A stretch of DNA of 51,891 bases from Polyangiaceae bacterium. Its GTDB lineage: Bacteria; Myxococcota_A; Polyangia; Polyangiales; Polyangiaceae. The stretch covers positions 1 to 51,891 of the forward strand of contig DAONZA010000008.1 of assembly GCA_035414525.1 (NCBI GenBank), in the 5' to 3' direction. Position numbers and translations under genes: made by a program. Within the stretch, counting starts at the first letter, position 1, and every line of letters starts with the position of its first letter. Below, piece after piece: positions 1-51,891 of this stretch. A model generated the notes under the pieces. That model saw nothing but the letters and a program-made list of their open reading frames with translations, did not search any database and was not told the DNA's origin.

Positions 1-37
1 TACCAATTTATTTCCATAAATAAGCGGAACGTGCTTC

Positions 38-3000
38 GTGGCTGTAGTACTAGGTTGGACGACGAGTGTGTGGGCGCAATCGCTCACCATCAACGGTGCG
101 GTGACGACGAATACATGCCCTGGAGGGACGGTGCGTGATGGCGGCAGGGCATGCCAGTATGGGGGAACGCATACGTTCGATGCGATCACGCTCATCAACG
201 GCGCTGTCGTTTACGTTGCGCCATTCAACGGTTCGGACAAAAACGCGACGGGAAATCTGGTATTCAAGAGCAAGAGCACGATTCGCATCGATGCGACTTC
301 TCGAATCACGGCGAAGGGGGCGGGATATCAGAAGAAGCTATGTGACAACGGCAGCGGGCCCACGGCGACAGCCGGAGGAAGAGGCGGGTGTGCGGTCAAG
401 GATTCTGGTGGTGGGGGAGCGCATAGGGGACGAGGGGGGCAGGGAACCAAGGATTGTTTCGTGTATGGCAACAGCCAGACCTGTCAATTTCCGCAAGAAT
501 GGGAGGAAAATTGCGGCTATTTGGCACCTTCGGGAACCAGTTGCGTGTACGCCGATGGGTTGAACGGAGCGCATAATTGTTCCAATCCCAACTACACCTG
601 CGCAAATTGCGACGGCGATCCATCGGTTGCCGGCGAGCCTTACTATCACCATATCTTGCAGCCTGAATTCGGGGCATCCGGGGGTGATAAGGGATGCGCG
701 GACGGTTGGGATGGCAGTGTTCGCTCGGGAAGTGGCGGGGGCCGGATCGTGCTTTTTGCCGCAAACGACAATCAATCCGGCGAATTAATCCTCGAGGGGC
801 GTGTGGTGGCTCATGGTGAGCGGGGCTGTGCTTCGGGCAATGATTCCGCGGGTGGCGGCGCGGGAGGAACCATCTTGCTCGTGGGAGATCATGTGGACAT
901 CCGAGCTACCGCGCGAATTCTTGCCCATGGGGGAAGAGGCGGAGATTCTCAACCCAAATGTCTGCCGTGTACGACGAATGCGAATTGCGAGTCGGGGCAG
1001 ACTTGTGTGCAAGGACGCTGTTCGCCCTGCAATTGCACGCCCTGTCAGCCGCCGTCCAACACTTGTCCAGCCGGATATCCGTGCAAAAACCTCGGTGGAG
1101 CGTTGGGCAATGTATGTGTCAATGCGGCGGGCACTTGTGATCCCTATGATCCTGGGGAAAATGAGGCAGAGTGCGCGGGGACGCAAAACTCTGGAACGTG
1201 CGATGATTGCGCCGGCGGAGGAGGCGGAGGAATCATCAACGTGCAATCCCGTGTTGCCTCCATCGATCCCAAGGCATTCTTTGACGTTCGAGGAGGGCAA
1301 GGGGGAATCTGCCCCATTTGCGCAGGGGAAGCGGGGGCTGGATCGGGGGAATTGCAGCTCGATGGTGCCTATCTTGGGGAGGTCTGCGACGGTTTCGACA
1401 ATGACTTCAATGGTCTCATCGATGACGGTCTTGGGGAGCTGAAATGCGCGGGGGGAAAGACCATTCCGGCATGTATCAATGGCATTCCACAGCAATGTCC
1501 CGCTGACCACCCAGCGTGTGTGCTTCCCGTCACGGACACGCGACCTCGTTTCGTGGTGGTGCTGGATACATCGGGCTCGATGCTGACCGATATCCGCGGT
1601 GTTCCCACCTTTGGCGATGGTTCCCCAAACCATTCGGGGGTGGATACCGCGAGTGATCCGGACCTCATCGACGGCAACAATTCGCGTCTGTTCACGGCCA
1701 AGCGAGCGCTGACGCAAGTCTTGTCTGCCTTTCCTCACGCCGATTATGCGTTGGCTCGCTATCACCAGGACGTTGGTTTGAATCGTAGTTGTCAGACAGC
1801 TTCATGGTTCGAATGTCAAAACAACTGCTGTAGTTATGACGATCCGAGAAATAATGTCCCGCCGGCTTTCGAGTGGATTCCCGCTTGCGTGCTGCCCACG
1901 ATCTATCCTGGGGCCGGGTATCCATCGGCGCTTTCCTCCAACATCAACATCGGTTGGACGAGTCAAAATGACTGCATCAACTACGCCGGTTCCTGCGGCA
2001 TACCTCGTCGCGGTGCCGATATTCTCGTGGGGTTCGATGCGCCGTTGGAGCAGCACTTGATGTGGCTCGACGGTCGGGAAACGGCTTTCAATCCCAGTAC
2101 GGTACCGGCAGATCATTGTGCTTTCGGTGCCGGAGGAGACTGCGAGATTCGCGCCACCGGACCCACGCCTCTCGCGGGTTCCCTGCATGCGGTGCATGAT
2201 TACCTCACTCCCATCGTGGCCTGTGATGGCGCGATTCCTTGCAGAAAATACTCGGTCATTCTTCTGACGGATGGCGCCGAGAGCTGCCAGGGAAACCCGG
2301 TCGCCGCTGCCCAAAACTTGCGAACTCTCGACCCCAGAACGTCTGTCGATACGTTCGTCGTGGGCTTCAGCGTGTTGCCTGAAGAAGAGAGCCAATTGAA
2401 TGCCATTGCCCATGCCGGCGGCACCAACAAAGCCTTCCTCGTGGGAAGCGAAAGCGCTCTTGCCAATGCGCTTGCCTCCATCATCGCTGCTTCTTCCGTC
2501 TATGAGCTGTGCAATGACCTCGATGACGATTGTGACGGTTTGATCGATGAGGACTTTCCTGAAAAAGGAATGGCCTGTCACGACAGCGGTTTAGGAGTTT
2601 GCCAAGGAACGGGAATCCGCGTTTGCAATGCCACGACAGACGGAACCGTATGTATGATCACGAATCCGGGAGCAAGTCCGACTCCCGAAATATGCAACGG
2701 GCTCGACGATGATTGTGATGGCCTCATCGACGAGGACGGGGTTTGTGACACGTGTATTCCGATGTCGGAAGTGTGCAATGGCAAGGATGACAATTGCAAC
2801 AGCATCGTGGATGACGATCCGATCGATGTGGGGGTAGCGTGTGGGTATTCGTTGGGGGAGTGCGTGCCTGGCAAAACGAAATGCGTCAATGGCGTACTCA
2901 TCTGTGATGGGGAAGTGGGGCCGCATCCGGAGGTCTGTGATGGGCTCGACAACGATTGCGATGGGGTGGTCGATGGGATGACGCGCCTATGTTACACGGG

Positions 3001-4216
3001 TGCGGCGGGAACGCAGGGCGTTGGGATCTGTCGCGCGGGCTCCGAAGCTTGTATCGCGGTGCAAGGCAGTGGTGTCGAAGCCTGGGGAGCATGCATCGGA
3101 CAGATCACACCGGCTTCGGAGATCTGTGATGGGCTCGACAACGATTGCAACGGTTTGGTTGACGACCGCGTGCCCGATGGTTTGGGTCACTTCACTGGAG
3201 ACCCCTGCTGTGCTCATGGTTCCAAATGTGGCACGGGTGAATGCACCGAAGGGGTCTACGTCTGCGCGGGTTCGCAGGTGGTTTGCGATGGTGGAAAGGG
3301 ACCATCGATGGAACTGTGCGACCATCTCGACAACGATTGCAATGGGGCGATCGATGACGTGCCTGGCATCGGAACCGCGTGTATTTTGCCCAGTGGATGT
3401 GCGGGAGAGCTTGCGTGTGATTACGCAACGGGTGGGCTTGCTTGCGTGTCGCCTACCATTCCGGTGTTGGAGATATGCAACGGAATCGACGACGATTGTG
3501 ATGGGCAAGTGGATGAAGAGCCCGAGGTAGCGCAAAACGATTCTCGCGTGGGGGTAGCGTGCAAGGTACCGGAGCCTCCTCATGACAAGCCGCCGTGCAA
3601 AGCAGGTATCACGGTATGCCGCAACGGCGTCATTGTGTGCGAGGGAGCTATCGAACCAGAGCCGGAAATCTGTGATGGGATAGATAACGATTGCGATGGA
3701 ATTCCTGATCAACCCGATCCTTGTCCAGGGGATACGGTATGCGATCAAGGAATATGCGTGGCTCCTTGTGGTTCCGGGGAGTTCCCCTGTCCAGGCGGGT
3801 TTTCTTGTGTCGATGGCTATTGTGTTCCCAATTCATCGTTGGACGCGGGAACGGGGGGCTCTGGAGGGACCGCGGGAGCGGGAGGTTCTGGGGGAAGTTC
3901 GGTGGATGCAGGAGATGATGGCGCCTTGGCCGATGGCGCCATCCATGATTCGAGTATGGGAGGCAGCGGTGGAACCACGGGTATGGGTGGTATGGCAGGA
4001 AACAATCCGGATGCTTCTGCCGCGGGTACGGGAGGGAAGGGGTCTGGGCCCCCACCCGAAAACTACGGACTTACCACCGGCGGCGGAGGAATTGCCTGCG
4101 GAATTGCTGTTCCGAAGACGAATCGTCGATGGCTTATGCTCGGTGCCTTGGGCTTGGTTGCCCTGGCCGTGCGCCGTTCACGACGAGAGGCTTTCGGTCA
4201 AGGAGGGTGGCGATGA
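38..4216 (+). CDS. Very large secreted Cys-rich repeat protein. Regions: an N-terminal Gly-rich beta-helix-like region, a vWA domain, 9 MopE/TIGR02232-type repeats (CDGxDNDCDGxxDE), a Gly/Ser-rich linker and a MYXO-CTERM-like sorting tail
   Basis: 1392-aa ORF. Its only in-frame start in the window is GTG at 38, which follows an in-frame stop at 17-19. The N-terminus is a short hydrophobic stretch. A MIDAS-like motif FVVVLDTSGSM ... VILLTDGAE marks the vWA domain. Nine copies of C(N/D)GxD(D/N)DC(D/N)GxxD(E/D) are present. The C-terminus reads GGGGIACGIAVPKTNRRWLMLGALGLVALAVRRSRRE: Gly/Cys, then a hydrophobic span, then Arg-rich, which is the MYXO-CTERM pattern. A TGA/ATG overlap (ATGA at 4213-4216) couples it to the next gene. 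Confidence 0.8.
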   Translation: MAVVLGWTTSVWAQSLTINGAVTTNTCPGGTVRDGGRACQYGGTHTFDAITLINGAVVYVAPFNGSDKNATGNLVFKSKSTIRIDATSRITAKGAGYQKKLCDNGSGPTATAGGRGGCAVKDSGGGGAHRGRGGQGTKDCFVYGNSQTCQFPQEWEENCGYLAPSGTSCVYADGLNGAHNCSNPNYTCANCDGDPSVAGEPYYHHILQPEFGASGGDKGCADGWDGSVRSGSGGGRIVLFAANDNQSGELILEGRVVAHGERGCASGNDSAGGGAGGTILLVGDHVDIRATARILAHGGRGGDSQPKCLPCTTNANCESGQTCVQGRCSPCNCTPCQPPSNTCPAGYPCKNLGGALGNVCVNAAGTCDPYDPGENEAECAGTQNSGTCDDCAGGGGGGIINVQSRVASIDPKAFFDVRGGQGGICPICAGEAGAGSGELQLDGAYLGEVCDGFDNDFNGLIDDGLGELKCAGGKTIPACINGIPQQCPADHPACVLPVTDTRPRFVVVLDTSGSMLTDIRGVPTFGDGSPNHSGVDTASDPDLIDGNNSRLFTAKRALTQVLSAFPHADYALARYHQDVGLNRSCQTASWFECQNNCCSYDDPRNNVPPAFEWIPACVLPTIYPGAGYPSALSSNINIGWTSQNDCINYAGSCGIPRRGADILVGFDAPLEQHLMWLDGRETAFNPSTVPADHCAFGAGGDCEIRATGPTPLAGSLHAVHDYLTPIVACDGAIPCRKYSVILLTDGAESCQGNPVAAAQNLRTLDPRTSVDTFVVGFSVLPEEESQLNAIAHAGGTNKAFLVGSESALANALASIIAASSVYELCNDLDDDCDGLIDEDFPEKGMACHDSGLGVCQGTGIRVCNATTDGTVCMITNPGASPTPEICNGLDDDCDGLIDEDGVCDTCIPMSEVCNGKDDNCNSIVDDDPIDVGVACGYSLGECVPGKTKCVNGVLICDGEVGPHPEVCDGLDNDCDGVVDGMTRLCYTGAAGTQGVGICRAGSEACIAVQGSGVEAWGACIGQITPASEICDGLDNDCNGLVDDRVPDGLGHFTGDPCCAHGSKCGTGECTEGVYVCAGSQVVCDGGKGPSMELCDHLDNDCNGAIDDVPGIGTACILPSGCAGELACDYATGGLACVSPTIPVLEICNGIDDDCDGQVDEEPEVAQNDSRVGVACKVPEPPHDKPPCKAGITVCRNGVIVCEGAIEPEPEICDGIDNDCDGIPDQPDPCPGDTVCDQGICVAPCGSGEFPCPGGFSCVDGYCVPNSSLDAGTGGSGGTAGAGGSGGSSVDAGDDGALADGAIHDSSMGGSGGTTGMGGMAGNNPDASAAGTGGKGSGPPPENYGLTTGGGGIACGIAVPKTNRRWLMLGALGLVALAVRRSRREAFGQGGWR

Positions 4217-6372
4217 GCCTTGATTTGCGCATGGGTGAGGCCGCCTTACTCGCCGTCTTGGTTGGTTTGAATACTGGTTGTTCCAACGAAGCGTATTGCT
4301 ACACCTGCGGTGATCACGATTCATCGGCGGAATCTGGGGTGGCTGGCTCTTCGGGAACCGGCGGATCTGGTGGTTCCGATGGCGGTGTGTTCTACCCGGA
4401 AACAGGACAGCCGGAGTCGTCGCTCGAAGGGGGCGATGAGCTTTCGGATGGCGCTCCGTGCCAAGCGGACACGCAAAATGACCCGCTCAATTGTGGAGCT
4501 TGCGGCTTCGTATGCGACCTTTTCGGAGCCTTTCCAAAATGCGAGCAAGGGATTTGCAAAATCGATTCGTGCGCCCCGAACTTCTACGATATCAACGGTA
4601 TCGACTCGGACGGATGCGAGTATCCGTGTACGATGACCAACGGCGGCGTTGAGATTTGCGATACCAAGGACAACGATTGCAACGGACTCATCGATGAGGG
4701 CTTCGATCTATCGAAAGACCCGAAAAACTGCGGCGGATGCGGTATTGTTTGCGACCTTCCGAACGCTACGGCGCGCTGTGATGACTCGGGCGCGTTTCCC
4801 ACATGTGCCATTGACCAATGCGATCCGGGGTATGCGGACATCGATGGGCTAGCAAGCTCAGGCTGTGAATACGCCTGCCCCGTGTTTCCGATTCAGCCCG
4901 AGCAATGCAATGCGGTTGACGATAATTGCGATGGCAGGATCAACGAAGGCAATCCAGGGGGAGGGGAGCCTTGCGAAGAGACCTGTCCGAATGGCGAATG
5001 CAAAGGGCAATGTACGCCGGGAACGACCACGTGTGTGGGAACGAAATTGGTTTGTGTGCCCGGTGTCGGACCAAGCCTCGAAGTATGCGACGGAATCGAC
5101 AACGACTGTGATGGCGAGGTTGATGAAGGGTTCGACTTGATGAACGACCCCGCGCATTGTGGCCAATGCAATCATGCCTGTGTGATGGACAATGCCATCG
5201 GCGGCTGCGTACAAGGAAAATGTGTGATTAGCGCGTGCTTGCCGGGCTTCGCATCCATCAATGGCAATGACTCGGATGGCTGTGAGTACAAGTGCCCCGT
5301 GTATCCCACCGCCCCTGAGGTCTGCAATGGGATGGATGATGATTGCAATGGCGTTGTGGATGATCCCATCGTAGTGGCAGCGCAGAAGCCAGATGGCAAG
5401 TTCTGCAATCCACAGCCCTTATTGCCCAATCCCTGTAAGGGAACGGACTTCGTTTGCACGGGAAAAACGGGATGGCGCTGCAATTACGGACCCGAGGTCG
5501 AGGTCGATGGCCAGGGCAAAGTCGTGTTGGTGGAGACGCGTTGTGACGGTAAGGATGGCAATTGCAATGGTCAGGTAGATGAATCTTGGCCGGACCTGGG
5601 TTCGGAATGTGACAACGGCGAGCATGGTGCCTGTCGAGATGTGGGGATTCGCATCTGCGATCCAAACGACAACACAAAAACGACCTGCGATCTGAGTCCG
5701 TTGCCTGATCCGGACCCATCGGCGCCGCGGGCGGAAACCTGTAATGGGGTGGATGACGACTGCAACGGGCAGGTCGATGATGGGATCGTCGATGACATGG
5801 TGGAGGTGAAGGTAGGGGCGCTTCACTTTTTCATCGACCGTTTCGAGGCGTCGCGTCCAGACGCTACGGCCACCGACCCCGGCTGGATGGAAACCCGTAG
5901 ATGTGTAAATAGTGGTGTATATCCATGGACTTACGCCAATTATGCCGAGGCCGAAGCCGCTTGCGCAAAGACGGGACACCGATTGTGTACCGCGCAGGAA
6001 TATCGAGTGGCGTGTGAGAGTGCGGCGGGGCATCTATACCCTTACGGCAACGTTTACGAGCCGATGACGTGCAATGGGCTTGATTATGATGGGGTGCCTG
6101 GAGGGGCGAATGACAACGTTTTGATTCCGACAGGGAATCTCCTTCAATGTGTGGCGCCAGGTTCGATTTTCGATCTTTCTGGGAATGCGGCGGAATGGAC
6201 AAGCTCGGTGACGTCGAACACCGGACCGCCCACGAACCTGGACATTCATGTGGTCATGGGTGGGTCTTATCAGACGCCAGCTCTTGGTTTGTCCTGCGGT
6301 TTCGATCTCAGCCGGTTTGCGGAAAACGCAATCTTGCCCGAGCTCGGCTTTCGATGCTGCAAAGACCCGTGA
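4213..6372 (+). CDS. Lipoprotein with tandem Cys-rich modules fused to a C-terminal FGE-sulfatase (SUMF1-like, DUF323) domain
   Basis: I place the start at the ATG at 4213, which overlaps the upstream stop. This is preferred over the ORF-track start at 4129 because of the signal and lipobox LLAVLVGLNTGCSNE. Three repeats of about 50 aa (NCGxCGxxC...GxDSDGCEYxC) each alternate with MopE-type repeats (CDTKDNDCNGLIDEG and similar). The C-terminal domain has FGE hallmarks: HFFIDRFEASRPDA ... GNAAEWTSS ... MGGSY ... LGFRCC at the extreme C-terminus. Confidence 0.8.
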   Translation: MSLDLRMGEAALLAVLVGLNTGCSNEAYCYTCGDHDSSAESGVAGSSGTGGSGGSDGGVFYPETGQPESSLEGGDELSDGAPCQADTQNDPLNCGACGFVCDLFGAFPKCEQGICKIDSCAPNFYDINGIDSDGCEYPCTMTNGGVEICDTKDNDCNGLIDEGFDLSKDPKNCGGCGIVCDLPNATARCDDSGAFPTCAIDQCDPGYADIDGLASSGCEYACPVFPIQPEQCNAVDDNCDGRINEGNPGGGEPCEETCPNGECKGQCTPGTTTCVGTKLVCVPGVGPSLEVCDGIDNDCDGEVDEGFDLMNDPAHCGQCNHACVMDNAIGGCVQGKCVISACLPGFASINGNDSDGCEYKCPVYPTAPEVCNGMDDDCNGVVDDPIVVAAQKPDGKFCNPQPLLPNPCKGTDFVCTGKTGWRCNYGPEVEVDGQGKVVLVETRCDGKDGNCNGQVDESWPDLGSECDNGEHGACRDVGIRICDPNDNTKTTCDLSPLPDPDPSAPRAETCNGVDDDCNGQVDDGIVDDMVEVKVGALHFFIDRFEASRPDATATDPGWMETRRCVNSGVYPWTYANYAEAEAACAKTGHRLCTAQEYRVACESAAGHLYPYGNVYEPMTCNGLDYDGVPGGANDNVLIPTGNLLQCVAPGSIFDLSGNAAEWTSSVTSNTGPPTNLDIHVVMGGSYQTPALGLSCGFDLSRFAENAILPELGFRCCKDP

Positions 6373-6464
6373 TATCCTGCCTGCAACAAGAACGATCGGT
6401 TTTGTGGCCAATGCGCTAGGATGCCGTTGGTCATTCGCTCAGCCCTGCGGATTTCATCTCGAAC

Positions 6465-7238
6465 ATGTGCAAATCAATGGCTCAACATCTTTCCCCTCGG
6501 AGCCCCGGGCGTCTGCTGCGAGCAGCACTCTGGGGTATTGTCTTGCTCGTCCCAGGCGTGGCTTTGGCGGCAACCGTCAAAGGTCAGGTCAAGGGGCATA
6601 ACGAACTCATCAATCCGGTTTGGGAGGAGTCCGCGCGACCGGATACCAACCGCTATACGTGGAGGGAGCCTTCGCCCACGGTCCGTTCGGATTATCGAAG
6701 GCTTTTTGGTCTAGCACCGAAGGAACTATGCATTGCGGGGGTGAGCAAAAACAAAGTAGAGCCTCCCAAAGTTCCGATTCTCGTGCTTGTGGGAGGGGGT
6801 CGAACCACACCCGTTACGTTGGTGGTAGCGCCCGGAACACGCCTTCGTTTTCGCAACAACGACCCTTTCAAACACCGTCTTTATGCAGTGAACGAAGCCT
6901 CTTTTTCTCCGGCGGACATCGCGATGGCTGCGGAGCGAGACTGGACGGCGCCGGGACCAGGAACGTATGAGCTTCGCGACGAGCTGGCGCCTAGTCTTCG
7001 CTCTTGGATCGTGGTCAAAGAGGGGGTCGCCTCCATCGGATATCCAAACCGACAAGGACAGTTTTTCCTCACCCTCGAACCTGGTGAATACCAGCTCGAA
7101 TACTTCTTCGCGGGAAAACCGATCGGTACGCCTCGTCCTGTATCCGTGGGAGGGCAGGACCTCGACATCACCCGCGAACCCATCCAAGTTGCCCTTCCCA
7201 AAGACAAAAACGCGTCCGGTGACGCGGAGAAAAAATAG
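6465..7238 (+). CDS. Secreted hypothetical protein, predicted beta-sandwich; no recognisable catalytic motif
   Basis: The N-terminal signal peptide is MAQHLSPRSPGRLLRAALWGIVLLVPGVALA-ATV; an alternative ATG lies at 6477. The ORF ends 10 nt before the next gene, so the two are probably co-transcribed. No motif I can name. Confidence 0.55.
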   Translation: MCKSMAQHLSPRSPGRLLRAALWGIVLLVPGVALAATVKGQVKGHNELINPVWEESARPDTNRYTWREPSPTVRSDYRRLFGLAPKELCIAGVSKNKVEPPKVPILVLVGGGRTTPVTLVVAPGTRLRFRNNDPFKHRLYAVNEASFSPADIAMAAERDWTAPGPGTYELRDELAPSLRSWIVVKEGVASIGYPNRQGQFFLTLEPGEYQLEYFFAGKPIGTPRPVSVGGQDLDITREPIQVALPKDKNASGDAEKK

Positions 7239-7247
7239 GGAGGCCGA

Positions 7248-8975
7248 ATGCTTCTCTCCCGATTTTGGTATCTCATCCTCGCTCTGGCTCTGGGACTTTT
7301 CGCCAGTGGCTTGTACCTCGCCCAGACCGTCTACAACCGCGCTAGCCGCGACTCCATGGAACAAGCACTCTCCGCCGATACCCAAGTCGTCAAGTGGTAT
7401 CTCAATGACGACGCGCGTCGACGCTCGAGTTTGCTGCTCAAGGTTTGTCTCGACGAAACCATTCGAAAAGAACTCCACAAAGCCAGCTCAAAAGACGAAA
7501 AAGTCCCCCAAGACGTTCGGGACCGTACACGCGCGGCACTCAGAAAACTCGTCGACGAAATGCCTGCCGAGTATCAGTTCTCCTCGCTGTTTGCGATTGA
7601 TCAACTCGGACGTGTCATCGGTCAGGTTGGCTTCGATCAAGCTGCTGGAATCGAAAACTTCGATATGGGTGGGTATGCCATCGTTGCCGATGCGCTCCAT
7701 GGTTGGGTACGCGATGATGCATGGGTTTTCGATGACCGTATCTATCTTGTCGTAGCTCGCCCCGTCGAAGTGGATACCGCGCAAATGCCCGCTGGTGCGG
7801 TTGTCGGTCTTCGAATCGTGGACACGAGTTATGCAAAACAATTGTCCAAACGCTCTGGCGCGACGGTTGGCTTTTTCGCGGGCGGTACTGTCAAAGCCAA
7901 AGCATCGCCGGACGGGGTCAGTTCGACACAGCTCGATACGATCGTGGCGGACATCAAAAATCTGGCGCAAGACGATACCTACAAGGAGAAAGGAACGAGC
8001 AAACCCAAAATCCTCATGGACGATATCGGGGTGATTTATTCCAAGATCCCAGGAGAAGCGTGGGACCTGGGGGCCGGTTATGTGGTGGGCCGCTCGGCGA
8101 GTGTCGTCAAAAATCCTTTCGATCTGCTTCAACTTGCCGACGCAAAAGAGAAAAAGAGCCAGCCTTGGTGGATCATCGCTTTGATTGTCGTGCTGGGGGC
8201 TGGACTCGGTCTCGTTTTCTCTCTTTTCGAACACACTCGGCCTCTTCGAATTCTCAAGGCTGAAGCCGAACGCCTGGCCAAGGGCGAGATCGACATGCTT
8301 CAAGTCAGCAAATTCAGAGGATTGTACCGAAAAATCGCAAGCGACCTGAATGATGGGACAGACAAGGTGGCGGCCAAAGGCGGTGTCCCACGAAAAGCCG
8401 CCGACCTCGAATCGGTGCTTGGACCCATCCCAGCTCAGCCCGAAATGAGTGCGTTTTCATTCCCGGTCGATGGCGCTTCCCCGTCCACATCTGGGCCTCT
8501 TCGTGTGCCTCCGCTCCGTGAATCGGCCCCAAAAATGCCCGTGCAAATGCCTGCTCCCAAACCATCACCGGACAGCAAGCCCCAAATGCCGGCTCCAAAG
8601 CCAGACTCACCGAAAATGCCTGCGCCAAAACCGGCCGACGCGATGACTCCCAACCTAGCCCCCTCCGAGGATGATGACGATGCTACCGTCGTTTCCGCGG
8701 TCCCTCCCGAAATCCTCGAAGCCTCCGCGACCGGTGCCCATGCCGCGGTGGAAGAAGCCGGTGAGATCGCCGAATGGCACAACACCTTCGAGGAATTCCT
8801 CCGAACCAAAAAACAATGTGGAGAGCCCACCTCCGGGCTGACCTTCGAAAAGTTTCAGGTCACGCTCCGAAAAAATCGAGAGCAACTCATTGCCAAAACC
8901 AAGTGTAAACGCGTCAAATTCACGGTCTACGTCAAGGATGGGAGGGCTGCCCTCAAAGCTAGCCCCGTTCGATAA
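7248..8975 (+). CDS. Bitopic/polytopic membrane protein. Layout: N-terminal TM, a periplasmic sensor-like region of about 270 aa, a second TM, a HAMP-like amphipathic linker, a Pro-rich PAPKP repeat linker, and a conserved Cys-containing C-terminal domain of about 70 aa
   Basis: TM1 is FWYLILALALGLFASGLYLA. TM2 is WWIIALIVVLGAGLGLVFSLF, followed by RPLRILKAEAERLAKGEID. The Pro-rich repeats read MPAPKPSPDSKPQMPAPKPDSPKMPAPKP. The C-terminus reads EFLRTKKQCGEPTSGLTFEKFQVTLRKNREQLIAKTKCKRVKFTVYVKDGRAALKA, which resembles a myxobacterial paralogous C-terminal module. I cannot name the family with confidence. Confidence 0.7.
   Translation: MLLSRFWYLILALALGLFASGLYLAQTVYNRASRDSMEQALSADTQVVKWYLNDDARRRSSLLLKVCLDETIRKELHKASSKDEKVPQDVRDRTRAALRKLVDEMPAEYQFSSLFAIDQLGRVIGQVGFDQAAGIENFDMGGYAIVADALHGWVRDDAWVFDDRIYLVVARPVEVDTAQMPAGAVVGLRIVDTSYAKQLSKRSGATVGFFAGGTVKAKASPDGVSSTQLDTIVADIKNLAQDDTYKEKGTSKPKILMDDIGVIYSKIPGEAWDLGAGYVVGRSASVVKNPFDLLQLADAKEKKSQPWWIIALIVVLGAGLGLVFSLFEHTRPLRILKAEAERLAKGEIDMLQVSKFRGLYRKIASDLNDGTDKVAAKGGVPRKAADLESVLGPIPAQPEMSAFSFPVDGASPSTSGPLRVPPLRESAPKMPVQMPAPKPSPDSKPQMPAPKPDSPKMPAPKPADAMTPNLAPSEDDDDATVVSAVPPEILEASATGAHAAVEEAGEIAEWHNTFEEFLRTKKQCGEPTSGLTFEKFQVTLRKNREQLIAKTKCKRVKFTVYVKDGRAALKASPVR
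8535..8637 (+). repeat. In-frame proline-rich tandem repeat (M/K)PAPKP(S/D) inside the 7248..8975 CDS
   Basis: Three to four imperfect copies of atgcc(t/g)gc(t/g)ccaaa(a/g)cc, encoding MPAPKP. Such repeats are prone to slippage. Confidence 0.6.
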
Positions 8976-9005
8976 GCAACCCTGGCTCCCCAAAGGAGTG
9001 TCCCC

Positions 9006-10559
9006 ATGCAGGTGACTCGATGTCCTTCGGTGGTTTGCATCGCTGCTGCGTTATCTCTCGCGCTTGTTTCGAGTCGTACGGATGCTTCGACGGGCTACGA
9101 ATTCCCCGAAAACGGAACCGAACAGCTTGGCCGTGCCGGCGCGTGGACCGCGCGCGCTTCCAACTCTCTCGCCACGTTTTTCAATCCCGCCGGCCTCGCC
9201 GGCCAGCCTTCCAGCCTGCTGCTCAATTCTTCCTTGATCTGGCAAAAAAATTGTCTGAAACGCACCTACCCCGACGGCAACCCCGTTCGTCTGGGAAATG
9301 GTGGCGCCTATCAATACCCCAGCGAAGTCTGCAACGACGATAGCGGTACCCCTTTCCCTAACCCGCAACTCGCGGGAGTCCTACGATTGTCCGACCGTCT
9401 TGGCTTGGGCCTCGCCGTCCTCGGCCCCTCGACCCGCGGCCAATTCACGTTCCCATCCCATGTCACGGGCTCTCGAGTCGGTGGAGTCGAACGAGAAGTC
9501 CCGAGCCCCCAACGCTATCTGCTGCAAAGCGACGAACTATTGTTCATATGGCCCCAAATCGGTATCGGTTGGGAACCCATCGATGATTTGCGCTTCGGTG
9601 CTTCGTTGATCTGGGGCATCGCTCGGCTGAAGTTCTCCATCCTCGCTGCCGGACGATCCGCCGGCGAAACCATTCAAAACTACCCATACCTCGCGGAACA
9701 ATACCTCGATTTCCAAGCCGATATCGATGTCAAAGACCTGTTCGTTCCGGGATTCACCGTCGGCACGTTATGGTCGCCCTCGCCAAACATTGACGTGGCT
9801 GCTTGGTACCACTGGATGGACGATATCCGCGCCAAAGGAGATATGGCTGTCGAAGGAAGTGTCTACGGAGACCCGCCCCATCAACGCCCAAGCTCACGAA
9901 ACTCCGTGCGTGCTCCCAAAGACAGCGTGCAGGTCGTTGCGCCATGGCCGATGCAGGCCCGAGTTGGTTTTCGATGGCACCAACCTAGAGACGGAATCCA
10001 TTCGAAAATGCGGGATCCCATCGCCAACGACGTTTGGGATATCGAACTCGATATGACGTGGGCCAACAACTCGCACTTCAAATATCTCGACGCCACCATG
10101 CCCGACGGCGTCTTTCTCGAAGTGCATAACCCCGCGGATCCCAATCCGAATTCCAGTGTCGCCTTCGCCATGCCGACCGATGCGCGCGTCCCACACCATT
10201 GGAAAGACTCCTTCGGTTTTCGTCTCGGCGGCGACTACGTCATGTTGCCCAATAGACTGGCCGCACGTGCCGGCGCCTTCTTCGATTCCGAAGCGCAAGA
10301 CCCCAAATACCTGAACGTCGATTACGTCCCCTCTCGCAAGTTCGGTCTGCATGTGGGGGGAACCGTCCGGTTTGGAGCCCTCGACCTGATGGTGGCTTAT
10401 GCGCACGTCTTTTATCAAGGCCTCGACAACCAAGGGGACGGCAAAACCCAAGGCCTGGCTGGCGCTGCCCCCACGTATCGCACAGACTATCCAGTCAATG
10501 GCGGTTCCAATCGTTCCGTCATCAATGCGCTATCGTTTGGAGCTTCTCACTCGTTCTGA
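9006..10559 (+). CDS. FadL/TodX/OmpP1-family outer-membrane channel for hydrophobic compounds
   Basis: Signal peptide MQVTRCPSVVCIAAALSLALVSSRTDAS. The family N-terminal signature reads GYEFPENGTEQLGRAGAWTARASNSLATFFNPAGLA. The protein ends with a C-terminal Phe (SFGASHSF), typical of beta-barrel OMPs. Confidence 0.8.
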   Translation: MQVTRCPSVVCIAAALSLALVSSRTDASTGYEFPENGTEQLGRAGAWTARASNSLATFFNPAGLAGQPSSLLLNSSLIWQKNCLKRTYPDGNPVRLGNGGAYQYPSEVCNDDSGTPFPNPQLAGVLRLSDRLGLGLAVLGPSTRGQFTFPSHVTGSRVGGVEREVPSPQRYLLQSDELLFIWPQIGIGWEPIDDLRFGASLIWGIARLKFSILAAGRSAGETIQNYPYLAEQYLDFQADIDVKDLFVPGFTVGTLWSPSPNIDVAAWYHWMDDIRAKGDMAVEGSVYGDPPHQRPSSRNSVRAPKDSVQVVAPWPMQARVGFRWHQPRDGIHSKMRDPIANDVWDIELDMTWANNSHFKYLDATMPDGVFLEVHNPADPNPNSSVAFAMPTDARVPHHWKDSFGFRLGGDYVMLPNRLAARAGAFFDSEAQDPKYLNVDYVPSRKFGLHVGGTVRFGALDLMVAYAHVFYQGLDNQGDGKTQGLAGAAPTYRTDYPVNGGSNRSVINALSFGASHSF

Positions 10560-10585
10560 CGTTTCACATCGAATCCGGAAAAGCC

Positions 10586-11653
10586 ATGCGTGTTTTATAC
10601 GGTGTCGTTGGCGAAGGCATGGGGCATGCCACGCGATCCAAAGTGGTCATCGCCCACCTTCTGGAAAACAATCATCGCGTTCGCATCGTCGTGTCCGGGC
10701 GCGCTTACCACTTCTTGAAAAAACACTTCGACGATGTCGTAGAAATACAAGGACTTTCCATTACTTACGACGATGGAGCCATGGACCGTGACCGGTCCGT
10801 GCTCGATAACATGATGCGCTCGCCAGCCATTGTCGTTGGCAACGCCGCGGCGTACTTCGAACGAGTCGTGGACTTCGCACCGCAACTCGTCATCAGCGAC
10901 TTCGACTCCTTTGCTTACCTTTACGCCAAAGCTCATGCCACGCCCGTCATATCCATCGACAATCAACAAATCATCCACCGCTGCGAGCACGAGGAAGACA
11001 TTCGAAAAGGCGTCGACTTCGATTTTTTCTCCACCAAAGCTTTCGTCAAAGCAAAGCTGCCAGGCTGTGATCACTACTTCATTACATCCTTCTTTTTCCC
11101 CAAGATCCGAGGGAAGCACGCGAAAAATACCACCCTGGTTCCGCCTATCCTTCGCCCGGAAATCCTCAACGCTTCATCATCACGCGCAAAACACATCCTC
11201 GTTTACCAAACCTCCGTCTCGGATACGTCGCTCATCCCAACCCTCCGTCGCCTTTCCGACCACCAATTCATCATCTACGGCCTGCGACGAAACGAGGTGC
11301 AAGGCAATTGCATCATCAAAGACTTCAGCGAAGATCAGTTCATCCGTGACCTGTCATCGGCTCGCGCGGTCGTATCCAATGGCGGCTTGTCGCTGATTCA
11401 CGAAGCCATCTACTTGCGAAAACCCGTCTTCAGCGTGCCCATCCGCCACCAATTCGAACAGGAAATGAACGCGCGCTACCTCGAAAAATTAGGCTATGGC
11501 CTGGGAGCCTCGAAGATCGAGTTCGACGTTTTATCTTGGTTTCTCCAGCAAGAAGACCGGTACTTCGATGCTCTTGGCAACCACCACCAAGACGGCAATC
11601 GAATGCTTTTCGAGAAGCTTGACGAGGTGCTGGACCGGTTCGACAGACCTTGA
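10586..11653 (+). CDS. GT-B glycosyltransferase, MurG-like / MJ1255-type (GT28/GT1 family)
   Basis: The N-terminus MRVLYGVVGEGMGHATRSKVVIAHLL carries the G-x-G-H-x-x-R motif characteristic of the MurG/MGT-like N-terminal domain. The protein is 355 aa. A GGAAAAG RBS lies upstream. Confidence 0.7.
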   Translation: MRVLYGVVGEGMGHATRSKVVIAHLLENNHRVRIVVSGRAYHFLKKHFDDVVEIQGLSITYDDGAMDRDRSVLDNMMRSPAIVVGNAAAYFERVVDFAPQLVISDFDSFAYLYAKAHATPVISIDNQQIIHRCEHEEDIRKGVDFDFFSTKAFVKAKLPGCDHYFITSFFFPKIRGKHAKNTTLVPPILRPEILNASSSRAKHILVYQTSVSDTSLIPTLRRLSDHQFIIYGLRRNEVQGNCIIKDFSEDQFIRDLSSARAVVSNGGLSLIHEAIYLRKPVFSVPIRHQFEQEMNARYLEKLGYGLGASKIEFDVLSWFLQQEDRYFDALGNHHQDGNRMLFEKLDEVLDRFDRP

Positions 11654-11849
11654 TGAACCGGTGGGACGAGTGCTTCGTCGTTCGACGAGCTTATCGCCTA
11701 GCAAGAGTCGAAATGCTGTAAATCTATGTTGTTTCTTGATTATTGATTGATCTTCTCGACTGGGCAGACGCTAGCGTGGAAAGCTGAACCTTCTGCGCGA
11801 AGGTCGCATCATTGCGGAAAACCGACGAAGGAAAGGGTAACCTTTCGAC

Positions 11850-13535
11850 ATGACCGAGGCGCCATCGCCACTTTCTTTGGCTCACCCGAACACGGACTAC
11901 GATGTCGTTGTGATTGGAGGTGGTGTCAATGGCACGGGAGTGCTCAGAGATTGCGCGATCCGAGGGTTGTCCGCGTGTTTGTTCGAGCGAAATGACCTGG
12001 CCTTCGGCGCTAGCGGCAACTCCAGTGGCATGATCCACGGTGGGGTTCGCTACCTCACTTCCAGTCCGAAGGTCACCCGATTGTCATGCCTAGATTCCGG
12101 CTATATTCAACGAATCGCCCCCCACTTGCTCTTTCGTATCCCGTTTATCATGCCGATCCATCGCAGCATCGGCTCTCGGATTTTTCTCCAACTCGTGGAT
12201 GCCTTCTTCGGCGCCTATGACAGCTTTCAACCGCTCAAACGAGGACGCCCCCATACGCGCCTCACACCAGAGCAAGCCAGAATTCTCGAGCCAGGCCTGT
12301 CCGGCGACATCGTTGGTGCCGTCACCTTCGATGAATGGGGAATCGACGGCGCACGACTATGCACCGCCAATGCCGTCGATGCTCACCAACGCGGAGCCCA
12401 CGTTCGCACGCATACCACGGTCGAAGGGCTTGAACTGCTTTCCTCTTCCCCAGCCCGCATGGCCGTTCGCTGGCGGGATCGAATCACCAATCAATCAGGC
12501 TCCGTATCGACGCGCGTCGTCGTCAACGCTTCCGGCGCTTGGGCCCCCCTGACCGCATCCCTCGCGGATATGCCGCCCTCCGTCGCGGCCGTTCGTCCAG
12601 GAAAAGGCATCCATGTCGTTTTCGACCGACGCCTTTCCAACTACGCCGTGGTGGCTCAGGCCATCGACAATCGGCAGATCTTTCTCGAACCTTGGCAAAA
12701 TGTCAGCATTTTGGGCACTACCGACACCGACTACTACGGCGATCTCGATCAGGTGACCGCCACCAGTGATGAGGTCCGCTATCTCATCGAGGCGATTCGC
12801 CGCGTATTCCCGTCCATCCAAAACGCACGAGCCATTCACACCTTCGCGGGTGTGCGACCCACCTTGTACGCTTATGGACCCATTCCTGACAAATTGTCCC
12901 GTGAACACGAGATCATCGATCACGCCAGCCATGGCAAAGACGGCATCTACTCGATGATCGGTGGAAAGCTTGCAAGCTACCGGATCTTCGCACAACAGAT
13001 GACCGACATCGTAGCCGCTCGCCTCGATTGTCATCAGCCCTCCCAAACACATCTTCTGCCTTTGCCAGGCGGCGATGAATCCCTCGATGCCGGGGAACTC
13101 GCCAAGATCTGCGGAATCGACCCGGTGGCAGCGCGACGACTCATCTACCGGCATGGAAGTCGCGCGCGTCTCATTGCAGAACAAATCGTCGAGTCAAAAC
13201 GTACGCCTCGCTTCATCTGCTCTTGCGAAGCCATCACGGAAGAAGAAATCCGATTCGTCGTTCGACATGAATTCGTTCGATGCTTCGAGGATTTGTCTCG
13301 ACGTACTCGTTTGGGGCTTGGACCATGCGCGGGGCTGCATTGCGTCCTTCGTGCGGGTGCCATCGTGGCGGATGAACTGGGGTGGACGCCATCGCAGGGG
13401 CGCTCGCAGGCCCTTCGCCTTTTGCTTTCGTCTTCGTTTACGCGCGCGGTCGCTCTGGGAAGCGCTCAGGCACGGCAAGAAGCATTGTTGAGAGCCGCGA
13501 TTCGAGCACAAGTCGGATGGGGACAAGAACCGTGA
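11850..13535 (+). CDS. glpA: Anaerobic-type sn-glycerol-3-phosphate dehydrogenase subunit A (FAD-dependent, with a C-terminal BFD-like [2Fe-2S] domain)
   Basis: The FAD dinucleotide-binding motif is YDVVVIGGGVNGTGVLRDCAIRGL ... GMIHGGVRY. The C-terminal BFD-like Cys cluster is CSCEAITEEEIRFVVRHEF ... GLGPCAGLHC. An AAAGGG RBS sits before the ATG. Confidence 0.85.
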   Translation: MTEAPSPLSLAHPNTDYDVVVIGGGVNGTGVLRDCAIRGLSACLFERNDLAFGASGNSSGMIHGGVRYLTSSPKVTRLSCLDSGYIQRIAPHLLFRIPFIMPIHRSIGSRIFLQLVDAFFGAYDSFQPLKRGRPHTRLTPEQARILEPGLSGDIVGAVTFDEWGIDGARLCTANAVDAHQRGAHVRTHTTVEGLELLSSSPARMAVRWRDRITNQSGSVSTRVVVNASGAWAPLTASLADMPPSVAAVRPGKGIHVVFDRRLSNYAVVAQAIDNRQIFLEPWQNVSILGTTDTDYYGDLDQVTATSDEVRYLIEAIRRVFPSIQNARAIHTFAGVRPTLYAYGPIPDKLSREHEIIDHASHGKDGIYSMIGGKLASYRIFAQQMTDIVAARLDCHQPSQTHLLPLPGGDESLDAGELAKICGIDPVAARRLIYRHGSRARLIAEQIVESKRTPRFICSCEAITEEEIRFVVRHEFVRCFEDLSRRTRLGLGPCAGLHCVLRAGAIVADELGWTPSQGRSQALRLLLSSSFTRAVALGSAQARQEALLRAAIRAQVGWGQEP

Positions 13536-14779
13536 ATCATCACGAAGATGTGATCATCCTTGGCGATGGCGCGGCGGGAGTTGCCGCGGCTCATGCATCG
13601 CTTCGCCTGGGGGTGCGGCCGCTGCTCATTTCCCTCGGAAATGGCGCCACTACGCTGTATTCCGGTTGTTTGGACCATGGCGTCTGGAACCTGCATCCCA
13701 GGAGTTCATCGCTGGACGAACGACAAAAAGAATTCATCGACGCCATCGATATATGGTGTGTTGATCCCGAAAAAACACGAGTTGCCACTCTCGCCGGAGT
13801 CGTTCGAACCGCCGATGCCGCGGACCGCGCCCTGCTCAATCTGGCCTCTCACAAAAACGAAACGATTCTTGTGCCTCGTATCGATAGACCGAATTGGGAT
13901 GCTGATTTCCTCGCCCGATCATGGTCGGAAGATCTCTGGTGCCGTGAGCAAGGTCTTCGTTTCGAAAGCTTCGATGCCTCGTCACTCGACGACGATCGAA
14001 TGCGTTTTGGTTCCGATACGGAAATCGCCTTTCACCTTGATAGTCCGGAGGGTCGTACGAAATTCGGTGAGCATCTGAGCGCGGAGGTCCAGCGGCATGG
14101 AGGCGGAAAATCTGTATTGCTGGGACCGTGGTTGGGCATCGATACGCCCGTTGCTTCGATCCTGACTAACCATATAGGGATACAAATCGGAGAAGCTTGC
14201 GCGGGGCTTGGAAGTACCGCCGGAGCCCGGTGGGAGCATGCCGCGAATCGGTGGCTGACCCAACAACGGATCACGCGGATCCAAGATCGCGTGCAGCGGC
14301 TCGAGCAGGTCGATGGCGATTGGAATGTGCATGTTTCCCAGTCGAAGCGCCCGTACCAGGCCAAGGCTGTCGTGGTCGCGACGGGCGGTATCGCGGGAGG
14401 TGGAATCATCCTCACTTCTGGTGAGCCCCAGGAGGGCAACGAGCAGTCGTTTTCACCAGCCCATCCATTTTCCCTTTCGTATCGCGGGCCCTTGGTCCTT
14501 ACGGTCGATGGTCGAATCTCCGAAACGGTCGCATCCCTTCATGGGTTCAATCTCGAACGACTCGCCTGGCCGCGCGACGACCACGGCGTTTGGTGGATGG
14601 ATAGGATCAATGTGCTCCGCGATGGCGTCCAGGTCCTCGATGCCTCGAATAATCCACTCGCGGGCCTTTTTGTCGCAGGCGAATTGGCGCTGAAACGACC
14701 CGCGGCCTCATTGGCCTCCATCGCCACGGGAGTCGAAGCTGGCACGGCAGCCGCGCGATACGTATTGACCAATGCCTGA
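13532..14779 (+). CDS. glpB: Anaerobic glycerol-3-phosphate dehydrogenase subunit B-like FAD flavoprotein
   Basis: The GTG start at 13532 overlaps the glpA stop (GTGA). The N-terminus VNHHEDVIILGDGAAGVAAAHASLRLG carries a GxGxxG motif. The protein is about 415 aa, consistent with GlpB. No glpC homologue follows. Confidence 0.65.
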   Translation: MNHHEDVIILGDGAAGVAAAHASLRLGVRPLLISLGNGATTLYSGCLDHGVWNLHPRSSSLDERQKEFIDAIDIWCVDPEKTRVATLAGVVRTADAADRALLNLASHKNETILVPRIDRPNWDADFLARSWSEDLWCREQGLRFESFDASSLDDDRMRFGSDTEIAFHLDSPEGRTKFGEHLSAEVQRHGGGKSVLLGPWLGIDTPVASILTNHIGIQIGEACAGLGSTAGARWEHAANRWLTQQRITRIQDRVQRLEQVDGDWNVHVSQSKRPYQAKAVVVATGGIAGGGIILTSGEPQEGNEQSFSPAHPFSLSYRGPLVLTVDGRISETVASLHGFNLERLAWPRDDHGVWWMDRINVLRDGVQVLDASNNPLAGLFVAGELALKRPAASLASIATGVEAGTAAARYVLTNA

Positions 14780-15195
14780 GGTCTCGAACGAAAGAACGGC
14801 AAAACCAGGCTCTCGCTTCGTCCGTGCTCCCTATGCCTTCGCCCAAGTCGAGGGCCTTCCGCCACCGGCTGCATCGAGAAAACCCCTGGGCTGCCGCCTC
14901 CGCCCGTGGTGTTTGTCATACAGAATCGTCGTCGATGGTCTCGACCGTGATCTGTGTAACTATGAGTAATATAAAGTTTTTTTGCCACTGTGGGTGAGCG
15001 CCAAGAGAAGCGCCATCGACGCTGCCTGTTGCGTCGGTCATCGAGGGGCGCGTTCGATCGGTGGAACCAACGAAGCACGTCATCATGGAAGCCGTCGCCC
15101 AACGTACGGCTCGCTAGGACATTGTTGCGCTGGCCCTTGTGACGCAACCCCACAGGCTCGCCATCGTCGTCACGCTCTTGATGATGGAATGACCG

Positions 15196-15272
15196 TGGCA
15201 CGCCCGACTGGATTCGAACCAGTGACCCGCGGCTTAGAAGGCCGCTGCTCTATCCAACTGAGCTACGGGCGC
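15196..15272 (-). tRNA. tRNA-Arg (anticodon TCT), CCA-encoded
   Basis: The reverse complement reads GCGCCCGTAGCTCAGTTGGATAGAGCAGCGGCCTTCTAAGCCGCGGGTCACTGGTTCGAATCCAGTCGGGCGTGCCA. It has a 7-bp acceptor stem, a D-loop AGTTGGATA, an anticodon loop CT-TCT-AA, a T-loop TTCGAATCC and a terminal CCA. Confidence 0.85.
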
Positions 15273-15325
15273 TCGAAGAGGCAACTGTCTAGCACGAGCG
15301 CTGTCCGAATACGAAGCCCTTACGT

Positions 15326-15919
15326 TCACTTATCCGCCGGAGGCTTGTCTTTTTTCGTAGCTTTTCCCACCTGGATGCCCACCACGAGAATCCCCCCCCG
15401 ATAGCTCTGCCCCGCTACGAAAAATGGCTCCCCACTTTTCGCCGTTACCTCGAGCAAAGGTAAGTATCCGCCATCCTTGTCTTGCGGTGGTCGACTGATG
15501 CTCGCCGCTACCCGGTATCGTTCTTCCGGCAATACCGCTTTCAACACGGTTCGCAGCGTTCTGCCATTGGGAAGTTGCGTGGAATCTGGTTGCTGCAACC
15601 GCAACACAATCGAATGCCGATGCAGCAAACGATACGTGTCGTAGGCGGAAAATGGCGGTTTTTGTAGCTGTTTGAGATGCTGCAGTTCGGGATCGATTCC
15701 GCCGCCCGTGTTGGTGGCATGCAATACAAGAATCTCGGAAGGAACCTGCGGTTGCGGTGCGGTCCCCCCATCGGCCTGCATCGGCTCAGCCACTGGCGGT
15801 TCAGAAGCTGGTTGCTGCTGCGCGTGAGCCCACCAACTGGCCGAAACCATCAATCCCACCCCACACAGCGCGATCCACCGAGGGGCGAGTCCAAATACAG
15901 TGTATCCGCTTCGGGTCAT
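15326..15919 (-). CDS. Secreted hypothetical protein. It is the last gene of the sigma/anti-sigma operon and overlaps the anti-sigma stop by 4 nt
   Basis: Signal peptide MTRSGYTVFGLAPRWIALCGVGLMVSASWWAHA-QQQ. No family recognised. Confidence 0.5.
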   Translation of the reverse strand: MTRSGYTVFGLAPRWIALCGVGLMVSASWWAHAQQQPASEPPVAEPMQADGGTAPQPQVPSEILVLHATNTGGGIDPELQHLKQLQKPPFSAYDTYRLLHRHSIVLRLQQPDSTQLPNGRTLRTVLKAVLPEERYRVAASISRPPQDKDGGYLPLLEVTAKSGEPFFVAGQSYRGGILVVGIQVGKATKKDKPPADK

Positions 15920-16551
15920 GGGTTGCCTCCGACCTCATCATCCGTGAGCCAAACGACCGTCGTCGTAGAACCTGCACCGTTAGGAACATAGAAAATTGTG
16001 CCCGTTCGAGCACCGAAATCAATCGAATCCACCGACACCCCAGGCTCCGGATCGTCTTCCGTCGACAAGGCGGAAACCGATACCGGCTTCTCACTGCTCA
16101 AAGCCCCGGCCGTTTTCTCAGGGATAGGCTGTGTCAAATCCATCCCCACCAGCCGCCACACCAACAACGCCACCCCAGCCGCCAACGCCAATCCCCCCAC
16201 CACCACAGGGCCAAACCCCACGGCACGACGCTCCGACGTTACCAACGGGACGACATTTTCTTTCCGCGGTGCAGACGCCTCCTGCTCGATGCGAGCCATC
16301 ACCAAAGAAGCAATCCCGTCCGCACCGGCGTCGATCGCCTTGCGATCCTGCAGTTCCCGTATCCTCGCCCCCATCTCCCACACCGTGGACACAACCGCAC
16401 GGCCAGTCTCATTCTCCCGGAGATACGAGGCTACGGCAGCCTCACGCTGCGCATCCAACTCCCCGTCCGCGAACATCATCAAATCGTGGGAAGTCACGCT
16501 ATCCGAAGACAGTTCCCCACGGCCATCGCTATTGTTGGCGCGGTTGTTCAC
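15916..16551 (-). CDS. RseA-like anti-sigma factor with a single TM
   Basis: The N-terminal anti-sigma motif HDLMMFADGELDAQREAAVASYL is an RseA-N-like DGEL motif. A central TM reads GFGPVVVGGLALAAGVALLVW. Its ATG overlaps the sigma-factor stop (ATGA). Confidence 0.6.
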   Translation of the reverse strand: MNNRANNSDGRGELSSDSVTSHDLMMFADGELDAQREAAVASYLRENETGRAVVSTVWEMGARIRELQDRKAIDAGADGIASLVMARIEQEASAPRKENVVPLVTSERRAVGFGPVVVGGLALAAGVALLVWRLVGMDLTQPIPEKTAGALSSEKPVSVSALSTEDDPEPGVSVDSIDFGARTGTIFYVPNGAGSTTTVVWLTDDEVGGNP

Positions 16552-17306
16552 GGTTGAGCCTCATGCTTTCCCGACGCGCTCATCGGCTCGTCGATGGATT
16601 CGATTTCCTCTTCATAGCAATCCCGAAGTGCTCGCTGGAGTTTCTGTCGTGCGTGAAATAGACGGCTCATGATCGTGCCCTTGGACACGCCCATTGCCTC
16701 GGCCATTTCTTCGTACGACATGCCTTCAACCTCTCTCATCAGAATGACGCCCAAGTGGTAGGGCGGCAATGCGTCAAGCGCCTCCTGCAAACGTTCGGCA
16801 ATTTCTCGGCGACGCACGACTCGCAGAGGGTCTTCCCCCTCCAGGCGGGCCACGAAAGGTTCGAGACTCCCATCCGCGACGTCATACACCTTTCGATCTT
16901 CCACAAGCTCCGCGTCGCGCCTGCCGGGCCGACGAATGAGGTCAATGGATAAGTTGGTGACAATTCGATAAAGCCAGGTAAAAAAGCTCGACCCGCCCTG
17001 GAACCGGTCCAATCCGCGGTACACCCGAATAAAGGCTTCTTGAGAAATTTCTCGCGCGTCGTTTTCGTCACGCACGATGCCAAGGGCAATCGAGAATACT
17101 CGCCGCTGGTGCTTTTCCACCAGGGCTCGAAATGCGGCCACGTCACCTTTCTGCGCTGCTTCGATGAGTACACGATCTTCCTCGGCTTCCGCCCTTCGTT
17201 GCTCACGGTTGGACGCAACCACCGATTGGGTATTCACCACGGTCGTAGCTTGCTCCCCTCCTACGCTCCCAGCAGAGCCTTCCTCATGGCGGATATTATC
17301 GTCCAT
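16548..17306 (-). CDS. ECF (group IV) RNA polymerase sigma-70 factor, RpoE-like
   Basis: Region 2 reads FRALVEKHQRRVFSIALGIVRDENDAREISQEAFIRVYRGLDRF...FFTWLYRIVTNLSIDLIRR. Region 4 reads LPPYHLGVILMREVEGMSYEEMAEAMGVSKGTIMSRLFHARQKL. I chose the ATG at 17306 (MDDNIRHEE) because it abuts the htrA stop as TGATG. The longer ORF-track start at 17453 would overlap htrA by 150 nt. Confidence 0.8.
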   Translation of the reverse strand: MDDNIRHEEGSAGSVGGEQATTVVNTQSVVASNREQRRAEAEEDRVLIEAAQKGDVAAFRALVEKHQRRVFSIALGIVRDENDAREISQEAFIRVYRGLDRFQGGSSFFTWLYRIVTNLSIDLIRRPGRRDAELVEDRKVYDVADGSLEPFVARLEGEDPLRVVRRREIAERLQEALDALPPYHLGVILMREVEGMSYEEMAEAMGVSKGTIMSRLFHARQKLQRALRDCYEEEIESIDEPMSASGKHEAQP

Positions 17307-18487
17307 CACGGAAATCCAGGCGGAAATCCCGGAGACGGTGGTTCCGGTTGTTCCGGTAACTCCCCTAAGGTAACTTTTACATCGAACGTCCTCGTTCCTC
17401 TTCCCACCTTCACATCCACCGTCTTGCCCACACCCGCAATGCTCGCCCACCACCGAAGCATATTCGGATCCAGAACTTGTTTACCGTCAAATCCTAAAAT
17501 TACGTCATCTGGACGAATTCCCGCGCGGTCGGCTCCGGAGCCCGGAGCAATATCCACCACCCACGCTCCCTTCGTGTCCGGCCTTTTCAATCGTTCCGAC
17601 TCGGTGGAATCCAACTCCCGGACACTGATACCCAGCGCGCTACGCGTGATCTTCCCATCCTTGACCAAAATCGGCAGCAGCTCTTTGACCATGTTGATCG
17701 GAATCGCGAAACCGATGTTGTTGGCATTCGCGCGGATGGCCGTGTTGATTCCCACCACTTCCCCACGCAAATTCAACAAAGGCCCGCCGGAATTGCCCTG
17801 GTTGATCGCCGCATCCGTCTGAAGAAAATTGAAATACCCGCTCGGGTCCAGGCCCTTGACATCGTCCTTCGTTCGCCCTTTTCCAGACAATATCCCCGCC
17901 GAAACGGTGTGAGCCAGCCCAAAAGGATTGCCAATCGCTACCACCCAATCACCTACCTCAATCCCATCGGAGTCACCCAGCGGCAACGCATGTAGCCCTT
18001 CGGCTTTCTCCAACTGCAAAACCGCCACGTCCGTATGACGGTCCCGTCCCTTCACCTCCGCTTGCACCGAACGCCCGCTCGCGAATTGAACCACCACCGC
18101 CGTGGCCCCCTCAATCACATGGTTGTTGGTGAGCACGAGACCGGCTTTGTCGTACACGAATCCCGTTCCAAGTCCTTCGGAAAGCACGCGACGTCGACCG
18201 CTTCCAAACGTTCGTTCTACACGGCTTTGGATCGTCACCACGCCGGGATCTGCGGTTTTTGCCAAGGATGCAAACGACATGGGTGCCCCCATCGGCATCA
18301 TGGTCGGCGTCGGCGCCGCCGCGGTCGTGGGGGGCGTCACGGATGCCGCCTGGACAGCAGGAACCGCGCTTTCCGTCTGCTCCGCCGTCGGCGAAGAATG
18401 CCCTTTGCCACACGATACCGGCAAAAGCAGCGTGAGCAAACTGATCGTCAGCGACGCTGCCCTCCAAGCGCGCATCCAGCCGTTCAC
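17306..18487 (-). CDS. Periplasmic trypsin-like serine protease with a PDZ domain (HtrA/DegP/DegQ family)
   Basis: Signal peptide and catalytic triad context: GTGFVYDKAGLVLTNNHVIEGA (His), AVLQLEKAEGL (Asp region), GNSGGPLLNLRGEVVGINTAI (Ser). A C-terminal PDZ domain follows. Confidence 0.9.
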   Translation of the reverse strand: MNGWMRAWRAASLTISLLTLLLPVSCGKGHSSPTAEQTESAVPAVQAASVTPPTTAAAPTPTMMPMGAPMSFASLAKTADPGVVTIQSRVERTFGSGRRRVLSEGLGTGFVYDKAGLVLTNNHVIEGATAVVVQFASGRSVQAEVKGRDRHTDVAVLQLEKAEGLHALPLGDSDGIEVGDWVVAIGNPFGLAHTVSAGILSGKGRTKDDVKGLDPSGYFNFLQTDAAINQGNSGGPLLNLRGEVVGINTAIRANANNIGFAIPINMVKELLPILVKDGKITRSALGISVRELDSTESERLKRPDTKGAWVVDIAPGSGADRAGIRPDDVILGFDGKQVLDPNMLRWWASIAGVGKTVDVKVGRGTRTFDVKVTLGELPEQPEPPSPGFPPGFP

Positions 18488-18771
18488 GACTTCTCCTTGG
18501 CGACCTCGACGAAACGCATCCGCAGTTCATATAAAATATGCTCGAGCAGACGTTCTTCTTCTCCCGTGAGGTTGCCCTTGGTTTTTTCCGAAAGAATCTC
18601 GAGCAAATCAATGGTTTGTCGGGCCAAAACGAGATTGGGCGTTCGCGCAACCCCGTCGGGGGATGGCGCGTCCCCGAGATGCACGAGCGCGGAATGACTC
18701 AACGACAACACGAACGTGGAAAAATCCGTCTTTGGAAGTTCAGTGGCTTGTTGTGCCTTTTCGTCCGCCAT
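18484..18771 (-). CDS. Small DUF1844-family protein
   Basis: 95 aa. FSTFVLSLSHSALVHLGDAPSPDG ... IDLLEILSEKTKGNLTGEEERLLEHILYELRMRFVE matches my recollection of the DUF1844 consensus. It overlaps the htrA start by 4 nt. Confidence 0.55.
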   Translation of the reverse strand: MADEKAQQATELPKTDFSTFVLSLSHSALVHLGDAPSPDGVARTPNLVLARQTIDLLEILSEKTKGNLTGEEERLLEHILYELRMRFVEVAKEKS

Positions 18772-18796
18772 GCTCGCCTCCCATAGGGCCCGTAAC

Positions 18797-19156
18797 TCAG
18801 TAATCGTCCTCGTTCTTGGCGTGAGGAATGATAGGCTGCATCATCGGTAGTCCGGGAGCCGCGGGGGCGTATCCCATCGACGGTGACCCTTGGACTGCCG
18901 AAGGCTCTTCCTCGTGCTTGTCTTCCGCGGTCGGCAATGTGGGTTGACGCGCCTCCATCGCATCGACGTTGTTGGTCACGTCCACGAGGTTGTCGTAGTA
19001 CCTATCCACTTCGTCTTTCTTCAGACGACCGGTTTTCAAGTTCCGGTCTCGAACGCGCACATCGAAGTCCCATAAAATTCTAGTGTCCGTCATCATTTCT
19101 CCATCATGGTACTCGCCTTGGGCTGAGCCGTATGACCCTGGATCTTTGCGAGGCAT
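18797..19156 (-). CDS. Hypothetical acidic protein downstream of the Ser/Thr kinase
   Basis: ORF in the kinase orientation, 40 nt after the kinase stop. An alternative start is MMTDT at 19096. No recognisable motif. Confidence 0.4.
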   Translation of the reverse strand: MPRKDPGSYGSAQGEYHDGEMMTDTRILWDFDVRVRDRNLKTGRLKKDEVDRYYDNLVDVTNNVDAMEARQPTLPTAEDKHEEEPSAVQGSPSMGYAPAAPGLPMMQPIIPHAKNEDDY

Positions 19157-19195
19157 TGGTCAACAGGCGGAGCGTCGCTTGGCAGGTTTGCAGTC

Positions 19196-20557
19196 TCAAT
19201 ACCCTAGGTCAATGGTTGTCGTCGAGGGCGGTAACGTTCGACTTGGTCCCCGGCTTGCGGTTTGGACAGCCGATGCCTGGGGTGGGCGTATTTTTGGGCG
19301 TGATGACGATGGCGCATCCGAGGCGGCAGCATTCGAGGCCATCGATTCAGGCAAGGAAATTGAGGCTTCCTCTTCCGAGTTCGCTGCGGGCGCAATCATG
19401 TTAACTATTTGTATTTCCTCAGGAAAATAAGGATGGGACGCCTCGGCGGCCATCGGTTCGGAAAGGGAAGCCGACGAATACCACCAGCCCACCAGCAGCG
19501 ATGCGCAAGCTCCCAACAGCACGAGTGTTCCTCCCAACACACCCCTGGACATTCGGCTGCGCCCTGGCGGATTCGTGGTCGCGACTTGTGTCGTGGCACT
19601 CTCGATCGATGAATGAGAAGCATTTGTGCGGCTTTCGACCAGGTGCGGGTTGAGAAGGTCGGTGGCGAAGGACTGAGGGGGCGATGAACCCGACGCCGCC
19701 CATAACGATGAGGCGAGTTCTTTGGCAGAGTCAAAGCGCATCTCGCGGTCCCGGGCCACGCAACGACGGAACCAATCGTCGAAAGCCTTAGGAAGGGAAG
19801 GAACGAGTGTGCTGGGGAGCACGGGATCTTTGGTGCAGATATTGACAACGATATCGCCGACGGCTTCGCCTTGGAACGGTAGGGTGCCGACGGCGCAGCG
19901 GTAAGCGATGACGCCCAGGGCCCAAAGGTCGCTCCTATGGTCGATATCCCGAAGGCCGCGAGCCTGTTCTGGACTCATATACACGGGCGTTCCTAAAATC
20001 GTACCGGAACGCGTCGACGATGGCTGAGACAGCGGGGTGCCTTCGATGAATTTGGCAATGCCGAAATCGACGATCTTCGCCACGGTTTCGTCTTCATCGG
20101 GAGACTCGGTCAGGAAGATATTCTCTGGTTTGAGATCACGATGCACGATGCCATGCTCGTGCGCTTTGGACAGGCCGCGAGCGACCTGGTCGATGATCCG
20201 TGCCACTTCGACAAGAGGCAGACGGTGATTGGTAGCGGCACGCTCTTCGAGCGTTTGCCCCCGAAGGTATTCCATGACGATGAAAGGACGACCATCGGGC
20301 ATCACTCCATGGTCGAAGACGGTGACGACATAACGAGAGGAAAGCGTTGCCGCGGCGCGGGCTTCCTTGTCGAATCGATTCCGTGCTTCGTGGTTTTCGG
20401 CCAGGTCGTGTTCGATCATCTTGATCGCGACCTTCGTTCCCAACGTAATGTGTTGCCCCTCCCAGACCGTGCCCATTCCCCCTTGTCCGATCATGCGTAT
20501 CAATCGGTACTTGCCGGCTATCCATTCGCTGTTCGGAGCGTCTGCTGCGTCGTTCAT
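19196..20557 (-). CDS. Eukaryotic-like Ser/Thr protein kinase with a single TM and a Ser/Pro-rich extracytoplasmic tail
   Basis: Kinase subdomains are present: GQGGMGTVWEG...VAIKMI (Gly loop and Lys), HRDLKPENIFL, DFGIAK, GTPVYMSPE. The TM is VLGGTLVLLGACASLLVGWWY. Confidence 0.9.
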   Translation of the reverse strand: MNDAADAPNSEWIAGKYRLIRMIGQGGMGTVWEGQHITLGTKVAIKMIEHDLAENHEARNRFDKEARAAATLSSRYVVTVFDHGVMPDGRPFIVMEYLRGQTLEERAATNHRLPLVEVARIIDQVARGLSKAHEHGIVHRDLKPENIFLTESPDEDETVAKIVDFGIAKFIEGTPLSQPSSTRSGTILGTPVYMSPEQARGLRDIDHRSDLWALGVIAYRCAVGTLPFQGEAVGDIVVNICTKDPVLPSTLVPSLPKAFDDWFRRCVARDREMRFDSAKELASSLWAASGSSPPQSFATDLLNPHLVESRTNASHSSIESATTQVATTNPPGRSRMSRGVLGGTLVLLGACASLLVGWWYSSASLSEPMAAEASHPYFPEEIQIVNMIAPAANSEEEASISLPESMASNAAASDAPSSSRPKIRPPQASAVQTASRGPSRTLPPSTTTIDLGY

Positions 20558-20643
20558 CGTTTCGTTCGCCGCCCCTAGACTACCTTTTCCTTGGTGCGGT
20601 CGCCAACCGTAAGCATTCTATCCTTGCTCAATGTGCGCTACGC

Positions 20644-23352
20644 ATGGCTCCCATGACGACGCTTCCTCCGGTTGGGGCCACCGATGCCCTGTATATCGTT
20701 GATCTGTCTGGCTACGTGTTTCGCGCATACCACGCGATTGCTCCGCTTTCCTCTCCGACCGGCGAGCCGTCGCATGCCACCTACGGCACTATCACGATGC
20801 TCAACCGACTGATCGATGAGCGAAAGCCGACGCTGATGGCGGTGGCCATGGATTCGAAAGGTCCGTCGTTTCGAAAGCAAATCGACAATGCCTACAAAGC
20901 GAATCGCCCGCCTCCTCCCGAAGACCTTTCGATTCAAATGCAACGCGTTCGCGGGCTCGTGTCCTTGCTTGGTCTTACCGTCTGGAAACAAGATGGTTTC
21001 GAAGCGGATGACTTGATCGCCAGTGGGGTGAAACGAGCCTGCTCGGAAGGTCTTCGCGTGGTGATCATCAGCGCGGACAAGGACCTCATGCAGTTGGTTG
21101 GTGCATCTGTGGTTATGTGGGACACGATGCGCAACAAGGTGTACGGGCCCGCGGAAGTGCGAGAAAAATTTGGGGTTTTTCCTGATAAAATGAGGGATCT
21201 TCTCGCCATGACGGGAGATAGTTCCGACAATGTGATGGGCATTCCCTCGGTCGGACCGAAAACGGCGGCCAAGCTGCTGGATCAATACGGATCCATCGAA
21301 GGGGTGTACGAAGGAATCGACGAGATCAAAGGCAAGCTTCGGGAGAACCTTGTCGAGCATCGCGCCTCTGCGGAACTTGCACGTTTGCTCGTGACCTTGC
21401 GCGACGACTTGGACGTTTCGTTCGAGCGATCGGCCTTGGATTTTCATGCTCGAACGGATTGGAAAGGCTTGGAGGCCGCGTATGTCGAGCTTGGGTTCTC
21501 GCGCATGCTCGAAGCGATGCGTCCACAAATGGAGATCGACTTCGATCAGCCCCAGGCAGACGATTATCGCTTGGTGCTTGAGGAGGCGGATCTTCGTTCG
21601 GCCGTGCAAGCCTGTCATGAGGCTGGCCTGATGGGCCTGGATACGGAAACGGATTCCACCGACGCCATGCGAGCTCGCCTCGTGGGAATCTCTCTATCCT
21701 GTCGTCCCCATGAGGGGTGGTACATCCCGGTCGGGCATGCTTACCTTGGCGTTCCTTCGCAATTGGACATCGACCGCGTTCGGGAAATTCTCAATCCACT
21801 GCTGATTTCGAGTGAAGTTCGCAAGGTGGGGCACCATGTGAAGTTCGACGAAACCGTGTTGCGCCGCCACGGCTTCGGTCCGATGCAAGCCGTGGCCTCC
21901 GATACGATGATCGAGAGTTATCTGTTGGACCCTGAAGCTTCCCATGGACTGAAGGAGGTTGCGAAACGCGAACTTCACGTGGAGATGATGACCTACGAGC
22001 AGGTGGTGGGAGGCAAAGGTTCGAAGGCAGTCACATTCGATAAGGTGCCACTCGAACGAGCGTCTCGTTATGCGTGCGCGGATGCGGATCTGTCTTTGCA
22101 GCTTCACCACCTGCAGCGAGATCGAATCGAACGACAAGGGATGAGCGATCTTCTCACGCAAGTCGAAATCCCGTTGATTTCCGTGCTGATAGATATGGAG
22201 AGCGCTGGCGTGCTGATCGATGTCATTCAGCTCGAGCAGCTAGGATCGATGCTGCAAGAGCGGATGAAAGAGTTGGAAGCTACAGCGAAACAGCAGGCGG
22301 GACGCGACTTCAACGTGGGTTCCCCCCGACAGCTCGAAACGATTCTCTTCGATGAGCTTGGGCTTCCTGTGAAAAAGCGGACCAAAAGCGCGCGCAGCAC
22401 CGATGCCAGTGTGCTGGAAGCGTTGGTGGACATGCATCCGTTGGTTGGGACGATTCTTGCCCTTCGTCAGCTTTCGAAGCTGCAAAGCACCTATGTCGAA
22501 ACCCTGCCGAAGTTGGTTCATCCGACCACGGGGCGTATTCATACACGGTTCAATCAAAGTGTGGCCGCCACGGGTAGGCTTTCCTCCAGCGATCCGAACT
22601 TGCAAAATATCCCGGTGCGAACGCAAGAAGGCCTGGCCATTCGTCGCGCTTTCATTGCTCCACAAGGCTATACGTTGTTGAGCGCCGACTATTCGCAGAT
22701 CGAATTGCGGGTCCTGGCGCATCTATCGAAAGATCCAGTGCTCATCGATGCCTTCAGAAATCATGAAGATATTCATTCGCGCACCGCGATGGAAATCTTT
22801 GGCGTATCGTCGCAACAGGTAACGGCCGAGCAACGTCGTCAAGCCAAGACGATCAACTTTGGTGTGATTTATGGAATGGGAGAAGTGGCGCTATCGAAGA
22901 AACTAGGGATCGAGCGGGGGGAGGCTCGACAATTCATCGATCGGTATTTTTCGCGGTACGAAGGCGTGCGAAGGTTCATGGATTCGACGTTGGAAGCGGC
23001 ACGTCAAGGGCAGGCCGTGGAAACCATTCTAGGTCGACGTCGGTATTTGCCGGATTTGCGTAGCTCAAACCGTGTCCTGCGCGCCCAAGCGGAGCGAATA
23101 GCGGGAAATACGCCAATTCAAGGGAGCGCCGCCGATCTATTGAAACTTGCAATGGTTCGTTTGGCGGCTCCTGTCGTGCCAGGGGCCAGAATGATTTTGA
23201 CGGTTCACGATGAATTGATCTTCGAAGTACCCGAAAACCATGTGGAGGAAGCCGAAAACCGCGTTCGTCAGGCCATGGAGTCGGTGATGGATCTGGATGT
23301 GCCGTTGCTCGTCGATGTCGGGGTTGGACCAAGCTGGGCCGACGCCCACTGA
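20644..23352 (+). CDS. polA: DNA polymerase I with 5'-3' exonuclease, 3'-5' exonuclease and polymerase domains
   Basis: 902 aa. The N-terminal 5' nuclease domain reads LYIVDLSGYVFRAYHA. Polymerase motif A is LLSADYSQIELRVLAHLS, motif B is RRQAKTINFGVIYGM and motif C is VHDELIFE. Confidence 0.95.
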   Translation: MAPMTTLPPVGATDALYIVDLSGYVFRAYHAIAPLSSPTGEPSHATYGTITMLNRLIDERKPTLMAVAMDSKGPSFRKQIDNAYKANRPPPPEDLSIQMQRVRGLVSLLGLTVWKQDGFEADDLIASGVKRACSEGLRVVIISADKDLMQLVGASVVMWDTMRNKVYGPAEVREKFGVFPDKMRDLLAMTGDSSDNVMGIPSVGPKTAAKLLDQYGSIEGVYEGIDEIKGKLRENLVEHRASAELARLLVTLRDDLDVSFERSALDFHARTDWKGLEAAYVELGFSRMLEAMRPQMEIDFDQPQADDYRLVLEEADLRSAVQACHEAGLMGLDTETDSTDAMRARLVGISLSCRPHEGWYIPVGHAYLGVPSQLDIDRVREILNPLLISSEVRKVGHHVKFDETVLRRHGFGPMQAVASDTMIESYLLDPEASHGLKEVAKRELHVEMMTYEQVVGGKGSKAVTFDKVPLERASRYACADADLSLQLHHLQRDRIERQGMSDLLTQVEIPLISVLIDMESAGVLIDVIQLEQLGSMLQERMKELEATAKQQAGRDFNVGSPRQLETILFDELGLPVKKRTKSARSTDASVLEALVDMHPLVGTILALRQLSKLQSTYVETLPKLVHPTTGRIHTRFNQSVAATGRLSSSDPNLQNIPVRTQEGLAIRRAFIAPQGYTLLSADYSQIELRVLAHLSKDPVLIDAFRNHEDIHSRTAMEIFGVSSQQVTAEQRRQAKTINFGVIYGMGEVALSKKLGIERGEARQFIDRYFSRYEGVRRFMDSTLEAARQGQAVETILGRRRYLPDLRSSNRVLRAQAERIAGNTPIQGSAADLLKLAMVRLAAPVVPGARMILTVHDELIFEVPENHVEEAENRVRQAMESVMDLDVPLLVDVGVGPSWADAH

Positions 23353-23358
23353 CGGTCC

Positions 23359-24294
23359 TTGCCTCTGGGGCAACCTGCACTATCGTCGGCGCCCATGGCG
23401 TGGCGTTTCGCGGTTGGTTTCTTGCTAGGTTGGGCATTCCTTCCTTCGATGGGGTGCTCCCATCGTGAACCATCCGACCAAGGGGTAGCCTCGGCGTCGT
23501 CGACGGTGTCGGCGCCTGCTCCGGTGCAACAACCTTCGAGACCGTCAATGGGCGAGAATGTGTTGGTGGAAAAAGAAGATGGGCAGTTTGTGCAAGGCCG
23601 TGTGGTCAAGGACGGCGACCCGATCACGGTGGAATATGGCGGCCGAAAAACGAAGATCAGGGTTTCCGACGACCGGGTGTATGGGCTGGGTTCTCGTGCG
23701 GCCGCGGTAACCATCAACGATTTTGCGGCGTGCAAAACTGCCCCGGATACCTGGGTGGGCTGTCTCATCAAGCAGGTCGCTTCGGGACGGGTAGAGGTGG
23801 AAGATGCGCAGGGCAAGACGTATGACCTAGCGGAGGGCGATGTGGTGGGGCTACGGGAGGAGACGCGGCGGCGGATCGGTCAAAAACACAAGGAATTGTC
23901 CGAACATAGAGATTTTTTCGCGGCCATGAACCAGCAAACACGACCGTATCAACCGCCGGGATGGGAGCCAAAACCAGGCGATGAAGTGGTGGCAAGACAC
24001 GAAGACGGCTCCTGGCGTGGAGGAAGGATTCGCCGCATCACGCCCACGAACGTGCATGTTTCGTGGGACGATAAGTCACCGCTTTCGATCCGGGAAGCGC
24101 GTGAGGTCACGCCGAAACCGAAAAAGCCGCAGGATGTGCAACCGGGGCAAATGGTTCTGGCTCGTCCGAGAAAAGGGTCGGTGTGGGAGTTGTACCGGGT
24201 GCAGAGTATCGATGCCAAAGGAGTGCTCATCGTGGACCAGGACGGACGTTCCCGCAAAGCTCGTAAAAGCGAACTCATTGCGTTCGGAAGTTGA
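23359..24294 (+). CDS. Lipoprotein built from four Tudor/SH3-like small beta modules, 7 nt downstream of polA
   Basis: Signal and lipobox FLLGWAFLPSMGCSH; an alternative start is M at 23395. Four repeats of about 45 aa of the type G(D/E)xV(V/L)AR...G.W..G....I......V.... (for example GDEVVARHEDGSWRGGRIRRIT and GQMVLARPRKGSVWELYRVQSI). Confidence 0.55.
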   Translation: MPLGQPALSSAPMAWRFAVGFLLGWAFLPSMGCSHREPSDQGVASASSTVSAPAPVQQPSRPSMGENVLVEKEDGQFVQGRVVKDGDPITVEYGGRKTKIRVSDDRVYGLGSRAAAVTINDFAACKTAPDTWVGCLIKQVASGRVEVEDAQGKTYDLAEGDVVGLREETRRRIGQKHKELSEHRDFFAAMNQQTRPYQPPGWEPKPGDEVVARHEDGSWRGGRIRRITPTNVHVSWDDKSPLSIREAREVTPKPKKPQDVQPGQMVLARPRKGSVWELYRVQSIDAKGVLIVDQDGRSRKARKSELIAFGS

Positions 24295-24751
24295 TTCCGA
24301 TCAATAGAGAGCAAGAGAATCCGCTCCGGTGACCGTGTCGTTTCCATCGAACGTCGGGGTATTGATAAACTATAATAAATACAACAATATACACGCTTAG
24401 GGCGGTGTATTGGGTGGTATTGACGTTGGTCTATCGGGGTGATTCGAAGGGCCATGGGTTGTGGGGAGGTGGTTCCGCGGGGGATGGGCCACGTAGCGGA
24501 TAAATCAGATCAACACTCGCTCACCTCCAGCGGAAAACCGTCCTTCCAGCTTCCCTGCTCACGCGATGGCGAATCACCAACGCATCGAACCAAGGCGCGC
24601 ACGGCTTACGTTCGTCGATTCAGCATAATATGGGTTGTAGCAGACGCGGCAGCCCCGTGCAGTCGGCGCTTGCACAGTCGCGGCGTTAGGGGGCTTCCCA
24701 AAATCGTGCTCAGAGCCGAAATACATGCCGATCAGTCGGTTGCGACGTTAA

Positions 24752-24780
24752 GGTAACGGTGTTATTGTAACAGCATTACA
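24752..24780. promoter_or_regulatory. Candidate TetR operator: repeated GTAAC half-sites plus the palindrome TGTAA-CAGCA-TTACA, 30 to 55 nt upstream of the TetR start
   Basis: The sequence GGTAACGGTGTTATTGTAACAGCATTACA lies directly upstream of the TetR ATG at 24809. TetR-family repressors typically bind 15-20-bp palindromes overlapping their own promoter. Confidence 0.35.
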
Positions 24781-24808
24781 TCCACGAACCGCACCGGAAG
24801 GAGCCCCC

Positions 24809-25489
24809 ATGCCAAGACGCCGTCGTTCGGAAAACGAGGTCGAAGCCGTGCGAAACCAGATCTTGGACGAGGCATTGAACTTGTTCGTGGAGGCAGGTTG
24901 GCAAGGTTTTTCCATGCGCAAACTCGGCGCTCGCCTGGGCATCGCCGCGAAAACGGTCTACAACTACTTCGCCTCCCAAGACGAATTGTACCTCGGTCTG
25001 CTCACCCGCGGCTTTCATAGCCTCGGTCAGGCTCTTGCCAAAGCGGCCGAACCCCATACCAACCCATTCGAACGGCTCGACGCGCTGATCGATGCCTACG
25101 TGACGTTTGCCTTCGACAATACACACCTATACGGGTTGATGTTCACCTGGCATGTGCCCAAGTATGACGACTACGTGGGCACGGCGATGGAGAACACGGC
25201 TCGGGTCGAACTCGAGACGGCGCTCGACAGTCTCCGCCTGACTGCCACTACCATCGCTGCCTGCACCGGCACGCCGCCAGCAAGGGATGACCTGTACTTC
25301 ATCACGGTTCGCCTGTGGACGCAGTTACATGGTTATATCGCAGGCATCCACAACCACCTCATCGACTACATGCATCCTGACCCGGCTTCTCTGAAAGAGC
25401 GCATGATCACACGGATCAAAAATAGCGTTGTCCATGAGATTCTCGCTCTGAACCCCACCGCTGCGCGTGAGCAGCCAACCCTGCAGTGA
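24809..25489 (+). CDS. TetR/AcrR-family transcriptional regulator
   Basis: The N-terminal HTH is RNQILDEALNLFVEAGWQGFSMRKLGARLGIAAKTVYNYFASQDELYLGL. It sits immediately upstream of the glycyl-radical operon, with a 15-nt gap. Confidence 0.85.
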   Translation: MPRRRRSENEVEAVRNQILDEALNLFVEAGWQGFSMRKLGARLGIAAKTVYNYFASQDELYLGLLTRGFHSLGQALAKAAEPHTNPFERLDALIDAYVTFAFDNTHLYGLMFTWHVPKYDDYVGTAMENTARVELETALDSLRLTATTIAACTGTPPARDDLYFITVRLWTQLHGYIAGIHNHLIDYMHPDPASLKERMITRIKNSVVHEILALNPTAAREQPTLQ

Positions 25490-25504
25490 GGAGGGATAGC
25501 AGCG

Positions 25505-26437
25505 ATGACGGCCATTCTGACGAAGCACGAACCGTTGCTGCTCGAGGTGAAAGGCAACGCGCTTGACGACGGTCCGGGCATTCGCTCGGTGGTTTTTTTC
25601 AAGGGCTGTAAGCTGTCGTGCCGATGGTGTCATAACCCGGAAAGTTTGAGTCAAAACGCTGAGTTGTCATTTAATGTTGCGGATTGTATTTCCGGCTGTA
25701 CCCGATGTCGTGGCCACTGCCCCGAGGACGCCATCATGCCTGGTGTCGGCATCAATCGTTGGGCCTGCACCAGATGCTTCGACTGCGTACCGGTCTGTCC
25801 ATCGGGGGCTTTGCGCCAGGTGGGTAAGCCAGCCAACGTCGCCGAGTTGATGGCCAAGCTTCGCGCGGATAAGCCCTTTTATGAAGCCTCCGGAGGCGGC
25901 GTCACCTTTTCCGGGGGAGAGCCGACTCTAGCGATGGAGCTGCTTGGGGAACTTGCCGCGGCCTGTCGTGCCGAAGGTATACACACCCTTTTAGAGACTG
26001 CCGGATACTTTCGGTGGGAGCCGTTCGAACGAGGGGTGCTGCCGCATCTGAACGCCATCTATTATGACCTGAAACTCATGGATTCCGAGGACCACCGTGC
26101 GTATTGCGGGGTGCCGAACGAGCGGATCCTGGCCAATTTCAAGCGGTTGGTGGAGCTATCCCGTGCCGGGACGTTCGATCTGCAGCCGCGCATTCCGCTG
26201 GTCCCGGATATCACCGCGACGGAAGAAAACCTGACGGCGATCGGCCGATTTCTGCTCGATGTGGGGGTTCGTCAAGTCCGGTTGCTGGATTACAATCCAA
26301 CCTGGGTAGACAAGGGTCCTCAATTGGGAATTGCTAACAAATTCACTGAGTTAGATATTATGCGGACATGGCTGCCCCGCGGCCTGGCAGCCCGACTGCG
26401 CCAACATCTCGTTGATCTCGGCCTGGAGGCGATATGA
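25505..26437 (+). CDS. Glycyl-radical enzyme activating enzyme. It is a radical SAM enzyme with two auxiliary ferredoxin-like clusters, the TIGR02494-type seen with GRE eliminases
   Basis: The radical-SAM motif is CKLSCRWCHNPE (CxxxCxxC). There are two ferredoxin-like Cys clusters, CTRCRGHCPEDAI and CTRCFDCVPVCPSGAL, and a GGE motif (FSGGEPTL). The stop overlaps the GRE start (ATGA). Confidence 0.9.
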   Translation: MTAILTKHEPLLLEVKGNALDDGPGIRSVVFFKGCKLSCRWCHNPESLSQNAELSFNVADCISGCTRCRGHCPEDAIMPGVGINRWACTRCFDCVPVCPSGALRQVGKPANVAELMAKLRADKPFYEASGGGVTFSGGEPTLAMELLGELAAACRAEGIHTLLETAGYFRWEPFERGVLPHLNAIYYDLKLMDSEDHRAYCGVPNERILANFKRLVELSRAGTFDLQPRIPLVPDITATEENLTAIGRFLLDVGVRQVRLLDYNPTWVDKGPQLGIANKFTELDIMRTWLPRGLAARLRQHLVDLGLEAI

Positions 26438-29400
26438 CGTTCCCCAACACCTCTTCGTCCACTTCTTCCGGAACCGAGCATGCCATGACCATGGCCGAAC
26501 CGACCGCTGTGAAGCTGCCCCCGGTGGACCCGCTGGACATGCGCCCATTTCATCCGGACCCGGCGGTGAGCGATGCGGCGCGCCACAGTCCGCAACAATT
26601 GATCGTGCGTGGGCTGCTCGGTCTCATGGCCAAGCTCTACACCTGGCACCCCAGGTTGCGTGACGAATTGCGTATCAAGGACGGTTGGATCGATCTTGTG
26701 GTCGGCATTCGCACCCGCTCTGGCTCCGTGCGCACCGGAATCCGGTTTCGAGATGGCAAAGCAAAGGCGATGGGCCGCATTCCCGAGGCCGTCGATGTCG
26801 TGCTGGTATTCAAATCCGACGCTGAAGTTACGAAATTCCTCACGGCCACGCCAACCGAGCAGGTCCTCATGACGTTGCGCAACGACTTTTACGTCGATGG
26901 CAATACATCATCGCTAAACCTGTTCGTATATCTGATTTCCCGACTCCTTTTCCGCCAGCAAATCAAGAATCTGGCGAAAGATCTTCGTAACGATAACGCT
27001 GATCGTCGCACACAAGCCGGTGCCACGAATCCTGATCTGGCCCGGCAGATGCGCGAGCGTGCGGACTACCGCATTGCGACTTCGCAAGTCGATCCGGGTG
27101 TGAAATATCTCGAGGACCCCTACTTGCGTGATTTCAGTTTGAAGGATTTCCCGCGGCTAGCTAAGTTTTTGAACCGGCACCTCGACCATGACGCCGAGGT
27201 ATGCCCAGAATTGCCGAAACTATTGACCGAATGGCATCGAAAACACGGTTTCGAGCGAGATTCGAAGGGCAAGCCCTGGCACCCGGTGCTGCGCAAAGCC
27301 CTGGCCTATCAATATGTGATGGAGAATCGTCGGCCGATCATCCATGCCAACGACCTCATTGCCGGCACGACAACTACCAAGGAAACCGGTGTGGTTGTCT
27401 ATCCGGAGGGGCATGGGACGATGATCTGGGGCGAGCTGCTGACGGTGCCGCATCGACCTCTGAATCCTTACGGTGTCTCGGAGGAGACCCGAGAATTGCT
27501 GCATAAGGATGTATTCCCCTATTGGAGCCGTCGCAACTTCAAGGAATGGGTGCGAGACCACTACCGTTCGCCTTTGGGCCAGCGTATCGACGACCGATTT
27601 GCGGTCTATTTCGACTGGAAAACCGCAACCATCTCACACACGATCCCGGATTTCCCCAAGATGTTGCGGCTGGGAACGTCCGGCATCATCGCCGAGATCG
27701 AGGAAGCGATGGCTGCCGACTCGGATGAGGAGCGTAATACCACCCGGCGGGCATTCATTCTCGCGCTGGAGGGGTTGGGCACCTATTCTCGGCATTTGGC
27801 GGCGCAAGCGGCGTATGAGGCGGAGCGGGAAAGCGACCCCAGTCGGGCGGCTGAGTTGCGCCGACTGGCCGAGATCTGTAGCCAGGTGGTCGTGGGGCCA
27901 GCCCGCACGCTCGATGAGGCGGTGAATTCGGTGTGGATCACGTGGGTGGGGCTGCATATGGAAAGCACCAATGCCGGGCTGTCGATGGGCCGGTTGGACC
28001 AGTGGCTGCAGCCATATTTCGAGGCCGATATGGGCAAGTTGGAGACTTTGGAGCAGCGGCGGGCCTACACCAAACGTGCGATTGAACTGGTGGGTGACTT
28101 GATGCTGCGCTGCACGGACCACTTGCCGCTGACTCCCGACGTGGCCAACTACTACTTTGGTGGCAGTTCCTCGGATCAAGCGATCACGCTGGGCGGGGTG
28201 ACCCCCGAAGGCGAAGACGCGGTCTGCGATATGACGTATATATTCTTGAAAGTCACTGAAATCCTTAGTCTTCGCGACCCAAATGTGAACGCTAGATTCC
28301 ATCTGGGCAAAAACAGCCAAGCGTACCTGAAGCGTCTTTGCGAGGTCAATCTGATCACGGCGGCGACTCCGTCGTTGCATAACGACGAGGTCGTGGGGAA
28401 GGCCTTGAGCCGCTATGGCTATGAGGTACGTGACGTGCGTGATTGGGCGGCGACCGGGTGTGTGGAGCCGACGCTGTCGGGAAAGCATATCGGCCATACC
28501 AATTTCCAGATGCTCAGTCTGGTGGCGGCGCTGGAGATGGCGTTGAACGACGGCTGGCATCCGCTGATGGATTGGAAGGTGGGACCATCTACCGGTTCGA
28601 TCGAGGCTGGCGATTTTGCGAATTTCGACCAGTTTTTCGAGGCTTACCGGCAGCAGGTGGCTTTTCTGGTCGACCGATCGATCGAGTACAACGAGATGTT
28701 GGGTAAGGCGCATCAGCAGCTTCGTCCGACGCCACTGCTGTCCAGCCTGATCGAGGGCACCATTGCATCGGGAAAGGATGTTACGTATGGGGGAGCCAGG
28801 TACAACAGTTCTGGGGCTGCGTGCATCGGGCTGGTTGACGTCATCGATTCGATGTTGGTGATCCAGAAGCTCGTATTCGAGCAACGAGTTGTGTCATTCG
28901 CTGACCTCAAGCGGGCAGTGGACACGAATTTCGCCAACGATCCGCTGTTATTGGCGCAGGTATCCCACAAAGTAGCGCTTTTTGGCTCGGGCAACGAAGA
29001 CGCCGTGGCGATGGGCAACCGCATTACCAAGATGGTGCAGTCGCTGTATGATCGGTATACCAACTACCGGGGAGGCCGTTATGCGGCTGGGTTCTGGTCG
29101 ATGTCTACGCATGTATCTTACGGCACGCTGGCTGGAGCTTTGCCGTCGGGGCGGTTGGCGGGCAAGCCATTTACGCCAGGTCTGACTCCCACACCGGGGG
29201 CATCGCCGAACCTATTGGACAATATCCGTGATGTGGCCAGGTTGGATCCGGCCAATATGCCGAACAATATTGCCTTCAATGTGAAGGTGGTGCCATCGGC
29301 CCATGAGTCGCGGGAGCGGACGGTCGACACGATGGCCGCGTACGTGAAGTCCTATTTTTCGCTGGGGGGCATGCAAATGCAGCTCAACGCAGTCACGTCC

Positions 29401-29541
29401 GATACCCTTCGCGACGCGATGGTTCATCCGGAGAACTATCGCAATTTGCTCGTGTGGATTTCCGGGTATAATGCCTATTTCGTCACGCTGAACAAGCAGA
29501 TGCAGCTCGAGCTGATCGAGCGCGCTGAGTACGGTATCTAG
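26434..29541 (+). CDS. Glycyl radical enzyme, eliminase-like (Cys-x-Glu active-site loop). It is unusually long (1035 aa), with an N-terminal extension of about 240 aa that contains an SCP2-like domain
   Basis: The catalytic thiyl loop is WAATGCVEPTLSG, with the Cys codon at 28459-61. The C-terminal glycyl-radical motif reads LLVWISGYNAYFVTLNKQMQLELIERAEY, with the Gly codon at 29464-66. This aligns with the canonical RVxGYSAxFxxL motif but has W in place of R. The N-terminal residues of about 50-170 (WIDLVVGIRTRSGSVRTGIRF...AVDVVLVFKSDAEVTKFLTATPTEQVLMTLRNDFYVDGNTSSLNLFVYLISRL) resemble an SCP2 sterol-carrier fold. Confidence 0.9.
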   Translation: MTFPNTSSSTSSGTEHAMTMAEPTAVKLPPVDPLDMRPFHPDPAVSDAARHSPQQLIVRGLLGLMAKLYTWHPRLRDELRIKDGWIDLVVGIRTRSGSVRTGIRFRDGKAKAMGRIPEAVDVVLVFKSDAEVTKFLTATPTEQVLMTLRNDFYVDGNTSSLNLFVYLISRLLFRQQIKNLAKDLRNDNADRRTQAGATNPDLARQMRERADYRIATSQVDPGVKYLEDPYLRDFSLKDFPRLAKFLNRHLDHDAEVCPELPKLLTEWHRKHGFERDSKGKPWHPVLRKALAYQYVMENRRPIIHANDLIAGTTTTKETGVVVYPEGHGTMIWGELLTVPHRPLNPYGVSEETRELLHKDVFPYWSRRNFKEWVRDHYRSPLGQRIDDRFAVYFDWKTATISHTIPDFPKMLRLGTSGIIAEIEEAMAADSDEERNTTRRAFILALEGLGTYSRHLAAQAAYEAERESDPSRAAELRRLAEICSQVVVGPARTLDEAVNSVWITWVGLHMESTNAGLSMGRLDQWLQPYFEADMGKLETLEQRRAYTKRAIELVGDLMLRCTDHLPLTPDVANYYFGGSSSDQAITLGGVTPEGEDAVCDMTYIFLKVTEILSLRDPNVNARFHLGKNSQAYLKRLCEVNLITAATPSLHNDEVVGKALSRYGYEVRDVRDWAATGCVEPTLSGKHIGHTNFQMLSLVAALEMALNDGWHPLMDWKVGPSTGSIEAGDFANFDQFFEAYRQQVAFLVDRSIEYNEMLGKAHQQLRPTPLLSSLIEGTIASGKDVTYGGARYNSSGAACIGLVDVIDSMLVIQKLVFEQRVVSFADLKRAVDTNFANDPLLLAQVSHKVALFGSGNEDAVAMGNRITKMVQSLYDRYTNYRGGRYAAGFWSMSTHVSYGTLAGALPSGRLAGKPFTPGLTPTPGASPNLLDNIRDVARLDPANMPNNIAFNVKVVPSAHESRERTVDTMAAYVKSYFSLGGMQMQLNAVTSDTLRDAMVHPENYRNLLVWISGYNAYFVTLNKQMQLELIERAEYGI

Positions 29542-29898
29542 GCCAACGCGGGTAAGTTCCAGCGATCTTTCCTGCTATGGTCCTGTGATAATGGCACCGC
29601 GGGTGGACGTTTTTCGACAGGGAGGTCTGCGAAGCAGTCCCGATAAGGACATTGGAATGAGCGAGATACGACAGATTTGTCACATCCCGGCTGCTCGTGC
29701 GCGGGGGAGACGAGCTTTCATGGATCGTAGTCTATGCGATAGTGCGGTGGATATTGGGGGGAGCCTTGAGGAGGATGTTGAAAAACGAGCGGCTTGCCTT
29801 GGAAATCATGGGATGAATCTTCGCGCTTTGGAGCTTGGCAGCGGTCTTGCTGTCGAGGGGGTGGCCATCTCGCGACGCTTCCGTTCGCGGCCCGGGCA

Positions 29899-31392
29899 TT
29901 ACGGCGCCAGATCCATCTCGCCGACGTAGCTATGCACCGATCCGTTCGACTCATCGAGTCCGGAGAAAAACACCACCCATCGATTTGGTTCGTACGTAAG
30001 TGGCGAGGTGTAGGGCTTAACCGGCGTATATCCCACGTAGCGAATATCACCGTTGGATGGCAATCCCGTGATGGGAACCGAATGCCATGTCCAGCTATCG
30101 CCCCGGTCCATGCTCACGCCAAGGGATATAGTCGCGCCGGGGCCGGCGTCGAGCAGGTATAGCGCTCCATGGCTAGCGAATTTGAGCTTGGCGTAGTTGC
30201 TTACGCATCCCACTGGCACGATCGTGGGCGGCTGCGCGAGCTCGCTGTCGAAGCGAAGGAGTTCCGTGCATTGTTTTTCACTTTTCGGTAAATAGGAGAG
30301 CGCGTACAACGTGCCCTGCGCGTCGTGTTCGAGGTCCGAGGGATAGGCGCTGACTATGCCTGGAACGGGTTGCGCTGGCGCACGACGGAATAATTGGCTC
30401 AGCGACGACGTATTTCCAACGTAGGCGGTGGAAGCGAGGTAGCTTGCGTTATTGCCCCCCGCGGGGTCGAACTCCCCGGCGTAAAGGATGAGTTGTGAAG
30501 AACCGAGGGACGGGTGTCCGGTCAAGATTGGATAAAGCAGGTATGCGGGGGCGGCTGTCAACGTGCCGATGGTGCCGTATTGCGCACCGCTGTACCACCA
30601 CTGTACCACACGTCCCCAGGCAGAGTCGGCCAGTGCCCATACTGTCACCCCGTCGGTGGTGGTTGCGATTCCCTGGTAGCCGTTGGACTCCGCGGTCCAT
30701 TCGTCATGGTTGCTGTAGGTATCGAAACGGAGCGCGCCGCTGCCATCCCGCGTGGAGAAGATCAGGTGGTAGAATCGCGAGTTTCTTCCCGTCGTCCCCG
30801 CTCCTCCTGGAAAACAGAGCACATCTTGCGTGGCGGGGCGCATACAATCGAAGATGAGGTGCAGCCGCTGCGATATGTCCATCACGATCCCAGGGGACTG
30901 ATGCGGATAAGCGATACGCGCAACTTCCACCCAAGCATGGAGGGCGCTTCCGGCCTCGCGTCTCATGATTGCCGCATAACGATCCGCTACGGAGGGGGGA
31001 TAATGGGTATGGACCGCATACCAGAATGCGCCGTCGCCCACGATTTTCGGCAGGTGGGCATTCCATGTGGCAGGTGTCGTCTGGGGGGAAGGTCCGGTGT
31101 GGATCAGCCCCACCCGCAATTCGGCCGGGATGAACGGCTCGATGGCGCTTTCCTCCCCGGCATCCTTAGACGAGTCGATCGATGAATCCCCGCCGATTTC
31201 ATCGGAAGCATCGACTGGGGTGGGCTCTTCGGGCGAACCATCCCATGGAATATAGGAATCAGAAACATCATCCGGGTCGATGCTGGCGTCGAGCACAGGA
31301 TTGGTCGCTCCGGCGGAAACGTGGCTCTCGCGGTCCGCGGCGCAAGCGGGTGGGACAATGACGAGCGCCGCGAGGCAAAGCGCGCGTTTCAT
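29899..31392 (-). CDS. Secreted protein with a BNR/Asp-box, probably a beta-propeller (sialidase/glycosidase-like fold); function unknown
   Basis: Signal peptide MKRALCLAALVIVPPACAA. The Asp-box is SMDRGDSWTWH (S-x-D-x-G-x-[ST]-W). An acidic low-complexity N-terminal region follows the signal. Confidence 0.55.
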   Translation of the reverse strand: MKRALCLAALVIVPPACAADRESHVSAGATNPVLDASIDPDDVSDSYIPWDGSPEEPTPVDASDEIGGDSSIDSSKDAGEESAIEPFIPAELRVGLIHTGPSPQTTPATWNAHLPKIVGDGAFWYAVHTHYPPSVADRYAAIMRREAGSALHAWVEVARIAYPHQSPGIVMDISQRLHLIFDCMRPATQDVLCFPGGAGTTGRNSRFYHLIFSTRDGSGALRFDTYSNHDEWTAESNGYQGIATTTDGVTVWALADSAWGRVVQWWYSGAQYGTIGTLTAAPAYLLYPILTGHPSLGSSQLILYAGEFDPAGGNNASYLASTAYVGNTSSLSQLFRRAPAQPVPGIVSAYPSDLEHDAQGTLYALSYLPKSEKQCTELLRFDSELAQPPTIVPVGCVSNYAKLKFASHGALYLLDAGPGATISLGVSMDRGDSWTWHSVPITGLPSNGDIRYVGYTPVKPYTSPLTYEPNRWVVFFSGLDESNGSVHSYVGEMDLAP

Positions 31393-32008
31393 TCTCCAAG
31401 GATACAGTGATGCGGTGATGGGAGCAAGGTCGAGTTGTGCGGGAGTGGAGAGTTCCGGCGACTATCTGGTTGCAAGACAACCCGATGACGCGGTTTCAAA
31501 GCGAATGAGCGGGACAGGCTTTCGTTTCCGCAAGGTTGAACGCATCGGCATGGGTGATTAATGTGTAAGCAATGGAAATAATTGATGAATATGAATCTGT
31601 GCTCGTCCATGGCTCGGGAGTCTTGTGGCGTGGGAGTATCCGGCTATCGACGCCGCTGCGGGGAAAAACCTCGGCATCGCCGACAGAGTCGTGATGGCGC
31701 AACACGAGCCCGCCCTGGTCGAGATCCAACCTGTCGAAAAGGCTCAACAAGGAAGTATGTCAATGCGGTGAACTCGTTATGATGCAGTATCGACGTGGTG
31801 GGCGCTTGGGGCTGCAGCGGTCGTTTTGGGTGTAGTCAACCACCATGGGAACGCGTCAAGGGGGTGTTGCGTTGGCAGGGCACATGCTCGAAAAAGCATG
31901 GAAGTCCCGGCGGGATCGGCCAAGATGACGGGTGGAGACTTTTTCCGTTGGCGTCTTCGAAGGTTCTCCGGTAGACCAGGGAAAACCCTTGGAAAATGAG
32001 GCAAATCC

Positions 32009-33583
32009 ATGTCCACTTCTCTGGATCGCAGGGACTTATTGCAAGTCATGGGCTACGGTGCGGCTACCGTATCGCTGCCTTTCGTGGCGGGTTGTGGTCG
32101 CACGGAAATCCAGCGTTTGACTTCCAAGTCACCGAGTTTGCAGGAACCGGGCAAGGATTCGGGAGCGGTGAGCGTGAGTCATTTTGATGCTTTCGGTGTC
32201 GATGAGGGATTGATACGCAAGGTATTATCCCGGGCGTTGTCGCGGGGGGCTTCTTTTTCGGAAATATTTTTGCAGCACAGGGTATCGCATTGGGTGGGTA
32301 TGGAAGATGGCGAGGTCAATAGGGCCTATTCCGAGGTGGGTCTTGGCGCGGGCATTCGCGTGATTCAAGGGGATACGACCGGATTTTCATTTACGGAGGA
32401 CCTGACGCCCGGGGCCTTGCTCGAAGCCGCGGACATGGCTTCCGCGGTGGCCGATGGCCCTTCCAGCCCGCGTTCGATAACCCTCACGCCTCGTATCGTC
32501 GTGTCTCGCTACACCGTGGAAACGCCGTGGACCGAAGTCGGCATCGACCGCAAGCTTCCGATCGTTCAGCGGGCGGAAAAAGCGGCGCGAAATCATGATA
32601 CGCGAATCATCAAGGTGACGGTGGCTCTTCAAGATGAGACCTCCCACATCCTGATCGCCAATTCCGAGGGGCTGCTGGTCGCCGACGAGCGGCCCATGGG
32701 CGTCCTTTCCGTGTCCTGTGTAGGAGAAAACAAGGGAAAAACTGAGACGGGGTACTGGACCTTCGCCCAGCGCGATGGGATTCGTTTTCTCACGCCAGCT
32801 CATATCGACGACACGGGAACCACGGCAGCGCGCAATACGGTGTTGCTTTTTGAAGCCGTGTCTCCGCCGGTGGGAGACATGCCGGTCGTCCTTGGGCCAG
32901 GAAATCCAGGACTGCTCTTGCACGAGGCCATTGGGCACGGGATGGAAGCGGATTTCAATCGCAAGGGGATTTCGATTTATGCGAACCGGATTGGAAAAAG
33001 AATCGCTCCGGAGGGTGTGACCATCGTGGATGGGGGCACTGGACGACAGCGTGGTTCGCTCAACATCGACGATGAAGGGCATCCCACCGAGGAGACGGTA
33101 TTGGTGGAAAACGGCGTATTACGCACCTATTTGCACGACCGTATTTCAGCGCAGCACTTCAAGGCGCCCCGTACAGGCTCGGGACGTCGTGAATCCTATT
33201 GTTATCCACCGGTGCCGCGAATGCGCAACACTTATATGCTTGCGGGGAAAGAAAGCCCGGAGGAGATCATCGCTTCCGTCAAAAAGGGGATTTACGCCGA
33301 GATCTTCACCAACGGACAGGTGATGATTGGTGCCGGGGATTTTACCTTCTATTTGAAACACGGAAGGCTCATCGAAGATGGGAAACTGACCCATGTGATC
33401 AAGGATGCGAACCTCATCGGCAATGGCCCAAACGTTCTCGAGAAGGTGGCGATGATCGGCAACGATTTGAAGCATATCACCGGGGCTGGCTATTGTGGCA
33501 AGGATGGGCAGGGCGTTCCGGTGGGTTTTGGATTACCGACCTTAAAAGTGAGTGGTATTTCCGTGGGTGGGAGGGGAGCATGA
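32009..33583 (+). CDS. tldD: TldD-family metallopeptidase carrying a twin-arginine (Tat) signal peptide with a lipobox
   Basis: The N-terminus is MSTSLDRRDLLQVMGYGAATVSLPFVAGCG. It contains the Tat motif S-L-D-R-R-D-L-L-Q and then the lipobox VAGC. The metal-binding HExxxH motif is HEAIGHGMEADF. An AAATGAGG RBS lies upstream. Confidence 0.9.
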   Translation: MSTSLDRRDLLQVMGYGAATVSLPFVAGCGRTEIQRLTSKSPSLQEPGKDSGAVSVSHFDAFGVDEGLIRKVLSRALSRGASFSEIFLQHRVSHWVGMEDGEVNRAYSEVGLGAGIRVIQGDTTGFSFTEDLTPGALLEAADMASAVADGPSSPRSITLTPRIVVSRYTVETPWTEVGIDRKLPIVQRAEKAARNHDTRIIKVTVALQDETSHILIANSEGLLVADERPMGVLSVSCVGENKGKTETGYWTFAQRDGIRFLTPAHIDDTGTTAARNTVLLFEAVSPPVGDMPVVLGPGNPGLLLHEAIGHGMEADFNRKGISIYANRIGKRIAPEGVTIVDGGTGRQRGSLNIDDEGHPTEETVLVENGVLRTYLHDRISAQHFKAPRTGSGRRESYCYPPVPRMRNTYMLAGKESPEEIIASVKKGIYAEIFTNGQVMIGAGDFTFYLKHGRLIEDGKLTHVIKDANLIGNGPNVLEKVAMIGNDLKHITGAGYCGKDGQGVPVGFGLPTLKVSGISVGGRGA

Positions 33584-34908
33584 ACGCGACGCTTATGCAA
33601 CTTGTTGAAAATGCGCTTATTTTGGCGAAACGGCAGGGCGCAGCGGCGGCGCGGGCAAGCGTATGGCGCATGCGGGAAAGTGGTGTGGAGTGGCGCGATG
33701 GGAAGCTCGACCGCTTGCGTGAGTCTGTCCACAAGGGCCTTTCCATCTCCTTATTTGTCGATGGGCGTTATTCTTCCCACACGACAAGCGATTTGCGTCC
33801 GGAAGCCATGGAGCTTTTCGTGGCCGAGTCGGTGGCGATGACCAAGGTGCTTCAGCCGGATCCCCATCGCAAGCTTCCCCCTTTGGAGCGCTGCCAAGAG
33901 AGGTTTGAGGGCGATCTTCTGCTGTTGGACAGGGACAATCTTGGTGTCATCGACGGTGCGGCGCAAAAAAAGCAGGCGATGGAGCTGGAACGAGCGATGC
34001 GGCAGGCCGAGGGCGCGGATCTCATCCTTTCGGCTACGGGAGCGATGCGTGTCTACCACACGATGAGCGCGATGAGGGATAGTCAGGGCACGAAAGGCGA
34101 GCGGGAATCTTCGGTTTTCGCTCGCTCGGCTTCCGCTACGGTTCGAGGCGAAGGGGATCGAAAACCTTCCGGGGGAGACTACGCTGCTACTCATCATTAT
34201 GCCGAACTTCCTTCGATGGACCTCATGGGCAAAGAAGCGGTGCGAAGGGCGTTGGCGGGGATTGGAGAAACCCCTTGGAAGAGTGGTAAGTATCCTTGTA
34301 TCATTGAGAACCGGGTGGCGGATCGTTTGCTCGGGGGGCTATTGGGGCCGTTGGGGGGCAACTCCTTGCAGCAAAAACGCTCGTATATGTCGGGTAAACT
34401 CGGAGAAAAGGTGGGGTCGATCCTCCTTCACATCGACGATGACCCTCTGCTGCCAAAGGGGGCGGCTTCTCGAACGTATGATTACGAAGGGATGAGCACC
34501 CGACGTCGTCCGATTTTCGAAAAAGGAGTTTTGCGAACGTATTTGTTGGATACCTATTACGCTTCCAAATTGGGGTGGGAGCCGACGGTCGGGGAGACGA
34601 GCAATCTAGTATTTCCCAAAGGAAAACAAGATCTTGCGGGATTGTTGCGCACGATGGGAAGAGGAATCCTCGTCACGGGGTTTTCCGGGGGCAATTCCAA
34701 TGCAGCGACGGGTGATTTTTCGATTGGCATCCGGGGGCATTGGGTGGAGTCCGGGCGTATCGTCAAACCCGTGGCCGAAATGAATCTTGCGGGCAACCAC
34801 CTCACGTTCTGGCAAGCCTTGGCGGAGCTTGGTTCGGATCCATACCCGTATCGTGGGGCACGGACCCCTTCGATGCGGTTCCATGAAGTGCAGTTTTCCG
34901 GGGTGTGA
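33580..34908 (+). CDS. pmbA: PmbA/TldE-family protein, the partner of TldD; it has no signal peptide
   Basis: The ATG at 33580 overlaps the tldD stop (ATGA). TldE-like sequence is seen throughout, for example GFSGGNSNAATGDFSIGIRGHWVESG. It lacks the HExxxH motif, as expected for TldE. Confidence 0.85.
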   Translation: MNATLMQLVENALILAKRQGAAAARASVWRMRESGVEWRDGKLDRLRESVHKGLSISLFVDGRYSSHTTSDLRPEAMELFVAESVAMTKVLQPDPHRKLPPLERCQERFEGDLLLLDRDNLGVIDGAAQKKQAMELERAMRQAEGADLILSATGAMRVYHTMSAMRDSQGTKGERESSVFARSASATVRGEGDRKPSGGDYAATHHYAELPSMDLMGKEAVRRALAGIGETPWKSGKYPCIIENRVADRLLGGLLGPLGGNSLQQKRSYMSGKLGEKVGSILLHIDDDPLLPKGAASRTYDYEGMSTRRRPIFEKGVLRTYLLDTYYASKLGWEPTVGETSNLVFPKGKQDLAGLLRTMGRGILVTGFSGGNSNAATGDFSIGIRGHWVESGRIVKPVAEMNLAGNHLTFWQALAELGSDPYPYRGARTPSMRFHEVQFSGV

Positions 34909-35547
34909 TTTCCCTCCGGTATCGGGAATTGGGTGGGAGAAGCTGCTTGGAGAAGCGAGAACGCTGGCGGGAGGTTGGAGAAGGCCGAGGGGGCCGTTTG
35001 TCTAACGTATTGAATTGGACTGAGAACGGGATTCCGCATCGAGGACCCAGATGGGTGATTAGGCCATTCAAGCTATCGCTGTGGCGGGGCTTGATTGTAT
35101 TACGGATCGATATTACGGGCACACTCGAGAGGCGTCTCGAACTTGTATCAGGCTTGGAGGCATGCTGTCCTTGCAGGGAGGCAGGCCTTATCAGGTTCAG
35201 GACGAGATATTTTTCGGTTGTCGTCTCCATCTTTCACGCGACGTTTTGCGGGCCCGGGGTTGCGCGACCGATTTCTACGACAGTATTGGGTTTTACGGCC
35301 ATTTGACGCATACCTCTCGGGGCAGTCACGGCCTTGCGACAGGAGAGTGGGCGCTCGGGTGCATCCGTGTACCGATGCATGACGGGCTGGTGCATGCGGA
35401 CGAAAAAGGGGGAGACTATTCGACATTTTCGCGAAGGGTTTGGTGGCATGGCACGGGCGCAGGGATTGCACCGATCACGGTGGTATTTGCCAGGAATAAT
35501 GGGTGTTGTGGTGGCCACCGTATCGACGTGCGACTAGGCTGTCGAGC

Positions 35548-36918
35548 ATGCGTTGGTTTGTAAAATATTTGGGTTTCGGGTCTTATGCTGTTGCTTGTTT
35601 TGCCTGTGGTTCCTCCGAGCCGTCACTGGAGCCTGTCGCGCAGCAGGTGCAACCGATTGTGGGGGGCGTTGTGGATACGCCACAGGAAAACGATGCCGTG
35701 GTGATGATCTACGCCGGGACGAGCATTTTTGGAGGGGGGTTATGTACTGGCGCCCTCATCGCGCCGAACGTTGTTCTGACCGCCCGGCACTGCGTATCCA
35801 AGACCACGGAATACGTGGATTGTTATCAAGACGTGATATCGGATTTGGATCCGCAGACGCTGTTGATCATGCGGGGGTATGATGCTGCTCACAATCCACA
35901 AGGAAAGTTGGCGAAAGGTAAGCATATCGTTCACGACGGTTCGACGAGTTTGTGTGGACATGATTTGGCTTTGATTGTGTTGGACAAGGATGACGTGACG
36001 GGCGAGACGCAGTCTCAGATTCCGATCGTTCCGCTGCGGGTGCGTGTGAACAAGGGACCGGAGATTGGCGAGGTATTCACGGCGGTGGGCTATGGTTTGA
36101 CGGACCCGAAGGATATGAACAGTTCGGGCGTGCGATATCGTCGGGATGGCGTGAAAGTATTGCGGTTCGTCATGGGTACCGGGGACGCGGATTTTACGGG
36201 AACGCAGTCGATTTGCCAGGGAGACTCGGGAGGACCAGCGATTTCGGCGAATCATGCGGTGATAGGGGTGACCTCTCGGGGGTTGAACTGTATGGGGGAT
36301 GACAACATCTGGACGCGCACGGATCGGTTCAAGGCATTGATCGATGAAGCCGTGCGTCTCGCTGGAACCACGTATACGAGCGAGGAGGGGAAGCAATACG
36401 ATGGGACGCCGAGGCTGGAGTTATGCAACGATGGGGTATGTCCCGAGGGGTTGACGTGTGTGCAGGGATTTCATGGTCAGTATTGCACGCGGTCGTGTGA
36501 TCTGGCAGCGCCGAATTGTGCTTCGGGACAAACGTGCGGGGACGTGGGAGCGGGCAGTGGCTATTGTTTTATGAACGAGCCGTGCTCGGCACCCGAGGAT
36601 TGTGCGGAGGGGCTTCGTTGTGTGAACGATGGCAAGAATTACTGCTCGCCGCTCTGTGGTCTGCAGGGGGAGTGTCCGGTCGGGTTTTCCTGCGCGCCGG
36701 AGGTAGGAGTATGTTTCAAGGAGAAGAGCGCGGGGTCGGTGTATAGCCCACCGGAGTCTGGTGGATGTGCCTACGCGCCCGTATCTCATTCTGCCGGGTG
36801 GTTTGGGTTGGGTATGCTGCTGCTCATGGGATCGGCATCCCGATTTCGGCGTGCGAAACGCGATGATGGAAAGAGGGATATGGGAACTCGAGTCTCTGCT
36901 CGAAGACGAACGATTTAG
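35548..36918 (+). CDS. Secreted trypsin-like (S1) serine protease zymogen with C-terminal Cys-rich repeats and a MYXO-CTERM-like tail
   Basis: Signal MRWFVKYLGFGSYAVACFACGSS. A pro-region ends at the classic mature N-terminus IVGG. The catalytic His sits in LTARHC and the catalytic Ser in CQGDSGGPA. The C-terminal Cys-rich modules are of the CxxGxxC type. The terminal GGCAYAPVSHSAGWFGLGMLLLMGSASRFRRAKR matches the MYXO-CTERM pattern. Confidence 0.85.
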   Translation: MRWFVKYLGFGSYAVACFACGSSEPSLEPVAQQVQPIVGGVVDTPQENDAVVMIYAGTSIFGGGLCTGALIAPNVVLTARHCVSKTTEYVDCYQDVISDLDPQTLLIMRGYDAAHNPQGKLAKGKHIVHDGSTSLCGHDLALIVLDKDDVTGETQSQIPIVPLRVRVNKGPEIGEVFTAVGYGLTDPKDMNSSGVRYRRDGVKVLRFVMGTGDADFTGTQSICQGDSGGPAISANHAVIGVTSRGLNCMGDDNIWTRTDRFKALIDEAVRLAGTTYTSEEGKQYDGTPRLELCNDGVCPEGLTCVQGFHGQYCTRSCDLAAPNCASGQTCGDVGAGSGYCFMNEPCSAPEDCAEGLRCVNDGKNYCSPLCGLQGECPVGFSCAPEVGVCFKEKSAGSVYSPPESGGCAYAPVSHSAGWFGLGMLLLMGSASRFRRAKRDDGKRDMGTRVSARRRTI

Positions 36919-37240
36919 CCTCGCGGCTCTTTTTGTTGTGCGGCGAACTCCAGCATCATCTGCAGTGCGGTTTCGAGATCTTCTCGTTGGGGAGGTTCGG
37001 GCAAGCTCATGAGCTGGCGTTTGAGTTGCAATAGATGGGTTCCGAACTGCTGATAGCGAAGACGGAAAGAATCCGAGGGGGCGTCTTGGATCCAACGCGC
37101 AACGATCTCTTGCAACTCGTCGAGATCGCTATCGACGAGCAGTTGAGCCATTTGGGAAGCCATGAGGTGAGGCATTGGGGGAAAGTCTAGCTCGGTCTTT
37201 GACGAAACGCATGGGTCGAGGCATAGGGATGGCAGTGCGA

Positions 37241-38473
37241 ATGAAGCGATACGATATGGACCGAATGTGCCTGGGAGCGATCGCGTTATGGTTGCTCGTG
37301 CTTGGGAGTTGCAAGTCGAAGGGGGCATCTTCCGACTCGCCGCAGGAGCAAAGTACGGAGATTCGGCCGTCTTCGACGGTGGTTTTGTCGGCGGCGCCGG
37401 AGCAATCTGAGGCAGCGGGAACGCATCGTCCGGTGAACAAGAAACTCGAGGTGGGGCAAAAGGTCGACATACCGAGTGGAGCGTTTTTGTCTGGAAGCAC
37501 GCCTGGGGATCGAGGCAGAGACGCTTCCTTGGAGCCCGCGTTGGTCAAGGTGGAACTTGGGGCCTATTCGATCGATCGGCTACCATATCCCAATGATCCG
37601 TCGATGGAACCTCGCACGGGGGTGACACGACGTGAGGCCGAGCAGTTATGTGCGGAGCGCAAGCAGCGGTTGTGTACGGAATTGGAGTGGGAGCGAGCGT
37701 GTAAGGGGCCGGAAGAGAATGCCTATTCCACGGGTCAAGGATGGGATGGGGCGTGCGAAAAACAGCCGCAGGCGTGTGCGAGCGGATTCGATGTGGTGGG
37801 CATGGGAACGATTCGCGAATGGACCTCGAGTGATTGGGATGTGGGCGATGGTGAGAGCAAGACCTCGGCGGTGTTGCGTGGAGGAAGGAAGGGTGTAGCG
37901 GATACGGAGCATCGTTGTGCGCGAAGGGAGCTTGCGGATGCGCAAGCCCAGGGGATGGATCTGGGGTTTCGTTGTTGTGGAGGTGCGGCCAATGCGGCGC
38001 GTGTCTCGAAGCCTCCCACGCTGCCGACGTTTCGCAGAGCCAAGCTCGATGCTTCCCAGGTAGCGAGCATGCTCAGGACGGTTCCACAGCTTGCGGATCT
38101 TGGTGAGGTGAAGTTTTTTCAAGAGCCCGACGATGTCAACCGAGTGGTGGCTCGCGGCGACGCGGGAAGGCAAGGCAATACACTGACGACCAGCCCCTTG
38201 TTGTGGAGCCCGGCACTCGGCGAAGAGCTGTTGGTCATGGCGGGTTTGGGAGCGTCTGGATCGTCGTTCATCGCGGCGTTCCATCGTCTGCCCGATGACC
38301 GTTATCGGATAGCATCGACGTTCGTGCTCAAAAACGATCCAGGGCCGATCGTGCTTGGATTCAACGGCTGGGTGAAAAATCGTCTGACTTGGAGTAGTTG
38401 TTGGGGTTGTATTGGGGAAGAAGGTCTCATCGTTCATCGCGATCAAGGGCGAATCGTGATCGAGCAGCGATGA
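37241..38473 (+). CDS. Lipoprotein with an FGE-sulfatase (SUMF1-like, DUF323) domain
   Basis: Signal and lipobox MKRYDMDRMCLGAIALWLLVLGSCKS; start chosen at 37241, while the ORF track starts at 37175. FGE-like motifs are present: IPSGAFLSGS..., ELEWERACKG, GTIREWTSSDWD, VLRGGRKG, GFRCCGG. Confidence 0.75.
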   Translation: MKRYDMDRMCLGAIALWLLVLGSCKSKGASSDSPQEQSTEIRPSSTVVLSAAPEQSEAAGTHRPVNKKLEVGQKVDIPSGAFLSGSTPGDRGRDASLEPALVKVELGAYSIDRLPYPNDPSMEPRTGVTRREAEQLCAERKQRLCTELEWERACKGPEENAYSTGQGWDGACEKQPQACASGFDVVGMGTIREWTSSDWDVGDGESKTSAVLRGGRKGVADTEHRCARRELADAQAQGMDLGFRCCGGAANAARVSKPPTLPTFRRAKLDASQVASMLRTVPQLADLGEVKFFQEPDDVNRVVARGDAGRQGNTLTTSPLLWSPALGEELLVMAGLGASGSSFIAAFHRLPDDRYRIASTFVLKNDPGPIVLGFNGWVKNRLTWSSCWGCIGEEGLIVHRDQGRIVIEQR

Positions 38474-38489
38474 ATTCGAATAGGTGTGG

Positions 38490-38957
38490 TTAGGAGTGGA
38501 ACCACGGTGGTGGAACGATGGACAAGTAGGATCGGTAATGGCTGATATACCGGTGCATTCGTTCGATGGCATCTCGAAGCACGGCGGGTTCGAGAGAATC
38601 TTTGGGTAGTTCGACAGCCAATGCGATATCACCCTCTTTGGTGAGGGTATGCTTGGCGAGCCGCATGTCGCGATTGACGGCAAGCAATCGACGGGTGATA
38701 TCGCTTGGTTTGGTGAGGGTGGGGGGGATTGCGGGGACGATCTTCAACAGGATCCAGTGGGAGGTGTTGCGAAGAAAGAAATCGACATCATCGTTTTCGT
38801 TGCGAAAGATACGAAGGGTCGTTTCATCCATCGTGAGAAATTGCCATCCGAAGGAGTCCAACCACGTTTTGATGGTTCTCATCTCCATGGGGAAAGCCAA
38901 TTTCTTCGGGGGCCAATCGAGGCAAACGTCGAACCGCGCATGATGTCTTGGCATCAC
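38490..38957 (-). CDS. Hypothetical cytoplasmic protein, possibly YbjN-like (putative sensory-transduction regulator / T3SS-chaperone-like fold)
   Basis: 155 aa and acidic. FRNENDDVDFFLRNTSHWILLKIV ... DIALAVELP resembles the YbjN family pattern. The assignment is weak. Confidence 0.4.
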   Translation of the reverse strand: MMPRHHARFDVCLDWPPKKLAFPMEMRTIKTWLDSFGWQFLTMDETTLRIFRNENDDVDFFLRNTSHWILLKIVPAIPPTLTKPSDITRRLLAVNRDMRLAKHTLTKEGDIALAVELPKDSLEPAVLRDAIERMHRYISHYRSYLSIVPPPWFHS

Positions 38958-38995
38958 CTCACGAGGTTCATTTTTGCGTTCGAGCGATCAAACAA

Positions 38996-39271
38996 TCAGC
39001 CGTCCGTTTCGTCGTCGGGGATTTCATTGACGCTTGGAAGTTTGCGAAGATCGGGGCGCGCAATTTTCCATGCTCGTTGAACGATCCAAGAAAGAGATCG
39101 GTCGAGACGGGCTGCCTCTTCCTTGATCTCTTGAAGCATGGCCTCTGGGAAGTAGAGGCTCTGCTTGCGTTTGTCTGTCTTCGAAGCTTCGTATTTGAGA
39201 TTTTCCTTATCGCCCATCGAACGGGGACCTCCGTCATACATGTCGTAGCCAGCGCCACATCGGCAGGGCAC
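38996..39271 (-). CDS. Small ribbon-helix-helix (CopG/Arc-like) DNA-binding protein
   Basis: QSLYFPEAMLQEIKEEAARLDRSLSWIVQRAWKIA has the beta-strand plus two helices signature of RHH proteins. The true start is probably internal, with M at 39217 or 39241. Confidence 0.5.
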   Translation of the reverse strand: MPCRCGAGYDMYDGGPRSMGDKENLKYEASKTDKRKQSLYFPEAMLQEIKEEAARLDRSLSWIVQRAWKIARPDLRKLPSVNEIPDDETDG

Positions 39272-39341
39272 AAAGTACCTCTGCTACGATAGAAGATCAA
39301 AGGGCGCGTGCATCGGGCGCGGATTGGCGTAGGCTGCCCCC

Positions 39342-40697
39342 ATGAAAAATTTGAGTTTGTGTAGCGAATTTGAGCAATTGTGCGCTCGGGGAAGGGCGAA
39401 GAGGCGGGGAAGAATTGTTTCTCTTATATCTTTTCTTTTCGTATTTTTGGGAGCGGGCCCCCTGCGGGCGCAATCCCAGTCGCAGAGTCCCTTTCATCTG
39501 GTCGAGCAATTGGCTCGCGTTTTGGTGTTGGTTGAGAATCACTATGTCCAACCTGTCGATCGAGCGAGGATGGTGGAGGGCGCGGTCAAGGGGATGGTGG
39601 CTGAACTTGATCCGCATTCTTCCTATCTTTCGCCGAAAGAATATGAAGAGTTTCGAAATGACACCGAGGGGCATTTCGTAGGGATCGGTGTGGAAGTGGA
39701 TGCACGCGATGGGCTCATCACTGTGATTCGTCCCATGGAAGGATCGCCTGCGGAGCGTGCCGGTTTGCGTCCGGGTGATCAAGTGATTGCCATCGATGAT
39801 TGGCCTACCCAAGCCAAGCCGCTCGACCAAGTCGTGCGACGCATTCGTGGTCAGCAAGGAACACCCGTATCGCTTCTGCTTCGTCGTCCTGGGGTGGCGC
39901 AACCGCTTCGTGTGCGCATTGTGCGCGCGCAGGTCCACGTGCGAAGTGTGATCGGGAAACGTCTCGAGGGCAACGTGGCGTATGTGGGCATCAAGCAGTT
40001 TCAACGGGGCACTCATCAGGAGTTTTTGCAGGTGCTTGGGGACTTGCGTTTGCAGCGAGACGAGCCTCTTGAAGGCATGATTTTGGACTTGCGCGCCAAT
40101 CCCGGAGGTCTTGTTCACGAATCGGCGCAGGTGGCGGATGAGTTGCTCGATGGGGGTATCATCTTTACGACGCGCGCTCGTGGTCGAGTGTTGGACGAGG
40201 TGACGGCGTCATTGGGTGGTGCGGCGAGTCGTCTTCCGCTAGCGGTGTTGGTCAACGAATTGACGGCGAGTGCGGCGGAGCTTGTGGCCGGGGCTATACA
40301 AGATCACGGCAGAGGGATCATCGTGGGAGCGAAGACATTTGGAAAAGGGTCCGTGCAAAGCATTGTGGAGTTGCCGGAGGGGGCGGCGCTCAAGCTTACG
40401 ACAACGTTGTACTACACGCCGCTGGGCAGAACGATTCAGGCGGAGGGGATAACGCCGGGCGTAGCCGTGCAGCAACCGGGCTCGGGAGATGGTTTTCCCA
40501 TTGTTCGTGAGCAAGATATCGAGGGACATCTTGCTTCACCGAACGCGGCGCCGCGAGTTTCCTCGCCTTCTACTGCGACGACCAGTGAGATCATGATTCC
40601 GAGGCATGTGCCGAGCAATCCGGTGGGGCGAGGGGATCGAGCCTTGTCGATTGCGTATCAGCTTTTGTTGAGTGATCTCATTGCGCGAAAAAAATAG
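39342..40697 (+). CDS. ctpA: C-terminal processing peptidase (S41A family, Ctp/Prc) with a PDZ domain
   Basis: The PDZ domain reads GIGVEVDARDGLITVIRPMEGSPAERAGLRPGDQVIAIDD. The S41 motifs are LDLRANPGGLV and GAKTFGKGSVQS. The N-terminal signal is hydrophobic. Confidence 0.9.
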   Translation: MKNLSLCSEFEQLCARGRAKRRGRIVSLISFLFVFLGAGPLRAQSQSQSPFHLVEQLARVLVLVENHYVQPVDRARMVEGAVKGMVAELDPHSSYLSPKEYEEFRNDTEGHFVGIGVEVDARDGLITVIRPMEGSPAERAGLRPGDQVIAIDDWPTQAKPLDQVVRRIRGQQGTPVSLLLRRPGVAQPLRVRIVRAQVHVRSVIGKRLEGNVAYVGIKQFQRGTHQEFLQVLGDLRLQRDEPLEGMILDLRANPGGLVHESAQVADELLDGGIIFTTRARGRVLDEVTASLGGAASRLPLAVLVNELTASAAELVAGAIQDHGRGIIVGAKTFGKGSVQSIVELPEGAALKLTTTLYYTPLGRTIQAEGITPGVAVQQPGSGDGFPIVREQDIEGHLASPNAAPRVSSPSTATTSEIMIPRHVPSNPVGRGDRALSIAYQLLLSDLIARKK

Positions 40698-40897
40698 ACC
40701 ACCGGCGTGCGATGTTCCGGGCGGTGACCACGAAACCACCTTGCCAAGCCCGCGCATCGGCAAGGGTCAAGATGGTGGTTGTGAGAAATGACAGCTAGCT
40801 TTTCGCGGACAAGGATACGGTAAGGGTAAATCCATGAGCGCTTGATCGGCGGCATGGGAAACGTTCATGGCCTGTGATACCTTGACGGTCTGCCATC

Positions 40898-42112
40898 ATG
40901 CGTCTTCTCATTGCTGATACCCTTCATCCTCTTGGGATCGAGGAATTGAGACACCTTGGAGCCGAGGTGATCTACGAACCCGAGATCGATAGTGAAACCT
41001 TACCCGATGCCATTCACAACGTTGGCATCCTTGTCGTTCGATCCAAAAGGGTCACCGCAAAAACCATTGATGCATCCAACCAACTCAATCTCATCGTGCG
41101 AGCGGGTCATGGGGTTGGCAACATCGATGTCGAAGCAGCTTCGACGAGGGGCATTTATGTTGCCTCGTGCAAGGGCATGAATGCGGTGGCCGTGGCGGAA
41201 CTCACGATGGGGCTGATCTTGTCGTTGGATCGTCGGATCCCGGATGCGGTGGAATCGGTTCGTGCTGGGCGCTGGGAAAAAGGCGGCTTTTCGGAAGCGT
41301 CGGGGTTGAAGGGCAAGCGCATCGGCATCATGGGGTTGGGGACGGTTGGGCGCGAGGTGTTGAGCCGTGCGAAAGCGTTCGGCATGATCCCGTATGCGTG
41401 GTCGCGGGGGCTGACGGCATCGCGTGCGAGAGAGTTCGACCTTACGTGCGTCAAATCGCCCAAAGATCTTGCTTCGAAAGTGGACGTTCTCACGGTTCAT
41501 CTTGCGGCCAGCGAACGCACGCGGGGCATTGTTTCCAGGGACGTGCTCGAGGCGCTTCCTCATGGCGCTACGTTCATCAACGCGGCTCGAAGCGAGCTTG
41601 TCGATTACGAGGCGTTGCTCGAAATCGCTCCTGCCAAAAACTTGCGGGTGGGACTGGATGTCTACGCAGACTTTCCCCATGTGCCCATGACAACGTTTGC
41701 TCCTCCAGCTTTTGCTCCCGAGGTCATCTGGTACGGTACTCCGCACATCGGCTCTCAGACCCAACAAGCCAAGCGGGCCGTGGCCGCTGAAACCGTCCGT
41801 ATCGTCCGCGGATTTCTCGTGGAAGGCTCTGTCCCCAACGCGGTCAATGTACGAACCGTTCACAGCGCCAGATACCAGATTGTCGTTCGCCATTACGACA
41901 AAATCGGCGCGCTAGCCAATACGCTCAATGTGCTAAAAAGGCACGGAATCAACGTGGAAGAACTCAAAACCAACGTATTCGATCATTCCTCTGCCGCTTG
42001 CACACGGATCAACGTGGTGGCGCGTCCGACCGAGCATTGCTTGCAAGAAATTGGAGCGTTCCACGACGAGGTATTGCATGTTCAGCTCGTCGCTTTGCCG
42101 ATTCTTGCTTAG
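40898..42112 (+). CDS. serA: D-3-phosphoglycerate dehydrogenase-like D-isomer 2-hydroxyacid dehydrogenase with a C-terminal ACT domain
   Basis: The NAD-binding motif is GIMGLGTVGREV. The catalytic region reads RSELVDYEALLEI...GLDVY. The C-terminal ACT-like region of about 80 aa reads HYDKIGALANTLNVLKRHGINVEE. Confidence 0.8.
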   Translation: MRLLIADTLHPLGIEELRHLGAEVIYEPEIDSETLPDAIHNVGILVVRSKRVTAKTIDASNQLNLIVRAGHGVGNIDVEAASTRGIYVASCKGMNAVAVAELTMGLILSLDRRIPDAVESVRAGRWEKGGFSEASGLKGKRIGIMGLGTVGREVLSRAKAFGMIPYAWSRGLTASRAREFDLTCVKSPKDLASKVDVLTVHLAASERTRGIVSRDVLEALPHGATFINAARSELVDYEALLEIAPAKNLRVGLDVYADFPHVPMTTFAPPAFAPEVIWYGTPHIGSQTQQAKRAVAAETVRIVRGFLVEGSVPNAVNVRTVHSARYQIVVRHYDKIGALANTLNVLKRHGINVEELKTNVFDHSSAACTRINVVARPTEHCLQEIGAFHDEVLHVQLVALPILA

Positions 42113-42893
42113 ATCGATTGGTTCGTCGGTCATCGTCACGGTAGCGTCGATCGCTTGCAACCATGCAGCGTCCGTCGATTCACGTTTCGATGATCCAGCG
42201 GCGCAGCGTCCCAATGGTTCGCGCAACCTCACCGTGGTGTTTGTGAACGGTGTGCCAACGCCCGTGGATTCATCGTTGCTGCGCGAAAAAGAACCACCGG
42301 TCGCGATGCAGGGCGAGGCATCGGTTACGTGGGATGTTCCGTCGGATTGGGTACAAGTGCCGGTATCGAGTCCGATGCGATTGTCGGAGTATCGGGTGGA
42401 CTCATCGAAGCCGGGTGGTGAGCCTGCGGAGCTATCTATTTTTCATCTTGGGCCTTCGGCGTTGCGAGTGGATGAGACGCTCGATCGCTGGGCATCCTCT
42501 TTCGAAGGGCAGCAAACCACGCGTTCCCGTCGACAGGTTGGCTCGATGCCGGTGTATATCGTGGAGGTATCGGGAACGTATCGAGAGTCGGAGATGGGGC
42601 TCGAGCCGGGCGTGGAACCTCGAAGTCATTCATCGTGGGCGTTGATTGGCGCGATTGTCGTGGCGCCGGTCGGACCATTTTATTTCAAGCTGCTCGGTCC
42701 GCGGGATACGGTGCATTCTTCGAGGGAAGGGTTTGTCCACATGCTCGATTCCATGAGATTGGGTGATGCGCAGGCGTCTGGGGCAAGTTCCGCGCAGGGA
42801 GAGCCGAAACCCGTAGGGGCGGTGGACGCGGGCGAGACTCGTGCCATGCCGGAACGTGGAAATCCTCCCGCCCCTTCGACGAGCCTTCGCTGA
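42078..42893 (+). CDS. Hypothetical lipoprotein immediately upstream of the MVP homologue
   Basis: Signal and lipobox MFSSSLCRFLLRSIGSSVIVTVASIACNH; the start overlaps the serA 3' end. The protein is Ser/Pro-rich with no known motif. The start is uncertain. Confidence 0.45.
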   Translation: MFSSSLCRFLLRSIGSSVIVTVASIACNHAASVDSRFDDPAAQRPNGSRNLTVVFVNGVPTPVDSSLLREKEPPVAMQGEASVTWDVPSDWVQVPVSSPMRLSEYRVDSSKPGGEPAELSIFHLGPSALRVDETLDRWASSFEGQQTTRSRRQVGSMPVYIVEVSGTYRESEMGLEPGVEPRSHSSWALIGAIVVAPVGPFYFKLLGPRDTVHSSREGFVHMLDSMRLGDAQASGASSAQGEPKPVGAVDAGETRAMPERGNPPAPSTSLR

Positions 42894-42964
42894 ATTCCAA
42901 GGATATTTTTACTGATTCGGTGATATAGACGCGACAGGTGGGTTCCTTTCGCAAGGAGATAGAT

Positions 42965-51891: not shown

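Follow-up and report, generated by a model that had tools for sequence, protein, structure and literature searches.

Two overlapping open reading frames lie at the start of the window, the whole 51,891-nt stretch of Polyangiaceae DNA that was analysed, next to the end of an insertion sequence (IS). Their products are called chain A (gene 1) and chain B (gene 2), and the features are as follows.

1..52, + strand: right end of an IS630-like (DDE_3 transposase) element (1-50) with the duplicated TA target (51-52), from allele alignment
38..4216, + strand: ORF1 (gene 1), 1392 aa in the program ORF list, 5'-truncated by the IS
77..1357, + strand: N-terminal right-handed beta-helix head region, aa ~14-440, Gly-rich, with a Cys-rich insert at aa ~300-400
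1499..2503, + strand: vWA domain, aa ~488-822, with a complete MIDAS (VVLDTSGSM ... TGPTPL ... LLTDGAES) and Cys-rich insertions
2510..3832, + strand: gene 1 stalk, aa 825-1265, from motif scan, repeat listing, PF11617 and repeat alignment
3833..4072, + strand: Gly/Ser/Ala-rich low-complexity tether, aa ~1266-1345, read from the translation
4073..4213, + strand: MYXO-CTERM-like tripartite tail, TTGGGGIAC - spacer - LMLGALGLVALAV - RRSRRE
4202..4216, + strand: translational-coupling junction, GGAGGG at 4202-4207 and ATG 4213-4215 over TGA 4214-4216, from the sequence
4213..6372, + strand: ORF2 (gene 2), predicted 719-aa lipoprotein from ATG 4213, from the ORF list
4279-4281, + strand: predicted lipid-modified Cys23, from comparison of the lipobox position with the N-termini of 120 homologues
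4495..5790, + strand: gene 2 stalk, aa ~95-526, three ~55-aa NCGxCGxxC...GCEYxC modules alternating with six MopE-type motifs
5791..6369, + strand: C-terminal FGE-type C-type-lectin-like domain, aa ~527-719, without the catalytic Cys pair

The gene 1 product is 100% identical to the database entry 'MopE-related protein [Polyangiaceae bacterium]', and the MIDAS residues of its vWA domain are conserved in 49 homologues. Its stalk consists of eight MopE-type motifs of the form Cx5[DN]C[DN]x3[DP], with a small Cys-rich hairpin module after each, and closes with a C-terminal Cys knot. The original prediction of a vWA protein with a MYXO-CTERM tail stands for the vWA domain and for a Cys-containing, TM-plus-Arg sorting-type tail, but the TIGR03901 (MYXO-CTERM) model gave no match to the window tail even at E<=10. 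The orthologue tails end in TGGGGCxC-TM-RRRR; four of them reach the TIGR03901 cut-off of 20 bits (20-36 bits), and a fifth scores 19.9.

The gene 2 protein begins with MSLDLRMGEAALLAVLVGLNTGC, and its signal peptide (aa 1-22) is followed by Cys23, a membrane-proximal C-x5-C-x2-C, a Gly/Ser tether, the stalk and the FGE-type head. In most orthologues the position of Cys23 closes a canonical lipobox (L-[AST]-G-C), while the window lipobox, L-N-T-G-C, is one residue longer; the lipoprotein signal proposed earlier is borne out. The same is true of the three Cys-rich modules of the stalk, which are 44-46% identical and have 8 invariant Cys. Each gives a weak CPL1-like match (E 0.004-0.035, below cut-off), and small Cys hairpins are also found in this stalk.

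The acidic Cys motif occurs eight times in ORF1, with one further degenerate copy in which the second Cys is replaced by Phe (aa ~446), and five times in ORF2, with one variant copy (CNAVDDNCDGRIN). The 15 copies counted previously are therefore obtained when the degenerate ORF1 copy is included. PF11617 matches far above chance, at 105.8 bits in ORF1 (six stretches) and 95 bits in ORF2 against a cut-off of 27. The TIGR02232 profile, under which the repeats had been classed, found no match in the pair at E<=0.01. Searched against the PDB, the two proteins and the repeat profile matched no solved chain outside the FGE domain. The proposal that the motif is copper-binding-like is unsupported, since no structure matches the repeat and the Cu(I) site of MopE lies elsewhere, being formed by two His and a kynurenine in the C-terminal MopE* domain (PMC3423442).

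The head of chain B had been described as a complete FGE domain. An FGE-type domain is present (41 bits, cut-off 23.3; protein end ...LGFRCCKDP), but the Pfam FGE-sulfatase match spans only profile positions 90-254 of 255, and profile-to-PDB alignments start at about residue 117 of pFGE. The catalytic Cys pair was expected at GFRCC, which is not the catalytic site: in 38 diverse family members, Cys never occupies the positions that align with the catalytic Cys336/Cys341 of human FGE. The original prediction had itself named a lack of the catalytic residues as counting against it, and this lack was observed. The sole conserved family Cys of the catalytic stretch aligns with the Cys of the human FGE YRYRC motif, which we take to be the structural Cys346, and nine Cys are invariant in the head family, the terminal CC included. 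Among PDB sequences the head comes closest to the inactive paralogue pFGE/SUMF2, and by structure its top match is a DGR variable (binding) protein; other structural matches are FGE, EgtB, PvdO, CalU17 and ToxD. Some family members are named 'SUMF1/EgtB/PvdO family nonheme iron enzyme' by NCBI. The catalytic positions and the inactive best PDB match speak against an active FGE, and on its sequence the head is best read as a binding module and not as an enzyme.

Both overlapping frames are real, and the ATGA overlap at 4213 can be seen directly in the sequence. The Shine-Dalgarno of gene 2 sits within the last tail codons of gene 1, and the exact 719-aa product with the same ATG start is found on at least 23 contigs. 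An ATGA/GTGA overlap occurs at 14 loci and TAGTG/TGATG at two more, with GGAGG a few bases 5' of the overlap in most of these 16. In six genomes genes 1 and 2 form a single in-frame ORF, where the lipoprotein signal with its lipobox Cys starts immediately after GGGGCxC-TM-RRRR; the hairpin topology predicted for these fused ORFs would allow both anchors to be cleaved. The conserved overlap and the six fusions strongly support tight co-expression as a trait of the family.

The pair is an uncharacterised family, conserved in Polyangia, Kofleriaceae, Sandaracinaceae and Bradymonadia. It has the 4-bp overlap in Minicystis rosea and Sandaracinus amylolyticus and is linked in a Bradymonadia MAG; the flanking genes of these three are unrelated, and flanks vary between four genera. 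Fifteen genome loci combine an FGE-domain match of at least 39% identity with no less than 8 kb of sequence upstream, and every one of them has a clear vWA match upstream on the same strand. Five loci have their vWA-like region downstream of the FGE match, and these count against the paired-chain reading given below. Among 80 loci fetched, none from Myxococcaceae or Archangiaceae had a linked vWA gene. MopE-motif counts of the partners range from 3/4 to 19/17 and are correlated across 24 loci (Spearman 0.97, a value that ignores phylogeny and includes many loci with the common 4/4 state).

In the window, gene 1 is interrupted by the IS630-like element, which extends beyond the window start and whose ORF matches DDE_3 at 2e-21. 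The junctions, ...ATCGTCC-TA-GTACTACAG...CTGTAGTAC-TA-GGTTGG, were defined from an alignment in which an intact allele (L005) was set against L002/window and against the two junctions found in L001. The start formerly assigned at GTG 38 falls inside the element end. The intact allele, from another sample (L005:2761), encodes a native protein of 1402 aa with the signal peptide MRRGTFVLLVTMIVLGWTTSVWA/QS. Insertion took place at codon ~15, inside the signal peptide, splitting the start codon and first 14 codons from the remainder; the start codon, ribosome-binding site, promoter region and half of the signal peptide were lost, and the residual N-terminus, MAVVLGWTTSVWA, has no charged n-region. 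Since start, ribosome-binding site and promoter region have been removed, the stoichiometric co-expression claimed earlier cannot be assumed for the window. Because the split removed the start and half of the signal peptide of chain A, the pair has probably been inactivated, or at least deregulated, in this genome.

We hold, with moderate confidence, that the pair encodes the two matched-length chains of a stalked, integrin-like receptor or adhesin of the cell envelope, most likely on the cell surface. Native chain A would carry a Sec signal peptide, a beta-helix and vWA (MIDAS) head, a disulfide-rich stalk, a flexible tether and the MYXO-CTERM-type tail. Chain B would mirror it, from lipidated Cys through tether and a stalk of the same motif to a distal FGE-fold, C-type-lectin-like head, and from these mirrored layouts both chains can be read as anchor, stalk and head. 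Translational coupling or synthesis as one polyprotein would yield the chains in equal amounts, and stalks of equal length would let the two heads meet in a composite, integrin-like, metal-dependent ligand-binding site. The acidic motifs of the stalks, which we liken to DxDxDG-type loops, probably bind Ca2+ by that resemblance.

This receptor or adhesin reading is preferred over an enzyme or a copper protein, and other explanations were weighed against it. Myxobacterial lipoproteins often face the periplasm, and if chain B did so while chain A was surface-exposed, the chains could not pair. It is conceivable, though unlikely, that the pair is instead a periplasmic structural complex, an envelope-spanning scaffold for example of gliding or secretion, in which chain B would be an inward-facing outer-membrane lipoprotein like PorK/GldK and chain A would remain anchored in the inner membrane or inner leaflet. 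In favour of this, a hairpin polyprotein would first put both anchors in the inner membrane, and there is a weak resemblance to the gliding protein AgmC in its N-terminal domain, but that score is far under its own cut-off. In addition, no families of secretion or motility machinery turned up near the pair in the Pfam scans, the flanks differ between four genera, and stalks that reach 19 and 17 repeats seem, by our estimate, overlong for the periplasm. The MYXO-CTERM sorting pathway has been described, and the clients studied so far end up on the cell surface (PMC11980579). We see only a slim chance that chain B is a stalk-tethered, active FGE-like or FGE-fold enzyme modifying chain A or exported proteins, for instance by Cys/Ser oxidation, a reading close to that first suggested for this DNA. 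Superfamily membership, the structural matches to FGE, EgtB, PvdO, CalU17 and ToxD and the NCBI naming would agree with an enzyme, and tight linkage with one partner also suits enzyme and substrate. Against this stand the non-Cys catalytic positions, the pFGE and DGR top matches and sequence models that leave the N-terminal third of the FGE domain unmatched. The EgtB/OvoA iron site is located in a separate DinB-type domain, which the pair seems to lack; Pfam scans of the window ORFs gave no sulfatase-family match, and 1:1 fusion with matched stalk lengths would be unusual for enzyme and substrate.

A role as surface or periplasmic metal-handling scaffolds, for Cu as in MopE or for Ca, with the 15 motifs as functional sites, is similarly improbable. 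The strong matches to PF11617 ('putative metal-binding motif') and the richness of the motifs in Asp and Asn speak for it, as does a downstream ORF (6465..7238) with an insignificant cupredoxin-like match (E 0.11). MopE* is stabilised by CaCl2, and its disordered acidic N-terminal stretch has been suggested to aid weak Cu(II) binding (PMC3423442). The copper proteins MopE and CorA of methanotrophs share the PF11617 acidic Cys motif, but the high-affinity Cu(I) site of MopE is not in that motif, and its domain MopE* has no counterpart in the pair: neither the two proteins nor the repeat profile find MopE* or CorA in the PDB. The window also contains no copper-homeostasis family in Pfam scans, and flanking genes vary between genera. 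The vWA MIDAS, beta-helix and lectin-fold heads with predicted lipid anchors better suit recognition or adhesion, with the motifs as Ca-stabilised stalk units. That the locus is a decaying pseudogene pair, its architecture a relic of no current function, also appears doubtful. The insertion and the leftover N-terminus favour decay, as do the contigs fetched for these proteins, most of which break in the right-hand IS end, ~110 nt upstream of ORF1 (14 of the 24 contigs read for the neighbouring gene are L006-like), with the intact allele on only one. Both frames are nevertheless whole across 1392 and 719 codons, and both proteins are 60-77% identical to full-length orthologues with every key residue kept, which makes the insertion a recent one. 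The intact allele is still present in another sample, gene 2 retains its own Shine-Dalgarno, and decay would concern this strain only and not the family.

Within the receptor or adhesin reading, several known systems can be compared. The Myxococcus xanthus proteins CglD and CglB, vWA adhesins that resemble integrins and belong to the focal-adhesion machinery of gliding, are likened here by description only; CglD is a lipid-anchored, Cys-rich vWA/MIDAS adhesin with DxDxDG-type repeats and a disulfide-bonded EGF-like stalk, and acts with a second vWA lipoprotein (bioRxiv 10.1101/2023.10.19.562135). In contrast, chain A has a C-terminal sorting tail instead of an N-terminal lipobox and an additional beta-helix head, its partner bears an FGE-fold head and not a vWA domain, and no glt/agl genes lie near the pair. 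TraA/TraB, the outer-membrane-exchange receptor of M. xanthus, is also similar, as TraA, the prototype MYXO-CTERM client, has a Sec signal, a distal recognition head, a Cys-rich repeat stalk, a MYXO-CTERM tail and an adjoining partner gene. TraA reportedly has a PA14-like head, which was not found in the pair, and TraB is said to be OmpA-like, whereas the partner of chain A is a stalked lipoprotein. The window tail falls under the TIGR03901 threshold, and the NCBIfam TraA model picked up one orthologue tail, at no better than E 0.039. Closest to the head of chain B are pFGE/SUMF2 and the FGE-fold binding modules of Treponema TvpA, Bordetella phage Mtd and PorK/GldK; unlike these, it is matched by sequence models over its C-terminal two-thirds only, has the nine invariant Cys with the terminal CC, caps a long repeat stalk, and has no DGR or type IX secretion genes beside it. 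The eukaryotic integrin alpha/beta heterodimer is an analogy only, with homology apparent for no more than the vWA fold; the predicted anchors of the pair are lipids and not TM helices, and its second head is a lectin fold where the integrin has a beta-propeller.

Two adjacent forward-strand genes encode the pair under study, chain A with a vWA head and chain B with an FGE-fold head:

38..4216, forward strand: gene 1 ORF (chain A), 1392 aa, GTG start as called
4213..6372, forward strand: gene 2 ORF (chain B), 719 aa counted from the ATG at 4213

The gene 2 ATG (4213-4215) overlaps the gene 1 TGA (4214-4216) and GGAGGG lies at 4202-4207, so that the two same-strand ORFs with an ATGA overlap at 4213 are as originally described. 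An alternative gene 2 start at ATG 4129 was ruled out, the ATGA start being used in calls on at least 23 contigs and in the orthologues. The region with both genes has a G+C content of ~57%. The same locus was recovered in assemblies from many metagenomes, and identical proteins in public data are named 'MopE-related protein [Polyangiaceae bacterium]' by NCBI.

The start of gene 1 carries a mobile-element junction. An in-frame TAA lies at 17-19, 5' of the ORF as called, and the called N-terminus, MAVVLGWTTSVWA, is shorter than a signal peptide needs. On L001, a 311-kb ENA contig, atgaggcgtggaacgtttgtgctcctggtgacgatgatcgtcc is followed by TA-GTACTACAG..., the start of an inserted element that encodes a DDE_3 transposase (2e-21) and whose far end, ...CTGTAGTAC-TA, abuts ggttggacg (= window 42-58). 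The Logan contig L005 carries the uninterrupted allele, encoding a 1402-aa protein with signal peptide cleavage at MRRGTFVLLVTMIVLGWTTSVWA/QS; at the insertion site the intact and IS-bearing alleles differ by a synonymous Leu codon, CTG vs CTA. From this uninterrupted allele and the L001 junctions, window positions 1-50 belong to an IS630-like element, of which they form the right end; it duplicated its TA target on insertion at about codon 15 of the signal peptide:

L001:4341..~5846, right end = window 1..52: IS630-like element with DDE_3 transposase, terminal repeat GTACTACAG and TA duplication

Contigs L002, L003 and L006-L008, from several samples, stop ~110 nt 5' of ORF1 inside the right-hand IS end, a break that a repeated element would be expected to cause, and since many assemblies break here the element is evidently multicopy in this organism. 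The ORF called from 38 is therefore real, but its GTG sits inside the IS terminal repeat and is not the native start. The insertion leaves gene 1 here without promoter region, ribosome-binding site or start codon and with only half a signal peptide, while the remainder of both ORFs is intact. In this strain it probably inactivates or deregulates chain A, which matters to users of this MAG's annotation.

Conservation of the pair extends over Polyangia, Kofleriaceae, Sandaracinaceae and Bradymonadia. The two genes occur with a 4-bp overlap in Minicystis rosea (1304 + 713 aa) and in Sandaracinus amylolyticus (1543 + 1236 aa), and a Bradymonadia MAG carries a linked pair (1260 + 1132 aa) with a longer overlap as called. 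In each of the three the pair has unrelated neighbours, and the upstream proteins of all three align with the gene 1 product over the vWA domain and the repeats, that of Minicystis also over the beta-helix. Scanning of an FGE-domain alignment against one genome per species was followed by retrieval of 80 loci. Where FGE-domain identity was >=39% and >=8 kb of upstream DNA was available, a clear same-strand vWA match lay upstream in 15/15 loci; FGE domains at greater distance (Fibrobacterota, Archangium, Corallococcus) gave no clear upstream vWA match. The fetched loci L034, L040, L042, L054 and L056 have a vWA-like region 3' of the FGE match, where reverse order or tandem pairs are possible; on L040 a beta-helix/vWA gene begins ~100 nt past the FGE domain end.

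The gene junction itself serves two purposes. At 16 loci it reads ATGA or GTGA (TAGTG/TGATG at two loci), mostly preceded at a few bases' distance by GGAGG. In the vWA proteins the final three to five codons are at the same time the GGAGG Shine-Dalgarno of gene 2, and this dual coding of the tail explains why gene 1 orthologues frequently end in ...KEAA, ...GGAR or ...GGWR (homologues P0121-P0240; junctions L012, L014-L032). A fusion was counted only if the vWA frame itself continues through the FGE domain, as it does in six genomes (loci L025, L039, L044, L046, L052 and L072). Spanning open frames in some GC-rich loci, e.g. L016, were discarded as chance frames, since they lie in a different frame. 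The fused proteins keep GGGGCxC-TM-RRRR, immediately followed by the lipoprotein signal peptide and lipobox Cys, an order that suggests a membrane hairpin with both stalks leaving the same side. The numbers of MopE-type motifs, the acidic Cys motifs repeated along both stalks, co-vary between partners from 3/4 to 19/17 (Spearman 0.97 over 24 loci, uncorrected for phylogeny).

For chain A, 49 homologues were aligned and residues 14-830 were modelled with AF2 (pLDDT 87.6, pTM 0.88). The VWA match is sub-threshold in the Pfam scan; the vWA fold and a MIDAS (DxSxS...T...D) are both present, and the vWA domain first proposed for this protein is thereby supported. A PDB sequence search with the whole protein returned no match. 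The NCBIfam match to AgmC_N (NF047640) reaches 24.8 bits vs a cut-off of 275 and is confined to a Gly-rich beta-helix stretch; on these scores AgmC membership, and hence a gliding-motility link, was dropped. C-terminal to the vWA domain, the stalk consists of eight Cx5[DN]C[DN]x3[DP] copies, each followed by a small Cys hairpin, and one degenerate copy lies N-terminal to the domain. PF11617 scores 105.8 bits vs a cut-off of 27, in six stretches. The repeats are followed by a tether rich in Gly and Ser; the tail reads TTGGGGIACGIAVPKTNRRW-LMLGALGLVALAV-RRSRREAFGQGGWR.

This tail has a tripartite architecture, with a Gly/Cys signature (GGGGIAC), a TM segment (LMLGALGLVALAV) and an Arg-rich end (RRSRRE), and ~100 orthologues end in a positionally homologous TGGGGCxC-spacer-TM-RRRR. 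The Cys-to-TM spacer in the window is longer and more charged than the published MYXO-CTERM logo, and TIGR03901 gave no match to the last 104 or the last 60 residues at E<=1 or E<=10. When nine orthologue tails were scored with TIGR03901, four reached the 20-bit cut-off (20.0, 24.4, 24.2 and 36.1); among the others, one scored 19.9, two scored 12-17 and the Minicystis tail instead matched the related JDVT-CTERM model at 30 bits. The tail within the fused ORF of L046 scores 26.7 bits. The sorting-tail assignment thus rests on the orthologue tails and the tripartite architecture, to judge from which the gene 1 tail is a diverged MYXO-CTERM-type signal. The MYXO-CTERM call holds in architecture and in the scores of four orthologue tails, and fails as a TIGR03901 match of this copy. 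By analogy with the MYXO-CTERM processing pathway (PMC11980579), the chain A tail would be processed by myxosortase. The window ORFs scanned include no CPBP-family protease.

Chain B begins like a putative lipoprotein. Its N-terminus, MSLDLRMGEAALLAVLVGLNTG/C, aligns with the canonical lipobox L-[ASTP]-G-C of most orthologues; the region reads LVGLNTG/C in the window, and nearly all full-length orthologues have the Cys at this position. A conserved C-x5-C-x2-C motif lies C-terminal to this Cys. After a Gly/Ser tether, the stalk comprises three ~55-aa modules interspersed with six MopE-type motifs, and PF11617 scores 95 bits vs a cut-off of 27, again in six stretches. The modules (NCGxCGxxC...GCEYxC, 44-46% identity, eight invariant Cys) confirm the three Cys-rich copies reported for this protein; comparison with CPL1-like modules gave weak scores.

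The head of chain B had been taken for a complete FGE domain with its catalytic Cys pair at GFRCC, and neither part of this claim survives. PF03781 matches the C-terminal ~190 residues at 41 bits (cut-off 23.3), and the FGE-sulfatase superfamily fold is present; the match covers profile positions 90-254 of 255 only, and profile-to-PDB alignments begin at about residue 117-120 of pFGE and FGE. The best PDB match of the 38-sequence family profile is pFGE/SUMF2 (1.6e-17), the catalytically inactive paralogue, ahead of CalU17, FGE (~4e-13), PorK (~8e-10) and EgtB. The catalytic Cys pair of FGE binds Cu(I) and oxidises the substrate Cys. In the profile-to-PDB alignment the positions of the human FGE catalytic residues Cys336/Cys341 are not Cys, and CxxxxC occurs in 0/38 family members. 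When the family stretch GGSY..(no Cys)..gltC is set against human FGE GGSYMCHRSYCYRYRC, only the last Cys (YRYRC) is matched, which we take to be Cys346, forming a structural disulfide. GFRC is a structural motif common to the whole superfamily and not an active site; the complete-enzyme idea is attractive but wrong, and is corrected here. A second FGE-sulfatase protein of 432 aa is encoded at 37175..38473 (forward strand; Pfam 40.9 bits) and is a predicted lipoprotein (..LVLGSC). It shares the head signatures RLCTELEWERAC, REWTSS and a single Cys before LGFRCC with gene 2, and the catalytic CxxxxC pair is absent from it.

A motif scan of both proteins recovered 13 acidic motif copies and two variants, which accounts for the 15 copies of the original prediction, with PF11617 above threshold. 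Assignment of the repeats to TIGR02232 was not reproduced when both proteins were scanned with NCBIfam at E<=0.01; the weak AgmC_N match was the only return. The proposed Cu-binding-like character is likewise unsupported: MopE binds Cu(I) with high affinity through two His and a kynurenine in its C-terminal MopE* domain (PMC3423442), which has no match here. PDB searches with both proteins and the repeat profile returned neither MopE* nor CorA, no solved chain matched either protein or the profile outside the FGE domain, and the nine-unit repeat profile found nothing in the PDB even at E<=10. The repeat is therefore not assignable by structure to EGF, TSP3, LDL-A or MopE. The motif presumably resembles DxDxDG-type Ca2+ loops and the LDL-A acidic cluster, a likeness that makes Ca2+-stabilised stalk units a more plausible reading than copper.

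The simplest explanation, which we regard as somewhat favoured, is a two-chain stalked receptor or adhesin with cooperating heads, one of beta-helix and vWA-MIDAS and one of lectin fold. This reading is suggested by the anchor-tether-stalk-head layout of both chains, which would run in opposite orientation along the polypeptide, by their presumed 1:1 production and by stalks apparently held at matched length. An active FGE-fold enzyme in chain B would fit the superfamily fold and is improbable given the missing Cys pair. A metal-handling scaffold, for which the acidic motifs might speak, seems similarly improbable in view of the results on copper. A periplasmic PorK-like scaffold is a comparably unlikely reading; what is known of other MYXO-CTERM clients favours a surface location, as do stalks that reach 19 repeats. 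A mere pseudogene pair would agree with the IS insertion and is no more probable than these, the rest of both ORFs being intact.

The two-chain receptor may be specified further, as a tentative proposal: an integrin-like surface receptor born as a membrane hairpin and then cut by myxosortase and signal peptidase II. In this proposal the sorting tail at the C-terminus of chain A would enter the membrane next to the lipoprotein signal of chain B, in some lineages literally as parts of one polyprotein. The cuts would leave two adjacent lipid anchors, legs of matched length stiffened by Ca2+, and a head that combines MIDAS and lectin fold, and the membrane-proximal GGGGCxC and C-x5-C-x2-C might join the chains by disulfides. 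If true, a heterodimeric surface adhesin would here be assembled by a new route, with a natural single ORF processed via two different lipoprotein-type pathways. Matched stalk lengths, the conserved overlap with its ribosome-binding site in the tail codons and the single-ORF fusions make the heterodimer hypothesis concrete, and it is testable in cultivable Sandaracinus, Minicystis and Polyangium.

Gliding, kin recognition, predation and multicellular development all depend on surface receptors in myxobacteria. To our knowledge, few MYXO-CTERM clients or vWA adhesins have been studied (TraA, CglB, CglD), all in Myxococcus. The family is of a known kind, that of myxobacterial lipid-anchored Cys-rich vWA surface proteins; its component domains and sorting signals are already known, and the proteins are annotated generically. 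No relevant paper on the vWA/FGE-head pair was found in the literature, and the conserved pairing, dual-coded junction, natural polyprotein variants and matched stalks appear to be undescribed. The likeness to integrin, and to the MYXO-CTERM receptor TraA with its partner TraB, is architectural. So is the resemblance to the M. xanthus adhesin CglD (bioRxiv 10.1101/2023.10.19.562135), CglD/CglB being compared by description only; neither the window nor the surroundings of the pair in three other genera showed motility genes.

Downstream of the pair, 6465..10559 (forward strand) encodes a secreted 257-aa protein without a family, an MXAN_5187-family protein (395 bits, with a weak CHASE4-like region) and a FadL/TodX-type outer-membrane protein. 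These genes and a glycosyltransferase were considered as system members and set aside, the pair having different neighbours in Minicystis, Sandaracinus and Bradymonadia. Housekeeping context is provided by the following features:

15196..15272, reverse strand: tRNA-Arg(TCT)
20644..23352, forward strand: DNA polymerase I
32009..34908, forward strand: TldD/PmbA metallopeptidase pair
45548..45622, forward strand: tRNA-Pro(CGG)

A TetR regulator, a radical-SAM activase and a 1035-aa glycyl-radical enzyme (PFL-like 4.9e-154, Gly_radical 2e-20) follow in series at 24809..29541 (forward strand), a row that fits an anaerobic life of this Polyangiaceae MAG. At 42938..45427 (forward strand), an 829-aa bacterial MVP-like protein carries a Major Vault Protein shoulder domain (1.8e-27) and a vault repeat (7e-06).

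Follow-up and report, generated by a model that had tools for sequence, protein, structure and literature searches.

The tight three-gene operon at positions 24753-29541 of the window (the whole 51,891-nt stretch of DNA analysed), in which a TetR repressor gene is followed by a glycyl radical enzyme (GRE) activase gene and the gene of a 1035-aa GRE, is best explained, with a probability of roughly 55%, as a self-contained, horizontally spread cassette that performs radical chemistry on a hydrophobic alcohol in the absence of oxygen and that is carried by an uncultured, Polyangia-like bacterium of anaerobic digester sludge, within an island specific to its lineage. This reading draws on the observed gene identities, the Cys-X-Glu loop and SCP2 fold of the GRE, an operator that recurs across phyla, the island with its synteny break, and the habitat of a deposited metagenome-assembled genome (MAG). 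The features concerned are the following.

11850-13535: GlpA-like gene with DAO, DAO_C and BFD domains (TIGR03377, 337 bits against a cutoff of 553)
24294..35509, no strand assigned: lineage-specific 11.2-kb island with the GRE cassette, a 497-aa minus-strand gene and a TldD/PmbA pair, delimited by the synteny break
24740..24768, plus strand: inferred sigma-70-type promoter, with -35 TTGCGA (24740-24745), a 17-nt spacer and -10 TATTGT (24763-24768)
24753..24779, no strand assigned: predicted TetR operator of two adjacent 13-bp palindromes, GTAACGGTGTTAT (24753-24765) and GTAACAGCATTAC (24767-24779), from a palindrome scan and conservation
24809..25489, plus strand: TetR-family regulator of 226 aa, encoded first in the operon (TetR_N and TetR_C_33)
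25505..26437, plus strand: glycyl-radical enzyme activating enzyme, radical SAM, with two auxiliary ferredoxin-like clusters (TIGR02494)
26434..29541, plus strand: GRE, 1035 aa, assigned to the Cys-X-Glu (eliminase/isomerase) type (PFL-like and Gly_radical)
26580..27020, plus strand: predicted SCP2-fold lipid-binding domain of the GRE, approximately residues 50-195 (AF2 and Foldseek)
29455..29457, plus strand: codon TGG (Trp1008), C>T at 29455, giving R1008W (alignment and other assemblies)

The operon described in the earlier note is borne out by the ORF coordinates, the domain matches and the tight gene spacing, tetR being separated from the activase gene by 15 nt, and the activase and GRE genes overlapping by 4 nt (ATGA). 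The activase scores 247 bits against TIGR02494 (cutoff, 174), and its motifs DGPGIR (DGxGxR), C35xxxC39xxC42 (CxxxCxxC) and two of the form Cx2Cx2Cx3C (CISGCTRCRGHC and CTRCFDCVPVC) are intact, so that a cognate radical-SAM activase gene directly adjoins that of the GRE. The GRE itself combines a PFL-like barrel (PF02901, 4.9e-154) with a C-terminal glycyl radical domain (PF01228, 2.1e-20), and its model reaches a TMt of up to 0.90 against solved GREs. By sequence, the catalytic loop holds Cys676 and Glu678, and the radical would reside on Gly1011. The segment GCVEP (C676-V-E678) is invariant in 120 homologs, and as a 2026 review (PMC13450708) gives the CXE motif as common to the characterised eliminases and isomerases, the GRE carries the motif of the eliminase/isomerase class and is probably of that type.

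Among solved structures, the nearest to the window GRE are PD, GD, CutC, HypD and A. fulgidus PFL2, with 25–29% identity and TMt values of 0.86–0.90. The solved GREs align over approximately 810 of the 1035 residues, and none covers the N-terminal SCP2 domain. With the GRE 1,2-eliminases (B12-independent glycerol dehydratase, GD, 1r8w; propanediol dehydratase, PD, 5i2a and 9rco; CutC; HypD; 25–29% identical) the window GRE shares the ten-stranded barrel fold, the Cys-X-Glu loop, His402 in the place of GD His164, a glycyl radical domain at the C terminus and an activase of its own that bears auxiliary clusters, but it differs from them in an extra N-terminal region of approximately 240 residues with the SCP2 domain and in its TetR regulation, as opposed to microcompartment or pdu/cut-type loci. 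Among the residues that we take to bind the substrate in GD (His164, His281/Ser282 and Asp447), only the first has its equivalent; His281/Ser282 is replaced by an invariant Ala514/Gly515 and Asp447 by an invariant Asn690. These replacements exclude the canonical small-diol pocket and suggest a roomier site. A. fulgidus PFL2 / PflD (2f3o) is the best PDB sequence match (372 bits) and has the GCVE loop in common with the window GRE, as well as the ISMGRxDQ segment in the place of which GD carries His-Ser, but it is 776 aa long, has no SCP2 domain and is approximately 29% identical to the window GRE.

These neighbours raise two alternative identities. The GRE might be an ordinary B12-independent glycerol/1,2-propanediol dehydratase or a choline/hydroxyproline enzyme with a merely decorative N-terminal extension, as its nearest structural and sequence neighbours, the CXE loop, the His164 equivalent and the SDR or ADH gene near some loci would allow. 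However, it scores below every NCBIfam equivalog cutoff, missing those of glycerol/propanediol dehydratase (TIGR01774, 495 against 678), choline TMA-lyase CutC (TIGR04394, 363 against 1050) and HypD (352 against 1100) by far, the GD pocket residues are substituted, identity to any solved GRE is just 25–29%, and the gene contexts read contain neither microcompartment genes nor genes for 1,3-propanediol dehydrogenase or choline utilisation. This identity is thus quite improbable and, judged from the sequence, the GRE is none of the known enzymes that act on glycerol, propanediol, choline or hydroxyproline. Alternatively, it might be a hydrocarbon-activating X-succinate synthase of the alkyl- or benzylsuccinate type whose SCP2 domain binds an alkane. 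One source annotates a nearly identical deposited copy (in ADurb.Bin207, see below) as "Benzylsuccinate synthase alpha subunit", PFL2 is described in the review as a solved GRE of debated function and a possible alkylsuccinate synthase (PMC13450708), and the SCP2 domain and such hosts of the family as Smithella, Syntrophales and Desulfobacterales fit hydrocarbon niches. Against this, MasD and BSS give only 181 and 153 bits, compared with 352–372 for PFL2 and GD, and they also rank lower structurally; the family keeps the CXE glutamate that the review gives for eliminases and isomerases (PMC13450708); and neither the small beta, gamma or delta subunit genes of X-succinate synthases nor conserved fumarate-pathway genes are adjacent in the contexts read. 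An X-succinate synthase is therefore unlikely.

What sets the GRE apart is its N-terminal domain, behind which a long helix and a flexible linker extend to approximately residue 240. The core of the AF2 model has a pLDDT of 85–95, and the top 45 Foldseek matches in the PDB are all SCP2 domains, with a probability of 1.0 and TMt values of 0.65–0.72 (UbiJ-SCP2: 5.6e-6, TMt 0.70). Pfam SCP2 (PF02036) gives no match in the window GRE and weak matches in five of 22 family members (best E = 0.0052). The alpha/beta fold is the same as that of the UbiJ/UbiT-type, AF1534, SdsA1/Pisa1 C-terminal and eukaryotic SCP2 domains, while sequence identity to them is only 9–18%. In the alkylsulfatases SdsA1 and Pisa1, an SCP2 domain is fused to a catalytic domain acting on hydrophobic substrates. 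Every full-length homolog retains the domain, and the GRE, by its sequence features, belongs to a widespread, unstudied and conserved clade of approximately 1000-aa enzymes that combine the Cys-X-Glu loop with an N-terminal SCP2. No description of SCP2 fused to a glycyl radical enzyme was found in the literature searched, including the accessible part of the 2026 GRE review (PMC13450708). From the predicted fold and the general role of SCP2 domains, we infer that the substrate is a hydrophobic alcohol. It is tentatively proposed that lipid-like substrates have here, for the first time, glycyl radical enzymes of their own, with the SCP2 domain feeding water-insoluble substrates into the active site; long-chain vicinal diols, alkyl- or acyl-glycerols, sphingoid bases and isoprenoid alcohols would be candidates. 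The domain could instead serve in membrane tethering, oligomerisation or regulation.

The regulator points in a similar direction. Its best profile matches are the FasR, KstR and FadR models, at 47 bits against equivalog cutoffs of 250–330, and its best PDB matches are 6o6p/6o6n (presumably FasR structures), KstR and Mce3R, with E-values of only 1e-9 to 1e-12. Its nearest characterised relatives thus appear to be lipid or acyl-CoA sensors, although the matches are weak and the similarity to FasR and KstR lies mostly in the DNA-binding domain. Like FasR, KstR, Mce3R and FadR, it joins TetR_N to a C-terminal ligand domain and has a predicted palindromic operator overlapping its own promoter, but it scores far below their equivalog cutoffs. 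The stretch 24753-24779 (GTAACGGTGTTA-TTG-TAACAGCATTAC, 10 of 12 arm positions matching) is the best palindrome of the leader, and is better read as two 13-bp palindromes (RTAAC-N3-RTTAY) than as one long palindrome. The pattern RTAACNNNRTTAY has three matches, all at the two sites and none elsewhere in the 51.9 kb, where shuffles expect 0.06. A tetR ortholog lies 5' of the cassette in at least 21 loci; the strict motif precedes it in 14 of 21 loci of other phyla, and several of the remaining seven carry degenerate versions, as judged by eye. The conserved palindromes occur in loci of Actinomycetes, Desulfobacterales, Spirochaetota, Myxococcota and Bacteriovoracaceae. The inferred -10 element is formed at the junction of the two sites; in orthologous loci, this junction reads TACTGT or TATTAT, and TTGAC lies approximately 8 nt 5' of the first site. 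A consensus promoter scan did not flag the hexamers at 24740-24768, which match at eight of 12 positions, below its threshold. The palindrome proposed earlier as a candidate operator is thus confirmed by its cross-phylum recurrence and its uniqueness in the window, and the proposed TetR-controlled expression is supported by an operator that is conserved across phyla and overlaps a likely -10 element; tetR is presumably autoregulated.

The cassette lies in a part of the genome that two relatives lack. These, L093 (PolA 79% identical) and L094 (75%), are collinear with the window at 15195-24294 and 35509-40694 and are without the island between; neither flanking repeats nor an integrase was found at 24294-35509. 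Loci of other phyla match the three-gene cassette alone. The TetR-activase-GRE cassette occurs in at least 21 loci across phyla, the activase gene adjoins the GRE gene in 52 of 73 non-duplicate loci, and two other genomes carry transposase genes within the cassette or next to it. The best relatives of the GRE are labelled Vicinamibacteraceae (85%) and Actinomycetes (73%), compared with 57% for Myxococcota, and are discordant with those of PolA. The taxon labels of the short contigs that carry the closest GREs may be wrong. The genes next to the cassette vary among loci; an SDR or Zn-dependent ADH gene is near it in some, the SDR matches being generic, and no conserved transporter accompanies it across the cassette loci, which fits a membrane-permeant substrate. 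Acquisition of the module is therefore supported by synteny, in that the island is missing from two collinear relatives and the cassette alone is shared across phyla, and not by composition: in the GC and codon-usage check suggested in the earlier note, the cassette matched its flanks, and a recent transfer is not supported.

The Myxococcota origin of the contig holds. It is named Polyangiaceae bacterium at NCBI, its nearest named relatives by PolA are Sorangium, Chondromyces and Polyangiaceae MAGs (54–58% identity), and PolA places it in a deep, uncultured, Polyangia-like lineage. Among the myxobacterial signatures listed earlier, MopE repeats, FGE domains and a Ser/Thr kinase were found in the window, and an ECF sigma factor is also present. 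The premise of a presumably aerobic host, in contrast, fails. The TetR and activase proteins recur unchanged in a deposit named Deltaproteobacteria bacterium ADurb.Bin207, as does the GRE, there with Arg at 1008. ADurb MAGs derive from the sludge of anaerobic digesters (PMC8092238), and 105 blocks of the assembly collection list the locus, the organism having been reassembled from many samples. An oxygen-sensitive GRE is unremarkable in a Polyangia-like host of such origin, and the case of a known facultative anaerobe, which the earlier note had named as one that would make its observation ordinary, is nearly reached. Digester presence falls short of proving anaerobic growth, since aerobic sludge biomass is fed into digesters.

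That an obligately aerobic myxobacterium recently acquired an anaerobic module, in an unexpected shift of lifestyle, is accordingly very improbable. The placement by PolA and the absence of the island from relatives would agree with it, but the digester MAG and the recurrent reassembly, the composition, and the presence of the same GRE family in two other Myxococcota MAGs (L027 and L034) speak against it, as do the GlpA-like and GlpB-like genes that had been counted as part of the module. These are conserved in the GRE-less relatives L093 and L094 and are thus ancestral to the lineage. The GlpA-like gene with its BFD domain is present, but the case for an anaerobic GlpABC set is weaker than had been stated, with GlpA and GlpB (the latter at just 40 bits, its cutoff being 354) below their equivalog cutoffs and no glpC gene adjacent. 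It is rather unlikely, too, that the cassette is here a decaying or silent passenger, its GRE inactivated by R1008W and the operon uninformative on physiology. The glycyl-radical fingerprint is given in the review as RVxG[FWY]x6-8[FL]x4Qx2[IV]x2R (PMC13450708). The family consensus VRISGYNAYFVTLNxxMQLELIER fits it with conservative changes, and R1008W strikes its invariant Arg, which is present at 1008 in all 120 homologs, so that the window reads WISGY. Over 23,108 nt, the C>T change at 29455 is all that separates this contig from three other assemblies. However, 33 contigs carry the Arg form and a single one the Trp form, an assembly or consensus error may account for the change, and apart from it all three ORFs are intact and do not differ between samples, a sign of purifying selection in the population. 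The copy in the window may be crippled or mis-assembled; if the change is real, its position in the Gly loop suggests that it may block radical installation.

Under the preferred reading of a mobile cassette acting on a hydrophobic alcohol, TetR dimers on the two adjacent palindromes overlapping the -10 element would repress their own operon until a hydrophobic inducer, the substrate or a derivative of it, releases them. Under anoxia, the radical-SAM activase would abstract a hydrogen from Gly1011, and the glycyl radical would generate a thiyl radical on Cys676. The SCP2 domain may catch the poorly soluble, lipid-like substrate and pass it to the barrel, where the thiyl radical would take a hydrogen from or next to the carbinol carbon while Glu678 deprotonates the hydroxyl. 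Cleavage of a neighbouring C-O, C-N or C-S bond, by 1,2-elimination or isomerisation, would then yield an aldehyde or ketone, which the adjacent SDR or Zn-ADH of some genomes may reduce. If the enzymes are indeed dedicated to lipid-like substrates, the cassette would be an inducible module for cleaving lipids anaerobically that has spread, as a mobile unit, among Desulfobacterales, Spirochaetota, Syntrophales, Actinomycetes, Myxococcota, Clostridia and Asgard archaea.

The earlier note had claimed an operon of a TetR regulator, an activase, and a glycyl radical enzyme (GRE), and open reading frames for all three genes were found where it placed them:

24809–25489, + strand, TetR regulator of 226 aa with TetR_N and TetR_C_33 domains
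25505–26437, + strand, GRE activase (TIGR02494, 247 bits against a cutoff of 174)
26434–29541, + strand, GRE of 1035 aa (PFL-like, 4.9e-154; Gly_radical, 2.1e-20)

The activase contains the DGPGIR motif, the radical-SAM cysteines C35xxxC39xxC42, and two auxiliary-cluster Cx2Cx2Cx3C motifs, and the GRE gene starts on the activase stop codon in an ATGA overlap. With the loop G-C676-V-E678-P and a radical glycine within V-W-I-S-G1011-Y, the GRE belongs to the Cys-X-Glu group. In excerpts of a 2026 GRE review (PMC13450708), this motif is common to the characterised 1,2-eliminases and isomerases, and its glutamate hydrogen-bonds the substrate hydroxyl in the structures covered there. The enzyme shares 25–29% identity with solved GREs. 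Its assignment to a characterised GRE family was rejected, as every NCBIfam equivalog score fell far under the cutoff. The X-succinate synthases are further from it than its eliminase-type neighbours, and no small-subunit genes of the X-succinate synthase type accompany the cassette in the gene neighbourhoods covered.

The full-length relatives of the GRE are all about 1000 aa long and have in common about 240 additional N-terminal residues, a region covered by none of the solved GREs. The N-terminal 200–260 residues gave no significant match to Pfam or PDB sequences, and an SCP2 fold was detected by fold comparison only. AlphaFold models built from family alignments contain a confident alpha/beta domain (residues 50–195, pLDDT 85–95), for which the 45 best Foldseek matches in the PDB are SCP2 lipid-binding domains, including UbiJ-SCP2 (5.6e-6, TMt 0.70), A. 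fulgidus AF1534, yeast, insect, and human SCP2, and the SCP2 domain of alkylsulfatases. Pfam SCP2 is the commonest weak match within the GRE family (5 of 22 members). Out of 1.84 billion representatives, a profile of the domain matched 291 (E ≤ 0.001); those of full length span 984–1041 aa, and most others look like fragments. The literature search found no relevant paper on a GRE fused to an SCP2 or sterol carrier domain, and the excerpts of PMC13450708 do not mention such a fusion; further searches on GREs of Myxococcota, on GREs linked to TetR, and on ADurb.Bin207, a metagenome-assembled genome (MAG) deposit of the same organism, returned no description of the family or the organism. The SCP2-fused GREs form a large, conserved, and apparently unstudied clade.

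Compared with B12-independent glycerol dehydratase (GD), the SCP2-fused GREs keep His164 (their His402), whereas His281/Ser282 are replaced by Ala514/Gly515 and Asp447 by Asn690, both replacements being invariant in a 38-sequence alignment, which excludes the canonical small-diol pocket. The modelled SCP2 fusion points to hydrophobic substrates; none of the characterised GRE eliminases and isomerases covered by the excerpts of PMC13450708 acts on a lipid. In the neighbourhoods of the GRE loci, the only consistent neighbours are TetR and the activase; genes for an SDR, a Zn-ADH, a sulfatase, and an HdrD-like protein are each seen at a minority of the loci. The cassette contains no conserved transporter. 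The characterised proteins nearest to the TetR sense lipids or acyl-CoA, FasR and KstR among them, although the matches are weak. The lack of a conserved transporter, the weakly matching lipid-sensor kin of the TetR, the occasional SDR or Zn-ADH, and the SCP2 domain together fit an inducible enzyme for hydrophobic alcohols. Its substrate may be a membrane-permeant hydrophobic alcohol, which would be converted to a carbonyl product by radical 1,2-elimination or isomerisation. In the Desulfobacterales MAG locus L084, the operon is enlarged to TetR-activase-SDR-GRE-sulfatase (9187–9963, 13032–14546), and crude ORF clustering grouped its SDR and sulfatase genes with counterparts from a small number of further Desulfobacterales-type loci. 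The NCBIfam matches of the SDRs and the sulfatase are generic only, and such additions may hint at lipid substrates bearing sulfate or hydroxyl groups.

The earlier note had also proposed a palindromic operator in the leader, and among the imperfect palindromes ahead of tetR, 24753–24779 is indeed the best. It resolves into two neighbouring 13-bp palindromes, GTAACGGTGTTAT and GTAACAGCATTAC, and the pattern RTAACNNNRTTAY occurs at just these two sites in 51.9 kb, where shuffles predict 0.06. The comparison drew on 80 genomic loci encoding GRE relatives. A TetR ortholog (33–62% identity) precedes the activase and GRE genes in 21 non-redundant loci, the window included, and the strict motif lies within 200 nt upstream of tetR in 14 of them; degenerate copies, such as TTAACACCGTTAA and CAACGCTGTTAC, were seen by eye in several of the remainder. 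The operator is thus conserved across phyla, and the binding of TetR to it is predicted. In most loci, TTGAC stands about 8 nt ahead of site 1, and the junction of sites 1 and 2 resembles a -10 element (TACTGT, TATTAT; TATTGT in the window). From this spacing and the -10-like junction across loci, we infer a promoter in the window consisting of TTGCGA (24740–24745), a 17-nt spacer, and TATTGT (24763–24768), in which TetR would occlude the -10 element. This promoter stays putative because a consensus promoter and terminator scan did not flag it; the same scan flagged no terminator after the GRE gene. The gene-free leader before tetR (24295–24808) is unusually long at 510 nt and includes an AT-rich stretch at about 24360–24400 within a 57%-GC genome; it yielded no Rfam match, known RNA element, or clear repeat.

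The guess that the DNA comes from Myxococcota holds. Among named organisms, its PolA is closest to those of Sorangium, Chondromyces, and Polyangiaceae MAGs, with just 54–58% identity (60–80% for metagenomic relatives), and MopE repeats, FGE domains, a Ser/Thr kinase, and an ECF sigma factor are compatible with this placement. The premise of a presumably aerobic host does not stand. The GRE of the window is HPY16417.1, and identical TetR and activase proteins, together with a GRE differing solely at residue 1008, were deposited as Deltaproteobacteria bacterium ADurb.Bin207. The assembly collection lists this locus in 105 blocks. Those ADurb MAGs that PMC8092238 tabulates originate from anaerobic digester sludge of the Champaign-Urbana Sanitary District. 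The host belongs to a deep lineage with 57% GC, uncultured and recovered from an anoxic habitat, rather than being a typical aerobic myxobacterium, so the puzzle of an oxygen-sensitive enzyme in an aerobe mostly dissolves. Digesters also receive aerobic sludge, and the habitat by itself is therefore no proof of anaerobic growth. The earlier note had regarded the operon as unremarkable in a facultative anaerobe with routine GRE content; the anoxic-habitat lineage approaches that case, and the lifestyle question is largely resolved as an ordinary one.

The window GRE itself has Trp1008 at the arginine of RVxG[FWY], given as the glycyl-radical fingerprint in the excerpts of PMC13450708, a position occupied by arginine in 120 of 120 homologs. 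The arginine form of the otherwise identical protein was found on 33 contigs and the tryptophan form on one. Base 29455, in codon 1008 (29455–29457), is T instead of C, the sole difference from three independent assemblies of this organism over 23,108 nt. Judged from these sequences, R1008W is either a genuine variant, probably harming radical installation, or an assembly error; the change is a natural experiment on what the fingerprint arginine does.

The earlier note had further raised recent acquisition of the module. Two relatives (L093 and L094; PolA identity 79% and 75%) share gene order with the window over 15195–24294, which runs from tRNA-Arg up to and including the gene that follows polA, and over 35509–40694. 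Between these blocks, they have an unrelated 1.2-kb segment, whereas the window has 11.2 kb:

24294–35509, lineage-specific island of 11.2 kb relative to the two syntenic relatives, with the GRE cassette, a 497-aa gene, and a TldD/PmbA pair
29899–31392, - strand, 497-aa protein with no family match
32009–34908, TldD/PmbA pair in the island

Only the three-gene cassette (~24800–29560) is common to loci in other phyla, where the flanks are unrelated. By label, the GREs most similar to that of the window come from Vicinamibacteraceae (85%) and Actinomycetes (73%), with other Myxococcota MAGs at no more than 57%, and comparison with the Myxococcota GRE loci L027 and L034 revealed generic kinase similarity only. 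The absence of the island from the relatives and the unrelated flanks in other phyla bear out an acquired module, and a horizontal gain of the cassette in this lineage explains the pattern most economically. Its recency is not borne out: cassette GC is 57.4–57.7%, codon distance lies inside the flanking-gene range, and GC3 is slightly higher (0.70), so the gain is too old to show in the composition. The island borders showed chance-level repeats only, with no integrase or integration scars, and the nearest tRNA genes are about 9–10 kb from either border. In other loci, an IS110 transposase gene lies between tetR and the activase gene (L091, Desulfobacterales, 4256–5305), and transposase fragments and a CRISPR-Cas remnant flank the cassette (L092, Leptospiraceae, 3301–6246).

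The case for an anaerobic GlpA/GlpB alongside the operon is weakened, as both proteins score under the equivalog cutoffs and no glpC is adjacent. The GlpA-like (BFD domain) and weak GlpB-like genes (11850–14779) are conserved in L093 and L094 and are thus ancestral; their different position and orientation there relative to the polA block imply rearrangement. The gene after polA (23548–24294, + strand) encodes 248 aa by the calls of other assemblies; neither Pfam nor NCBIfam gave it a significant match, and relatives retain it at 46–66% identity. A separate observation is an outer-membrane channel of the FadL/TodX family, which serves hydrophobic compounds, at 9006–10559 (+ strand), some 15 kb ahead of the cassette. 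An 829-aa protein (42938–45427, + strand), with MVP_shoulder (1.8e-27), Vault_3, and Band_7 matches and no NCBIfam model, is apparently a bacterial protein related to the eukaryotic major vault protein.

The cassette represents anaerobic radical chemistry spread between phyla into Myxococcota. The main interest is the undescribed SCP2-fused GRE clade with its conserved TetR switch, a well-defined target for enzyme discovery in which the TetR/operator pair may serve as a biosensor for the inducer and hence the substrate.

Follow-up and report, generated by a model that had tools for sequence, protein, structure and literature searches.

The gene at 26434-29541 (+ strand, as are all features given here) of the window, by which we mean the whole stretch of 51,891 nts analysed, encodes a 1035-aa glycyl radical enzyme (GRE) with a tryptophan, Trp1008, at a Gly-loop position that is Arg in every relative. 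The base difference responsible, at position 29455, is private, and Trp1008 is a trait neither of the family nor of the species. The locus is best explained as a module of TetR, activase and GRE genes, the GRE belonging to an uncharacterised family of ~1000-aa enzymes whose N-terminus is predicted to resemble the lipid-binding sterol carrier protein 2 (SCP2). That both halves of this picture hold jointly, an uncharacterised SCP2-GRE module with an eliminase mechanism, and Trp as a real, private and probably damaging allele of it, we judge to be likely.

Judged by its domain matches, the product of the 26434-29541 ORF is a GRE-fold protein. Pfam identifies a PFL-like barrel domain at residues 249-897 (27178-29124; PF02901, 4.9e-154), which spans profile positions 12-647 of 647, and a glycyl radical domain at residues 913-1017 (29170-29484; PF01228, 2.1e-20), which the Trp-bearing protein matches at 73.7 bits, the cutoff being 22.2. 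A PDB search matches 37 GRE structures, the best being Archaeoglobus fulgidus PFL2 (2f3o, 8.5e-110) and glycerol dehydratase (1r8w, 6e-104). The first-pass annotation of this DNA had described the protein as GRE-like everywhere outside the Gly-loop Trp and as about 200 aa longer than a typical GRE. Both descriptions stand: the two Pfam domains are both matched, and the extra length is real, the best PDB alignments beginning at query residue ~240-280 and leaving the N-terminal part over.

The translation of the ORF gives LLVWISGYNAYF for the Gly-loop stretch and ends in ...NYRNLLVWISGYNAYFVTLNKQMQLELIERAEYGI. The codons of the Gly loop run gtg TGG att tcc GGG tat, where TGG (29455-29457) encodes Trp1008 and GGG (29464-29466) encodes Gly1011, the predicted glycyl radical site, which aligns with the radical Gly of 1r8w and 2f3o and is invariant among 117 aligned family homologues. 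Both codons lie where the first-pass annotation had placed them. The GRE superfamily has the C-terminal fingerprint RVxG[FWY]x6-8[FL]x4Qx2[IV]x2R (PMC13450708), against which the Trp allele reads W-I-S-G-Y-NAYFVT-L-NKQM-Q-LE-L-IE-R. The Gly, the aromatic, the L, the Q and the final R of the fingerprint are all kept. Two departures, V to I and [IV] to L, are family-wide and not confined to the Trp allele; the first R is a W in the Trp allele only, and an R in all relatives. The Trp was not put artificially into the window, as the exact Trp protein is public under HPY16417.1 (MAG Polyangiaceae bacterium), encoded on a contig of 51,891 bp.

Arg occupies the site in 117/117 aligned full-length family homologues, throughout which the block L-[LI]-V-R-I-S-G-Y-N-A-Y-F is fixed, in all 46 complete copies from GTDB species representatives, and in each of the best 120 hits (120/120). 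The 90%-identity cluster of the window protein has nine further members with sequence at the site, again all Arg. No Trp turned up at this position in a survey of about 290 relatives. The first-pass annotation had headlined Trp-for-Arg as the sign of an atypical GRE class, naming uniform Arg in related orthologues as what would speak against it. Arg is uniform in the 117 homologues, the 46 representatives and the nine cluster members, and near-identical contigs read CGG, so the headline of a Trp-type GRE variant falls.

Those contigs come from other public assemblies. The window protein differs from the database proteins P0001 and P0122 solely at residue 1008 (W vs R); the index of public assemblies lists the exact 1035-aa Arg version in 105 blocks and the Trp version in 2. 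A search for Arg-form contigs started from the 1035-aa P0122 gives three contigs from three different samples (L001, L003 and L004) that equal window positions 16434-39541 at 23,107 of 23,108 bases. Their single mismatch is position 29455, which is C in those contigs (CGG) and T in the window (TGG); that TGG is one base away from CGG, as had been remarked, is thus the whole of the difference. Three more contigs (L002, L005 and L011) also have C at 29455, and a pattern scan of metagenome contigs for both alleles matched one contig, with CGG. The T allele is found in just one other assembly, JGI 3300009670, whose contig Ga0116183_1000500 equals the window over the 23,108 bases, T included. Since this contig starts and stops elsewhere and has other bases than the window at 2637 and 2919, the T has been called by two separate assemblies, both of one population.

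From this sequence comparison, Trp1008 is most probably a genuine missense allele, specific to one sample, in which a single C-to-T transition has altered an otherwise invariant Gly-loop residue. The enzyme is probably impaired, as a hypomorph or a null, with activation or Gly-loop packing weakened or abolished; conservation of the site is our one ground for calling the allele probably inactivating. In the literature searched we found no mutational data on the Gly-loop Arg and no account of its role, PMC10665898 and PMC9326890 included. Among the explanations the first-pass annotation had left side by side, an inactivating or strain-specific mutation therefore fits best, a sequencing error is less likely, and a real GRE variant survives as a private allele only.

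We hold it unlikely, if deserving of weight, that the T at 29455 is instead a sequencing or assembly artefact, for example from a damaged base read C-to-T or a consensus miscalled in a single data set, the organism of that sample truly having CGG (Arg). Errors do occur in MAG consensus sequences, and C-to-T is the commonest type of artefact. Here, position 29455 is the sole difference over 23 kb from three other assemblies, the residue it changes is otherwise invariant, the other private differences of the window (49289, 49296 and 49360) are likewise C-to-T on the coding strand, and both T-bearing assemblies may stem from one read set. Against an artefact, the T is called in two assemblies with unlike ends that differ from each other at 2637 and 2919; a random assembler error is not expected twice at one site, and a consensus base must be backed by a majority of reads.

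It appears improbable that the Trp1008 enzyme still works, as a natural example of a Gly loop that needs no Arg and whose glycine acquires the radical, maybe with a change in how the activase recognises it or in how stable the radical is. Apart from the Trp, the ORF is undamaged and matches the wild type, with Gly1011, Cys676 and Glu678 kept; the allele is abundant enough in one community to be represented in two assemblies; and the rules by which the Gly loop is recognised are poorly mapped (PMC13450708). However, Trp stands at the site in none of the about 290 relatives, Arg is kept elsewhere in the same population, and neither the GRE nor its activase has any compensating change, because the surrounding 23 kb are identical. 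Still more remote is a gene under loss, an incipient pseudogene under relaxed selection in this lineage with Trp as its first lesion: the mutated residue is invariant elsewhere, but roughly a hundred assemblies of this population retain the Arg allele without change, the ORF is free of frameshifts and stops, and relaxed selection is not demonstrable from one change.

Taken as a real missense allele, the Arg-to-Trp change is one base in the assemblies of one sample. It therefore defines no new glycyl-radical motif, matters little, and should not be propagated as a GRE motif. Because the literature searched yielded no mutational data on the Gly-loop Arg, the allele has a single use, that of a natural mutant for probing this conserved residue. 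If the W1008 enzyme were still activatable, the "invariant" Arg would be dispensable.

Most of the extra length of the GRE is explained, according to a structure model, by an SCP2-like domain at residues ~53-175 (26590-26958), which are predicted to adopt the SCP2 fold. In the AlphaFold2 model, whose residues 11-130 mostly have a pLDDT above 90, a five-strand sheet is combined with helices. In a Foldseek search against the PDB, the top 41 matches are all SCP2-fold proteins: UbiJ-SCP2 (6h6p; E 3.6e-6, TM 0.69), AF1534 (3bn8), SCP2 (1c44), the SCP-2L domain of MFE-2 (1ikt) and alkylsulfatase C-terminal domains (2cfu/2yhe). These resemble the predicted fold with probability 1.00 and a TM of 0.62-0.72 normalised to the target, whereas their sequence identity to the window domain is 9-18% and the Pfam SCP2 family goes unmatched: a Pfam search of the N-terminal 272 aa with E up to 10 reports no SCP2 family. 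The same 272 aa give nothing meaningful against the PDB by phmmer or by profile search. The domain is conserved throughout the family, whose alignment is gap-free from residue ~51 on, and the domain profile collects 285 cluster representatives (50% identity) in which the domain is always N-terminal and whose full-length members are 984-1041 aa long. The extra ~200 aa are a family-wide feature, not a peculiarity of the window protein. SCP2 domains fused to enzymes with hydrophobic substrates occur in alkylsulfatases and in MFE-2; no link or fusion between SCP2 and a GRE was found in the literature searched.

The GRE is the last gene of a conserved module. The first gene (24809-25489) is a TetR-family regulator with Pfam domains TetR_N and TetR_C_33, and the second (25505-26437) is a radical SAM GRE activating enzyme, which scores 247 bits against a cutoff of 174 for TIGR02494 (glycyl-radical enzyme activating protein). 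The activase has the CX3CX2C motif, in CKLSCRWC, and two ferredoxin-like Cys motifs, CISGCTRCRGHC and CTRCFDCVPVC. Its stop codon overlaps the GRE start as ATGA (26434-26437), downstream of a GGAGG Shine-Dalgarno at 26425-26429 (the two together span 26425-26437). An upstream activase with two ferredoxin clusters, translationally coupled to the GRE, had been proposed for this locus, and these features bear out the proposal on both counts. The adjacency of GRE and activase is found in 50/55 related loci, and 36 of the 55 have a homologous TetR gene upstream in the same orientation, as do L008-L010. A third type of neighbour, an SDR like the (3R)-hydroxyacyl-CoA dehydrogenase of MFE-2 (PDB 2et6, 2e-129), is present in 16/55 loci and absent from the window itself.

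The family has the look of a 1,2-eliminase whose substrate is hydrophobic. The Cys loop is GCVEP (residues 675-679; 28456-28470), which includes Cys676 and Glu678, aligns with G432-C433-V434-E435-P436 of glycerol dehydratase (GD), and is invariant in the 117 aligned homologues; the thiyl loop of Cys-x-Glu eliminase type noted at first pass is thus in place. A CXE motif on the Cys loop is the mark of GRE 1,2-eliminases (PMC13450708). His402 (27637-27639), whose position was counted on the 1r8w alignment, is invariant in 117/117 homologues and aligns with GD His164, the proposed acid for the leaving hydroxyl (PMC13450708). By homology, the activase, with its radical-SAM cluster and two auxiliary clusters, would take a hydrogen from Gly1011, whose radical would pass to Cys676 as a thiyl radical, which in turn would take a hydrogen from the substrate. 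Glu678 of the CXE motif would deprotonate a substrate hydroxyl and His402 would help the vicinal leaving group depart, for a net 1,2-elimination. The predicted SCP2 domain may hold or deliver the hydrophobic part of the substrate. We infer both the eliminase chemistry and the lipid-like substrate of the SCP2-fused GREs.

Comparison with known GREs points to a relationship by motif and not by family. The best solved-structure match, A. fulgidus PFL2 (2f3o, with query residues 276-1031 aligned at E 8.5e-110), likewise has the GCVE Cys loop, an ISH motif with the His, and a Gly loop of the RV-x-G-aromatic-SAYF type; unlike the window GRE, PFL2 has 776 aa, no SCP2-like N-domain, and the Gly-loop Arg. 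The function of PFL2 is itself debated, between glycerol dehydratase and alkylsuccinate synthase (PMC13450708). The window GRE resembles the B12-independent GD (1r8w) and the other 1,2-eliminases (PD, CutC, HypD, IslA and HpsG) in its PFL-like barrel, in the CXE motif and in having its own activase with auxiliary clusters; Cys433, Glu435 and His164 of GD align with Cys676, Glu678 and His402. It differs from them in the extra SCP2-like domain, and from GD in having Gly515 and Asn690, both family-invariant, in place of Ser282 and Asp447. In NCBIfam, the window GRE falls far below every cutoff of the equivalog models for GD, CutC, HypD, HpsG/HpfG and PflD/YbiW (363 vs 1050 for CutC, 352 vs 1100 for HypD), and scores 495 vs 678 for the subfamily model TIGR01774. 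Identification as a glycerol dehydratase, CutC or HypD is rejected by the missed equivalog cutoffs and by the replacement of GD Ser282 and Asp447. In sequence terms, the enzyme is eliminase-like by motif, yet belongs to no characterised family.

To our knowledge, characterised GRE eliminases all act on small polar molecules. We tentatively propose, as a possibility somewhat short of an even chance, that the ~1000-aa GREs with an SCP2 fusion form a new class of 1,2-eliminase by function, whose hydroxylated substrate would be lipid-like or otherwise hydrophobic and carried by the built-in SCP2 domain. If true, such a lipid-carrier eliminase would bring hydrophobic substrates within the range of GRE chemistry in anoxic sediments and digesters. 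The family is of greater importance than the allele, being an uncharacterised GRE clade spread across several anaerobic phyla: SCP2-fused GREs are widespread, and occur in Desulfobacterales, Spirochaetota and Acidobacteriota as well as in this Polyangiaceae MAG.

The glycyl radical enzyme (GRE) gene lies at 26434..29541 (+) and encodes a 1035-aa protein (HPY16417.1) with the Pfam domains PFL-like (4.9e-154) and Gly_radical (2.1e-20), a Cys loop GCVEP at residues 675-679, and the C-terminal end ...NYRNLLVWISGYNAYFVTLNKQMQLELIERAEYGI. Bases 29452-29469 read gtg TGG att tcc GGG tat, where TGG (29455-29457) is the codon of Trp1008 and GGG (29464-29466) that of the predicted radical Gly1011. The upstream ORF, 25505..26437, is an above-cutoff match to the NCBIfam model of GRE activating enzymes. 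It carries two ferredoxin-like motifs, CISGCTRCRGHC and CTRCFDCVPVC, besides CKLSCRWC, and overlaps the GRE, the TGA of the activase and the ATG of the GRE forming ATGA, with GGAGG at 26425-26429. Every descriptive statement of the first-pass annotation is thus correct. Its claim of an atypical GRE is not borne out: the Trp is present in the sequence, but it is a private single-base allele that defines no atypical class, with Arg both in relatives and in the same population.

Among relatives, the position is uniform. A search of 5.8 billion proteins places the window GRE in a large family of about 1000 aa and 60-100% identity, and R[IV]SGYNAYF is found in 120/120 of the matches listed. When 117 full-length homologues are aligned, all of them show the block L-[LI]-V-R-I-S-G-Y-N-A-Y-F, and only the W of the window departs from it. 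Scanning the GTDB species representatives gives 50 further loci; Arg is present in every one of the 46 copies whose C-terminus is complete. The best match, P0001, shares 1016 residues with the window protein, all identical except R for W1008. The 90%-identity cluster that includes the window protein itself (MAG Polyangiaceae bacterium) has Arg in all other members covering site 1008; one of its members, P0122, is a 1035-aa Arg form seen on 33 contigs. These comparisons show that Trp1008 is not a lineage feature.

At the DNA level, 105 blocks in the index of the public assembly collection list the Arg protein and only two the exact Trp protein. We compared five contigs carrying the Arg protein (L001-L005) with the window. 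Over 16434-39541, three of them, L001 (ENA ERZ27257490), L003 (JGI 3300009681) and L004 (JGI 3300010346), are identical at 23,107/23,108 bases, and the lone mismatch is at 29455, T in the window vs C. L002 and L005 also have C, with a few further differences from the window, and L011, another ENA contig, has CGG at 29455-29457. The first-pass annotation had proposed that uniformly Arg orthologues would speak against a novel variant. The result is the strongest form of that outcome, because contigs matching the window except for C at 29455 put CGG in the organism's own population.

The evidence favours T at 29455 as a real allele, the majority one in its sample. One of the two Trp blocks holds JGI contig Ga0116183_1000500 (sample 3300009670, 45,762 bp), in which 23,108 bases equal the window, T included. 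Its ends differ from those of the window, as do bases 2637 and 2919, so it is a separate assembly. A read-level artefact is unlikely, and it keeps some weight because the two assemblies with T may share reads. Random assembler error is argued against by the same T occurring in both. Elsewhere the window departs from the majority contigs at just three bases, 49289, 49296 and 49360, each a G-to-A change. All three are private to the window against five other assemblies and fall inside 72 bp of ORF 49191..50987 (-), which encodes 598 aa and has no Pfam match. In this protein they amount to R567C, a silent change at an Ile codon, and A543V. With 29455 counted, each of the four changes private to the window is C-to-T when read on its gene's coding strand. 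Ordinary transition mutation and deamination damage are both compatible with this, and a sample of four is too small to choose between them.

This Arg is the first residue of the superfamily fingerprint RVxG[FWY]x6-8[FL]x4Qx2[IV]x2R (PMC13450708), and the minimal activase substrate is a seven-residue peptide, RVSGYAV. We found no mutational data on the Gly-loop Arg in the literature searched, and no compensating change in GRE or activase accompanies W1008 anywhere. Because the Arg is invariant, putting Trp, bulky and without charge, at the third position ahead of the radical Gly would be expected to impair activase recognition or Gly-loop packing. Judged from sequence, Trp1008 probably reflects a mutation that damages the enzyme, or possibly an error.

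What stands out in this protein is a family-wide fusion of a predicted sterol carrier protein 2 (SCP2) domain to a GRE. Conservation within the family begins at residue ~51 and is gap-free from there, so the N-terminal extension is a family trait and no annotation artefact; the GGAGG/ATGA context also lends support to the long start. Sequence methods, Pfam included, give no detectable match for the N-terminal region. Residues 45-265 were modelled with AlphaFold2 using 33 homologues; across model residues 11-130, most pLDDT values exceed 90, and the model shows helices packing a five-strand sheet. With this model, the top 41 Foldseek matches in the PDB are all SCP2-fold proteins, including UbiJ-SCP2 (E 3.6e-6, TM 0.69), AF1534, insect, yeast and human SCP2, MFE-2 SCP-2L and alkylsulfatase C-terminal domains. 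Window positions 26590-26958 (GRE residues ~53-175) are thus predicted to encode an SCP2 fold common to the whole ~1000-aa family. A profile of this domain run against 1.84 billion proteins finds 285 representatives, always matched N-terminally; full-length representatives span 984-1041 aa, and shorter ones seem to be fragments cut off at contig ends. In the literature searched, we found no paper joining SCP2 to glycyl radical enzymes.

Among solved structures, A. fulgidus PFL2 (2f3o, 8.5e-110), glycerol dehydratase (1r8w, 6e-104), propanediol dehydratase and CutC come closest, and they align only from residue ~240-280 of the window GRE onwards. The protein stays below every NCBIfam equivalog and subfamily cutoff (TIGR01774, 495 vs 678). 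In the 1r8w alignment, Cys676, Glu678 and His402 correspond to glycerol dehydratase Cys433, Glu435 and His164, whereas Ser282 and Asp447 are replaced by Gly515 and Asn690; all five window residues are invariant in the 117-homologue alignment. Since the CXE motif defines GRE 1,2-eliminases (PMC13450708), we assign the enzyme a putative eliminase-type chemistry, with a pocket that appears unlike that of any characterised member.

The activase neighbours the GRE in 50/55 related loci, and a TetR_N/TetR_C_33 regulator lies upstream on the same strand in 36/55. In 16/55 (about 30%) a same-strand SDR gene, dehydrogenase-like, stands beside the GRE, as at 13299-14198 of locus L027 and 7187-7963 of L010. 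Its closest structure is the (3R)-hydroxyacyl-CoA dehydrogenase of MFE-2 (2et6, 2e-129); eukaryotic MFE-2 itself has an SCP2 domain. The window module has the TetR gene (24809..25489) and the activase and lacks the SDR. Given the SCP2 domain, the lipid-type SDR and the TetR regulator, we hypothesise that the GRE substrate is hydrophobic and hydroxylated. Hosts of the GTDB species-representative loci are mostly Desulfobacterales (including Desulfatibacillum and Desulfosudis oleivorans MAGs), plus Spirochaetota, Acidobacteriota and Syntrophales. The very close homologues L020 (N-domain 85% identical), P0124 and L021, one of them in the same 90% cluster, are filed under different phyla (Actinomycetota, Vicinamibacteraceae and Polyangiaceae), which hints that some MAGs are misbinned or misclassified, or that the module was transferred recently.

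Outside the module, the GRE operon is flanked directly by a 497-aa ORF without Pfam or NCBIfam match (29899-31392, -) and by one of 248-311 aa (23359-24294, +) whose sole match, to cupin, is below threshold; they do not reappear next to the GRE elsewhere. Downstream, at 32009-33583 and 33199-34908 (+), is a TldD/PmbA metallopeptidase pair, the second member being 442 aa in the public annotation vs 569 aa as the longest ORF here. In the precomputed annotation of its identical copy in L014, the gene at 42938-45427 (+) matches Pfam MVP_shoulder and, faintly, Vault_3. Its product of ~820 aa is major-vault-protein-like, in a bacterial (Polyangiaceae) MAG. Two very large proteins at 38-4216 and 4129-6372 (+) have MopE-like Cu-binding matches, the second also an FGE-sulfatase domain. 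After them, at 9006-10559 (+), comes an outer-membrane transporter of Toluene_X/FadL type, for hydrophobic compounds. Its exact protein occurs in just 4 collection blocks, against 105-148 for genes farther along the window, a difference that points to variation between strains in that part of the window.

Follow-up and report, generated by a model that had tools for sequence, protein, structure and literature searches.

The metalloprotease TldD and its partner TldE (PmbA) of Escherichia coli form an obligate heterodimer, described as a hollow sphere of ~65 Å (PMC5810440). In vitro each of the two subunits also forms homodimers as judged by AUC, the TldD homodimer being described as not stable enough, and activity needs both subunits (PMC5810440). 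TldD/E is said to occur in ~60% of bacterial genomes (PMC10885120). What it does physiologically is known for a few toxin and antitoxin substrates, and published work treats the enzyme as cytoplasmic. In the literature searched under TldD, PmbA and 'modulator of DNA gyrase', we found no description of an exported TldD/E.

The natural hitch-hikers of the Tat pathway known to us are either redox enzymes loaded with cofactors or a copper chaperone pair; DmsAB, FdnGH and the Streptomyces pair MelC1/MelC2 are among them. Since the known natural examples are cofactor-containing redox enzymes, a protease pair would be an unusual passenger. Tat-dependent lipoproteins (Tat/SPII class, as in SignalP 6.0) have been described in Streptomyces and haloarchaea, and we know of none that carries a signal-less partner. 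Both HybOC and the 135-kDa PaoABC are carried by Tat through the signal of one subunit (PMC4273604).

Within the window, the whole stretch of 51,891 nucleotides that was analysed, a bicistronic operon is predicted to encode a form of the TldD/TldE (PmbA) metalloprotease that works outside the cytoplasm, with the following features:

31998–32001, + strand: GAGG, Shine–Dalgarno-like, 7 nt 5' of the TldD start; duplex −5.6 kcal/mol
32009–33583, + strand: TldD open reading frame, 524 aa
32009–32092, + strand: predicted Tat-type lipoprotein signal peptide, TldD residues 1–28 (homologue conservation; AF2 pLDDT <50, helix 7–19)
32084–32095, + strand: lipobox V26-A27-G28-C29 (Cys conserved in homologues; +2 residue Gly)
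32096–32179, + strand: unstructured tether, TldD residues 30–57 (homologue linkers; AF2 residues 1–53 pLDDT <50)
32180–33583, + strand: TldD metalloprotease body, residues 58–524 plus stop (Pfam domains, match to E. coli TldD, motifs, model)
33570–33574, + strand: GGAGG, Shine–Dalgarno sequence for PmbA within the TldD 3' end, 5 nt ahead of the ATG; duplex −10.7 kcal/mol
33580–34908, + strand: PmbA/TldE open reading frame, 442 aa from ATG 33580, without HExxxH and without a signal peptide

The PmbA start codon ATG (33580–33582) and the TldD stop codon TGA (33581–33583) form a 4-nt ATGA overlap, so that the coordinates of the two reading frames agree with the translational coupling put forward in the original prediction. 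Because an in-frame TGA (31997–31999, sharing bases with the GAGG) lies three codons upstream, ATG 32009 is the first possible TldD start, and it is the sole candidate start upstream of the twin-arginine (RR) motif. A scan for promoters and terminators over positions 31350–35650 yielded none above shuffled expectation.

Both proteins match all three PmbA_TldD Pfam domains, TldD with values of 7e-12 (PF01523), 9e-16 (PF19290) and 3e-61 (PF19289). TldD matches E. coli TldD (5NJ5_A) at 1e-102 and contains the active-site motif HEAIGH at residues 305–310 (32921–32938), together with Cys496 (33494–33496) as putative third metal ligand, whose context gagyCgkdgq aligns with gvgvCgkegq of the E. coli protein; HEAIGH and Cys496 were invariant in a MAFFT alignment of 33 homologues. 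The AF2 model of TldD had a mean pLDDT of 80.9, its body matched 5NJC with a TM of 0.87, and the top PDB matches to the model were all E. coli TldD chains (TM 0.87, 40% identity). Residues 1–53 were modelled with pLDDT <50 and are disordered or signal-like. Because its score of 390.1 bits for NF008006, the E. coli-type TldD equivalog, lies under the NCBIfam cut-off of 513, we regard TldD as a member of the family and not as an E. coli-type equivalog; PmbA likewise stayed under the cut-off of the E. coli PmbA equivalog (168.5 against 438 bits). Encoded beside TldD and combining PmbA_TldD domains with the lack of an HExxxH motif, PmbA is a partner of the non-catalytic type. Its closest solved relative is BT3649 of B. 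thetaiotaomicron, a 'putative modulator of DNA gyrase' from structural genomics (1VPB; 2e-86, compared with 4e-41 for E. coli PmbA), which aligns from residue 8, has no signal peptide and is a structure without a described function.

The amino terminus of TldD, MSTSLDRRDLLQVMGYGAATVSLPFVAGC29GR, belongs to an extension of ~57 residues in which LDRRDLLQ is followed by 16 uncharged residues, the lipobox VAG-C29 and the unstructured tether. The n-region MSTSLD precedes R7-R8 (32027–32032) of the motif LDRRDLLQ, and the uncharged h-region, V13–G28, is rich in Gly and Ala. At the level of sequence the features of a lipoprotein (SPase II) signal are present, with the lipobox V26–C29 closing the h-region and a positive n-region (R7, R8), and mature TldD is predicted to begin with a lipid-modified Cys29. 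Described at the outset as textbook, the twin-arginine motif turned out slightly off consensus, carrying Leu for the Phe found in 96% of relatives and Gln for Lys, and the Tat HMMs PF10518 and TIGR01409 (Pfam, NCBIfam) did not match the 40-residue amino terminus even at E≤10; the proposed succession of RR motif, hydrophobic region and lipobox was itself backed by comparative evidence. As the window sequence misses these HMMs, we relied on homologue conservation for the Tat assignment. A 61%-identical orthologue passes TIGR01409 with 21.4 bits (cut-off 16.7).

Among the 120 closest database TldD homologues, 104 contain RR-x-hydrophobic-hydrophobic within their first 45 residues, and the window motif lines up column for column with their [NST]-RR-[DE]-F-L-K. 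The RR-anchored profile of these 104 sequences reads [NST]-R-R-[DE]-F(96%)-L(87%)-K, followed by a Gly/Ala-rich h-region, a conserved Pro and xxGC. A Cys is found ~23 residues past the RR in 97/104, mostly inside [LAIV][AS]GC, with an h-region devoid of charged residues in 90 of the 97, and the linkers of the homologues span 9–40 aa (median 21) and are rich in A, P, G and T. In the MAFFT alignment, which comprises 33 full-length homologues, the two arginines R7 and R8 do not vary, and conservation is at least 90% at F10, P24 and C29; one member (P0021) bears the NCBI name 'twin-arginine translocation signal domain-containing protein'. Of the 16 homologues without the motif, seven are shorter calls or fragments; the first residue of the other nine falls within the h-region or lipobox, as if the start had been mis-called. 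In the public JGI annotation, the protein identical to ours (P0001) has 511 aa and begins at Met14, so that the RR motif is lost, and the recurrence of such a start inside the h-region in nine other entries points to a systematic gene-caller error. Gene callers often place the start of these TldD genes within the signal peptide, as in P0001 and nine or more other entries, and the export signal is thereby hidden from annotation. Overall, the predicted Tat-type lipoprotein signal on TldD has strong comparative support.

To compare the two subunits across genomes, we used 80 species-representative genome loci from many phyla. TldD and PmbA are adjacent in 77 of these, and a Tat signal, read by hand, is found on TldD in 65–66 of the 80, a count that leaves out L025, L059 and L069 as regex false matches and in which L048 ends at a contig edge. 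The predicted lack of a signal peptide on PmbA held throughout: none of 76 adjacent PmbA proteins shows an amino-terminal extension or signal (lengths ~436–445 aa where complete), and none of 120 database homologues has a signal (median length 442 aa). The median of the maximum amino-terminal hydrophobicity was 0.56 for PmbA homologues versus 1.78 for TldD. In the window PmbA, residue 4–8 already aligns with residue 13–21 of solved or profiled PmbA proteins, and there is no room for a signal because the upstream frame merely overlaps the TldD 3' end. A signal hidden behind an upstream alternative start was considered and rejected, as longest-ORF extensions were either absent or GC-rich read-through of the TldD 3' end without a hydrophobic stretch. 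The 4-nt overlap is common to 18 loci and all intergenic gaps are ≤178 nt. The lipobox Cys is lineage-specific, being present in Myxococcota and Bacteroidales and absent in members of the Ignavibacteria, Zixibacteria, Calditrichota and Acidobacteriota; Bacteroidales relatives (Carboxylicivirga) likewise combine a Tat-lipobox TldD with a signal-less PmbA. What had been treated as a curiosity of a single locus is part of a large, old and widespread clade. As far as genes can tell, one signal for two subunits, in every pair examined, is the genomic signature of Tat hitch-hiking, and its restriction to TldD, conserved across many phyla, suggests that the folded pair is exported together.

In an unbootstrapped, midpoint-rooted NJ tree, lineages with a signal-less TldD are nested among Tat-bearing ones, and PmbA is signal-less in these lineages too. 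Within Archangium, TldD signals have decayed to a charged h-region without Cys, whereas the window protein retains an intact h-region and lipobox; Chondromyces crocatus and C. apiculatus also have intact versions. Given correct binning, two TldD/PmbA pairs coexist in one Bacteroidales MAG: L031 has the Tat signal, L074 has none, and a separate PmbA accompanies each TldD. Identity is 69% between the two TldDs and 54% between the two PmbAs. The TldD with the predicted Tat signal is thereby one that keeps a private PmbA partner. In the 52-kb window we found neither a second TldD/PmbA copy nor tatA/tatC, the lack of tat genes being uninformative for a stretch of this size.

From these data we infer dependence on Tat, lipidation, formation of the heterodimer, its co-export and the range of substrates, and we consider it reasonably probable that a ~102 kDa heterodimer is assembled in the cytoplasm, exported by Tat hitch-hiking, lipid-anchored in Myxococcota and Bacteroidales, and active as what is probably a general extracytoplasmic peptide-trimming protease. 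Translational coupling would provide the subunits in a 1:1 ratio, and metal loading and assembly in the cytoplasm would give a closed heterodimeric shell as in E. coli. The twin-arginine signal of TldD would then direct the ~102 kDa complex to Tat for passage over the inner membrane, and PmbA, having no signal of its own, would travel as hitch-hiker. In the lipobox lineage, signal peptidase II would cut ahead of Cys29, leaving the complex on the periplasmic side of a membrane, attached through a lipid anchor and a ~28-residue tether. There the pair may trim unfolded peptides processively and without regard to sequence, its role being general peptide degradation or quality control and not dedicated peptide maturation.

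Several other readings of the locus were weighed. TldD might be exported alone via Tat and work as a monomer or homodimer, with PmbA staying in the cytoplasm, where it would be unused, paired with another TldD, or left behind as a pre-export chaperone or inhibitor. This is conceivable because both E. coli subunits homodimerise in vitro by AUC (PMC5810440), and cytoplasmic PmbA partners can exist, since a further TldD/PmbA pair that lacks the signal is present in at least one genome; co-export, moreover, is itself deduced from the genes. We nevertheless regard it as unlikely, given that the E. coli TldD homodimer is described as insufficiently stable and that activity needs both subunits (PMC5810440). 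PmbA lacks an active site, yet it is full-length, adjacent and often coupled in 76–77 of the 80 loci across many phyla, and the genome with two TldDs has two PmbAs, which is unexpected if the exported TldD needed none. The RR motif of the window gene could also be unused, either because translation begins at Met14 or because a degenerate RRDLLQ no longer engages Tat, leaving TldD as a Sec-type lipoprotein or a cytoplasmic protein. The Met14 start of P0001, the miss of PF10518 and TIGR01409, the Leu in place of a 96%-conserved Phe and the decay of signals in some relatives all speak for this reading, which we still hold to be very improbable. A later in-frame start with a better ribosome-binding site had been named as one point at which the prediction could fail; the ATG at codon 14 has just AGGGA, 13 nt off, and is thus served by a worse placed Shine–Dalgarno sequence than ATG 32009. 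Residues 1–13 align with the conserved n-region and RR motif of the homologues, a start at Met14 would leave a signal without a positive n-region, and nine other entries are truncated likewise inside the h-region. The intact h-region and lipobox also set the window protein apart from truly decayed relatives. In E. coli, AmiC uses RRRLLQ, and replacement of Phe by Leu is tolerated in SufI, which likewise counts against an unused motif.

The exported pair could instead be dedicated to maturing or degrading one particular peptide, either secreted or ribosomally synthesised (RiPP), a link drawn in the original prediction. E. coli-type TldD/E does mature microcin B17, klebsazolicin and a microcin C analogue, but this known RiPP processing takes place inside the producer cell (PMC10885120). 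When flank ORFs of the 80 loci and the window were clustered all against all, no conserved third gene emerged, be it a RiPP precursor, a transporter or a chaperone; apart from an antisense artefact, the sole family returned was TldD/PmbA. Without a conserved neighbour, the pair behaves as an autonomous module. The lack of a nearby precursor is not decisive against a RiPP role, because E. coli-type TldD/E genes usually lie outside biosynthetic clusters (PMC10885120). The window neighbours comprise DNA polymerase I, a TetR-family regulator, a glycyl-radical enzyme with its activase, proteases, a dehydrogenase and a vault-like protein; the radical-SAM gene of the window is this activase, adjacent to its glycyl-radical enzyme. 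With no gene family conserved beside the pair, this set of neighbours, and a spread over many phyla that argues for a general role, the link to peptide maturation was not borne out, and we rate it lowest of the readings, as highly improbable. A MYXO-CTERM assignment for the downstream trypsin-like protein was not confirmed by NCBIfam.

Co-export of TldD and PmbA by Tat remains the reading that we prefer. Whether it extends to a large, phylogenetically deep class of TldD/E 'pencil-sharpeners' outside the cytoplasm, exported as pre-assembled hitch-hiking heterodimers, we consider evenly balanced. Such a class would be the first protease and among very few non-redox complexes on this route, with exported members making up about one fifth of the 150 nearest TldD sequence clusters and with gain or decay of a single signal repeatedly shifting the whole enzyme between cytoplasm and periplasm; the TldD family as a whole comprises 13,157 clusters at E≤1e-3. 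If so, TldD/E would also have a function in the cell envelope, such as scavenging of peptides or quality control, in mostly uncultured Myxococcota, Bacteroidales, Ignavibacteria, Acidobacteriota and related phyla. The Tat field would gain a simple, cofactor-light, two-subunit natural hitch-hiker, and evolution a clean case of one signal setting the compartment of two proteins.

Compared with E. coli TldD/TldE (MEROPS M103; 5NJ5 and related; PMC5810440), the window pair has the same three-domain fold in both subunits, an HExxxH plus Cys metal site in TldD only, a non-catalytic partner and a TldD that is ~40% identical; presumably it also shares the closed heterodimeric shell and the processive, sequence-independent cleavage of unfolded peptides. 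Whereas the E. coli proteins are signal-less and cytoplasmic, the window TldD adds a signal and tether of ~57 residues. In having one signalled subunit and a signal-less partner in one operon, the pair resembles HybO/HybC ([NiFe] hydrogenase 2) and PaoABC (aldehyde oxidoreductase) of E. coli, and at ~102 kDa its size is comparable to the 135 kDa of PaoABC (PMC4273604); co-export is proven for HybOC and PaoABC, and for TldD/PmbA it is read from the genes. With Tat/SPII lipoproteins, TldD has in common an RR motif followed by an h-region that ends in a lipobox Cys. Unlike the known hitch-hikers, the cargo would be a shell-forming peptidase that holds one metal ion, the signalled subunit would be the catalytic one, and the carrier would, in this lineage, also be a lipoprotein.

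The two genes lie on the forward strand in different reading frames:

32009-33583, +, TldD, catalytic subunit, 524 aa
TldD residues 305-310, +, HEAIGH motif
33580-34908, +, PmbA (TldE), 442 aa from ATG 33580, the first sensible start
5 nt upstream of the PmbA ATG, +, GGAGG

The PmbA ATG (33580-33582) overlaps the TldD stop codon TGA (33581-33583), the ATGA overlap described in the original prediction. TldD and PmbA alike match all three PmbA_TldD Pfam domains. E. coli TldD (5NJ5_A) matched the window TldD at 1e-102 (residues 68-522), which also carries the conserved Cys496; a search of the window PmbA sequence for HExxxH found none. The closest solved relative of PmbA is B. thetaiotaomicron BT3649 (1VPB, 2e-86), with E. 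coli PmbA at 4e-41, and both window proteins score below the NCBIfam E. coli equivalog cut-offs. Judged from these matches, the two are family members and not E. coli-type orthologues. The predicted masses of the mature pair are 53.2 and 48.5 kDa.

The amino terminus of TldD is ~50–57 residues longer than that of E. coli TldD, consisting of MSTSLD-RR-DLLQ, 16 uncharged residues (VMGYGAATVSLPFVAG), Cys29 and a 28-residue stretch, followed by the conserved FDAFGVD opening the fold. An AlphaFold2 model (33 homologues) gave pLDDT <50 for residues 1–53 with a single helix (7–19) and mostly high confidence for the remaining fold, the body of which superposed on E. coli TldD with a TM of 0.87. An in-frame TGA three codons upstream of ATG 32009 makes a longer amino terminus impossible. 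This ATG is preceded by GAGG at 7 nt and the ATG at codon 14 only by AGGGA at 13 nt, favouring a start upstream of the RR motif, as predicted, over a later site. JGI annotates the identical protein (P0001) as a 511-aa product beginning at Met14 (window 32048), which lacks the motif. We consider this a gene-caller error, because nine other entries are likewise truncated inside the h-region or lipobox and because residues 1–13 align to the conserved motif of full-length homologues.

RR-x-hydrophobic-hydrophobic is present in the first 45 residues of 104 of the 120 closest database homologues (53–100% identity); the other 16 comprise seven shorter calls or fragments and nine entries beginning inside the h-region or lipobox. 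Such start calls, affecting the window protein and at least eight relatives (P0001, P0026, P0041, P0047, P0056, P0057, P0074, P0088, P0107), appear to be a systematic error hiding Tat signals from annotation. The RR-anchored profile of the 104 reads [NST]-R-R-[DE]-F(96%)-L(87%)-K and continues through a segment rich in Gly/Ala to a conserved Pro and xxGC. The Cys lies ~23 residues past RR in 97 of them, and the segment is uncharged in 90 of these 97. An unanchored MAFFT alignment likewise showed invariant R7 and R8, with F10, P24 and C29 conserved at ≥90%. Past the Cys comes a segment of variable length (9–40 residues) with abundant A/P/G/T, in keeping with a putative tether.

The twin-arginine motif and lipobox Cys of the original prediction are conserved in homologues, but the window motif, called textbook there, is slightly off consensus: Leu occupies the Phe position and Gln the Lys position. 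Its 40-residue amino terminus gave no match to the Tat models of Pfam and TIGRFAM, although the amino terminus of an orthologue with 61% identity scores above the TIGR01409 cut-off (21.4 bits vs 16.7). These features make the Tat assignment appear somewhat weaker for the window gene than for the clade, where it looks strong. Some database entries already carry a Tat domain label, one member (P0021) being named by NCBI [quoted passage not shown].

For PmbA, predicted to be signal-less, the alignment with PmbA structures and profiles indeed begins as early as residue 4–8 of the window protein. Its 120 closest homologues all measure 407–457 aa (median 442), none with a hydrophobic amino-terminal stretch, and the median maximum amino-terminal hydropathy was 0.56 vs 1.78 for TldD. 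We further sampled 80 species-representative genome loci, with titles including Myxococcota, Eisenbacteria, Ignavibacteria, Zixibacteria, Calditrichota, Acidobacteriota, KSB1 and others, as well as Bacteroidales, cultured Carboxylicivirga among them. TldD adjoins PmbA in 77 of the 80, every gap being ≤178 nt and the 4-nt overlap common to 18 pairs. No room for a PmbA signal was found in the 76 pairs with a placeable PmbA start; alternative upstream starts were absent or represented read-through of the TldD 3′ end. Read by eye, the TldDs divide into 65–66 with a genuine Tat signal, 11 with none and three unclear cases. The lipobox Cys occurs mainly in Myxococcota, related deltaproteobacterial MAGs and Bacteroidales, and Tat signals in other phyla look SPase I-cleaved.

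Of the best 150 TldD clusters (50% identity) in an exhaustive search with 13,157 hits at E ≤ 1e-3, ~30 have Tat-like amino termini, which argues that the putatively exported form is frequent and varied and not limited to a single case. Intact Tat-lipobox TldDs also occur in the cultured species Chondromyces crocatus and C. apiculatus. On a rough, midpoint-rooted neighbour-joining tree of the protease bodies without bootstrap, eight signal-less TldDs (Bradymonadia, Nannocystaceae, Myxococcales MAGs) form one clade nested among Tat-bearing clades, with three more scattered singly elsewhere. A search seeded with an Archangium orthologue revealed decayed signals adjoining intact ones among close relatives: P0397 has RQ for RR, a charged h-region and no Cys, and in Archangium primigenium (P0400) nothing is left of the RR motif, the hydrophobic stretch or the Cys. 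This suggests a recent return of the pair to the cytoplasm. A further locus (L066:6001-7437), closely related to intact Tat-lipobox TldDs, has a visibly decayed or lost signal, the marks in this group being e.g. RR to RQ, acidic h-region residues and a lost Cys.

No gene family conserved beside TldD/PmbA was found in the 80 loci, and the genes around the pair in the window have no relation to peptide natural products, leaving the proposed role in maturing RiPPs or secreted peptides without support here, yet the E. coli genes are themselves found outside RiPP clusters (PMC10885120). The module is autonomous and broadly spread, which would fit a general function in which the pair trims or clears away unfolded peptides within the envelope. 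Besides DNA polymerase I and a dehydrogenase, the neighbourhood contains:

24809-29538, +, TetR-family regulator, 310-aa radical-SAM activase and 1035-aa PFL-like glycyl-radical enzyme in a row
29902-31392, -, unannotated predicted lipoprotein (MKRALCLAALVIVPPAC...), 497 aa, divergent from TldD, no Pfam or NCBIfam family found
35503-36915, +, trypsin-family protease (PF00089, 1.3e-22) with Cys-rich region, ~600 nt from PmbA
37175-38470, +, FGE-sulfatase domain protein
39342-40694, +, S41 C-terminal processing peptidase with PDZ domain
42938-45424, +, 829-aa protein with Major Vault Protein shoulder domain (PF11978, 1.8e-27)

The radical-SAM gene was rejected as a RiPP maturase, being the activase of the adjacent glycyl-radical enzyme. 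The tail of the trypsin-family protease (GGC, hydrophobic stretch, RRAKR) resembles a MYXO-CTERM-type sorting signal, with no NCBIfam match. Together with the S41 peptidase and the FGE-sulfatase domain protein it forms a loose cluster of exported proteases in this region, one not conserved in related loci. The 829-aa protein, with weaker Vault_3 and Band_7/SPFH matches and no NCBIfam family, represents a bacterial vault-protein-like gene.

In E. coli, TldD and TldE pair obligately as a heterodimer, a hollow shell of ~65 Å. The metal (Zn or Fe) is bound by TldD alone; a homodimer of TldD was described as "not stable enough"; and the enzyme works processively from the N-terminus of unfolded peptides, trimming them (PMC5810440; PMC10885120). 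For the window pair, TldD and PmbA would assemble in the cytoplasm, be exported together by Tat hitch-hiking on the TldD signal and, in this lineage, next be lipidated at Cys29. With a single conserved signal for two conserved, coupled subunits, we favour this as the simplest account and consider it reasonably probable, the steps from a signal to co-export of the complex being inferred. Export of TldD alone, the main rival, seems unlikely: it would not readily explain why a private PmbA devoid of catalytic activity is so strictly retained, also in a genome with a second pair. One Bacteroidales MAG (JBNKRJ01), assuming correct binning, encodes two pairs, L031 with a Tat signal and L074 signal-less, in which each TldD has a separate PmbA (TldDs 69% identical, PmbAs 54%). 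Less likely still, and improbable in our view, is a non-functional or Sec-type signal, as the window h-region and lipobox are intact, unlike those of relatives with clearly decayed signals.

The TldD/E protease, Tat signals, Tat/SPII lipoproteins and hitch-hiking are already known; full-text searches, with most subscription journals outside their scope, found no paper on an exported or Tat-dependent TldD/E. Tat can carry complexes that are already folded and assembled, and HybOC and the 135-kDa PaoABC cross via the signal of one subunit (PMC4273604); the arrangement of the window pair, with a signal on TldD and none on PmbA, resembles these.
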